Of a stretch of DNA of 64,000 nucleotides, positions 1-64,000 are shown one piece after another. The notes under the pieces were generated by a model that was not told the DNA's origin, did not search any database, and saw nothing but the letters and a program-made list of their open reading frames with translations. The DNA comes from Macrostomum lignano (Eukaryota), in NCBI GenBank assembly GCA_002269645.1, contig NIVC01000993.1, forward strand, positions 95,532 through 159,531, read 5' to 3'. A program made the position numbers and the translations under genes. The stretch's first letter is position 1; the number at the start of each line of letters is the position of its first letter.

Positions 1-2450
1 ATCTGCTGTCAAATCGTCTGCCGGCAGACGAAACAACTAATCAGTGGTGGGGATGTTTTTAGATAAATAATAATGTATTTTGATTATAATATTGATAACA
101 ATTATCTTGATTATTAATTCATGCATAATTTAGTTGCCAATATTTTAAGCAAAGTGAAATAATTTGTTATAGTTTGTTTACATGTTGCATAACATAATTC
201 ACCCGAGTGGCATTGATAAAAACCCCGACTAAAGGTACAAAAACGAGTGCATAAGATCGGGTAAATGCCATGTCATATGCCACGGTGACATGTCTTCTAC
301 TCAATTAAAAGCGGGCTTATGTATAAATCCAATGAACTATTTTCCACGCATAATTAAAATTGTCATTTTGCTGTTTTTAATATAGATCGATGGATTAGTT
401 CAAACAGTGGAAAGAAGTTTCAATGTTACTGCAATATTACTAGTTGCATTGCAAAGTGTAGAGTATTTAAATCAGAATGAGAACTGTTTACTGTTATCAG
501 GGAACTGTCTATTTATAATACCTTAAAACATTTAATAAAAGAAGGCCTAACCCTCTATACAGGCCTATTATGTAGGGTATACTGTATATAGATCTTTTTA
601 ATTTATAAAGACCTATCTTTGTTCATTTATTTTTAGTCAATGCTAAGCCTCTACTATAATTATATGTTATTAAAATATATCATTATAAAATAGTTGGGCC
701 CTATACTAGCTAGGCTTATACTTATAGCTTGCAAATTTATATCAAATTTATATCCAACATTTTTCTAATCCTAATCTTTTTACAAATCTAGCTTTTCCTT
801 AGCCTTAGTATTTTTAGATTAGATACAATTTTTTAGCCTTAATATTTTTTTTCAATTTAGTTTCTTTTCTAGCTATAATCCTTATTTGAATTTTTTAGTT
901 TAAATTAATCTTTAAAAGCTACTTTATCCTTAAGCCTAGCCTTAATTTGTCTAACAATGTAGCTTTCCCTTATCTTAATCATAATCCTTTAAAGAATCTA
1001 GTAGCTCTATAACCGCAATCCTTTAAGTAATCTATCCTCTCTCTTATCTTAATCATCTAAGAAATTTAGCCACTTTCCTATCTCAATCCTCTAGGAATTT
1101 AGCTGCTTTCTTATCTAAATCTTCTAGGGGATCTAGCCACTCCCAATTCCCAATTCTCTAAATAATCTAGCTGCTTTCTTATCCAAATCCTTTAGGGAAT
1201 CTAGCCACTTCTCTTTCCCAATCCTCTGGAAAATCCAGCCACTCCACTTTCCCAATCCTCTAGGAAATTTAGCTGCTTTCTTATCCAAATCCTCTGGGGA
1301 ATCTAGCCACTCCCCTTTCCTAATCCTCTAGGGAATATAGTCCCTCCTCTTTACAAACCCTCTGCGGAATCTAGCCAATCCCCTTTCCTAATCCTTTGGA
1401 GAATCCAGCCACCCCCTTTCCTAATCCTCTAGGGAATCCAGCCACTCCCCATTCCTAATCCTCTATGGAATCTAGCCACTCCCCTTTCCCAATCCTCTGG
1501 GGAATCTAGCCATTCCCCTTTCCTAATCCTAGTGATGGATCAAAATTATTTTTCAAATCGAAATCAAAATCAAAATTTTCGGTTCCTTAGAATCAAAATT
1601 GAAATCAAAATCAAAATTGAAATTTTTTAGCTTAACAAATTTTTACTTTTTCGCTAATCATGCAAAAAGGTTAACACCTTGCCTCTGCATGTATGAGCTT
1701 ACATGTTTTATAAAAAGTAGCTTTGATATGTTTAAACCAGAATACTTAAGATTTAACTTACTTTAAAAATACAAAATAGAAAATGCTGGTGTATTATATA
1801 TTATACACTCATACATCGAAATATAGTAGAAGTTGTATTATACTTCACTGCTGTTTAAGCTGAAGATTTAGATACAAGTAGCCTATATCCATTTCATTAA
1901 GGCTTTAAGTCTTTAGCCAATTTAAATCCATGCCGATAAGTTCAGCCAGTGGGCTTGTGGAGGTTGAGGTGGGTGCAGCACAAGGCCTGGAACAGTGTGT
2001 GCCCCGCATAATCTTTCTTGTAGAAAAGGCAATTCTCACCTCCCCACTGAGTCTTTGAACCGCACTTCTTTTCACTTCCTATAGATTTTCTTTCTTGTGT
2101 AGCATGATCATTAATGTCTAAATTGTTAAAATATAGCCAAAATTTGGAAATGATTTTCAATAAATGGTGTCAAAATTCGAAATCAAAATCAAAATTATTT
2201 TGATGCAAAATTAGTTTCAAAATTTGGAATATCGAAATCGAAATCAAATTTCGATCTATCACTACCTAATCCTCTGGGGAATCCAGTCAGTCCCCCTTCC
2301 TAATCTTCTGCGGAATTTAGCTGCTTCTTTTTCCCAATCCTCTGAGGAATCCAGTCATTCCCTTTTACAAATCCTCTAGGGAATCCAGCCACTCCCCTTT
2401 CCTAATCCTCTGGGGAATCTAGCCACTCTCCTTTCCCAATCCTTTAGGAA
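1..2450 (+). repeat. Left arm of the inverted repeat (interrupted by MITE 1530-2264)
   Basis: AT-rich outer part, then degraded, then intact AATCCTCTGGGGAATCYAGCCACTCCCCTTTCC units. Mirrors 12645-14707. Confidence 0.9.
1530..2264. mobile_element. Non-autonomous hAT-type element (MITE), 735 bp
   Basis: Imperfect TIRs TAGTGATGGATCAAAATT / TAGTGATAGATCGAAATT. 8-bp TSD CCTAATCC at 1522-1529 and 2265-2272. Subterminal AAATC repeats. Absent from the right arm. Confidence 0.9.
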
Positions 2451-3208
2451 GGTTTTTGTTTTGACCACTGTGCCAGTCTGGTGGAAAGTAATTCAAATGT
2501 CTGCAATGGTAGAGAACAAATACTATTACATTACATTAGTCATTACATCTATTAAGCTTTAAGGCCTATTATCTCAAATATGTAATTGTATGTAATTGCA
2601 TCAAAACAATTGCATGAAAAGAAACATTAGCTTACTTGAAGAACTCCAAGATTGTCATTTAAAATTCCTGCGACTTCAGGAGAAGCACACATGCAAATAT
2701 TGGAGCCGCTGCGACACTTCATGATAATAATGATATGATAGTCAGCAAACATTAGATGTGCCTGCAAGTGATTAAGCAAATTTATTCATTTACGCACAGG
2801 TGGTACTACCACACAGTCTGTTAGTCTGGACAAGTACAAAATTTAAAATTTAACTTTGGTGCATAGTATGCAATTCAATATAGTTACCAAATCCTCCAAT
2901 GTATGCACCAAGGGAGTTTGCTGAACTTTTTCTTGTGCAGCACGTTTGTACACAGATTTTTCTTCAGCAGTTAGACTTTTAAATTTGTCACTTAAAAAAG
3001 CCATGCGTTTCTTGGAAAAGTTATCTGAAATAATTGTAGATCATTACTCCATTTAAAACAAAAAAAGTAGAACTTACAAAAAAGAAACAACACTGAAGTT
3101 CAAAGCAAAAAAGCCAAACAAAATCTTACTTGTTCCCATAGTCTTCAAAAACATGGACTAGGCACTGGTCTTTCTTGGGCATAAACGCCAACTTCGGCAC
3201 TTTTTCAT
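2444..3208 (-). pseudogene. Four-exon HMG-box-like gene with one in-frame TAG, in the foldback spacer
   Basis: Exons 3220-3130, 3024-2888, 2761-2636 and 2500-2444 have canonical AG/GT sites and compatible phases (1,0,0). From ATG 3208 they splice to MKKCRSWRLCPRKTSA*SMFLKTMGTNNFSKKRMAFLSDKFKSLTAEEKSVYKRAAQEKVQQTPLVHTLEDLAHLMFADYHIIIIMKCRSGSNICMCASPEVAGILNDNLGVLQTFELLSTRLAQWSKQKPS*. LSDKFKSLTAEEKSVYKRAA resembles HMG-box helix 3. Confidence 0.7.
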
Positions 3209-3323
3209 GCTTAAAAATAGCTGAAAATTGAATTGAAGACAAATAAACCAAACAATTATTATAAAACATGATTTCCTTAAATGAAAAAAAAGGAAAATGG
3301 AAATATAAAAGGATGGAGATAAG

Positions 3324-4310
3324 TGTTGTAGGGGTCTGTCTCTCAGTTTAAGAATCTCACTGCTATTACCAAAACTGTTGTAGGGGGGGTATTTATGGAA
3401 CTCTTGGGATTTCTGAAAGATAGTATAATTTTATTACTAATAGGAGTAAGCCAAGGGTTGCTCCTGGTGGCGTGAGTGTCCGAGCAGCAAGACACTGTCT
3501 AAAGGTTAAACTCTCCGAGGGGGGGCTACGCGGCAGATCAGAGTTGCCTGGGGAATTATCGCACGATGGGAATTTCTAATAGCTAATAAGGAATGATTTC
3601 ATGGGGAAGAGTTCACTTAATGGAATCGTTAAGGGGAGGCTAAGATTTCTAATAGTTAAACTTCAAAGTAGGGGAACGAAATACCGAGTCAGTTGGGAGT
3701 TAGAGTTGGGCCAGATAACTGGGTGACAGTAGGTCTGGGTAGGGAGTTGGCTGAACTCCAGGTCGAATTCTGGGGTCTGGGGGTTAGGGAAGGAAAGAGA
3801 GGCAAAGCTCTTGGTCACTGGGGGATAGGGGATGAGGTAATCACTGAGCGTGTCTGCAGGGTTGGAGGGGGGGGAAAGCTGTACGCTTATAGCTGGACAG
3901 ATCCTTCGTGGGGAGAGGGGAGAGGCTGTACGCTTCGGCTAAACAGGCCTTGGGAAAGGGCTGAACGCCTAAATAAAGAACAGTGAGTCAGGCAGTGCCC
4001 AATTACAACCTTTGTATTAGCCAACCTCTTAAAGGAGAGTGGGCCACACGAGGAGGAAGAAGAAGTCTCTCCTGACGTTACAATCGCTCGCTTATATAGT
4101 ATATTTTAACAAAATGTCAGACAATTTTAAACAAACATTTTACTAGATAACAATTTTTTACTAATATTCAAGTGCGCATTTATATTTTTAAGAAAAAGAA
4201 AACATTATACAAGCTCACATATTTTACGATATTAAAGGCAGAAATTTAGTCGTGAAGGCAACAAAGAATAAGGTATTAAGATGCATTGCTATAATAAACT
4301 GCCTGCCTCA
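3324..4310 (-). repeat. 3' LTR
   Basis: Direct repeat of 11623-12610, with ~24 substitutions and ~4 small indels by manual alignment. Confidence 0.97.
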
Positions 4311-4324
4311 ACTGGCCTTCCTAC
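4311..4324 (-). promoter_or_regulatory. Putative polypurine tract
   Basis: GTAGGAAGGCCAGT abuts the 3' LTR on the minus strand; only moderately purine-rich. Confidence 0.5.
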
Positions 4325-4508
4325 AATAAATTTTTAAAACAAGATATGCGAGTGCGAAAATTTATTAAACAGGTAAATGTATTATTGCAAACAGATAAAT
4401 GTACTATTGCAGAAAAATAATTGTTCAGTTCACACAGTTCACTCAAATGAAGCGAAATTCTTCAGGTAGCCAGTCCGGGTGTGGCCATCGGCACTTATAA
4501 CCAAGCCA

Positions 4509-5362
4509 CTAAACTTCTTTGACGACGTTCTCAATGTTGTACTCACGATGTTCTCGATTTAAATCGCTCAACGCGTACACAGTGGTGCGTTGCCAGGCAG
4601 CGAGGGCCTGATTCAGCGGCATTTGGCGCAACATGCGCAGAGTGGGCCAAACGTCCTTGCACTGAGGGAAATCGCGAGCCACCCGAATTAGATACAATTT
4701 CAGCGTGGTGACGTGATGACGGAATTTGGCTCGTTGGTAGTCGGGCAAGTTGGCCACTACATTGTTGTAATACTCGCCGAGGTTTTGAGGCGGCTGAGGC
4801 TGGGCTCGCTGAGCTGGTTCGGCCATCAGAGGCGGAATCTCAGCCTTAGACGATTCGCTCTTGACAATCGGGTCGGTCAAAGATCTGTACCGTGGCTGAT
4901 GCTGCGACTGCATACTGTAATCTTCAGGCGGCTTTACGATCGGCGAATGAGAGTGTTCTCTGGGGTCGGCAGTCGAGGAAACGGCGGCGGCTTGGGAGTC
5001 GCTAGTGGGTGACGGTGGGCCAGTTTGTGGGCCAAGATGACCGGACTTCACTATGTGCGGCGCCTCCTTCAGGGAAATCACTTTTGATCGATTGCTACCG
5101 GGGGGCTGACGTTGCACGGCCTCAGGGTCGAGAGAACTGGGGCGTCAGCTTGCTTTTGCAAAAGCTGGGCACGCTTCTTGGGCGTAGCTGCAGGGGGCGG
5201 TTTAGTGACAACTGAAGCTACTTTTGACTTGTGGCACGGTAAGTTGGGCCTAGTGGCTTGCCTAATTGGCGCTGGCAGTTCATTCTCATCGTTGAACTCA
5301 CTATCGTCGCTATCACTTAGGGAAAATTCGTCTTGTAGACGTTTGAGTTCTTCGGGATTCAT
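4509..5362 (-). CDS. Extra ORF of unknown function between pol and the 3' LTR, split by one frameshift
   Basis: MNPEELKRLQDEF... (ATG 5362) overlaps ORF 4509-5117 around a C6 run at ~5100-5106. Joined length is roughly 280 aa, with an S/P-rich N-terminal part and a helical-looking C-terminus. Confidence 0.6.
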
Positions 5363-5929
5363 GACGGATTGCAAGGTATAATTCAGATTGATAGCGGGAA
5401 GATAAAAGTCGAGTTGACAGTTAGTGTTGTGCAACCAAAAGCTTTTGTATTTACTATCCTCTTAAGTCTGTTATTTGATACTTCTTTGTTTTCATGACCC
5501 ACCTCAATTTCTGTGTTCTTTGTGCTCTCATTCTTCTCTGGATCGATAATTTGAGGGGTTCTTTGTGCATAGCTAGGGTCTGGGCGAGGGCTTCTTGTGT
5601 TCAAAATTTGGGGTTTGCCGGGCGAAGGGGGACGGCGAGGGAGGGGTAGAAAGGCGTAGACGGGCTTAATATTCTAGATTGCGCAAGAATCTTACTGCTA
5701 ATAGTAGGCGGTCTAGATGACAGTTGCAACGGTGTTTATTTTGGGAGGGGTGTCTTAAATTGTAGGGATGACGGTGTGGGGGTTCGGGATCTCGCGGGGC
5801 AGAAGAGGGGGGTTAGAGCTGGGGGGCAGGAAAGGGGGGTTGGAGCTGAGGGGCAGGAGAGGGGGGTTGGGGCTGAGAAATCTTTTCGTTCGGGGCCTCA
5901 ATCTCTGAGTCATCGGTCATTTCATTCTC

Positions 5930-8900
5930 TTACTCTGTCTGGGCTTCACTCCATTCTTCTGGCTGGATTTCATTGTCTTCGTCTCCTAACTCTTCGTTCT
6001 CTGCTTCTCTAATTTGGCATCTCCAATTAATTTCTTCCTCATCGGATTCTTCTTCAGATTCAACTGGTTTGGGCAGGATTAATTTTTGGGAATTTCGGCG
6101 GGGTTGGCCTTCCTTAATTACAGGTTGTCTCTTAGGTTTAGTAGAGGTGGGAATTGGAGCGGGAGTGGGAACGGGAGCGGGATTAGAGGCGGAATCAAGG
6201 GCATCTCGCTGGCCTTCCTTAGTGATTCGCTCTGCAGTAGAATTTGGGACTGGGGTTAGATTGTCTTGATGCACAAGCATTTCTTTTCCTACTAATTCTC
6301 CTTCTTCTTCTTTCTGGACTTTGAAAACCACTTCTGATAGTTGGGCTAAAACTCTAAAGGCGGATCTCTTCTTTTGGTGGAACTTGTGGGATTCTTCGCT
6401 ATCTAGCTGGGGGTTATTAATCAGTGCAAGGCAACCTATAGGGATTCTAGGGGGTAGCTTGTTAGTTTCAGCAGCGACTTGTCTTTTCTCTACTACTTTT
6501 TCCAACTTCTTCTTGACTATCTTATGAGCTTCCTCTAATCTTTCGGCATGCTTAGTGATGTAGGCGGGATAATCAGCGTGTTCTGCTGTACTTCTGATCT
6601 GAGTGTCTAGAGGTAAGGTGGCTTCTCTGCCAAATAATAGGAAGTGAGGGGAAAAACCTGTGGTTGAATTGGGGCTGGTGCGGACTGCTACTAAGGCTGC
6701 GGGAATTAATAAATCCCAATCACCGTGATCCTTATTGATCAAGCAGGTGATGATTGACTTGACTTGCTTATTGAAACGTTCAACTAGTCCATTAGATTGG
6801 GCATGGTAGGGGGTAGTGAAGGTGTGGCAAATATTATAAAGTTCGCAAAAAGCTTTAAATTGTTTGCTGGCGAAAGTTTTTCCATTGTCTGTGTGGATCC
6901 AGGTGGGCTGTCCATATTCTGCTACTATTCGTTCAAGTAGTATCTTGATGACTTTGTCTGATTTTTGGTTTCTAATGGGAAAAGCAAAGGGGTATCTAGT
7001 TGTGCTATCAACAACTGTTAAAACATATTTATGACCTCGTTTGCTTTCTTTTGAGATTGGGCCGATGATGTCTATGTGCAGGCGGCTAAATGCTTTACCA
7101 ATAGGGAACGACTGGACTGGGGCCTGGACAAAATGTCCTTTCTTGCTCTCAAGGCAGGGGATGCACTCAGCAATTAATTGCTCGACTGAAGTGCTTAGTC
7201 TGGGTCGCCAAAATCTTTCTCTTATCCTCTGGAGCGTTTTATCTCTTCCTAGATGTCCTGCAAGGGGGCTGCAGTGTAGATCAATAAAAACTGCTTTGTC
7301 TAGGGATGGGGGCAAAACTACTTTGTTCTTTCCGTCTTCGGCAATTGTCAATAGTTCGTTATCGATCTCCATCAGTTTGAAATATTTACTGACTTTCTCG
7401 GGCACGTCCGGTGATTTGGGGAGTTGGCTCAGTTTCTGTTTCTTTGCTTCTAGTAGAGCTTTGATAATGGGGTCAGCAGCTTGGGCTTCTTCAATCTGTT
7501 CTTTCTTCAGGGGGCTGGGGAGATAATCAGTTAACAACTTCTCACACTTTCCTGTCTCTTCTTTTTCTGCTTCTACTTCTCTACCTGAGACAATTAGCTT
7601 TGTCCTAGATTCGGGACATTCAGTCTGGGTCTCGCTTTCTGTCAGAGCTTCAGGTGACTGGGACATGGGGTTGTCCTTAGTTTCAGCGGGAGCACTCTCA
7701 TCTCTCAGGGGAACAGGGGTCAATTTCTCAACTTTCTCAGGGATTGGCTCAGTTCTCTCAAAATTTTCTTCAGATGCTTCAGGGGTTTCAGGGATCGCTT
7801 CAGCAGACTCAGTGGCTGCGTCAGGGACTTCAGGTGCTATTTCAGCAAGTTCGGGGGCTGCTTCAGGGGATATTTCAGGGGCTTCAGCTATCTCAGCTGG
7901 TCTTCGCGACAATCCGTCGGCATTGGAATGTTTTGCGCCACTTCTGTGTTCAATGTCGAACCTGAATTCGTTCAGACGCTCTATCCATCTACCTAGGATT
8001 CCGGTTGCTTCAGTCTGTCTCATGAGCCAAATTATCGCTTTATGATCAGTTCGGGCTAAGAATTTCTTGCCGATCAGATAAAATCTGAAATGCCTCATAG
8101 CGTTGACAAGGGCTAACAATTCTTTCCGAGTAATGGGGTAACGCTTCTCTGATTCCTTCATTGCTCTACTAAAATAGGCTATTGGTCGCTCTATGCCATC
8201 ACTCTGGATTTGGCCAAGGCATGCGCCAATCCTGTCGTCACTGGCATCTGTGTCGAGCACCATTTTCACATTTTCATCTTCGACATATTTGGGGTATGCT
8301 AATACTTCAGTAGACATCATTTGCTGCTTCAGGGACTCAAAGGCTTCGTCATGCACTTTGCTCCACTTAGATTGGAAATTCTGAACTCCTTTTCGAGTCA
8401 ATTGGAATAGGGGGTGAGCCACTTCGGCATAATTTTTCACAAATCGGCAATAATAATTGCATAGGCCAAGAAAACTGCGTAGTTCTTTTATGTCTTTGGG
8501 ACGGGGCCAAGTTTGGATAGCTTCAATCTTCGTCTTGTCTGTTTGAATGCCTTGTCGGCCAATCACGTGTCCTAAGTACTTTAACTCGTGGTGGAAAAGA
8601 TTGCACTTTTTGGGTCTCAACTTCAGACCTGCGGCAATTAGTCGCTTAAACACTTCTCTTAAGTGCTCTAAATGTTCGGCAAAAGTTTGGGAGTAGGCTA
8701 TTATGTCATCTATATAGGACATGGCAAACTTGTGTTGGATTCCTAATAATACCAAATTCATTAGGCGTTGGAAGGTTCCGGGGGCATTGGAAAGTCCTTG
8801 GGCCATCACTTGGTATTCAAATTGGCCTCTAGTTAGGGTGGAGAAGGTGGTTCGATGCTTATCTTCTTCTTTGATGGGGACTTGCCAGTATCCTGAGTTT

Positions 8901-10563
8901 AAATCAAGGCTGCTAAAGTATTGGCTACCAGTTAGGTGGGAGAAGGTCTCTTGAATATTAGGGAGGGGTAGGGGTAGTAATTAACTCTTGAGTTGAGCAC
9001 GCGGAAATCGCTCACGATTCTAATAGAACCGTCTTTCTTGGGGACAATTACTAGGGGAGTGGAGTAAGTTGAATAGCAGGGTCTAATTAGATTTTTGGCT
9101 AACATATCGTCTAATTGGGCGTCAACTTGCTTTTGCAAGTGTGGGAGGGATGCGTCTAGCTGGGATTCTAACGGGAGTGGGGTCTTTGATAGAGATTTCG
9201 TGGGTTACTAAGTGTGTCAGGCCCATGTCTAATTCATTCTGGGAAAAAGCTTCACGGTTTTCTTTCATTAAGTCAATGACTGCTTTTCGCTGTTTATCTG
9301 ACAGTTCAGGGCCAAGGCTCACTTCATTAATCCAGGAATCTTCAGTACATTGAGTCTGGTTGACTTTCGCAGGGAGTTGGGAGCTGGGGGTTGGGTTTGC
9401 CAATAGGTTAGATCTTTAGCTTTCATGGGTCTGGCTAAGCCAATTAGGGAAGTTTTAGTTAGATTCACATCTACTAGGTGGTGGTTAATAATTTTGACAA
9501 TTCCTTTGCCTTCTTTCATAGTTACTAAGGTTGGAACCATTTCTAATGAGAAATCACGGGTTCAGATAGTATTGCCAATGGCTTCAATGGTCATAGGAGT
9601 GCCGTAATTCGATTCACAATTCTTGGCTAACTTCATGGGTATTCGAAGGGCACTATTAGCTGGGATGATTACTCTTTCTTGAGTATAAACTCGGCAAACT
9701 TTCACGGGTAGGCGGGTATACTGCATGGGTATACAGGTACCTTCATTAAGCACTAGCATTCCTTTGGCTAGCTGAATGCTTTCGCATTGGGATAGGAAAA
9801 ATTCCATACCTAGAATATTGTCACAATCATGTCGGCATAGGAGGAAATCAACTTTGATTTGGATATCGCCAAATTTCACTTGGGCGGATACTTCTCCTTC
9901 TAATTGAACTGGGGTACCGTCAAATGTACTGATGCTTTTGCTAGTGTCTTGGATTTGATCGGCACGGAATAGCTTAGACTAGGTTGAGCGGCTCAGGAAA
10001 TTATTTCTGGCGCCTGTGTCTAGCAAGAAATCAATCGATTCTTTCTGGATATCGCCAACAATTACAGCTTCATAACCTTCTAGCTTAGTCAGGTCGATTC
10101 GGGATGGGGAATTGGGTTTTGGCTTTTGTCGCTTCCTTGAGCGAGTTTCAGCACTGGATAGAGCATTATTGGTTTTAATCGCATGGGATACATGGGGTGC
10201 AAGCGCAGTGGGTACATGGGGTGCGGACACATGATGTACATGAGCTTTGGTCGCATTGGTTACATGAGAGGCGGTTGCATGGGGGGAATTGTATACATGA
10301 GGGTCATGGGGGGCATTTGGCATGGCATTGTCGGCATCATCAAAGGCAAGAAGTGAAAAATTATTGGGGGAGACAAATATCGCATTATTTATAGGCATTG
10401 GCTGTACATGGGAGGTTTTGCGGGGATAGCGGAAACTGTACTGGGGAGGTTGCCGGTATTTCGGCTGGGGGGCATTTCGAAATGATAGGGAGGCAGGAGA
10501 GTAAGCAATATTTTGGCCTGAGGGGCGTGGCCTCTTAACTCGACCCTGGCTTCTCAGTTTCCC
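5930..10563 (-). pseudogene. pol: pol: aspartic protease, RT, RNase H, integrase; 5' half disrupted
   Basis: Protease FLLDTGA. RT PQGL-like AQGLSNAPGTFQR and YIDD. RNase H VLDTDAS. Integrase HCSPLAGHLG..C..C, LHIDIIGP, TDNG, NGLVERFN. Several frameshifts and one TAG in 8800-10000; 5930-8809 is open for 959 aa. Confidence 0.95.
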
Positions 10564-11540
10564 GACTTCTGGGAGTCACGGGGGTTACGGAACTTCAGCG
10601 GCTCATATCTTGGGTTAGGGGCTGACGCTCATTCCTTCTTGGGGGTTCACATCTTGGCGGCTGGTTCATCAGCTGGGGCCTGTACTGCTGCTGAGGTTGC
10701 GGCCTGTACTGCTGCTGAGGTGGCTGTCTGTACTGCTGCTGGGGTGGCTGTCTATACAACTGAGGGTTTGGCTGTCTGTACTGCTGAGGAGGTGGCTGCC
10801 TATACTGTTGCTGGGGAACACCTGAGATGACGGGGCGCATTGCGCTGTTTCGGCCAGTTGTTTCTGCAGGTTCTGAATAAGCCTTTCTTGGCGGTCAATT
10901 TGGTTCTGCTGATTGATGATCAATTGATCAGTTTTAGCCTTATTCTCCTCTTTCTCTTCTTTAGTCACTTGGATTCCACCTTTGTGGGACATCTGGTAAG
11001 CAGCTTCAATTCTGCGCAGCATTCTGTGGGCGGCTTGGAGACTAGCCGGTTGGGCAAGGATCAGCTTCTCACGGGTGTCGGGAGGGGTTCTCACACCTTT
11101 AATAAATTGTTCGACAAGTTCTTCTTCTCTCTACTCAGCATCCATGTTCAGGAATGCGTGGGAGGCTAATTCTATTAGGGCATCGGCAAAGCTATTAGTG
11201 GATTCGTTTCTGCCTTGGCAGCAATTCCTAAACTCTTCGCGAAATTCGGCGGAGCTACCTACTTTTCCAAATCTTTCGATTAGTCTTTCTTTGAACTCTT
11301 CATAGGGGAGATTAGCTGGGAGGTTGAGGCGTTGAACTGCTGCAAATGCAGTGCTCAGGTCTAAATTGGTAAGCAGTTCCTGCTTCCGGTTTTCTTCTTC
11401 TATGCCTTCGTTTTCACATCTCTGGTCAAATGCGGTAAGCCAAACTCTAATATCTTGGCTGGGAAGGTACTTCTGGATCTTTACATGTCTGAGGGGGCCT
11501 AATTCGAGTCAGTTGCAAGGGCATCGTTAACTGCGGCCAT
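10554..11540 (-). pseudogene. gag: gag (frameshifted, one internal TAG)
   Basis: ATG 11540. After an early frameshift it reads ...VKIQKYLPSQDIRVWLTAFDQRCENEGI...FKERLIERFG...EELVEQFIKG. TAG at 11133-11131. Q/P-rich QQYRQPP repeats. Ends SGN-TGA at 10554. Confidence 0.8.
10557..10563 (-). promoter_or_regulatory. -1 ribosomal frameshift slippery heptamer G GGA AAC at the gag/pol junction
   Basis: An XXXYYYZ heptamer is in frame with gag immediately before its stop. The -1 frame is open for 53 codons into ORF 9979-10398. Confidence 0.75.
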
Positions 11541-11606
11541 ACTACTTCAGGGATTGGAAAGGGAAATTAGGCTGGGGTTGCGCGTTTCTCCAGATTCTGA
11601 TCCTTT

Positions 11607-11619
11607 ACCGCTGCCACCA
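11607..11619 (-). promoter_or_regulatory. Primer binding site, probably tRNA-Leu
   Basis: TGGTGGCAGCGGT lies 3 nt inside the 5' LTR and is complementary to ACCGCTGCCACCA, the 3' end of metazoan tRNA-Leu(AAG/TAG). Confidence 0.85.
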
Positions 11620-11622
11620 AAT

Positions 11623-12610
11623 TGTTGTAAGGGTCTGTCTCTCAGTTTAAGAATCTCACTGCTGTTACCAAAACTGTTGTAGGAGAGGGGGGTATTTATG
11701 GAACTCTTGGGATTTCTGAAAGATAGTATAATTTTATTACTAATAGGAGTAAGCCAAGGGTTGCTCCTGGTGGCGTGAGTGTCCGAGCAGCAAGACACTG
11801 TCTAAAGGTTAAACTGTCCGAGGGAGGGCTACACGGCGGATCAGAGTTGCCTGGGGAATTTTCGCACGATGGGAATTTCTAATAGCTAATAAGGAATGAT
11901 TTCATGGGGAAGAGTTCACTTAATGGAATCGTTAAGGGGGGGGCTAAGATTTCTAATAGTTAAACTTCAAAGTAGGGGAACGAAATACCGAGTCAGTTGG
12001 GAGTTAGAGTTGGGCCATATAACTGGGCGACAGTAGGTCTGGGTAGGGAGTTGGCTGAACTCCAAGTCGAATTCTGGGGTCTGGGGGTTAGGGAAGGAAA
12101 GAGAGGCGAAGCTCTTGGTCACTAGGGGATAGGGGATGAGGTAATCACTGAGCGTGTCTGCAGGGTTGGAGGGGGGGAAAGCTGTACGCTTATAGCTGGA
12201 CAGATTCGTGGGGAGAGGGGAGAGTCTGTACGCTTCGGCTGAACAGGCCTTGGGAAAGGGCTGAACACCTAAATAAAGAACAGTGAGTCAGGCAGTGCCC
12301 AATTACAACCTTTGTATTAGCCAACCTCTTAAAGGAGAGTGGGCCACACAAGGAGGAAGAAGAAGTCTCTCCTGATGTTACAATCGCTTGCTTATATAGT
12401 ATATTTTGGCAAAATGTCAGACAATTTTAAACAAACATTTTACTAGATAACAATTTTTTACTAATATTCAAGTGCGCATTTATATTTTTAAGAAAAAGAA
12501 AACATTATACAAGCTCACATATTTTATGATATTGAAGGCAGAAATTTAGTCGTGAAGGCAACGAAGAATAAGGTATTAAGATGCATTGCTATAATAAACT
12601 GCCTGCCTCA
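11623..12610 (-). repeat. 5' LTR
   Basis: Direct repeat of 3324-4310, followed on the minus strand by the PBS. Confidence 0.97.
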
Positions 12611-12644
12611 TAAGGAATATAATTGTTAGACGTTTGATTCTCCC

Positions 12645-14707
12645 AAAGGATTACGATAGGAGAGTGGCTGAATTCCCTGGAGGAATGGGATGGGAGAGAG
12701 GCTCGATTCCTCAAAGGATTGGGAAAGGGGACTGACTGGATTCCCTAGAGGATTTGGACAGGAAAGCAGCTAAATTCCCTAGAAGATTGGGAAAGGGGAG
12801 TGGCTGGATTTTCCAGCGGATTGGGAAGGGAGAGTGGCTGGATTCCCTAGGGGATTTGTAAAGGGGAGTGGCTGGATTCCCCAGAGGATTGGGAAAAGAA
12901 AGCACCTAAATTCCCCAGAGGATTGGGAAAAGAGAGTGGCTAGATTTTTCAAAGGATTAGGAAAAGAAAGCACCTAAATTCCCTAGCCAGAGGATTTGGA
13001 AAAGAGTGGCTAGATTTTCCAGAGGATTGGGAAAGAGAAGTGGCTGGATTCCCCAGAGGATTAGTAAAGGGGAGTGACTGGATTCCCCAGAGGATTGGGA
13101 AGGGAGAGTGGATGGATTCCTCAGAGGATTGGGAAAAAGAAGCAGCTAAATTCCCCAGAAGATTGGGAAGGGGGACTGACTGGATTCCCTAGAGGATTTG
13201 GATAAAAAAGCACCTAAATTCCCCAGAGGATTGGGAAAAGAGAGTGGCTGGATTCCCCAGAGGATTGGGAAAAGAGAGTGGCTGGATTCCCCAGAGGATT
13301 GGGAAAAGAGAGTGGCTGGATTCCCCAAAGGATTGGGAAAAGAGAGTGGCTGGATTCCCCAGAGGATTGGGAAAGAGAAGTGGCTGGATTCCCTAAAGGA
13401 TTTGAATAAGAAAGCAGCTAGATTATTCAGAGGATTGGGAAAGGGGAGTGTTTGGATTCCTTAGAAGATCTGGATAAGAAAGCAGCTGGATTCCCTAGAG
13501 GATTGAGAAGGGAGGGTGGCTGAATTCCCTAGAAGATTCGGAATTGGGAGTGGCTAGATGCCCTAGAAGATTTAGATAAGAAAGCAGCTAAATTCCTAGA
13601 GGATTGAGATAGAAAAGTGGCTAAATTTCTTAGATGATTAAGATAAGAGAGAGGATAGATTACTTAAAGGACTGATAGAGCTAGTTATAGAGCTAGTTAT
13701 AGAGCTACTAGATTCTTTAAAGGATTATGATTAAGATAAGGGAAAGCTACATTGTTAGACAAATTAAGGCTAGGCTTAAGGATAAAGTAGCTTTTAAAGA
13801 TTAATTTAAACTAAAAAATTCAAATAAGGATTATAGCTAGAAAAGAAACTAAATTGAAAAAAAATATTAAGGCTAAAAAATTGTATCTAATCTAAAAATA
13901 CTAAGGCTAAGGAAAAGCTAGATTTGTAAAAAGATTAGGATTAGAAAAATGTTGGATATAAATTTGATATAAATTTGCAAGCTATAAGTATAAGCCTAGC
14001 TAGTATAGGGCCCAACTATTTTATAATGATATATTTTAATAACAAATAATTATAGTAGAGGCTTAGCATTGACTAAAAATAAATGAACAAAGATAGGTCT
14101 TTATAAATTAAAAAGATCTATATACAGTATACCCTACATAATAGGCCTATATAGAGGGTTAGGCCTTTTTTATTAAATGTTTTAAGGTATTATAAATAGA
14201 CAGTTCCCTGATAACAGTAAACAGTTCTCATTCTGATTTAAATACTCTACACTTTGCAATGCAACTAGTAATATTGCAGTAACATTGAAACTTCTTTCCA
14301 CTGTTTGAACTAATCCATCGATCTATATTAAAAACAGCAAAATAACGATTTTAATTATGCGCGGAAAGTAGTTCATTGGATTTATACATAAGCCCGCTTT
14401 TAATTGAGTAGAAGACATGTCACCGTGGCATATGACATGGCATTTACCCGATCTTATGCACTCGTTTTTGTACCTTTAGTCGGGGTTTTTATCAATGCCA
14501 CTCGGGTGAATTATGTTATGCAACATGTAAACAAACTATAACAAATTATTTCACTTTGCTTAAAATATTGGCAACTAAGTTATGCATGAATTAATAATCA
14601 AGATAATTGTTATCAATATTATAATCAAAATACATTATTATTTATCTAAAAACATCCCCACCACTGATTAGTTGTTTCGTCTGCCGGCAGACGATTTGAC
14701 AGCAGAT
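12645..14707 (-). repeat. Right arm of the inverted repeat
   Basis: About 1.1 kb of 33-bp units (12645-13740), then an AT-rich segment reverse-complementary to 1-~960. The true outer end may lie beyond 14707. Confidence 0.9.
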
Positions 14708-16079
14708 GAAACAATTGCATCCCTTAAAATGCAATCAGTTTCTCAGTCAGTATCACTTCTCTATTAAAGTTGGCAAGAAAATAAAAGGCAATAATATGGT
14801 AATGCAATCCAAATCAACTCCAAGTTTCAATGCAGTCTTGTAGTGGAAATAATGTTTTATGGTGACACAATTAAGCTAGTCAACTGATAATATATGATAA
14901 ATATAAGCCAGTTGTGATCCAATCTTTATCAAAATTGGAATTTAGTCATTTTTATTTATAATGATTGCCCATGGCATTAAAAGCATTATAAAGTCGTAAA
15001 GACTTGTTTTTTGAATATTTAATTCCCTTAGCATTGAGCAATTTCTTAGCTAGGACACATGCATTATCACAAGTCACAAGAAAAATTCTAATTTAATTGA
15101 ATAGTGCAAGTTTCATTAAAATTGGTTAAGCCATTTTTTCTTAAAATCAATCACATGGCTAGATAGAAACATTTCAATTTTTAGTGTATATTAGTATATG
15201 TGAAGCAAGCAAGCATACAAACCTTTGAGATTTAGTATAGGCCTATTAGGAAGGAAGTATATTAGTATATATAGGAAGGATGAAAAATTCAATATTTAAG
15301 TTGATATAGAAAATTCATAGAATTTGTAGAATTTTGTTTTGTGTATCTATTATGGCAAAAGATAAAAATCCAAGCCCCAATATGTAAAAATATAGAATAA
15401 ATAAATCTAATTTTCAGCACTAGAGAAACAAGCTAATTGTACCTATTTTTACTTCTCTATATTTGGTTATATACAATTCCAATTATAAGCTATAATGACA
15501 ATGAATAATCTAATGTTTATTTGTTTAAGTTGGTTTACCTGCTGTTAACCATTTAATAATGCAAAGTGTTTCTCCTGATATGATATATTTTTCTTCAAAA
15601 TTGTAGTCTATTACCATTTTAAAGTGTATCTAGCTAGTATGTGTTCTTGCTCTTGCTTTCATTTTTACACTTTATAATTTGAAAAACAAAGGTCAAAACC
15701 TTTGTCTACTTTCTATATAGAATTCACATATTTCTAAAATAAAGAAGCCAATTTTAAGCAAAAGAAAAAGCAGAATATTTATAACTAAGGTCAAAAATTG
15801 TTTTTTTACCATAGCTAAATATTTGATAGAGCTCTTAGTACAATTTACTTTTTATCTTCTAAACTTAGAGCAAATAAAAACTTTTAAGCCTATAAAAACT
15901 TACTATTATTATCCAGAAAAAAGAAGCACTTTAAAAATGTCACACCTAATAAGTAGAAAATAAATTTACATGTACCGGAATAGTTAACTAGTTAGTTAGC
16001 TTCAATTCAATGACACAAAATAATGTTAAATGTTAAATATTAAAAGAGGTTAAACACTTATGTAATTATAGCACTTTTT

Positions 16080-17100
16080 CACTTCTATTGTTTTTGTAGT
16101 GGCCCTTGCTCTTTAGAGCAATTACCTAAAACACACCTACGAGTAAGTCTACATCATTACAATTCTTTCTCCATCTCTTTAGCCTTTTTTGCTTTTTTCA
16201 GCCATCTACTCATTTTTAGCAGTTTGCTTATTTTTAGCTGTCTGCTCATCTTTAGCTATCTGCTCAATTTTAGCCATCTGCTCATCTTTAGCTGTCTGCT
16301 CAATTTAGTACACATACTAAACTTGGGTAAAAACACTTTTTAATAAGCATTTTGGAACAGAGCAGGCAATCTCAATATGTCAAATGGCCTCCTTTATATG
16401 TAACTTTACCTGTTGCCTACCCGGCTTAAAAGCAGGGTGGTAACTATAAGATAAAAACTTCCTATTATTGCTCTCCAACCACAATGGGCCCATTTTGACA
16501 GCTCTGAGCTATACTAAAACAGTCTGACAACACTTGGTCTACAAGTCTTTTTTTACAAATGATAGCAACACTATTCCCAAAAGCGATACTGAAACCACCA
16601 TTGGTCAAGTACTTCTAACCAATACCACTGACAGTATAAACATTACAACTAGGCATTCATAAGCTGAGCAATTTAGTTGCCTCTTTTATATTTGTAGCCT
16701 AAAGTTGAATACCAACCATAAAATTCTTTATTCAACAAAGACAATGGCAAGGGGCCTTGACCATCAAATATAGTGAAAGCATCTTTAACAAAAGCCTGCA
16801 ATAAATATATAAAGGAAAGCATTTTTAAGTAATTTGTCTTTAAGCAACAAATAATGTAATTTAACAACAAAAATGTATATGTACTAAAAATATACCCTCT
16901 ACATAACCCTACAGAACTACATATATCAACTTCCATGACTCTACTTTTGTGAATAAGGTGAAACATGAAAACAAAACATTATTATGTTTTCTTGCTGCGG
17001 TATGTCTTATGTGATAAGATAAAGTAGAAGACAGATTAAAGTAGGATAAAGCAACTAGAGGTGCCTTAAGGGCTAGGTTGAATGCTGCCAAGATGAACTG
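16080..17100. pseudogene. Heavily decayed coding-like remnant, identity unknown
   Basis: Long frames broken mainly by TAA/TAG/TGA. An 18-bp x ~6 repeat at 16200-16310 reads EQTAKD-like on the minus strand. The sense strand is not resolved. Confidence 0.3.
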
Positions 17101-19282
17101 GGTTAGAAAATGTAATCTTTTAGTATAAACATGAAGGAAATTATCATGTTTTCTTGCTAGGGTGTCTTATATAACTTATATACTTGAAATGTATATAACT
17201 TTATGTTAAGACAAGTTAGGACCTACACAATAATACAATTAGATTATATGCTATAATCAAACTAATTAGCTTTTCATCTAGGTAGATTATCTAGCCATTA
17301 TTATATTGGTTGTTAAGCATTTATTTGAGGCAATTTTAGTTGAATGATCTCTAAAATATTTTTGACTTCATCTTGGGACTAGTCAATACATAATACTTGT
17401 AAGCCAACATTGTAATATTGGCTGATTAAGTTGCAAGAGCAAGGTTAACTATGGCTAGGTTTGTATCTATTTAATAAGATTAAGGTAGGCCTATAGTAAG
17501 TTTGGGGCTGAAACTGAAAGTGGGACTTTGGGTCATAGACAAGTTAGCTTATGGGCACTCAAAAGAAAGTACTTTTATTAAATGCAAGGAAACAAATAGA
17601 TCTAACTGGCTTAACTGCTACAATATAATAATAAAAGCATATTGAGTTCGTTTTTATTATTAGGCCTAATTTTGTAATATAAGTTTATTATTAATCATAG
17701 ACAATAAATAAATTTAAAAAGTTTTTTTTAAGTATTAAATATATAATTAAGATAACAAAGTATTAAATAAAAGTGGTAAGAGCCTAAATACTATAGGCTA
17801 GGGGCCTAAATCAAATAAAAGTCAATAATAGGCCTTGACTTGACTAAGCTACAGGGGGCTCCATGCTTCTGAAAACAGCAAGGAAGCATTGCCACCCATT
17901 TTGCTAATTCTAGTTAGTTTGATTTTTAAGTCAATAATAGGCCAATAATATACAAATAAATCTAATACTATAATAGGCCCTAATGCTTTGTAAATAGGCC
18001 TAGTTAAGTAATGAAAGCATTAAATTTAAACTCAAAAGAACTATAGGTCTATACATTCTGTTCAAGAAAGCAAAAATAAATAAACACATGGTCATGATTT
18101 CTTGCTTCGCTATATGCTATGCTATGATTATGCTATGATTGCCTTATTGTCTAAATTAGTATAGGCTATTAGCTGATATTGTTAGGCCTACAAATAGGTA
18201 CAGGGAAGAAGGTAGATAAGTAGATATACTAGACAATATAGGTAGGACATAGGCAGGCTGCATGCAAGAAGCAAGCAATCTTAATATGGTTGGCTCAATG
18301 TCAAAATCAATGCCTTAGTAGCTATAAGTCTAAGTTCATTTTGAAAAGATGATTTTCTCTTGAAAAAGCAACTTATAGAAATGTGTGAAAATATATAAAA
18401 TCTCTTCTATCAACTGATCTAGGTTAAATTTTTATATCGGCTCATATAAAAATTTGTAATATAACAATTACAAATTTTGTGATGTAATTGTTATATTAAG
18501 TGATCTGTGTGATCAAACTGCCACCTGACCTGGGACATAGCTGGCTAGGCCAATCCACAAAATACCAACACCCTAAGCTAGACTGCCTTTAAAAACTGGC
18601 TAGTGATTTTAACAAAGTAGTTTAAATTGCTACTAAATGGTAAAAAAATTATTCCTAGTTCGGAAATAATAAAATATATAAAATTTTGCCTTAAAAATAA
18701 AGTCCTTCAAAATCAAATACTTGTTTTGGTATTCACCAAAACATTAATTCGCTGAAACATTACTTTTCCAAAACAAAATGTTGCAGCACCAGCAGCAACT
18801 TATGTTCAGTTGAATGTACACTATAAGTATAATTGCGCTATTGATAAGACCCAATACAAGCATTTTGTAATTGATTCTAGATTGACTAGAATAGTACCAG
18901 TTGGTGAATATGCCTAGTATTCCTAGTTATTATATAGGCTATTAATTTGGGGCAAAAAATTATGGAGTACTTATTATAGGCACGTCCGCCATGTCTATAG
19001 GCCCTAATGTTAAGCACACATGGTAGCTTTAAATTGCAGCTATAAATTCATTTGCCTTTCAATATTAATGACACTGCTACTGGCGTTGTGCAGGTATTAT
19101 TGGCATGGCCGCTATCTCCAGTGTGAGATGCATTCTATATTGTATGGACATGGTTGCCAACTCGCCGTGTCTATAAGGCTCTAATAATATTATAGACACG
19201 GCAGCCTGGTCTACAGTCTACATTTAAAGCATAAGTTTTCGTTTTATAAAAAAAATTATAAACTTTTCATGCATTATAAGAG

Positions 19283-22200
19283 ATGCCACCTCCATCAAAG
19301 CCCAACCAGAAGACTCAGAAAAAGCCGCTGCCGCCCATAGTTGACGTCGAGGACAAGGAGGAATACACTGGAGACCGGCCCTTCTGCGTCTACTATTGCA
19401 TGTGCGGCCAGCTCGCCCTCATCATTGACTGCCCGATTGAACGGCTGCCGCAGCGACCGCGCGACAGCTCTCGGGTGCTCGACAGGCGGCGTCGGGTTTT
19501 CAAGGCGCACTTTGATCCGGTAAGGTTCGCTGACTGTACCCATTTTGCATCGTTTTATGTTGTTGTCTTATCCACTATTTAACTACCATTAATAGAATTA
19601 AGCAACCATAGAACTGAGCTAACATAAACGTGATTGAGCTACCATAGACAGAATTGAGCTACCGTAGACATAATTGAGCTACCATAGACAGAATTGAGCT
19701 AACATAAACAGAATTGAGCTACTGTAGACATAATTGAGCTACCATAGACAGAATTGAGCTACCATAGACAGAATTGAGCTACTGTAGACATAATTGAGCT
19801 ACCATAGATAGAATTGAGCTACCATAGACAGAATTGAGCTACCATAGACAGAATTGAGCTACCATAGACATAATTGAGCTACCATAGACAGAATTGAGCT
19901 ACCATAGACAGAATTGAGCTACCGTAGACATAATTGAGCTACCATAGACAGAATTGAGCTACCGTAGACATAATTGAGCTACCGTAGACATAATTGAGCT
20001 ACCATAGACAGAATTGAGCTACCATAGACATAATTGAGCTACCATAGACAGAATTGAGCTACTGTAGACATAATTGAGCTACCATAGACAGAATTGAGCT
20101 ACCGTAGACATAATTGAGCTACCATAGACAGAATTGAGCTACCATAGACATAATTGAGCTACCATAAACAGAATTGAGCTAACATAGACATAATTGAGCT
20201 ACCATAGACATAATTGAGCTACTATAGACAGAATTGAGCTACCATAAACAGAATTGAGCTACCATAAACATAATTGAGCTACCATAGACATAATTGAGCT
20301 AACATAGACATAATTGAGCTACCATAGACATAATTGAGCTACCATAGACAGAATTGAGCTACCATAAACAGAATTGAGCTAACATAGACATAATTGAGCT
20401 ACCATAGACATAATTGAGCTACTATAGACATAATTGAGCTACCATAGACATAATTGAGCTACTATAGACATAATTGAGCTACCATAAACAGAATTGAGCT
20501 ACCATAGACATAATTGAGCTACCATAGACATAATTGAGCTACCATAGACATAATTGAGCTACCATAAACAGAATTGAGCTACCATAGACATAATTGAGCT
20601 ACCATAGACATAATTGAGCTACCATAGACATAATTGAGCTACCATAGACATAATTGAGCTACCATAGACATAATTGAGCTACCATAAACAGAATTGAGCT
20701 ACCATAGACATAATTGAGCTACCATAGACATAATTGAGCTACTATAGACATAATTGAGCTACTGTAGACATAGTTGAGCTACCATAGACATAATTGAGCT
20801 ACCATAGACATAATTGAGCTACCATAGACATAATTGAGCTACCATAGACATAATTGAGCTACTATAGACATAATTGAGCTACTGTAGACATAGTTGAGCT
20901 ACCATAGACATAATTGAGCTACCATAGACATAATTGAGCTACCGTAGACATAATTGAGCTACCATAGACATAATTGAGCTACTATAGACATAATTGAGCT
21001 ACCATAGACATAATTGAGCTACCATAGACATAATTGAGCTACCATAGACATAATTGAGCTACCATAGACAGAATTGAGCTACCATAGACAGAATTGAGCT
21101 AACATAGACATAATTGAGCTACCATAGACATAATTGAGCTACCATAGACATAATTGAGCTACCATAGACATAGTTGAGCTACCATAGACATAATTGAGCT
21201 ACCATAGACATAATTGAGCTACCATAGACATAGTTGAGCTACCATAGAGCTACCAATTAAGATACATGATACAATTAATTGATTTTGCATCAAATTCTGT
21301 AATAGACGAATTCACAATGGCAAAAGTATTTCGATCACCCAGGTGCACCGGGAGGAGGCTCTCATTCGCTGGCCAGACGATGCCGCAGTTGAGCGTCAAA
21401 TTCGTCGCCGATGCAAGCGCTGCGCTTTGCCGCTGTTCTACCAGCATCCGGACGAACTTGGCCGACTGGACCCGGCCAAGCCGGCCTTCTTATTGCCGGA
21501 CGCTGTCCGAGAAACTGCTGGCAATAGCGGCCAGGAGGGAGCAGCCGCGGCTGCCAGCGCCGAAGCCATTGTTGGCCGGCTTAATCAGGATAAGAAGGTG
21601 AGTTTCTTGCGTGTGTCTCGGTTCTCTGCCCACCGCCCTCTAGTAGTGTATAACGGTTGGGAATCTGTAGGCTAGTCTAAAATGGGCTGTAGCCTAGTGG
21701 TTAGAGCGTCTAAATCACGAATGAAAGGTCGGGGGTTCGATTCCCGATCCACTCGGAACAATTCCTGTCCTTGAGCAAGACACTTAACTCTGCATTGCTT
21801 CAGTTCACATAGTAAACTGGGTGCCAGCATTAGCTGGGGTAATTGAGGCTGTGTGTGGCGACCTCCTGAACAGCCGTACGCAGCCTTCAGATGCGCCGCG
21901 CAATACCTGCGGCTGAGCTGTTGGTTGCACATCTGCCCATTAGGGTAGGTGTAATCAATTATTATTATTATTACTATTATTATCTCAAAACTGAGGCGGA
22001 GGGCCGTGGCCTAGTGGTCTAGCGCGGGGCTCTGATTTGCCAGCGGCCCAGGCTCGATTCCCAGTGCAGTCACATTAATTTGGGGCTGAATTGGAATTAG
22101 CGCCCTGAGCCGACCCCCAAGGCACAGTGAAGTGTACATGCCTAAGGATAAAGTTAGGGCCGCTGTGCACTCCTGTGTGAGTGTGTGCCTGTGCGTATGA

Positions 22201-22720
22201 CTGCGTACGTATCCGCGCGCTTGTGTGCCTGCTCAGGTGAGTCGGCAGAATGGGCAGTAAGGCCTCTCGCTGCCCCTAATAAAAAGCTCAGAACTTCACA
22301 AGTATTTACAAGTTCAAAACTTTGCTGGGCAGTAAGGCCTCTCGCTGCCCCTAATAAAAAGCTCAGAACTTCACAAGTATTTACAAGTTCAAAACTTTGC
22401 AAGCTCGTAATTTTTCAAAGTTAAATTTGTGACTTTGCTGTCAAAAAATTCGAATATTTAACATTCGTCATTAATTACAGGTGATGCTAACCAGACGACG
22501 TCGCGATATGGGCAAGTTCTCCTCCGTGACTGTGTCCACTATTGAAGCCGATCAGGAGGAGGTTGAGGCCAGAGAAATCGCCGACTCATACGCCGCCAAT
22601 GCTCGCATAGTTGAGAAGCAGCTGCTGCGCAAAGGCGTCATCAGGAAGCGATTAGTGGAAGAGCGCAATCAGGATGCGCAGGCGAAACGTCAGGCTAGGG
22701 GGACGCTTATCGACTATTGA
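19283..22720 (+). CDS. STEEP1: STING ER exit protein (CXorf56/UPF0428 family), 243 aa, 3 exons
   Basis: Exons 19283-19519, 21343-21597 and 22481-22720, all phase 0 with GT-AG. Motifs [73 protein letters not shown]. Confidence 0.93.
19605..21250 (+). repeat. 20-bp minisatellite filling STEEP1 intron 1
   Basis: (ACCATAGACAKAATTGAGCT)n, about 80 units. Confidence 0.98.
21684..21983 (+). mobile_element. tRNA-derived SINE, family A
   Basis: A box TAGCCTAGTGG, B box GGTTCGATTCCC, body motif GTCCTTGAGCAAGACACTTAAC, (ATT)n tail. Confidence 0.85.
22000..22287 (+). mobile_element. tRNA-derived SINE, family B copy 1
   Basis: A/B-box-like head (TGGCCTAGTGG, GGCTCGATTCCC). The body is shared with 40693-41048 and 62532-62732. 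Confidence 0.85.
22251..22400 (+). repeat. Exact 75-bp tandem duplication spanning the SINE 3' end and flank
   Basis: 22251-22325 equals 22326-22400. Confidence 0.9.
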
Positions 22721-22794
22721 TTCTGCGTTTGATTTGGATTTGTTTCATTGTAATATGTGATTAAGACACTAAACTTACTCTTTACTTACTGTCA

Positions 22795-23915
22795 CTTGGG
22801 CTTGGCCTTGGCTTCTGCGCTTGGGCTTGGCCTTGGCTTCTGCGCTTGGGCTTTGGGCTTGGGCTTGGGCTTTGGGCTTGGCTTTGGGCTTGTCTTTGGG
22901 TTTGGCCTTGGGCTTGGCCTTAGGCTTGGCCTTAGGCTTGGCCTTAGGCTTGGCCTTAGGCTTGGCCTTAGGCTTGGCCTTAGGCTTGGCCTTAGGCTTG
23001 GCCTTAGGCTTGGCCTTAGGCTTGGCCTTAGGCTTGGCCTTAGGCTTGGCCTTAGGCTTGGCCTTAGGCTTGGCCTTAGGCTTGGCCTTAGGCTTGGCCT
23101 TAGGCTTGGCCTTAGGCTTGGCCTTAGGCTTGGCCTTAGGCTTGGCCTTAGGCTTGGCCTTAGGCTTGGCCTTAGGCTTGGCCTTAGGCTTGGCCTTAGG
23201 CTTGGCCTTAGGCTTGGCCTTAGGCTTGGCCTTAGGCTTGGCCTTAGGCTTGGCCTTAGGCTTGGCCTTAGGCTTGGCCTTAGGCTTGGCCTTAGGCTTG
23301 GCCTTAGGCTTGGCCTTAGGCTTGGCCTTAGGCTTGGCCTTAGGCTTGGCCTTAGGCTTGGCCTTAGGCTTGGCCTTAGGCTTGGCCTTAGGCTTGGCCT
23401 TAGGCTTGGCCTTAGGCTTGGCCTTAGGCTTGGCCTTAGGCTTGGCCTTAGGCTTGGCCTTAGGCTTGGCCTTAGGCTTGGCCTTAGGCTTGGCCTTAGG
23501 CTTGGCCTTAGGCTTGGCCTTAGGCTTGGCCTTAGGCTTGGCCTTAGGCTTGGCCTTAGGCTTGGCCTTAGGCTTGGCCTTAGGCTTGGCCTTAGGCTTG
23601 GCCTTAGGCTTGGCCTTAGGCTTGGCCTTAGGCTTGGCCTTAGGCTTGGCCTTAGGCTTGGCCTTAGGCTTGGCCTTAGGCTTGGCCTTAGGCTTGGCCT
23701 TAGGCTTGGCCTTAGGCTTGTCTTTGGGCTTGGCCTTGGGCTTGGCCTTGGGCTTGGCCTTGGGCTTGGGCTTGTGCTTGGCCTTGGGCTTGGCCTTGGG
23801 CTTGTCTTTGGGCTTGGCCTTGGGCTTGGCCTTGGGCTTGTCTTTGGGCTTGGGCTTGGCCTTGGGCTTGGGCTTGTGCTTGGCCTTGGGTTTGGCCTTG
23901 GGCTTAGCCTTTGGC
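22795..23915 (+). repeat. 12-bp satellite (CTTAGGCTTGGC)n with CTTGGG variant flanks
   Basis: Pure core ~22915-23718, with degenerate TTGGGC/TTGGCC units on both sides. Confidence 0.98.
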
Positions 23916-24468
23916 TAAGCCTAATTAACTAATTTTGACGTACTTGTTCTTTAATTAATACGCTCGTAGAAAATACTGGTGTAAATAATGGTTGATCCAA
24001 ATGCGTCTCAGTACGAACTTATAAAATGACTGCGCATAGGGCAGTTGTGTGTCGGGACCCTTTATTGCTTTTGTTTGCCGTTTTCACTATCAAATTTTGG
24101 CAAGCTCAATTAAAAAACATGTCAATAAACACACAAAATATGAATCTGTGTAATTTACTACGAGTTATATCAAATATGACAGCAATTTGTGAGATTGATC
24201 CTAACTAAGGTTTCTGGGTTTTTTGCAGAACGTTAATCAGCCCAATAGCCTATTGGGGCCATGCAACAACATGCAGCAGATTAGCTGGAATTTCTACGTA
24301 CATTCATATTTTGAAGTTTCCCGATTCGTACACGAGTGTGTAGATAAGCTTGGCGAGCCTTCCCAATTCCCAGATAAGGGGGGGGGGGGTAAGGCAGGGT
24401 ATAATTGGGAGTAAGCTGGCCTTGACTCTTATTTAGGCAGAATACTTTGATAGTCCAGTGATTCAACC

Positions 24469-24693
24469 ATGGCCAACCTATGCCCAGGCCTGCTTTGGGC
24501 GCTAATCTGGTTTTTGGCACTGATTTTCCTCGCCTGGCCAGTGTCCTACATCATCGCATTCGTCTACATTCTGTTGCTGCCGTTCTCCGCCTGTGTCGGT
24601 CTACTCAAACCGGTCTGCGACACCCTGCTTGGCGTGGTGAATCTCTGCCTCACCTGCGCTGAGAATATGATTGCTATGAAGCCGCTGTGCTGA
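24469..24693 (+). CDS. 74-aa hydrophobic, Cys-rich membrane protein of unknown function
   Basis: Single-exon ORF with good start context (CAACCATGG) and GC3-rich codons like the neighbouring genes. Contains long hydrophobic segments. Confidence 0.8.
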   Translation: MANLCPGLLWALIWFLALIFLAWPVSYIIAFVYILLLPFSACVGLLKPVCDTLLGVVNLCLTCAENMIAMKPLC

Positions 24694-25299
24694 TTTAATT
24701 AACATTTGCAGTCAATCCGTCGGCAGGTACTCCTACAACGTACAATCTATTTTAGTACATTTTATTTTAAATTAAAACTTTAAATTATTAATCTGCTAAT
24801 TTGATTGACTTTTACATATATATTGTGAAATTCTATCTGTGAAATTCGTTGCTGATTATGCGATGTCTTCAACCCGGATAAATTTCCCTTTTTTATCACA
24901 TTTCGATCACTTACAGCATGCTACTATAGCTACGATGAATTATCCGTTAGACACGTTGAAGGAAAAAACTGAAATAAATAATTGCACTTGCAGATAGCTA
25001 CTAGCGTCTGTTACATTATCTGAACTGCATTAGCGATATTTCATTTCGTCATCTCTAACTTGTTCTTCAGAATGTGGCATTTGCTAAAATTCAGGCGCAT
25101 ATGCAGAATCAATTGCATACACAACGCATGGTACATGTAATTTTTCCGATCACTGTGTGATTTGCTACATGTATGTATATGTTCATAAGTAGAAAGTCAG
25201 ACTTTGAATTTGCACCGAATTTTTAATCTAGCGTTAAGTTTGAGGGTTAAGGTTAGAGCTTGTGCATTTGAGGATTTTAATCGATAGTGACTGCTACAT

Positions 25300-25530
25300 A
25301 AAAATCAGTTTTCGACGATGCGACGGACTTTCGAGCTTATGATGGTGGTTGCTAAACTTTTCGACTATGTGTGTGTGATGTTTCGTAGAGCTTGCGACTT
25401 TTCGAGCTTGTGATGGTGGCATGCTAAATCAGTTTTTGACGATGTGAATTTTCCAGCTAGTGACTTTTCGAGCTTGTGATGGAGCCCTGTTTCGACGAAT
25501 CGATTTTTCGAGCTTATGATGGTGACCCGT
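25300..25530 (+). repeat. Degenerate repeats of TTTTCGAGCTTRTGATGG (4 copies)
   Basis: The motif recurs four times at irregular spacing; possibly transposon subterminal repeats. Confidence 0.55.
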
Positions 25531-27262
25531 GCCGAAAGACACTCGTAGGCAGGTTGTTCACGCGCATAAAGCCGGATTTTATAATCGTGGATTAACAAAA
25601 CAATTTTTCCTTCTAGTTTACTACTTTGTTTTAAAATGTGAATACAAAAATTAAAAAAGGCAAACATACTTTTTTGCTATATTACAAATAAAAAGTCAAA
25701 AAGAGTAGGAGAGTATTTTAAAGGGACTTTCCATGAACGTACTACTTGCTAAATAAATTCTTCTTGGATCAGCTATAAAATACAAAGGCTTCTTAGTTTC
25801 AAGCCAAAGGCACTGTAAAGAAAAATTTAATTTTAAATTACATATTGAATAGTATATGTAGACTAAAATTTAAGATTTCTGTAAAAATTTAAATCAATCC
25901 TGCAATTTGTCTCAGTTTTACAAAATATTTCTGTGAGTTTCAAGGTTAGGACTTAGGAGCAACCACTGCCCACTGGCACTAGCACTAACACTAACTGACT
26001 AACAGAGAAATAATAATAGCTTGTAATACATCAAGTTTTTATTCCATAGCTAATATGCTATATAGGGACGATAGGGTCCTTTTTACCAGGGTATCTAGTT
26101 TTGCTCATTTTTAGTATATGGATTTAATTTTAATGAAAATATTAATTTCTATGAAAAAAGTGTTGAATAATGATTAGGACTTCTAGTTCTAGTTATCTAA
26201 TTTTAATGAAACTTTTGCAACTTGTAGGCCACAGTAAAGGTGGCATGTGTATACTAGAATTATTTTTGTTATTGCCTGTGCACTCCAATACATGCTAAAC
26301 AGTGAACTAAAATTAAAAATATATAATCCAAATGTATACCATGTTATGTTTTTTATTCATTTCCAATTCTAGGCATGTAAAAAAAGTTTTTACCTCACCT
26401 GTGCCACCTCTATGAAAGGTGTAGTTAAGAAGTAGACATGCTACTTAACTAGTATAGCTAAATACTATTAGGATATTATAGAATAAGCTATATACAACCT
26501 TAAGCAAGGTGGTAGATTTCATAGAATATTCTGGCACAAATTGGCCATTTCTTAGATGCACTTTGCATATTTAGTGCATGGTGCAAAATGAGAAATGAGA
26601 TAAAGGCATACAACTTTATGTACTTTAGCATAATAGTATAATATAATATTTAGTATAGATTCTTTTGAATAGTTTTATATAAGAATTTGTTTATGTTTTG
26701 TAATATATCATTGTTTGTATTTTATGGAAAAGTGTTATATTAATACTTTTAAAACAATTGTTAATTTTATTATAAACATAAAAGACTAGTCAAAGTTTGA
26801 ATTCATTGTATTTTGCTCAAATTCATATAAATATGTTTGTCTTTTATTTTGTTTTTGGGCTATTATAATAACTCCAAACATCAGTGTATAGTGCAAGAAA
26901 AAAATATTTCTTTGGTACATGGTGCATCATGAAAATGTAGGAAATTGTTTGTGGCATATATGGTATACATCTGACTATGGTAAATAGCTATTTGTTTAGT
27001 ATATAATTGATAGTGCTATTGGACTCTAGTGTTACCTAGAGCCAAAGAGCCAGATTGCTAGGCTTTTGCTATTGCTGAGACATTGCAGCTTTGACAATAC
27101 AGCCTTCAATAATAGGTACCTATTACCCATTTTAGTTCATTACAACTGCCTGCATAATACTAATTAGCTGACGAGGCATTTTTGTCTTGAAATATAGTCA
27201 TAGTTACTCACGCCGTTTTCCCATCATGGCATTGATGCATTTCCACCCCTTAGACACAAAAA

Positions 27263-29405
27263 ATGTTCGCTGTTATCGCTTGCGGCCGCCTCGTACAGAC
27301 CGATTTCCAACAGGTGGACGCTAACAAGTTCACCCTGACTATACCGGCTGCTGACAAGGTCAACCACTTGGTATTCTTTCTTACTGGCCAATGTCCACTG
27401 CCCGATGGAGCCGCCGCTGCCGTGTACCTCGGCTGGCCCCAGCCGCCGCCCAGCCCGCCGGAGCCTGTCTGGAGCTTCATCGGTCACCTGACCAACGAGA
27501 AGCCTAGCGCTATATTTAAAATCGCGCGCACCAGACCGCAGGATCACGATCCAAATCATCCGTTTCTAGCTAATCATTTTGCCACTGGCAGTTGGACTGA
27601 TCTCACCTGTGTGCAGGTGCGCCTTATCGCCGATCGATGATTTTACTGTATCTCAGCAGAATTTTAAAGAGTCTCTGAACCCCAGACCCAGAGTTCCCCT
27701 CGCATTGAAAGTGTGAAAGTCACTTGAGAGTTGCCCTTACAAAAGCTTTGAGACTCGTTTCCAGGTTTTATTTTAGCATTAAAAGACTGGACCGCATCAT
27801 CGTGTTCCCCATAGTTCTCATATTTTGTGCTCCTAGTTATTTTTAGACTCAATCACTAAGTTAGTTTAGGGTGGCCCTGAAAAGGGCCGTTTGACTTTCT
27901 AGTTTCCAGTCACCTTTTAATACACAACACACTGTTCTACCCCCTCACCCATAGTCTCAGTTTTGAGTGGCCAATATCGCTAGATACAGGGAACTCGTAG
28001 ATATGGGACATATGAGTTCCCGTAACCATGTTCTGTCTCTGCGGCTCTGCCTAAAAAACCTTCGTATCCGTCACTTTACGTAGCCGTATTCTTAGCTACG
28101 GTATGACTCTAGTTAAGCCGAGTTGGCGCCGGTTAGTACCAGGGCTGAAATAGGTTGGGTACCTAGTTTTAACCCTAGCATTATTGCAGCCACACCCGCC
28201 CTATGTGACCGCTTTGTGTATGCAGGGTCAGGCTTGTTTGGGGAGAAAGAAATCATATTTTTAATAGCAGCACTACAATTGATATAGATCGCAGTATTAA
28301 CAGGACTTATCTTCGTTATGTATCATTTCGTTTAAGAGTTTTATTTAAGGTCAAATTTTCGCAACTTGAACTACATCTTGAACAATGTGAACTTTCAAGC
28401 TTGCAAAAATGACCCACAGCAAGAAGGCAAGCAGCAGTTATTCTCTGAGCAAAGCAAGTAGGCACACGCTCTCACAGTGTACAGCGGCCTTGTGACTTTC
28501 TCATTCTTTGGCATGTGCACTCTCTGTGCGCCTTCGCCTCAGTGGAATGTGACCACTCGATAGTAACAACAACAACACCAGTAAAAAAACGATGACAACA
28601 TAAATAACAACAACTGCAACAACTGCAACAACAGCACCAGTAATAATAACAACAACGATAACACAAATAGCAGCAACAACAAAACCAACAACAACAACAC
28701 CAGTAATAAAAACAACAACGATATCACAAATAGCAGCAACAACAAAACCAACAACAACAACACCAGTAATAAAAACAACAACGATAACAAAAATAGCAGC
28801 AACAACAACAACACCAGTAATAAAAAGAACAACGATATCACAAATAGCAGCAACAACAACAACTGCAATAACACCAGTAATAAAAACAACAACAATAAAG
28901 ACAACAGCAGCAAAACACGCTGTTTGGGTCTTCTGAAAGCTGCGTCTCAGTGCGCGCCTCCGGACCAGGTCTGCCGGTATGCTGCGGCTATGATGCAGTC
29001 TACCAGCTGCAGTCGCCTTAGATCTTGCTATTGAAACCTCACTATTTCGCACAACCATATAATTTAGCAATGGCAGAATTAATCCTTTGCTAAGACCCCT
29101 AGTATCATTAGTAACAGTTTTTGAATAATATTAAATACAATATCAATTTGCAGGTAGGCATCTCCATAGAGCCGGTGCAAACGGTAGCAGGCATGACTCC
29201 GCCAGCGGGCACTCAGGCCGACTCCACGCCAACTATGGTAGCCTTCTCGCAGCGTATGCTAGAGAGCCTCGTGAACTATTTGAGCAGTTTTGCTACAACT
29301 CCGCCTGGCGCTGCTGAGTCCTACGTGCCAATGTCGGCCGTGACCAGGTGGTATGAAACTTTTGAACGGCGTCTGCGACAGTTTCCCGACTTTTGGAAGA
29401 CTTAG
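27263..29405 (+). CDS. HIKESHI: Protein Hikeshi (OPI10 family), 2 exons, 201 aa
   Basis: Exons 27263-27616 and 29154-29405. Motifs MFAVIACGRLVQTDFQQV, NHLVFFLTG, GHLTNEKPSAIFKI, QVGISIE, RWYETFERRLRQFPDFWK. Confidence 0.95.
27869..27893 (-). other. Histone-type 3' stem-loop with no adjacent histone ORF
   Basis: The minus strand reads CAAAC-GGCCCT-TTTC-AGGGCC-ACCC, a match to the metazoan replication-dependent histone stem-loop consensus including flanks. Confidence 0.7.
28560..28915 (+). repeat. CAA/CAG-rich higher-order repeat (~60-66 bp period) in the Hikeshi intron
   Basis: Recurrent CAACAACAACACCAGTAATAAAAACAACAACGATA units. Confidence 0.9.
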
Positions 29406-30169
29406 GGCTGCCTGTTAGGGGCAGTTAGTAACAAGTTAGATAGTTCGAGATAGAAGTTCAAAGCCAATCGTGGTTGGTGTTTAAAAATAGTAGATCTGCT
29501 CTGCGTTTGGGCTCTGCCGCAGGCGCAGGTTCTGCGTGAATCAAATCAGTAAATTAAATATAAATAGAATGAGTCCTTATGAAAATTTCTGCATATAAAA
29601 GAAAAAACATCTTAACTTACTACTGAACTACTGCAAGTAGATTGGACGCAAATGTGTGGGCTAAACGGTGTGGAGAAACAGGCTACTGGCTTTACGGGCG
29701 AAAATATTCTGCTATTTCTACTTTCAGTAGTTAAGTTTGTACGCAAATTCCTCAAGTCGTCTTGTCCCGTGTGCCCTTTTGGGCCTTTGTGGACTTTTTG
29801 AGTCAAGTTAAAATTGTTTCTATTTCCTGCTTATACAATGTGGTGCCCATTGATGTGCCACTAAGGATGACTTGAAACTTTAAAAAAATTTCTTACATTT
29901 CATAAATCACTTTTGTGTGTTGAAATTTCTTACTTGACATTGCGGGTATTTATCATTGATTGTAAATTCGGAATGTGAAAGTGCATTAAAACTGACAAAA
30001 AATCAATTCGTTTGTATTATATAGAACGTTGTTTTGTCCGCAGAGATTCTTTGACTTTATTTATTCGAAATCAAAGTCATTTTTATTAGAATATGGGCTT
30101 GAATGTTTTAGAGTCATTGAAGTCTGAATTGGGTATTAAAAATTGGACAGTTCTTAGAATACTAGTATT

Positions 30170-31075
30170 ATAGTCTGGATTGGGACTTCTAAGTTGTCTA
30201 GCTCGTGGATTGGGAAATATCTAAGTTGTCCAGCTACTGGATTGGGAAATATCTAAGTTGTCCAGCTCCTGGATTGGGAAATATCTAAGTTGTCCAGCTC
30301 CTGAATTGGGAAATATCTAAGTTGTCTAGCTACTGGATTGGGAAATATCTAAGTTGTCTAGCTACTGGATTGGGAAATATCTAAGTTGTCCAGCTACTGG
30401 ATTGGGAAATATCTAAGTTGTCCAGCTCCTGGATTGGGAAATATCTAAGTTGTCCAGCTCCTGGATTGGGAAATATCTAAGTTGTCTAGCTACTGGATTG
30501 GGAAATATCTAAGTTGTCTAGCTACTGGATTGGGAAATATCTAAGTTGTCCAGCTCCTGGATTGGGAAATATCTAAGCTGTCTAGCTACTGGATTGGGAA
30601 ATATCTAAGTTGTCTAGCTACTGGATTGGGAAATATCTAAGTTGTCCAGCTACTGGATTGGGAAATATCTAAGTTGTCCAGCTACTGGATTGGGAAATAT
30701 CTAAGTTGTCTAGCTACTGGATTGGGAAATATCTAAGTTGTCCAGCTACTGGATTGGGAAATATCTAAGTTGTCCAGCTACTGGATTGGGAAATATCTAA
30801 GTTGTCCAGCTACTGGATTGGGAAATATCTAAGTTGTCTAGCTACTGGATTGGGAAATATCTAAGTTGTCTAGCTACTGGATTGGGAAATATCTAAGTTG
30901 TCCAGCTACTGGATTGGGAAATATCTAAGTTGTCTAGCTACTGGATTGGGAAATATCTAAGTTGTCCAGCTACTGGATTGGGAAATATCTAAGTTGTCTA
31001 GCTCTAGGATTGGGAAATATCTAAGTTCTCTAGCTTTAGGATTACTAATGGTTAAGTCTGGATTGGGAACATTTT
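30170..31075 (+). repeat. 32-bp minisatellite just upstream of PDHA
   Basis: (GGATTGGGAAATATCTAAGTTGTCYAGCTMCT)n. Confidence 0.98.
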
Positions 31076-31200
31076 CATCCACACTAGTGATCTCAAATTA
31101 TCATTTCCGCTTGTCTCTGCCGCCAATTGCAGCCAATTTTCGTATAGAGCCCCTTAGCAACAAAAGAATATATTATATATAAAACAATTTATACTACAAG

Positions 31201-34200
31201 ATGCCTCTCAGCTCAAGTGCGATTCGCGCTAATCTACTGCTGCTACGCGGCGGCGGCGGCCTGTTTGTAAGCAGCCGGTTGGCCTCATCAGCTGTGCTGT
31301 CTACTCGGCCCTACAAGCTGCACAAACTGGAGTCTGGACCAGCCTCTGAGGCACAGGTGACCAGTGATGAAGCTAGGAAATATTATCGCGATATGGCCAC
31401 AGTTCGCCGGATGGAAACTGCCGCCGGCAACCTCTACAAAGAGAAGGCTATTAGAGGCTTCTGTCATCTGTACAGCGGCCAGGAGGCCTGCTGCGTTGGC
31501 ATGGAAGCCGTGCTGGATAGAAACGACCCGGTGATCACGGCCTACAGGGCCCACGGTTGGACCTACACTCGCGGCGTGCCAGTGAAAGCTGTGCTTTCCG
31601 AACTGACTGGCCGGGCCAGCGGCTGCGCCAAGGGCAAGGGCGGCTCTATGCATATGTATAATCATAATTTCTACGGAGGCAATGGCATTGTTGGTGCTCA
31701 GGTGCGTCAGTGTGCTACCCTGATATCCGCCTTCCCCTGACGGATTCTATCCGCCCCCGACTGATTCTATCCGCCCCTGACTGATTCTATCCGCCCCTGA
31801 CGGATTCTATCCGCCCCCGACGGATTCTATCCGCCCCTGACGGATTCTATCCGCCCCCGACTGATTCTATCCGCCCCGACTGATTCTATCCGCCCCTGAC
31901 TGATTCTATCCGCCCCTGACTGATTCTATCCGCCCCTGACGGATTCTATCCGCCCCCGACGGATTCTATCCGCCCCGACTGCTTCCATCCGCCCCCGACT
32001 GATTCTATCCGCCCCGACTGATTCTATCCGCCCCTGACTGATTCTATCCGCCCCGACTGCTTCCATCCGCCCCCGACTGATTCTATCCGCCCCGACTGAT
32101 TCTATCCGCCCCTGACTGATTCTATCCGCCCCTGACTGATTCTATCCGCCCCTGACGGATTCTATCCGCCCCCGACTGATTCTATCCGCCCCTGACTGAT
32201 TCTATCCGCCCCTGACTGATTCTATCCGCCCCGACTGATTCTATCCGCCCCCGGCTGATTCTATCCACCCCGACTGATTCTATCCGCCCCCGGCTGATTC
32301 TATCCGCCCCTGACTGATTCTATCCGCCCTGACTGATTCTATCCGCCCCCGACTGATTCTATCCACCCCGACTGATTCTATCCGCCCCTGACTGATTCTA
32401 TCCGCCCTGACTGATTCTATCCACCCCTGACTGATTCTATCCACCCCTGACTGATTCTATCCGCCCCTGACTGATTCTATCCGCCCTGACTGATTCTATC
32501 CGCCCCCGACTGATTCTATCCGCCCCTGACTGATTCTATCCGCCCCTGACTGATTCTATCCGCCCCTGACTGATTCTATCCGCCCCTGACTGATTCTATC
32601 CGCCCCGACTGATTCTATCCGCCCCGACTGATTCTATCCGCCCCTGACTGATTCTATCCGCCCCTGACTGATTCTATCCGCCCCTGACTGATTCTATCCG
32701 CCCCTGACTGATTCTATCCGCCCCTGACTGATTCTATCCGCCCCGACTGATTCTATCCGCCCCCCCCCCTGACTGATTCTATCCGCCCCGACTGATTCTA
32801 TCCGCCCCTGACTGATTCTTTCCGCCCCGACTGATTCTATCCGCCCCCCCCTGACTGATTCTATCCGCCCCGACTGATTCTATCCGCCCCGACTGATTCT
32901 ATCCGCCCCGACTGATTCTATCCGCCCCCGACTGATTCTATCCGCCCCCGGCTGACTCTATCCGCCCCAATCTGCATCTGTCCCCGCCTATCCCAAGATT
33001 CTATCCCCCCTCCCCCTTCATCAAACCGCACAGGTGCCGCTGGGCGCAGGCATCGCATTTGCGCAGAAGTACCGCGAGGAAAAGCGCGTGTGCGTCACCC
33101 TCTACGGCGACGGAGCCGCCAATCAGGGCCAGGTGTTCGAAGCTTTCAACATGGCCAAACTGTGGGATCTGCCGTGCATCTTCGTGTGCGAAAACAACAA
33201 ATACGGCATGGGCACTGCGGTTGAACGGGCTGCCGCTTCCACCGCCTATTACACTAGGGGCGATTACATCCCCGGCCTGTGGGTGGACGCTATGGACGTC
33301 ATTACTGTTCGGGAGGCCACCCGGTTCGCCAAGGACTGGTGTCTGTCCGGCAAGGGACCGATTCTGCTGGAAATGGAGACTTACAGGTGCTCCTACTGTT
33401 GTTATGATCTATTCTGTTTTAATTTTAGTACAATGCCAATGTGCCATTAATCCTACTGACAACCTCCCATAAATCCCATTAAGAATCTCATATAAATCCT
33501 ATCAAGAATCACCCATTAATCCCATTAGGAGACTCCCATTAATCTCATTAGGAATCTCCTATTAACTCCACCAAGAATCTCCCATTAATCTCATTAGGAA
33601 TCTCCTATTAACTCCACCAAGAATCTCCCATTAATCTCATTAGGAATCTCCTATTAACTCCACCAAGAATCTCCCATTAATCTCATTAGGAATCTCCTAT
33701 TAACTCCACCAAGAATCTCCCATTAATCCCATTAGGAATCTCCTATTAACTCCACCAAGAATCTCCCATTAATCTCATTAGGAATCTCCTATTAACTCCA
33801 CCAAGAATCTCCCATTAATCTCATTAGGAATCTCCTATTAACTCCACCAAGAATCTCCCATTAATCTCATTAGGAATCTCCTATTAACTCCACCAAGAAT
33901 CTCCCATTAATCTCATTAGGAATCTCCTATTAACTCCACCAAGAATCTCCCATTAATCTCATTAGGAATCTCCTATTAACTCCACCAAGAATCTCCCATT
34001 AATCTCATTAGGAATCTCCTATTAACTCCACCAAGAATCTCCCATTAATCCCATTAGGAATCTCCTATTAACTCCACCAAGAATCTCCCATTAATCTCAT
34101 TAGGAATCTCCTATTAACTCCACCAAGAATCTCCCATTAATCCCAGTATGAATCTTGCATAAATTGCATTAAGAATCTCTCAATCGCATCCAGAATCTGC

Positions 34201-34575
34201 CATAAATCGCATTGAAAACCTCTCATTAATCCCATTTTGCCCCGCCCCATCACTCGCAGATACCACGGACACAGCATGAGCGACCCCGGCACCAGCTATC
34301 GCACCCGAGAGGAAGTGCAGTCCATGCGCCAGATGCGCGATCCCATAGCCAGCTTTAGGCAGACTCTACTCACCGCCGAGTTGGTAGCCGAGGAGGAGCT
34401 CAAAGAGATTGACCAATCAGTGCGCAAAGAAGTTGACGAAGCTGTCCAAGCCGCGAAAACTAATGCCGTGCCCGACCCGAAGGAGCTGTACACCAATGTG
34501 TACAGTCAGCCGCCCAGCGGCCAGCCCAACTATCGGATTAGAGGCATCGATCAGTTCACCTGGAGTGCTAATTAA
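31201..34575 (+). CDS. PDHA1: Pyruvate dehydrogenase E1 alpha subunit, 389 aa, 3 exons
   Basis: Exons 31201-31701, 33034-33386 and 34260-34575 (phases 0, 2). Motifs [25 protein letters not shown]-binding GDGAANQGQ...[20 protein letters not shown]-terminal transit-like peptide. Confidence 0.97.
31735..32970 (+). repeat. ~19-21-bp minisatellite filling PDHA intron 1
   Basis: (CTGATTCTATCCGCCCC[T]GA)n with a variable C run. Confidence 0.98.
33470..34190 (+). repeat. 46-bp (2 x 23) minisatellite filling PDHA intron 2
   Basis: AAGAATCTCCCATTAATCTCATT + AGGAATCTCCTATTAACTCCACC. Confidence 0.97.
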
Positions 34576-34724
34576 ACATATTTGATATATTGGACTTATT
34601 GAACTTCGGTGCAAGAGCCGATAGTTATATACAATTTGTAACTGGGTACTCCGTGATGCTACAGGTTGCTTATGTTTGTTTTATGTGATCTGCAAATTAA
34701 TTCATCTTATTGTATTAGTTAGGA

Positions 34725-35810
34725 ATCCTTCAGTGACCTCTGTTGACCCCTCCCCTGCGATCCTTCAGTGACCTCTGTTGACCCCTCCCCTGCGATCCTT
34801 CAGTGACCTCTGTTGACCCCTCCCCTGCGATCCTTCAGTGACCTCTGTTGACCCCTCCCCTGCGATCCTTCAGTGACCTCTGTTGACCCCTCCCCTGCGA
34901 TCCTTCAGTGACCTCTGTTGACCCCTCCCCTGCGATCCTTCAGTGACCTCTGTTGACCCCTCCCCTGCGATCTTTCAGTGACCTCTGTTGACCCCTCCCC
35001 TGCGATCTTTCAGTGACCTCTGTTGACCCCTCCCCTGCGATCCTTCAGTGACCTCTGTTGACCCCTCCCCTGCGATCCTTCAGTGACCTCTGTTGACCCC
35101 TCCCCTGCGATCCTTCAGTGACCTCTGTTGACCCCTCCCCTGCGATCTTTCAGTGACCTCTGTTGACCCCTCCCCTGCGATCCTTCAGTGACCTCTGTTG
35201 ACCCCTCCCCTGCGATCCTTCAGTGACCTCTGTTGACCCCTCCCCTGCGATCTTTCAGTGACCTCTGTTGACCCCTTCCCTGTATCCTTCAGTGATCCCT
35301 CCCCTGTGATCCTTCAGTGACCCCTTCCCTGCGATCCTTCAGTGACCCCTCCCCTGTGATCCTTCAGTGACCCCTCCCTTGCGATCCTTCAGTGACCCCT
35401 CCCCTGTGATCCTTCAGTGACCCCTCCCTTGCGATCCTTCAGTGACCCCTCCCCTGCGATCCTTCAGTGACCCCTCCCCTGTGATCCTTCAGTGACCCCT
35501 CCCCTGTGATCCTTCAGTGACCCCTCCCCTGTGATCCTTTATTGACCCCTTCCCTGTGATCCTTCAGTGACCCCTCCCTTGTGATCCTTCCCTGTGATCC
35601 TTCAGTGACCCCTCCCCTGTGATCCCTCAGTGACCCCTCCCCTGTGATCCTTTATTGACCCCTCCCTTGTGATCCTTCCCTGTGATCCTTCAGTGACCCC
35701 TCCCCTGTGATCCTTCAGTGACCCCTCCCCTGTGATCCTTCAGTGATCCCTTCTATCCCATCCCCTGTGATCCTTCAGTGACCCCTTCTATCCCATCCCC
35801 TGTGATCCTT
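34725..35810 (+). repeat. Minisatellite changing from a 35-bp to a 25-bp unit
   Basis: GATCCTTCAGTGACCTCTGTTGACCCCTCCCCTGC up to ~35280, then GATCCTTCAGTGACCCCTCCCCTGT. Confidence 0.97.
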
Positions 35811-36649
35811 CTTTACTGTATTTAGTCCTTTTAAGTTGACTATTCCCCAAAACCAATACTACCTATACAATATCTGTCATATAAGCTTTCTGTACCATCA
35901 CTTTTTTATTTCTAAATTTTAACTAATTTCTTTTTTGTGAAGAAGCACTCTGTAATGTCTAGTTTATAAAATAACAATTAGATAGAGAAACCGCCATATT
36001 TAGCGCTGTGTTGTAGTACTAGTTAATGTAATTAATTTTATAATTAGTTTTTGTCTAGATTTTTATAACTATTATAATACAGCTCAAGTTAACACATAGC
36101 AAGCACCTCGATTTTGTCACGTTTTGCTCTCCGTTTCGCTTGACAATATTTCGCTATCTCTACTTATAGTAAGTAGAACGAGCGTTTGGATTTGTTTAAA
36201 TTAGCAAATATTGAAACTGCGAGTACATTTCTGTCTTGTGCACCATTTTTTGTCTAACACAACTACTACTTGGAATGAGTAGACGCTTAGGACATTGATG
36301 CTATTTTATATTTTCAATAGCTATCTCAACTGGCACGATGGCACGCCGTTGTTTTTTCTTCTATTATTTTGGCTTTCCTTGGTAATAAATTCTAACTGTA
36401 GTGGGTCTTTGTTTAAATGCGAACTTACACAATTACCGTTAGCAAAATCAATTGAAATGCTACTTCATACTCTTAGAATAGATAGATTATAAAATACAAG
36501 TTTGAAATTATAATAGTTTTCTTTAAAATAAATTTACATTTTTGTGTACTTTACTTTTAGAGGCTCTATCATATTTCTGCCTGGAAACTTGGTCACTAAT
36601 TTTTATTTGTTTTCGATCGCTGTTTGCTCTTGGTGCTGTGGATGCTGGT

Positions 36650-37150
36650 CTGTGTGAATATTGATGTTGCCGTGAATGCTGGTATATGTGAATATTGATG
36701 TTGCCGTGAATGCTGGTATATGTGAATATTGATGTTGCCGTGAATGCTGGTATATGTGAATATTGATGTTGCCGTGAATGCTGGTATGTGTGAATATTGA
36801 TGTTGCCGTGAATGCTGGTATGTGTGAATATTGATGTTGCCGTGAATGCTGGTATGTGTGAATATTGATGTTGCCGTGAATGCTGGTATGTGTGAATATT
36901 GATGTTGCCGTAAATGCTGGTATATGTGAATATTGATGGTGCTGTGAATGCTGGTATATGTGAATATTGATGTTGCCGTGAATGCTGGTATATGTGAATA
37001 TTGATGTTGCTGTGAATGCTTGTATGTGTGAATATTGATGGTGCAGTGAATGCTGGTATATGTGAATATTGATGGTGCTGTGAATGCTAGTATATGTGAA
37101 TATTTATGGTGCTGTGAATGCTAGTATATGTGAATATTTATGGTGCTGTG
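36650..37150 (+). repeat. 34-bp minisatellite upstream of TXNDC17
   Basis: (GTGAATATTGATGTTGCCGTGAATGCTGGTATRT)n. Confidence 0.97.
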
Positions 37151-37254
37151 AGCATTCACATAGGAACTGTGTGAACGTGTTGCGATTAATAGACAATAGG
37201 ATGTGTAACAGCCTAGCAACACTGCCGTTTTCTGCGCATCCCACGCGCCGAGTC

Positions 37255-38362
37255 ATGGTCCGCGAGATCCTGGTGAAGTCACTGGACGAATACCAGTCTA
37301 ACCTGGCCTCGCTCACTACAGACGAGAAGGTGAGTCGCATCTTCACCCTGTTCATGGCTGCCACCGACCCCAACACGGGCGACAGCTGGTGCCCGGACTG
37401 CCGAGCAGCCGAGCCGCTCATCGAGGAGGCGCTGGGCCAGCTGGAAAACCGAGACGATGTCGTGTTCTTCATCGTTGAGGTTGGAAACCGGCAGGCCTGG
37501 TCCGATGGGGACAATGTATTCAGGCACCTAGCTGACCAGTGCGTCACTGGCCTGCCCACTCTGGTTGAGGTCAAGACGGTGAGTCACCATCTCCGACCTC
37601 TTTATACTGGATTCCATTCTCAAAGCCTCATCCACAAATCCCCATCCTCAAATCCCGTCTCTAAATCCCCATGCACAAATCCCCATCCTCAAATCCCCAT
37701 TCTCGAATCCCCATTCACAAATCCCCATATTCAAATCCCCATTCTCAAATCCCCATTCCCAAATCCCCATCTACAAATCCCCATCCTCAAATCCCCATTC
37801 TCGAATCCCCATTCACAAATACCCATACTAAAATCCCCATTCCCAAACCCCCATTCCCAAATCCCCATCCACAAATCCCAATCCCCAAATCCTCATTCAC
37901 AAATACCATACATAAGTCCCCGTCCCCAAATCCCATCCACAAATCCCAATTCACAAATCCCCATCCCCAAATCCCCTTCCTCAAATCCCCATCCACAAAT
38001 CCCAATCCCCAAATCCCCATCCACAAATCCCTATTCACAAATCCCCATCCCCAAATCCCCATTCCCAAATCCCCATCCACAAATCCCCTTCCTCAAATCC
38101 CCATCCACAAATCCCCATCCACAAATCCCAATCCCCAAATCCCCATTCACAAATACCATGAACAAGTCCCCGTCCCCAAATCCCATCCACAAATCCCAAT
38201 TCACAAATCCCCATCCCCAAATCCCCATCCACAAGTCCCCATCCACAAATCCCCATCTCTAAACGCCACTTCCCACTTTTTGGGTCCTATTTGCAGCAAG
38301 CCCGCCTCAATCAAACGGAGTGCCAGGTGAAGGACAAGGTGATGCAATTCTTTGCCTGCTGA
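37255..38362 (+). CDS. TXNDC17: Thioredoxin domain-containing protein 17 (TRP14), 129 aa, 2 exons
   Basis: Exons 37255-37578 and 38297-38362 (phase 0). Motifs GDSWCPDC, VEVGNRQAW, GLPTL. AATAAA at ~38415. Confidence 0.92.
37620..38260 (+). repeat. C-rich degenerate repeat (CAAATCCCCATYC)n filling the TXNDC17 intron
   Basis: ~13-14-bp units; the minus strand has many GGGG runs. Confidence 0.95.
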
Positions 38363-39219
38363 GCTGATGGCGTCTTGAAATTGTTCTGCTTACAGGATAC
38401 GATGCTTGATACAATAAATAGACGATTGTTTTTCTTGTCATCGGTCAAAGGTGTTTAGTCATCATTTTATGAAGCGAAAGGCAGTTAGAATATTATGCAG
38501 CAGAATCTGTATTTGCGAGTTAAACTGATTTTCACTGGTACTAATATTTACAGCACTTGAGTTAATATTATTAAATGTACTTTTACTGTCGAACTGCATG
38601 TCAGTGTCAACCTGGCTTTACTCTGGTTTGGTGCACTTTCAGGGTTAATCTTGTCGTTAGATTATTGCGATTACGTAATAATGTGTTAGATTGGTCTAGT
38701 CATAGCTGTACTGCGCTAATTCATTCCTTGTGTGTAATTCTCCTTTGTCTCTCTGGTGCCCAAGCCGTACGCTATCTAACGCTATACTACTTACACTTTT
38801 ATTATTAAGTTAGTAGTCAGATGCGACTATTGTGATGATTTTATAAACCCAACTGATCCTCTGTCATTTTTACACGGCAATTTTCTTTTGTCTCGCTGAA
38901 GTTTTAACCCCAGCCTGATGTGTTATGATTTAAGTAATATTATTAACCTAATTATTATCCAATTGTTGCCAATATGAACATAGATTATGGATTTACCGTT
39001 CTGGTGGCTTGATTTTCTTACCGCACTATTTATAATTTAATGTGTTTCATTTTTTTGTTAGAATTTGAATAACAATAATATTGAATTTTGATTTGTTCTT
39101 CCACATCGAGTCAAATATACATATTCATTTTCGTTATATAATAACCTGAAGCTCTGCACTGACGAAATCTTTATATGAATTTCGTTTCTTTAGTTTCTTT
39201 CTTTCAAAAGTGTGTCTAA

Positions 39220-39925
39220 ATACGCCACCGACAGCATTTTTATGGCGCCATTGACAGGATCATTAAGACACCATTGACAGCACCTTCAAGACGCCGCCAA
39301 CAGACAACACCTTTAAGACGCCACCAAAAGCACCTTAAAAACGCCATTGACAACATTTTTAAGACGCCATTGACAGCACTCTTAGGACGCCACCAACAGC
39401 ACTCTTAAGACGCCACCAACAGCAATCTTAAGACGCCACCAACAGCAATCTTAAGACGCCGCCAACAGCAATCTTAAGACGCCACCAACAGCACTCTTAA
39501 GACGCCACCAACAGCACTCTTAAGACGCCGCCAACAGCAATCTTAAGACGCCACCAACAGCACTCTTAAGACGCCACCAACAGCACTCTTAAGACGCCAC
39601 CAACAGCACTCTTAAGACGCCACCAACAGCACTCTTAAGACGCCGCCAACAGCGCTCTTAAGACGCCACTAACAGTACCCTTAAGATGCCACCAACAGCA
39701 CCCTTGAGACGCCACCAAAAGCACCCTTGAGACGCCACAACAGCACCCTTGAGACGCCACCAACAGCACTCTTAAGACGCCACCAACAGCACCCTTGAGA
39801 CGCCACCAACAGCACCCTTGAGACGCCACCAACAGCAATCTTAAGATGCCACCAACAGCACCCTTGAGACGCCACCAACGGCACCCTTAAGACGCCACCA
39901 ACAGCACCTTTAAGACGCCACTGAC
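39220..39925 (+). repeat. 23-bp minisatellite
   Basis: (TTAAGACGCCACCAACAGCACTC)n. Confidence 0.97.
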
Positions 39926-40692
39926 AACACTCAAGACTTTCATCAACGCCCATAAAGGCGGCACCAACAAACGAAGCCCTTAAAGTCGACAGCCAATCTC
40001 GTTTTAAACGAATCTTCAAGCAGAGACTAATAAGTCGCTGGCATCGTAGCCCGAGGCTCATACCAACGCTGCTGCAGCATACTGAGTACACAGGCCCAGC
40101 AACCACAGCTATATTTCAGTCCGAGCTAAGTGGCGGTGCGTCTTATATAAAATTTATTACAATGGAATTATAATAAATTTGCAATTTGGATTGTATGCCG
40201 CGAGTACGCCTTTGCCATTAGCAAAAATAGATGAGATTGAAACTTCAAAGACTGTCGTATTGTATTGTTATTGCTGCTCGAGCTCGATCCATGCTTCTCA
40301 AGGGACCGAGCGAGAATATACAACTCGGTCATAAAACTGTCTCTTATGCGCGCCGAGAGAAAGGAGCTGTTAAGAGGCTCTGGCCGCCGCCTCACCCTCG
40401 TAACGGCTGGCTGTCCCAGGTGTGAAGAATGATATTATAAGACTACGTAATAATATGGATATGATAGATCGTAAATGCATTTTAAAGCAGGCCGCAACAT
40501 GGATTGAGGCTTGAGTTCTGTGTGTTGCGCGATCTCTTCTCTGAAGCTTTGGTGGCGTTTTCGCAGGATTTTCAAACCGTTCACTCACTCTAAGAGGAGG
40601 TTTGATCACTCTCGAGGGTTACTTTCACTCTCTCTAAAGGTAACTGTCACTCTCAAAGGTCACTTTCACGCCCTCAAGATACTCTCTTTATT

Positions 40693-41048
40693 TTTTTATT
40701 AGATGCAGGGGGTTGTGTGCACCCTGGCGCACTTTAAACGACATAGCACAACCGGCGAGAGGCATTACTGCCCATTCCGCCGACTCCCCTGAGCAGGCAT
40801 ACAAGCGCGCCGACACGTACGCAGGCACACACTCACACAGGAGTGTACAGCGGCCCTAACTTTATATTATCGTTAGGCATGTACACTTCACTGCGCCTTG
40901 GGGGTTGGCTCTCAAGGCCGTAAATTGCACGAGCAGAGCCAAGCCGAGATTCCAATTCAGCCCCAAATTAATGCGACTGCACTTGGAATCGAGGCCTGGG
41001 TCGCTTGGCACACCAGAGCAGCTGCGCTACCGCTGGGCTACGGCCCCC
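40693..41048 (-). mobile_element. SINE family B copy 2 (most complete), inserted into a degenerate TCACTCTC-containing repeat
   Basis: The reverse complement matches 22000-22287. Head GGGGCCGTAGCCCAGCGG...CCTCGATTCC, tail CTAATAAAAAAA. Confidence 0.85.
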
Positions 41049-41817
41049 TAAAGGTACTCTCACTCTCGAATGTTACTAATTCACTCCCTCTAAGGGTGCT
41101 GGGTACTGTCACTCTTGAAGGTTACTTTCACTCCCTCTAAGTAGGGTACCACTGTTCATCAATGGTACTGCTATTAGGGAGAGTGATAGTACGCTTTACT
41201 CTCTAATAGGGTTTCTGGCACTTCTAATAGGAGTTCTGTCACTCTTCTAAGTGTACCACATACACGAAGGTGTCTGTAATACTCCTCCATAAAAATGCAC
41301 ATCTATAGAGACACCTCCGCATTTTGCGTCTTAATAATTCACCTTTTTTATATTCTTCCATCTATAGCCATTCTTCTCTATGTCTGATATATGACCAGCT
41401 GTCACAGAAAAAACTGGACCTTCTCATTCTTCTTCCGAAATGCAAATAGCGGTATCTCTTTAATCTTATACTCTGACTCCGAGAGTGAATATTAATTCAA
41501 GACAAATACACTGTATGAGATATGGAAATATCAAAGCGGCCGCACTGAAGGGTAGGTACCCTGATAATTTCATTGGTTGGTTTTCTATTAATATTTTGCG
41601 AGAACTATAGTCTAGTGTGCTACAAAAATATGCTTTTTAACCATTATTGAGTACAGTACGCATGGACGCTGCAGTGGCTGCAATACAAAATGAGAAACTG
41701 CTTTATTGTTATTAAGGGAGGGGTGGCAGCTTTGGTAAGGAGGAACAGGGACCTACTTACTCTAGACAGACTTGGCGTCTTGGAATCTCAGCTTGTCTTT
41801 TAGTTTCATGTAACTGG

Positions 41818-43472
41818 CAGGGGCGTCGCCATGGATTTTATTGTGGGGGGGGGGTGGGGGACAAGGCCAAGAATTCTACATGCACATGACTAAATTCCTA
41901 CATGTACATTATTTTCAGAATCGGTGTTGTCAGTGCTCATTTTAGCACCGCATGCACTCATTTTGGCGCCGCATGCACTTATTTTAGCACGCATGCACTT
42001 ATTTTAGCGCCGCATGCACTTATTTTAGCACCGCATGCACTTATTTTAGCACCGCATGCACTTATTTTAGCACCGCATGCACTTATTTTAGCACCGCATG
42101 CACTTACGAGCTATTTTGGCGCCGCATGCACTCATTTTAGCGCCGCAGGCACTCATTTTGACGCCGCAGGCACTCATTTTAGCGCCGTAGGCACTCATTT
42201 AGACGCCGCAGGCACTCATTTTAGCGCCGTAGGCACTCAATTTGGCGCCGCAGGCACTCATTTTAGCGCCGCAGGCACTCATTTTAGCGCCGCAGGCACT
42301 CATTTTGGCGCCGCAGGCACTCATTTTGGCGCCGCAGGCACTCATTTTAGCGCCGCAGGCTTTTATTTAGCGCCGCAGGCACTCATTTTAGCGCCGCAGG
42401 CACTCATTTTAGCGCCGTAGGCACTCAATTTGGCGCCGCAGGCACTCATTTAAACGCCGCAGGCACTCATTTTGGCGCCGCAGGCTTTTATTTAGCGCCG
42501 CAGGCACTCATTTTAGCGCCGCAGGCACTCACTTTAGCGCCGTAGGCACTCAATTTGGCGCCGCAGGCACTCATTTTAGCGCCGCAGGCACTCATTTTGG
42601 CGCCGCAGGCACTCATTTTAGCGCCGCAGGCACTCATTTTAGCGCCGCAGGCACTCATTTTGGCGCCGCAGGCACTCATTTTAGCGCCGCAGGCACTCAT
42701 TTTGGCGCCGCAGGCACTCATTTTAGCACCGCAGGCACTCATTTTGGCGCCGCAGGCACTCATTTTAGCGCCGCAGGCACTCATTTTAGCGCCGCAGGCT
42801 TTTATTTAGCGCCGCAGGCACTCATTTTGGCGCCGCATGCACTTATTTTAGCACCGCATGCACTTACGAACTATTTTGGCGCCGCATGCACTCATATTAG
42901 CGCCGTAGGCACTCAATTTGGCGCCGCAGGCACTCATTTTAGCGCCGTAGGCACTCAATTTGGCGCCGCAGGCACTCATTTTAGCGCCGCAGGCACTCAT
43001 TTTAGCACCGCAGGCACTCATTTTGGCGCCGCAGGCACTCATTTTAGCGCCGCAGGCACTCATTTTAGCGCCGCAGGCTTTTATTTAGCGCCGCAGGCAC
43101 TCATTTTGGCGCCGCATGCACTTATTTTAGCACCGCATGCACTTACGAACTATTTTGGCGCCGCATGCACTCATATTAGCGCCGTAGGCACTCAATTTGG
43201 CGCCGCAGGCACTCATTTTAGCGCCGTAGGCACTCAATTTGGCGCCGCAGGCACTCATTTTAGCGCCGCAGGCACTCATTTTAGCGCCGCAGGCACTCAT
43301 TTTGGCGCCGCAGGCACTCATTTTAGCGCCGCAGGCTTTTATTTAGCGCCGCAGGCACTCATTTTGGTGCCACAGGGGGCTATTTTTGTCACTCTGCAGC
43401 AAAATTATTGATTTCCATAAAGGGTCACAAGGTGGGGTGGGGTGACATGTCCCCCTGTTCCCGACGCCCCTG
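41818..43472. mobile_element. hAT-type MITE (1655 bp) whose interior is a 21-bp minisatellite
   Basis: Perfect 11-bp TIR CAGGGGCGTCG (41818-41828, 43462-43472). 8-bp TSD GTAACTGG / ATAACTGG (7 of 8 match). Confidence 0.85.
41930..43380 (+). repeat. 21-bp minisatellite inside the MITE
   Basis: (TTAGCGCCGCAGGCACTCATT)n with repeated higher-order blocks of variants. Confidence 0.98.
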
Positions 43473-43624
43473 ATAACTGGTCAAACCTGTTTTTCATATG
43501 CATTTACTGCTGAATTTAAGCTTGGAATATGGCACTATTATCAATGTATTGTTGCAAATACGAGTGAGTCTAGTGACGGAGCTACAGGAGGTGCGAGGGA
43601 GAGATTGTACGGTCGTTGTTAATA

Positions 43625-44320
43625 GATCTGAGGTCTGAAAGTGGAGAAGAGAGGAGTGAGAGGAGAAACTGGGGAGAGAGTGGAGACAAGAAAAAAAATG
43701 AAGCTTAAGAGATGAGAGAGGGGAGTGGAGAGAGGAAGTGAGAAAGGAGGGAGCGGAAAGAGGAGGGAGGAGGGAATTGAGAGAGGAGAAAGGAGAGAGG
43801 AGAGAGAGATCATTCCCTCATAAGAAATGAGGGAGGAGAGAGAGGAGGGAGGAGAGAGAAGATGAGAAATGAGGGAGGAGAGAGAGGAGGGAGGGGAGAG
43901 AGGAGATGAGAAAGGAGGGAGAGAGAGAGGAGGGAGGAGAGAGAAGATGAGAAAGGAGGGAGGAGAGAGAGGAGGGAGGAGAGAGAAGAGGGAGAGAGAG
44001 GAGGGAGGAGAGAGAGGAGGGAGGAGAGAGGAGGGAGGAGAGAGAGGAGGGAGAGAGAGGAGGGAGAGAGAGAGGAGGGAGAGAGAGGAGGGAGGAGAGA
44101 GAGGAGGGAGGAGAGAGAGGAGGGAGAGAGAGGAGGGAGGAGAGAGAGGAGGGAGAGAGAGAGGAGAGGAGAAAGGAGAGAGGAGATGAGAAAGGGGGAG
44201 GAGAGAGAGGAGGGAGGAGAGAGGAGAGAGGAGTGAGGAGAGAAGAGAGGAAGCAGGAAAGAGAAGAAAGGTGAGGAGGAGAGGAGATATGGTAGAGTGG
44301 AGAGAAGAGAGAAGAGTACT
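43625..44320 (+). repeat. GA-rich polypurine tract
   Basis: GAGGAGGGAGGAGAGA-type units. Confidence 0.95.
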
Positions 44321-44854
44321 GAGATACTTAAAAAGAAAGAAATAAAGTTTAATTAAAAGAGTGAAAGATATAAAACTGATCAGGGCAACAGCTTCAGAAC
44401 AAATGTGTTAATTGCAGCGAAATCTGATTATTATTCTGTTCCCTGACCTAGAAAAGATTGAGGAATCCAGGGTACGGGAATTTCGTGATTCAACAGCAAT
44501 GAAAGTTTGCCCGCTTATGCGATATCCGGCACGTACCCAGCAGGCGGGGCTGCACCTGCATAAGTCCTTAATTACTTTGTTGCAGTTCCGTATCGAACTG
44601 AAACTGGGACAAATTGTTTTGACTTGCCAACCCCACTGGCACGCTTTAAATTCAATTGATTCGTCCCTGACTCCCTGTCTTAATTATTATCCCATATTTT
44701 CTCCAACCAGCAGATTCCCCTATTATTGAACTCTTACCAAATCCCATAAAACTCAACTCTGCTCATTGCTTTGCAATAAATCATGGACTTCTGAGCGGAA
44801 AATCTGGACTGGACTAGCTGCTGCGTGACCTAGGTTCTTTAACTTCTTTAGAAC

Positions 44855-45570
44855 CTGTTCTAGGCTGTTCTAGGCTGTTCTAGGCTGTTCTAGGCTGTTC
44901 TAGGCTGTTCTAGGCTGTTCTAGGCTGTTCTAGGCTGTTCTAGGCTGTTCTAGGCTGTTCTAGGCTGTTCTAGGCTGTTCTAGGCTGTTCTAGGCTGTTC
45001 TAGGCTGTTCTAGGCTGTTCTAGGCTGTTCTAGGCTGTTCTAGGCTGTTCTAGGCTGTTCTAGGCTGTTCTAGGCTGTTCTAGGCTGTTCTAGGCTGTTC
45101 TAGGCTGTTCTAGGCTGTTCTAGGCTGTTCTAGGCTGTTCTAGGCTGTTCTTAGGCGCCACTCTAGGCGCCGTTTCTAGGCGCCGTTCTAGGCGCCACTC
45201 TAGACGCTATTCTAGGCGCCATTCTAGGTGCTATTCTAGGCGCCGTTCTAGACGCTATTCTAGGCGCCATTCTAGGTGCTATTCTAGGCGCCGTTCTAGG
45301 TGCCGTTCTAGGCGCCATTCTAGACGCTATTCTAGGCGCCATTCTAGGTGTTATTCTAGGCGCCGTTCTAGGCGCCGTTCTAGGCGCCGTTCTAGGCGCC
45401 GTTCTAGGCGCCGTTCTAGGCGCCGTTCTAGGCGCCGTTCTAGGCGCCGTTCTAGGCGCCGTTCTAGGCGCCGTTCTAGGTGCTATTCTAGGCGCAGTTC
45501 TAGGTGCCGTTCTAGGCGCCGTTCTATGTGCTCTTCTAGGCGCCGTTCTACACGTATTCTAGGCGCCGCC
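44855..45570 (+). repeat. Compound satellite: (TTCTAGGCTG)n then (TTCTAGGCGCCG)n
   Basis: 10-bp unit to ~45150, then a 12-bp unit. Confidence 0.97.
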
Positions 45571-46074
45571 TAAGCACCCACAATGACTTACCTGCTTTTT
45601 CCAGTTTCTTAGTATCCATGACCATTTACTATGTTTTGCGGTCCTTAAACTGAAATAAACGCAGAGTTGGCCAACTGACTTTTGGATTGAGACCACCCAG
45701 CCTAAGTCTCTGGCGTTTCTGTATCGAGCAGTGCCCCTCTAATTTACGAGTATATTTATGCCATATGCAATTTCTCAATGGCAGTTTTATTAGCATTCTG
45801 AATGTCCCTCATGTGTGCTAAACTGTAAATACCCCTGCAGTAACAGAGCGTTTGTTTAGCAGTAAATAATAATCCAATATTGACTATCAACATGAGGGCG
45901 CCCAGGCTTCAGTTGCTGACTATAGAAATCTCTGATAAAATGAGCAACAGGGTTACTATCGGCTCTGCGGACCGTGCTGGTCTACTTTTTAATTGGAGCA
46001 CGTGTGAACCTGCTAGCGGATGGGAATCCATTATTCAGCTGGTTCCACTGTCAGATCTGTTTTTGGAATACTTA

Positions 46075-47400
46075 ACTCTCAATCTCACTCTCACTCTCAC
46101 TCTCAGTTTCCCTTTCAATCTCACTCTCACCCTCACTCTCAGTTTCCCTCTCAATCTCACTCTCACTCTCTCTCAATCTCACTCTCACTCTCAGTTTCCC
46201 TTTCAATCTCACTCTCACTCTCACTCTCAGTTTCCCTTTCAATCTCATTCCCACTCTCACTCTCTCTCAATCTCACTCTCACTCTCACTCTCAGTTTCCC
46301 TCTTAATCTCACTCTCACTCTCACTCTCAGTTTCCCTCTCAATCTCACTCTCACTCTCACTCTTAGTTTCCCTCTCAATCTCACTATCACTCTCACTCTC
46401 AGTTTCCCTCTCAATCTCACTCTCACTCTCACTCTCAGTTTCCCTTTCAATCTCACTCCCACTCTCACTCTCTCTCAATCTCACTCTCACTCTCTATCCA
46501 TCTCAATCTCACTCTCACTCTCAGTTTCCCTTTCAATCTCACTCCCACTCTCACTCTTAGTTTCCCTCTCAATCTCACTCTCACTCTCTCTCAATCTCAC
46601 TCTCACTCTCTCTCTCAGTTTCCCTCTCAATCTCACTCTCACTCTCACTCTCAGTTTCCCTCTCAATCTCACTCTCACTCACTCTCAGTTTCCCTCTCAA
46701 TCTCACTCTCACTCTCACTCTCAGTTTCCCTCTCAATCTCACTCTCACTCTCACTCTCAGTTTCCCTCTCAATCTCACTCTCACTCACTCTCAGTTTCCC
46801 TCTCAATCTCACTCTCACTCTCACTCTTAGTTTCCCTCTCAATCTCACTATCACTCTCACTCTCAGTTTCCCTCTCAATCTCACTCTCACTCTCACTCTC
46901 AGTTTCCCTTTCAATCTCACTCCCACTCTCACTCTCTCTCAATCTCACTCTCACTCTCTATCCATCTCAATCTCACTCTCACTCTCAGTTTCCCTTTCAA
47001 TCTCACTCCCACTCTCACTCTCTTTCAATCTCACTCTCACTCTCACTCTTAGTTTCCCTCTCAATCTCACTCTCACTCTCACTCTCTCTCAATCTCACTC
47101 TCACTCTCTCTCTCCATCTCAATCTCACTCTCACTCTCAGTTTCCCTCTCAATCTCACTCTCACTCTCACTCTCAGTTTCCCTCTCAATCTCACTCTCAC
47201 TCACTCTCAGTTTCCCTCTCAATCTCACTCTCACTCTCACTCTCACTCTCTCTCACTCTCACTCTCACTTTAAATCTCACTCTCATTATCTCATTCTCAC
47301 TCACTCTCTCAATCTGAATCTCACTGCCACTGTCACTGTCACCCTCTCATTATCTCACTCTCACCTTCTCAATCCCACTCTGACCTCTAATCTCGCTCAC
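46075..47400 (+). repeat. CTCACT-based pyrimidine-rich satellite
   Basis: TCAGTTTCCCTCTCAAT(CTCACT)n units. Confidence 0.97.
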
Positions 47401-47994
47401 TTGTGACATCTCTTCTCTCAAATATAAAATTGTATTTCTATTTTCGTTTCAATTTTCAGTTGCCTGGAGTGGTTCTCAATCTACTATTCCAATATAGTAT
47501 GCACTTAGAATATTTGATTATCACAAAAACATCAGTAAAACATTGCGCCTTATTATCCTTTATAGTTTATACCATTTACCACTATTTTCTTTATAATCTG
47601 ATATTTCCATTTAAACTATTCCCGCTGACGGCTAAGCGCGTGAGCAATGATGTTACCATATTTATAGAGAAACAGGAGCCCTAATCTACCCAGGCAATTG
47701 TTTATCTTAACCAGCGGGAGAACGCAACAGGTGCGATACATGCAAGCACAGTCTTGGCCATAGACTATAGCGTCAGAACAGCGGGTGAGGATCGACTCAA
47801 CGCTGGCGGTGACATGGTGCCAGAGAAATGAAAACAATAATTGTCAATAGGCAAGGCGCCAGTACACCTTGATGTCACACTGCCAAACCATGCGGGTTTG
47901 AAGCGGATGAAAGAGAAAAGTCTGATGGGCTTCTAATTCTGCTTTTCAAAATAAGGTACGTCCGTCAGGTAAGAAATGTGATGTAAGCATTAAA

Positions 47995-48390
47995 AAAGTG
48001 CCAGAGAAACGCCAGAAAAACCCCAAAGAAGCGCCAGAGAAGAGCCACAAAAGCGCCAGAAATATCCCAGAGAAGCGCCAGAAAGACCCTGAAAAAAGCG
48101 CCAGAGAAGCGTCAAAGAAGCGCCAGAAAAACCCCAAAGAAGCCCCACAGAAGTGCCAGAAAAGCGCCAGAAATATCCCAGAGAAGCGCCAGAGAAGCGC
48201 CAGAGAAGCGCCAGAGAAGCGCCAGAGAAGCGCCAGAGAAGCGCCAGAGAAGCGCCAGAGAAGCGCCAGAGAAGCGCCATAGAAGCGCCAGAGAAGCGCC
48301 AGAGAAGCGCCAGAGAAGCGCCATAGAAGCGCCAGAGAAGCGCCAGAGAAGCGCCAGAGAAGCGCCATAGAAGCGCCAGAGAAGACGCCT
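47995..48390 (+). repeat. 11-bp satellite (GAGAAGCGCCA)n
   Basis: Pure from ~48180, degenerate upstream. Confidence 0.96.
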
Positions 48391-49359
48391 TGATGACGAC
48401 AGGAAAGTGTCATAACTGCGTGGACTAGAGCCACTAAGATGATCTATGTTAATCGCATTCATTTAATGCGGCCCCACCAGTAAGACGCGCCGCCCCAAAA
48501 ACTTATTGACACCTTCAGCCACTTCAGAACTGACGGTCCCAAATCTCGGGGGCTGGCACTCTTTAGTCGCCACCCATTCAGGCGTGAAAGGAACAAGTCG
48601 TATTAAAAATAAGACAGTATACTGTGGCAACACACACAGTTTCCTGCAGGCCCTATTTGAGCACAGAGCACAGACTCAAGCTCTGCAGCACTGGCTAAAT
48701 CACACCCCTCCTTCACACTCTTCTTTCTGACGAGCCACTTATTCGCACAGGGGAAGAATTGGCGATAAATTAAAGAGAAAGAGAGAGCGAAGAGAGACTT
48801 GAAAATGGGGGGAGGTCCGAGCAGTTGACAAAACATTTCTAAACGATGAGTGAGCCGAGACCAGTTGCCACCCAGTGAGGTGAGGGGGGAGACCCTTGAA
48901 AACTCATTGCAGCACCCGGCAGTCTCTATTGCCAGCGAATGAAAAGATTTCAAGAAAAAATAGATAGAAAAGTTGAGTGGAGGGGGTGGCTGCAGACACT
49001 CGCGGGCGCCAGGCTGTCTGGCGGAATTCCTGCAGGCTGCCATGAGCCAAGCTCTAGCCTAAGTTTTTTCTGTGTATTAAGCTCAGCCCAAGCTGCCCCA
49101 GGCTTGCTCAGCATAACTCAGAATCGTAACTTTAGCTCAAGAATATTGAGTTTGATCTAATGAAGCTATTATTGAGTACAAGTATTTAGATTAGAGTTTA
49201 TCTTCTGCTATTTGAAATTTTCGTAAAAATTGACAAGGGTAAGTTTAACTGAAAAATTTAATTAATTTGTTTCTTTATTTAATTCACTTCACTGTACAGT
49301 GCAATTATATAGTTTACTGATATTGGCCACGTCTCAAGTCATCACCTGACCCAGATTGG

Positions 49360-50335
49360 CCCACTGACCCATCACTAATCCTCCTGACCCATCACTAATC
49401 CTCCTGACCCATCGCCGATCGTCCTGACCCATCATCGCCGATCCTCCTGACCCATCATCAATCTCTCTGACCCGTCCCGATCCTCCTGACCCATCACTAA
49501 TCCTCCTGACCCATCGCCGATCCTCCTGACCCATCGCCGATCCTCCTGACCCATCATCGCCGATCCTCCTGACCCATTACTAATCCTCCTGACCCATTAC
49601 TGATCCTCCTGACCCATTACTGATCCTTCTGACTCATTACTGATCCTCCTGACCCATTACTGATCATCCTGACCCATTACTGATCCTCCTGACCCATTGC
49701 TGATCCTCCTGACCCATTACTGATCCTCCTGACCCATTACTGATCCTCCTGACCCATTACTGATCCTCCTGACCCATTACTGATCCTCCTGACCCATTAC
49801 TGATCCTCCTGACCCATTACTGATCCTCCTGACCCATTACTGATCCTCCTGACCCATTGCTGATCCTCCTGACCCATTACTGATCCTCCTGACCCATTGC
49901 TGATCCTCCTGACCCATTACTGATCCTTCTGACCCATTACTGATCCTCCTGACCCATTACTGATCCTCCTGACCCATTACTGATCCTCCTGACCCATTAC
50001 TGATCCTCCTGACCCATTACTGATCCTCCTGACCCATTACTGATCCTCCTGACCCATTACTGATCCTCCTGACCCATTACTGATCCTCCTTACCCATTAC
50101 TGATCCTCCTTACCCATTACTGATCCTCCTGACCCATCATCGATCCTCCTAACCTATCCCGATCCTTCTGACCCATTGATGATCCTTCTGACCCATCATC
50201 AATCCTCCTGACCCATAATCAATCCTTCTGACTTATCATCAATCCTCCTGACCCATCATCAATCCTCCTGACCCATTTCCGATTCTGCTAACCCACCATA
50301 AATCCTCCTGACCCATGCGTGATCCTCCTGACCCA
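49360..50335 (+). repeat. 20-bp minisatellite
   Basis: (TGATCCTCCTGACCCATTAC)n with degenerate flanks. Confidence 0.97.
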
Positions 50336-51199
50336 GGAAAGCATTCAGTTTGATCACTCAGATTGAGCAGGCAACTTCGAGCACACTCTAGATTCCTCCC
50401 AGAGTGGCGACTCAACTCCCCAGTGAAGCGCACAGACTCTTAGTTGCCAACTCAAAGCCAAATTGCATCTGTATAAACACAGCATACTGGCACACACGCA
50501 CGCATCAATGGTAGAATCCTTGGCTTTGGCCACTGTTTGCTGTGTGTCAGAAATTCAAATCGAATGACGGGGAGGGGTGGGGGGAGATGCATGCACGTTC
50601 GTGATGAGGCATGGCCGTCTGGCTCAACAAGTCTCTGTTTCAAACGGCGCGCCGTTCCCTCGTGCAAGTTGCGCAAGGTCAGGACGTGTTTTTGTTGTCC
50701 ATGCAACTCGCTACGTCCCCGTGCGACAGTGTTGCAGAACTTGGAGCCTCTTCAATGGCTTGGGTTTGTTGGCCTTCATGCATTTGGGTCTGAGGACATT
50801 GATCGGCACGATTGCATTGCTATAACTCCATTTATAAGTGGCCTGTCTGTGTTTGTATTTGAGCAGAGACTGCTCAGACCTTTTCTTCTTGTATTGCATG
50901 GGTCCGGTTCCTCCAACATGCATGCGGTAGCAAGCTGGCGTAGAAACCAAGTCTGAGAGATTATAGTTAACAGTTTATTAGATCCGATGCAAAGAATCTG
51001 TCTTATTTAGAGCAGATTAAAAGAATTACCTGCTAATTAAAGTAGCGGGTTTTATTCATCAGCTGAAACCGACTGCTCTTCAAGATTTTTTTGTTGGTTT
51101 ATAGTAAGGTTTCTTATCGATAGAAACGAAAATCTACTTAGGAAAAAGTAGTATAGAGCGAGACATGTTCTGCAGTATATAGGAATTAATGCTTGGGAT

Positions 51200-51890
51200 G
51201 GGGAGAGAGGCAGATCAGGAGAGGGGAGAGAGGCAGATCAGGAGAGGGGAAAGAGGCAGGTCAGGAGAGGGGAAAGAGGCAGATCAGGAGAGGGGAAAGA
51301 GGCAGGTCAGGAGAGGGGAAAGAGGCAGGTCAGGAGAGGGGAGAGAGGCAGATCAGGAGAGGGGAGAGAGGCAGGTCAGGAGAGGGGAAAGAGGCAGATC
51401 AGGAGAGGGGAAAGAGGCAGGTCAGGAGAGGGGAGAGAGGCAGATCAGGAGAGGGGAAAGAGGCAGGTCAGGAGAGGGGAGAGAGGCAGGTCAGGAGAGG
51501 GGAGAGAGGCAGATCAGGAGAGGGGAGAGAGGCAGATCAGGAGAGGGGAAAGAGGCAGGTCAGGAGAGGGGAAAGAGGCAGATCAGGAGAGGGGAGAGAG
51601 GCAGATCAGGAGAGGGGAGAGAGGCAGGTCAGGAGAGGGGAGAGAGGCAGATCAGGAGAGGGGAGAGAGGCAGATCAGGAGAGGGGAAAGAGGCAGGTCA
51701 GGAGAGGGAAAGAGGCAGATCAGGAGAGGGGAGAGAGGCAGATCAGGAGAGGGGAAAGAGGCAGATCAGGAGAGGGGAAAGAGGCAGATCAGGAGAGGGG
51801 AGAGAGGCAGGTCAGGAGAGGGGAAAGAGGCAGATCAGGAGAGGGGAGAGAGGCAGATCAGGAGAGGGGAAAGAGGCAGCTCAGGAGAGA
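51200..51890 (+). repeat. 23-bp purine-rich minisatellite
   Basis: (GGAGAGGGGARAGAGGCAGRTCA)n. Confidence 0.97.
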
Positions 51891-52334
51891 CGGAGGTCAA
51901 GAAAGAGAATCCGGGAGGTCGGGGGGCTCAAGTGTTCGTAGGCTGGGCCTTGAGCAGAATAATTAATAAAAAGACTGCTCCCACAATTCTCCTCGATCCT
52001 TATTCTTGTGCGCTGCAGGATGGCTAACAGGGGATTTACTGTCCTCACCCAACTCTCCCAATGCATGCAGAGTTGAAGAGGATAATTTTCCCCGGGCAGA
52101 GAGACGGTCGTGCCAGACGGTCAGTTTAGCTAATTTTGCCGCGGTACAGCTCCCGTCCATGAGCCTCTCCTTTCCAGCGCTGTGAGAACTTCGATTCTGT
52201 ACATCCCCCAGCCCTTTTTCGCCGTTGCAGATTTTGGTCGACTTTTTTCACCAACTCTCTGCATTTACCAGCTATTCCGCGTGTCTTTATTGTTTGTCTT
52301 TTCTGCTTTTTAAACTGATTTCCTGTCTAGGGAT

Positions 52335-53320
52335 CCCTTTTCCGCTCATTTTCCTCCCTTTTCCGCTCATTTTCCTCCCTTTTCCGCTCATTTTCCTCCC
52401 TTTTCCGCTCATTTTCCTCCCTTTTCCGCTCATTTTCCTCCCTTTTCCGCCCCTTCTCCTCCCTTTTCCGCTCCTTCTTATCCCTTTCCCGCTCCTTCTT
52501 ATCCCTTTTCCGCTCCTTCTTATCCCTTTTCCGCCCCTTCTCTTCCCTTTTCCGCTCATTTTCCTCCCTTTCCGCTCCTTCTCCTCCCTCTTCCGCCCCT
52601 TCTCCTCCCTTTTCTGCCCCTTCTCCTCCCTTTTCCGCTCCTTCTTATCCCTTTCCCGCTCCTTCTTATCCCTTTTCCGCTCCTTCTTATCCCTTTTCCG
52701 CCCCTTCTCTTCCCTTTTCCGCTCATTTTCCTCCCTTTTCCGCTCCTTCTCCTCCCTCTTCCGCCCCTTCTCCTCCCTTTTCTGCCCCTTCTCCTCCCTC
52801 TTCCGCTCCTTCTTCTCCCTCTTCCGCCCCTTCTCTTCCCTTTTCCGCTCATTTTCCTCCCTTTTCCGCTCATTTTCCTCCCTTTTCCGCTCATTTTCCT
52901 CCCTTTTCCGCTCATTTTCCTCCCTTTTCCGCCCCTTCTCCTCCCTTTTCCGCTCCTTCTTATCCCTTTCCCGCTCCTTCTTATCCCTTTTCCGCTCCTT
53001 CTTATCCCTTTTCCGCCCCTTCTCTTCCCTTTTCCGCTCATTTTCCTCCCTTTCCGCTCCTTCTCCTCCCTCTTCCGCCCCTTCTCCTCCCTTTTCTGCC
53101 CCTTCTCCTCCCTCTTCCGCTCCTTCTCCTCCCTCTTCCGCCCCTTCTCCTCCCTTTTCCGCTCATTTTCCTCCCTTTTCCGCTCATTTTCCTCCCTTTT
53201 CCGCCCCTTCTCCTCCCTTTTCCGCTCCTTCTTATCCCTTTCCCGCTCCTTCTTATCCCTTTTCCGCTCCTTCTTATCCCTTTTCCGCTCCTTCTCCTCC
53301 TTTTCCGCTCCTTCTCTGCT
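52335..53320 (+). repeat. 21-bp pyrimidine-rich minisatellite
   Basis: (CCCTTTTCCGCTCATTTTCCT)n and variants. Confidence 0.97.
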
Positions 53321-53879
53321 TCCCTCTCGTTCGTGCAGTGAAAAGACGGCGATCGTAGTTTAAAGCCATCCCTTTTGATCCTGTCTATACAAGACTTTGC
53401 TAGCTATAATAACGCTTCATAGGCATACTTTTACGTAACAATAATAGCTTTGAAAGTTGTTCAGTCGTCATATGGACCTGTCTAATTAATGCCTTTGATA
53501 AAATGAAGCATAAAAGTCAGCCAATTGCAGTCAAGCAGAACTCAACTATTTTGAGTTTCTCTGCCATTATATAGCAGAATTATTTATTAAGTCGCAGTCA
53601 CTATGGTACACCATAAGAAAGCACGTGTCTCTATCTAGTCAACTGTATGGTCTGAGAGCTAAAATTATATAAGTGCTAATTATCAATTGTCCATTGGTTT
53701 CGGAAGGCTTCAAACTAGTCTGACTTTTGACTTTCATCTATATATCTTTATGTTTTTTGTCTTTTCACCGATATCAGCTGTTTGGCATTAGAAACCAAGG
53801 CTACCCACCTCGAACGATGAACGAATTCTAGTGAATATGTCACTGTTTCTAATCCTATTCACCAACGTCTTTAATCTAT

Positions 53880-54520
53880 GATTATTTCACCACTTTCTCT
53901 AATCTGTTCACCAATTTCTCTAATCTGTTCACCAATTTCTCTAATCTGTTCACCAATTTCTCTAATCTGTTCACTAGTTCCCCAAATCGATTCACCAATT
54001 CCCCTAATTTATTCACAAACCCCTAATCTATTCACCAACCCCTAATATTCACCAACCCCTAATCTATTCACCAACCCCTAATCTACTCACTAACCCCTAA
54101 TCTATTCACCAACCCCTAATATATTCACCAAACCCTAATCTATTCACCAATCCCCTTAAGCTGTTCTCGGACCCTCATCGATCTGTTCACCAATCCCCCT
54201 TAAGCTGTTCACGGACCCTCATCGATCTGTTCACCAATCCCCCTTAAGCTGTTCACGGACCCTCATCGATCTGTTCACCAATCCCCCTTAAGCTGTTCAC
54301 GGACCCTCATCGATCTGTTCACCAATCCCCCTTAAGCTGTTCACGGACCCTCATCGATCTGTTCACCAATCCCCCTTAAGCTGTTCACGGACCCTCATCG
54401 ATCTGTTCACCAATCCCCCTTAAGCTGTTCACGGACCCTCATCGATCTGTTCACCAATCCCCCTTAAGCTGTTCACGGACCCTCATCGATCTGTTCACCA
54501 ATTACCCTCATCGATTCACC
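53880..54520 (+). repeat. Minisatellite going from ~19-22-bp monomers to a 44-bp dimer
   Basis: CTAATCTRTTCACCAA units, then (ATCTGTTCACCAATCCCCCTTAAGCTGTTCACGGACCCTCATCG)n. Confidence 0.93.
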
Positions 54521-54809
54521 AATGCCTCTAATCTGCTCACTAATATCCCTAAGCTACTTACCAATTTCCCAAATGCATTCTCCGATTCCCAACTTCACTC
54601 ACCAATCTTTAGTTCATTCACCAATTTTCTCCATAACTGAGTCAAAAATTTTTGCATTCTGTTTGCCATTAATATTGTTTTGTAATTTGCTAATTTTCAT
54701 GATTTCTAATTTGTTATCGAAGTTATGGTTAGCAAAAAATAATGTTTTAATTCTCTCTAAAACTCTCTCTTTTTCTCTTTGAAGATCAACTAAAGTTAGA
54801 ATTTTTATT

Positions 54810-55500
54810 TTTCTAATCCCTCCCCACCTCCCTGCCCCACCTTTACCGGACCAGTTCCGGGATGCCTAGCCGCCCGCTCCCCCAGAGCCCCGTTGCAACA
54901 GGGGCAGTGAGCGGTCCGCCTCTCATTGGTTGCGGCCTCTGATTGGGTGAGGGGAGGGAAGCCTCCCCGGAGCGGGGAAGCGCCAGCCCTTCTCTTCCCA
55001 AAGCCCCGGGTGCCCCGGCAGTGCAGATCCCCCCTCAAGACAGCTCTCCTCTCCTCGCACTTCGCCTCGATAATTTAAGAAAGAAGGATTTGTTAGTTCG
55101 TGCCTCGGCAAAGATTTCGGGTCCGTCAGAGCGCAAAAGAGAAGTTGAGCCTTCAATTCTAACTCCCCTCAAACCGGTCGCTCAATCTCATCCTTCCACC
55201 AACGAGGGACAGGGGGCCAATCTTGAAAACTTTGCCCAAAATCTCGGATATCTCCTTCCTGCAGCGCAAACTGCAGTCCGTGCCCGCCTCTCCCGTCTGA
55301 CTGCTCGCCCTCCCCCCCCCCTATAAGCAGCTCCGTGACCCTGCACGAATTCGTCCTTAGCAACCCGTCAAGCCGGTGCAGCAGACCGCCTGCAAGCAAG
55401 GCACGGCAAGTAAAGTGAAGTAAGTACCATCCATGGCGACTCGCTCATTCACGGAGCTCATCAGACAGCTCGTGCACGCGCGCGTGTGACAAAACCCAGT
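54810..55500 (+). promoter_or_regulatory. GC-rich putative promoter / 5' UTR region of sim
   Basis: CpG-rich unique sequence with two ATTGG (reverse CCAAT) boxes at ~54925-54945 and a GTAAGT donor-like site at ~55420. Confidence 0.35.
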
Positions 55501-55709
55501 TTTTTTTGGGGGGGGGGGGTCCCCTTTAAGGAGGCCCCCTCTTCAAGATTCTAAAATAGGCATTCTAGAGGTTGGCTAAAGGTTGCTGGTAGTCACGGAC
55601 TCAATTCAATCTCTCTCGCTGGTGGCATATATAGGCGAGTTGAGTTTGAGTAGATAATAGGAGACAAAACAATTTTGAAAATTTTGGCATACCTTTGGCA
55701 TTTCCGTAA

Positions 55710-63394
<7,685 letters not shown>

Positions 63395-63429
63395 GTGAGA
63401 AAGAGAGATGCTTGATGGGCGGGGAGAGA

Positions 63430-63900
63430 GAGATAGATATGGATAGAGACAGATAGAGTTGGATAAAGACGGATAGATATGGCTATATATGGCTAGATAT
63501 GGCTAGATATGGATAGATATGGATAGATATGGATAGATATGGATAGATATGGATAGATATGGACAGATATGGATAGATATGGATAGATATGGACAGATAT
63601 GGACAGATATGCTAGATATGGATAGATATGGACAGATGTGGATAGATATGGATAGATATGGACAGATATGGATAGATATGGATAGATGTGGATAGATATG
63701 GATAGATATGGATAGATATGGATAGATATGGATAGATATGGATAGATATGGATAGATATGGACAGATATGGATAGATATGGACAGATGTGGATAGATATG
63801 GATAGATATGGACAGATATGGACAGATATGGATAGATATGGACAGATATGGACAGATATGGATAGAGACGGATAGAGACGGATAGAGACGGATAAAGATG
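63430..63900 (+). repeat. (GGATAGATAT)n 10-bp satellite in sim intron 3
   Basis: Direct reading; GGACAG variants present. Confidence 0.97.
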
Positions 63901-64000
63901 TCAGATAGAAACGGGACACCGAGCAAGATAACCAGGCGATGGAATGAGATGACATTGAAGGTCAAGCAGACGCGAACAGATCAACAGCAGCAGACTAAGA

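What the first reader, a model, noticed from the sequence alone, without database searches (positions are those of the whole stretch)
2444..3220. Spliced four-exon HMG-box-like gene hidden in the foldback spacer
Seen: four exons, absent as a unit from the ORF track, with canonical splice sites and compatible phases give a ~132-codon product with a single TAG (3160-3158). The frame ends exactly at the inner edge of the left arm. Reverting C->T and G->A changes gives MKKRRSRRLRPRKTSAWSMFLK...LSDKFKSLTAEEKSVYKRAAQEK, a basic stretch plus an HMG-box-like fold, followed by an unrecognised ~60-aa segment. Retained introns imply DNA-level capture or a native gene of the element. Known: HMG-box proteins occur with some DNA transposons (Zisupton/KDZ, related to HMGXB3), and Pack-type elements capture host genes. 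Inference: a DNA-bending accessory gene of an undescribed foldback transposon, or a captured host gene.
Basis: partly seen in the sequence, partly recalled or inferred. Interest (0 to 1): 0.8.

Follow-up and report, generated by a model that had tools for sequence, protein, structure and literature searches.

The report
Dead transposon accessory gene fragment
The four-exon gene is real, but here it is a broken, cut-off copy of the second gene of a flatworm (Macrostomum lignano) KDZ/Zisupton-type DNA transposon that has kilobase foldback arms; the "HMG-box" label remains unproven.

Summary
On the minus strand, exons 3208-3130, 3024-2888, 2761-2636 and 2500-2444 have GT-AG borders, join in frame (399 nt) and carry one TAG (3160-3158). 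UniProt A0A1I8I8P9 of Macrostomum lignano equals residues 19-132, so the same junctions were predicted independently.

The copy is dead:
- Intact paralogues (PAA92828.1, PAA87934.1) have five exons and W where the window has TAG.
- The window copy stops inside exon 4, at the junction with the arm (2450/2451). Its TAA lies in arm repeat.
- dN/dS against the intact copy is about 1.
- A Ty3/Gypsy element sits 115 bp upstream of the ATG.

Two intact elements in assembly GCA_002269645.1 (18.9 and 23.7 kb) show the architecture:
- 8-bp target duplications and termini CACCCGAGTGG.
- Arms of 3.4-4.1 kb: an 0.8-kb outer domain plus a 34-bp tandem array.
- A KDZ transposase gene just inside one arm, and this gene, convergent, just inside the other.

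A diverged subfamily (transposase 53% identical, different arm repeats) keeps the same layout and intron positions. So the gene is native to the element, not captured.

The window has no transposase and no target duplication. Its flanks (1-199 and 14509-14707) are inverted copies of each other, which suggests a secondary inverted duplication.

HMG-box similarity is sub-threshold throughout.

The parts
1..199 (.). DNA outside the element terminus. It is an inverted copy of 14509-14707, with 1 difference in 199 nt.
200..1013 (+). Left arm, outer unique domain. The transposon terminus CACCCGAGTGGCAT... starts at 200.
   Evidence: It is 99.3% complementary to 13696-14508 and about 94-96% identical to the arms of the intact elements, whose termini map to exactly this position.
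1014..1529 (+). Left arm, 34-bp tandem-repeat array, outer part (about 15 units).
1530..2264 (.). hAT-like MITE nested in the left arm only. Its TIRs are TAGTGATGGATC.../...GATCTATCACTA, with an 8-bp TSD CCTAATCC.
2265..2450 (+). Left arm, 34-bp array, inner part (about 5.5 units). It abuts exon 4 of the gene at 2450/2451.
2444..2500 (-). Exon 4, truncated. Positions 2500-2451 are homologous to the intact gene. Positions 2450-2444, including the TAA at 2446-2444, are arm repeat.
2636..2761 (-). Exon 3. It holds the best-conserved core of the family (ADYHIIII-K-R-G....CASPEV).
2888..3024 (-). Exon 2. It encodes helices 2-3 of the HMG-like stretch (NFSKKRMAFLSDKFKSLTAEEKSVYKRAA).
3130..3208 (-). 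Exon 1, with ATG at 3208-3206, a basic N-terminus and the premature TAG at 3160-3158 (TGG = W in intact copies).
3324..12610 (-). Ty3/Gypsy LTR retrotransposon inserted 115 bp upstream of the ATG. Its LTRs are 3324-4309 and 11623-12610 (97.6% identical) and its 4-bp TSD is TAAG. The intact loci show the empty site.
12611..12640 (.). The rest of the spacer, between the gene's 5' region and the right arm.
12641..13695 (-). Right arm, 34-bp tandem array (about 30 units).
13696..14508 (-). Right arm, outer unique domain. The terminus is at 14508.
14509..14707 (.). Right flank, the inverted copy of 1-199. No direct 8-bp TSD is present (ACATAATT on the left, AATTATGT on the right).

Best explanation
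Window 2444-3220 is a dead, 3'-truncated copy of the non-transposase gene of a Macrostomum lignano DNA transposon family of the KDZ (Kyakuja-Dileera-Zisupton) kind. An intact element has three shown features. It has 3.4-4.1 kb inverted arms, each made of an 0.8-kb unique outer domain and then a 34-bp tandem array. It makes 8-bp target duplications. It carries two convergent genes, each starting about 140 bp inside an arm: the KDZ transposase (with a B-box-like N-terminal exon) and this five-exon gene. The gene's product has a conserved core of about 195 aa and a variable tandem-repeat tail. In the window only the gene-side arm and exons 1 to most of 4 survive. A second, inverted copy of that arm, together with at least 199 bp of flanking DNA, is joined directly to exon 4. 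I infer that this happened by a fold-back or inverted-duplication event rather than by transposition. The fragment then decayed neutrally, with CpG-to-TpG loss and a premature TAG, and a Gypsy element and a MITE landed in the structure. For the intact protein I infer, but have not shown, that it is a DNA-binding architectural cofactor. It would recognise or bend the arm repeats and help the transposase pair the two very long ends, much as TnpA does for En/Spm or the Myb-like ORF does for PIF/Harbinger. I give this function about 40-45%.
For: Identity and splice junctions. Truncation inside exon 4, with the stop in arm repeat. Neutral decay: 18 nonsynonymous and 5 synonymous codon changes over 309 and 86 sites, so pN and pS are both about 0.06; CpG o/e is 0.34 against 0.91 in the intact copy. 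Full-length elements are at NIVC01000211.1 (merged-locus coordinates 4911-23769, TSD GTTTTCGG) and NIVC01000038.1 (6521-30173, TSD GCGCCACC). They are 99.8% identical to each other over 12 kb, lie in unrelated flanks, and have arms 100% identical over the first roughly 1.6 kb. The KDZ domain scores E = 7.6e-30 and 6.1e-32. A second subfamily at NIVC01004148.1 has a transposase 53% identical and different (9/45-bp) arm repeats, but the same convergent gene pair and the same intron positions. Between subfamilies pS is 0.84 (saturated) and pN is 0.38, which indicates long-term purifying selection. All four genomic copies I could retrieve lie inside such arms. No homologue outside M. lignano was found among 1.84 billion representative proteins. 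The window has no KDZ sequence and no TSD, and its flanks are mutual inverted repeats.
Against: The DNA-binding role is inference. HMG-box and MADS similarities are all below significance and both AlphaFold models are poor (pLDDT 45.6 and 50.4). I could not search the whole M. lignano genome, so a free-standing host copy of the gene cannot be excluded. The 34-bp arrays of the two window arms are only about 70-82% alike, while the outer domains are 99.3% alike. A recent inverted duplication fits this only if the arrays turn over quickly. The window starts inside the left copy, so the extent of the palindrome is unknown.
Confidence: 0.8

Rival explanations
1. The window structure is a genuine non-autonomous deletion derivative, with a true left arm and a true right arm, that transposed into the exact centre of a pre-existing perfect palindrome. 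On this view the inverted flanks belong to the target and not to a duplication.
For: The last 4 nt of the left flank and the first 4 nt of the right flank are both AATT. An insertion with a 4-bp palindromic TSD into ...ACATAATTATGT... is therefore formally possible. The arrays of the two arms differ a lot, as expected for two independently evolving arms.
Against: Both intact insertions make 8-bp TSDs. A 4-nt palindrome at the flank edge has a 1/16 chance of arising anyway. The 1-199 flank is as similar to its partner (1 difference) as the arms are to each other. That pattern fits one duplication spanning both arm and flank.
Confidence: 0.12
2. The gene is a host gene (an HMG-box transcription factor) that a foldback element captured, Pack-style.
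For: It has introns. UniProt's automatic names for relatives are 'HMG box domain-containing protein' and 'MADS-box domain-containing protein'.
Against: Every genomic copy I could retrieve sits inside arms, next to a KDZ transposase, in the same orientation. This holds in two subfamilies whose synonymous sites are saturated. There are no relatives outside M. lignano. No Pfam domain passes its threshold.
Confidence: 0.05
3. The palindrome in the window is a long-read assembly artefact (a chimeric fold-back read).
For: The outer arms plus flank are more than 99% identical, and the symmetry runs to the window edge.
Against: The arms differ by a 735-bp MITE with its own TSD, by array length (about 20 against about 30 units) and by array sequence. 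A roughly 10-kb asymmetric spacer separates them. The window-specific protein sequence also exists as a UniProt entry.
Confidence: 0.03

Closest known systems
Zisupton / KDZ (Kyakuja-Dileera-Zisupton) DNA transposons
   Same: The full-length relatives carry a transposase with the Pfam KDZ domain (E about 1e-30). They make 8-bp TSDs, as reported for Zisupton and Dileera (PMC12730594). They have terminal inverted repeats.
   Different: The arms are 3.4-4.1 kb foldback-type structures filled with 34-bp tandem repeats, not short TIRs. There is a conserved, lineage-restricted second gene in place of the TET/JBP passengers described in fungi. I found no paper describing KDZ elements in Macrostomum. 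I could not assign the transposase to a KDZ sub-lineage.
Foldback elements (Drosophila FB/FB-NOF, Galileo, Tetris; sea-urchin TU). Comparison from my own knowledge and from the titles and abstracts.
   Same: Very long inverted arms composed largely of tandem repeats, an outer unique domain, variable internal content, and a tendency to cause inverted rearrangements.
   Different: The transposase superfamily differs. Galileo belongs to the P superfamily; the elements here are KDZ. The two-gene convergent layout just inside the arms is also different.
Two-component DNA transposons with an element-encoded DNA-binding cofactor (En/Spm TnpA, from my own knowledge; PIF/Harbinger/Nuwa Myb-like ORF, PMC12730594)
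   Same: A transposase plus a second conserved protein, and subterminal repeats that could serve as its binding sites.
   Different: There is no sequence relationship. Binding to the 34-bp repeats is untested.
HMG-box domain (PF00505)
   Same: A basic N-terminus, a PRKTSAWSMF...FKSLTAEEKSVY pattern, three predicted helices (pLDDT 63-83), weak Pfam hits and an hhalign match to helices 2-3.
   Different: Scores are 13-15 bits against a cut-off of 25.4. Helix 1 is about 10 residues too short. Two subfamilies give no hit at all. There is no significant structural match.

Membership tests
HMG-box (PF00505 / PF09011) | Profile match above the curated gathering score | tested here: not met
   13.1-15.4 bits against cut-offs of 25.4 and 22.4, with E 0.03-0.16 and only 26-31 residues aligned. 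P0003 and the L005 protein give no hit.
HMG-box (PF00505 / PF09011) | Three-helix L-shaped fold recognisable by structure comparison | tested here: inconclusive
   AlphaFold places three helices in the N-terminal 60 aa at pLDDT 63-83, but the overall models are poor. The best Foldseek HMG match is TFAM box B (E 1.8, TM 0.51) in one model, and none appears in the other model's listed top 50. hhalign against 11 HMG boxes that I wrote from memory gives probability 56%, P = 1.1e-4, over 30 columns. I did not check those 11 sequences against Pfam.
KDZ / Zisupton transposon | Element encodes a KDZ-domain transposase | tested here: met
   Met in the full-length relatives: P0013 E = 7.6e-30 and P0015 E = 6.1e-32. 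The window copy itself has no KDZ sequence.
KDZ / Zisupton transposon | 8-bp target-site duplication flanking the inverted termini | tested here: met
   GTTTTCGG and GCGCCACC at the two full-length insertions. This is not met for the window copy, where the flanks read ACATAATT and AATTATGT.
Foldback-type element | Long inverted arms built from tandem repeats around a variable centre | tested here: met
   Arms 1-2450 and 12641-14707 contain 34-bp arrays. The same is true in c211, c38 and L005.
Pack-type captured host gene | A parental host gene exists outside the element | tested here: not met
   All four retrievable loci are element-internal. There are no homologues outside M. lignano. A whole-genome census was not possible with these tools.
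T5orf172 / GIY-YIG (PF10544) | Profile match conserved among family members | tested here: not met
   20.3 bits (cut-off 20) only in the decayed window copy, E 0.14-0.16 in intact copies, and nothing in other subfamilies. I treat it as a chance hit.
MADS-box (SRF-TF) | Profile or profile-profile match to the MADS domain | tested here: not met
   No Pfam hit at E up to 10. hhalign probability is 1.2%, against six MADS sequences that I wrote from memory and did not check. MEF2 and SEP3 structures top both Foldseek lists, but with E of at least 0.34 on low-confidence models. The label comes from UniProt's automatic name.

The most novel reading that the evidence does not exclude
The family is a previously undescribed, currently active two-gene KDZ transposon with foldback arms. 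Its orphan second protein would be the sequence-specific architectural factor that reads the 34-bp arm repeats. The window locus, an inverted duplication of one arm plus the 5' part of that gene, could then act like maize Mu killer. Mu killer is a hairpin-RNA source that silences the active copies (comparison from my own knowledge).
Probability: 0.3. Interest if true: 0.65.

Novelty: new variant of a known kind. Interest (0 to 1): 0.45.

Why it matters
The fragment in the window is ordinary genomic debris. Its value is as a pointer. It leads to a KDZ/Zisupton-type transposon in a regenerating flatworm model that combines three features I did not find described together: kilobase foldback arms made of tandem repeats, a KDZ transposase, and a conserved orphan second gene.

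Two insertions are 99.8% identical, with perfect TSDs and identical arms, so the element has probably moved very recently. That would make it a candidate native transgenesis or mutagenesis vector for M. lignano. It would also offer a tractable case for two questions: how very long repeat-filled ends are paired, and how such elements seed satellites and inverted duplications.

Tried and rejected
- **PDB sequence searches.** phmmer with the product and hmmsearch with the family profile found no HMG or MADS entry.
- **T5orf172/GIY-YIG.** The borderline hit is not conserved in intact copies or in other subfamilies, so I rejected it.
- **MADS-box.** I rejected this by Pfam and hhalign. A helix, beta-hairpin, helix topology does recur in the weak Foldseek hits.
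- **Shared synteny through a neighbouring gene.** The weak 65-69% DNA match between L001 4009-4541 and window 37611-38143 is not a shared BAAT gene. The window ORF there is a TXD17-like thioredoxin. I dropped this idea.
- **Hairpin-loop deamination.** I considered it as the cause of the C>T/G>A excess in the spacer. It is not needed, because the whole window is CpG-depleted (o/e 0.60) and the arms have few CpGs. Ordinary CpG decay of an old inactive copy is enough.
- **A shared promoter in the arms.** The roughly 140-bp segments between each arm and its gene are unrelated to each other.
- **Failed look-ups.** Exact-protein look-ups for P0001, P0002, P0003, P0007 and two window ORFs found no contig. 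I therefore could not extend the window leftwards or fetch the P0003 locus.
- **Literature.** Iyer et al. 2014 (KDZ) is not held in the library.
- **L005 termini.** They could not be defined because the contig ends inside the right arm.
Full report
**1. What is in the window**

The sequence is eukaryotic. Protein matches identify it as Macrostomum lignano, a free-living flatworm.

Positions 1-2450 and 12641-14707 form a large inverted repeat.
- The outer 1013 nt are 99.3% complementary: 7 substitutions and 2 single-base indels.
- Inside that, each arm carries a 34-bp tandem array, CCTAATCCTCTGGGGAATCCAGCCACTCCCCTTT. There are about 20 units on the left and about 30 on the right.

Three later events are visible.
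- A 735-bp hAT-like MITE with an 8-bp TSD (CCTAATCC) sits in the left arm only, at 1530-2264.
- A Ty3/Gypsy LTR retrotransposon occupies 3324-12610. Its LTRs are 986 and 988 bp and 97.6% identical, its TSD is TAAG, and RT-RNaseH-integrase lies on the minus strand.
- Without that retrotransposon the spacer is only about 0.9 kb: 2451-3323 plus 12611-12640.

**2.

On the minus strand, exons 3208-3130, 3024-2888, 2761-2636 and 2500-2444 have canonical GT-AG borders. They join in frame to 399 nt, with one internal TAG at 3160-3158.

Independent support:
- Residues 19-132 are identical to UniProt A0A1I8I8P9.
- The paralogue A0A1I8G5N0 (85% identical) reads ...RKTSAWSMF..., with W where the window has TAG.
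- The same junctions occur in GenBank PAA92828.1 and PAA87934.1. That annotation derives from RNA-seq-guided transcript assembly (PMC5730564).

**3. The copy in the window is a truncated pseudogene**

The intact locus L001 (NIVC01000038.1) aligns with window 2451-3323 at 92.7% identity, introns included. Beyond that point it continues with the rest of exon 4, a 560-bp intron and a fifth exon. The full product has a conserved core of about 195 aa followed by a tandem-repeat tail (AVGHRPAGGIATLPGS, about 17 copies).

In the window, homology stops at 2451. The next bases are arm repeat, and that repeat supplies the TAA at 2446-2444.

Measured against the intact copy:
- The coding part differs at 18 nonsynonymous and 5 synonymous codons. 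pN and pS are both about 0.06, which means neutral drift.
- 26 of the 53 substitutions are C>T or G>A toward the window. Sixteen are at CpG, and only 1 runs the other way.
- CpG o/e falls from 0.91 in the intact copy to 0.34 in the window.
- The arms show a balanced spectrum and 3.5% divergence.

Because the whole window is CpG-poor (o/e 0.60), ordinary CpG decay of an old, inactive copy explains the pattern.

**4. What the gene belongs to**

I fetched the loci of PAA92828.1, PAA87934.1 and the neighbouring KDZ gene and merged the overlapping pieces. This gave two complete elements.
- NIVC01000211.1: merged-locus coordinates 4911-23769, 18.9 kb.
- NIVC01000038.1: merged-locus coordinates 6521-30173, 23.7 kb, longer because of an internal duplication.

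They share these features.
- They are 99.8% identical to each other over 12 kb but lie in unrelated flanks.
- Each ends in CACCCGAGTGGCATCG... and is flanked by a perfect 8-bp TSD, GTTTTCGG or GCGCCACC.
- Within each element the two arms are 100% identical over the first roughly 1.6 kb.
- Just inside one arm lies a gene whose product carries the Pfam KDZ transposase domain (E = 7.6e-30), with a B-box-like first exon.
- Just inside the other arm, and convergent with it, lies the gene of the finding. Both ATGs are about 140 bp from the inner end of an array. Those two 140-bp segments are unrelated to each other.
- A mariner-like element is nested in the middle.

The 8-bp TSD agrees with what is reported for Zisupton and Dileera (PMC12730594).

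**5. The gene is native, not captured**

A second subfamily at L005 (NIVC01004148.1) differs in two ways. Its KDZ transposase is only 53% identical, and its arms are built from quite different 9/45-bp repeats. Even so, it carries a homologue of the gene in the same position and orientation. The first three intron positions and phases are the same, and the exon 4/5 break falls at the same place in the protein.

Between the two subfamilies, synonymous sites are saturated (pS 0.84) while pN is 0.38. The coding sequence has therefore been under purifying selection for a long time.

HMMER against 1.84 billion representative proteins found only M. lignano relatives. A profile search found eight proteins, again all from M. 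lignano. Every genomic copy I could retrieve lies inside arms.

**6. The window is not a clean element**

The termini of the intact elements map to window positions 200 and 14508. Outside those positions the window flanks (1-199 and 14509-14707) are inverted copies of each other, with 1 difference. There is no direct 8-bp TSD, and no KDZ sequence exists anywhere in the window.

The simplest reading is as follows. The gene-side arm, together with its flanking DNA, was duplicated in inverted orientation and joined to a break inside exon 4. That is a fold-back type rearrangement. Insertion of a deletion derivative into the centre of a perfect palindrome, with a 4-bp AATT duplication, cannot be excluded, but it does not fit the family's 8-bp TSDs.

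The arms (0.7% divergence) look younger than the Gypsy insertion (2.4% between its LTRs). This means either that the duplication came after the Gypsy insertion, or that the arms are being homogenised. The arrays of the two arms are only 70-82% alike. I attribute that to rapid array turnover. It is the main observation that sits uneasily with a recent duplication.

**7. Is it an HMG box?**

This is not demonstrated.
- **Pfam.** HMG_box and HMG_box_2 give 13-15 bits (cut-offs 25.4 and 22.4) over 26-31 residues, and only in the window's subfamily. P0003 and the L005 protein give nothing.
- **hhalign.** Against 11 HMG boxes that I wrote from memory, the family profile gives 56% probability (P = 1.1e-4) over 30 columns covering helices 2-3. 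I did not verify those sequences against Pfam.
- **AlphaFold.** The alignment had only eight sequences. Both models put three helices in the N-terminal 60 residues at pLDDT 63-83, followed by helix, beta-hairpin, helix at pLDDT about 40. Overall pLDDT is 45.6 and 50.4.
- **Foldseek.** No match has E below 0.3. MEF2 and other MADS structures head both lists, and TFAM box B appears once (E 1.8, TM 0.51).
- **UniProt names.** The automatic names ('HMG box...' for three members, 'MADS-box...' for the N-terminally shortened models) are the source's own labels.
- **T5orf172.** The 20.3-bit hit is confined to the decayed copy, and I reject it.

My estimate is about 35-40% that the N-terminal domain is a derived HMG box. 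It is somewhat more likely that the protein binds DNA in some way.

**8. How it most likely works**

Shown: the family is a two-gene KDZ transposon with foldback arms and 8-bp TSDs. Two nearly identical insertions point to recent activity.

Inferred: the second protein is an architectural or DNA-binding cofactor that acts on the arm repeats. It would be analogous to TnpA of En/Spm or to the Myb-like protein of PIF/Harbinger. I give this 40-45%.

The window copy has no coding function. At most it could be a source of hairpin RNA from its arms, which is speculative.

**9. Novelty**

The predicted proteins are already in databases as uncharacterised entries. The GenBank annotation excluded transcripts that overlap annotated repeats, so these genes were evidently not recognised as transposon genes at that time. 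I found no paper describing KDZ or Zisupton elements in Macrostomum, or KDZ elements with foldback arms. Repbase could not be consulted.

I therefore rate the family as a new variant of a known kind, and the window feature itself as an ordinary dead copy.

Noticed in passing
window 1530-2264: A hAT-like MITE (TIRs TAGTGATGGATC.../...GATCTATCACTA, perfect 8-bp TSD CCTAATCC, internal AAATC/TCGAAATC microsatellite-like stretches). It is inserted in the left arm only.
   Followed up: partly
window 3324-12610: A Ty3/Gypsy LTR retrotransposon on the minus strand (RT, RNaseH, integrase). Its LTRs are 97.6% identical and its TSD is TAAG. The pol frame appears interrupted, with ORFs at 4509-5117 and 5930-8809. 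The empty site is preserved at the intact paralogous loci.
   Followed up: partly
window 40687-41048 (weaker copies at 21995-22270 and 62544-62732); L001 10954-11318: A roughly 365-bp G+C-rich repeat, possibly a tRNA-derived SINE. It is 93% identical to a sequence in intron 4 of the intact gene copy.
   Followed up: no
window 2451-3323 against L001 9895-10783: A strongly one-directional substitution spectrum in the spacer: 26 C>T or G>A against 1 reverse, and 16 of 27 CpGs lost. The adjacent arms show a balanced spectrum. Window-wide CpG o/e is 0.60, which points to CpG hypermutability in this genome.
   Followed up: yes
L002 15741-16523 (also in L001): A mariner/Tc1-like transposase ORF nested inside the full-length KDZ element. 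In NIVC01000038.1 the surrounding segment of about 3-4 kb is present twice in direct orientation.
   Followed up: no
L001 11630-12460; L005 18093-18397; C-terminus of P0003: Each subfamily of the accessory protein ends in a different tandem-repeat tail: AVGHRPAGGIATLPGS about 17 times, PNPPTV about 17 times, and GRGSAGGSAVVV.
   Followed up: no
merged NIVC01000038.1 locus, right junction at 30173: The TSD plus the flank of this insertion recreates a 12-nt copy of the element's own terminus (CACCCGAGTGGC). This could be target preference, insertion next to a related end, or chance.
   Followed up: no
window 37084-38259: An intronless ORF of 392 aa with a TXD17-like thioredoxin domain (E = 1.5e-23).
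   Followed up: no
window 12001-14000, 32001-36000, 46001-48000, 52001-54000: Blocks with extreme GC skew (from +0.37 to -0.62). The first is the right-arm array. I did not examine the others.
   Followed up: no
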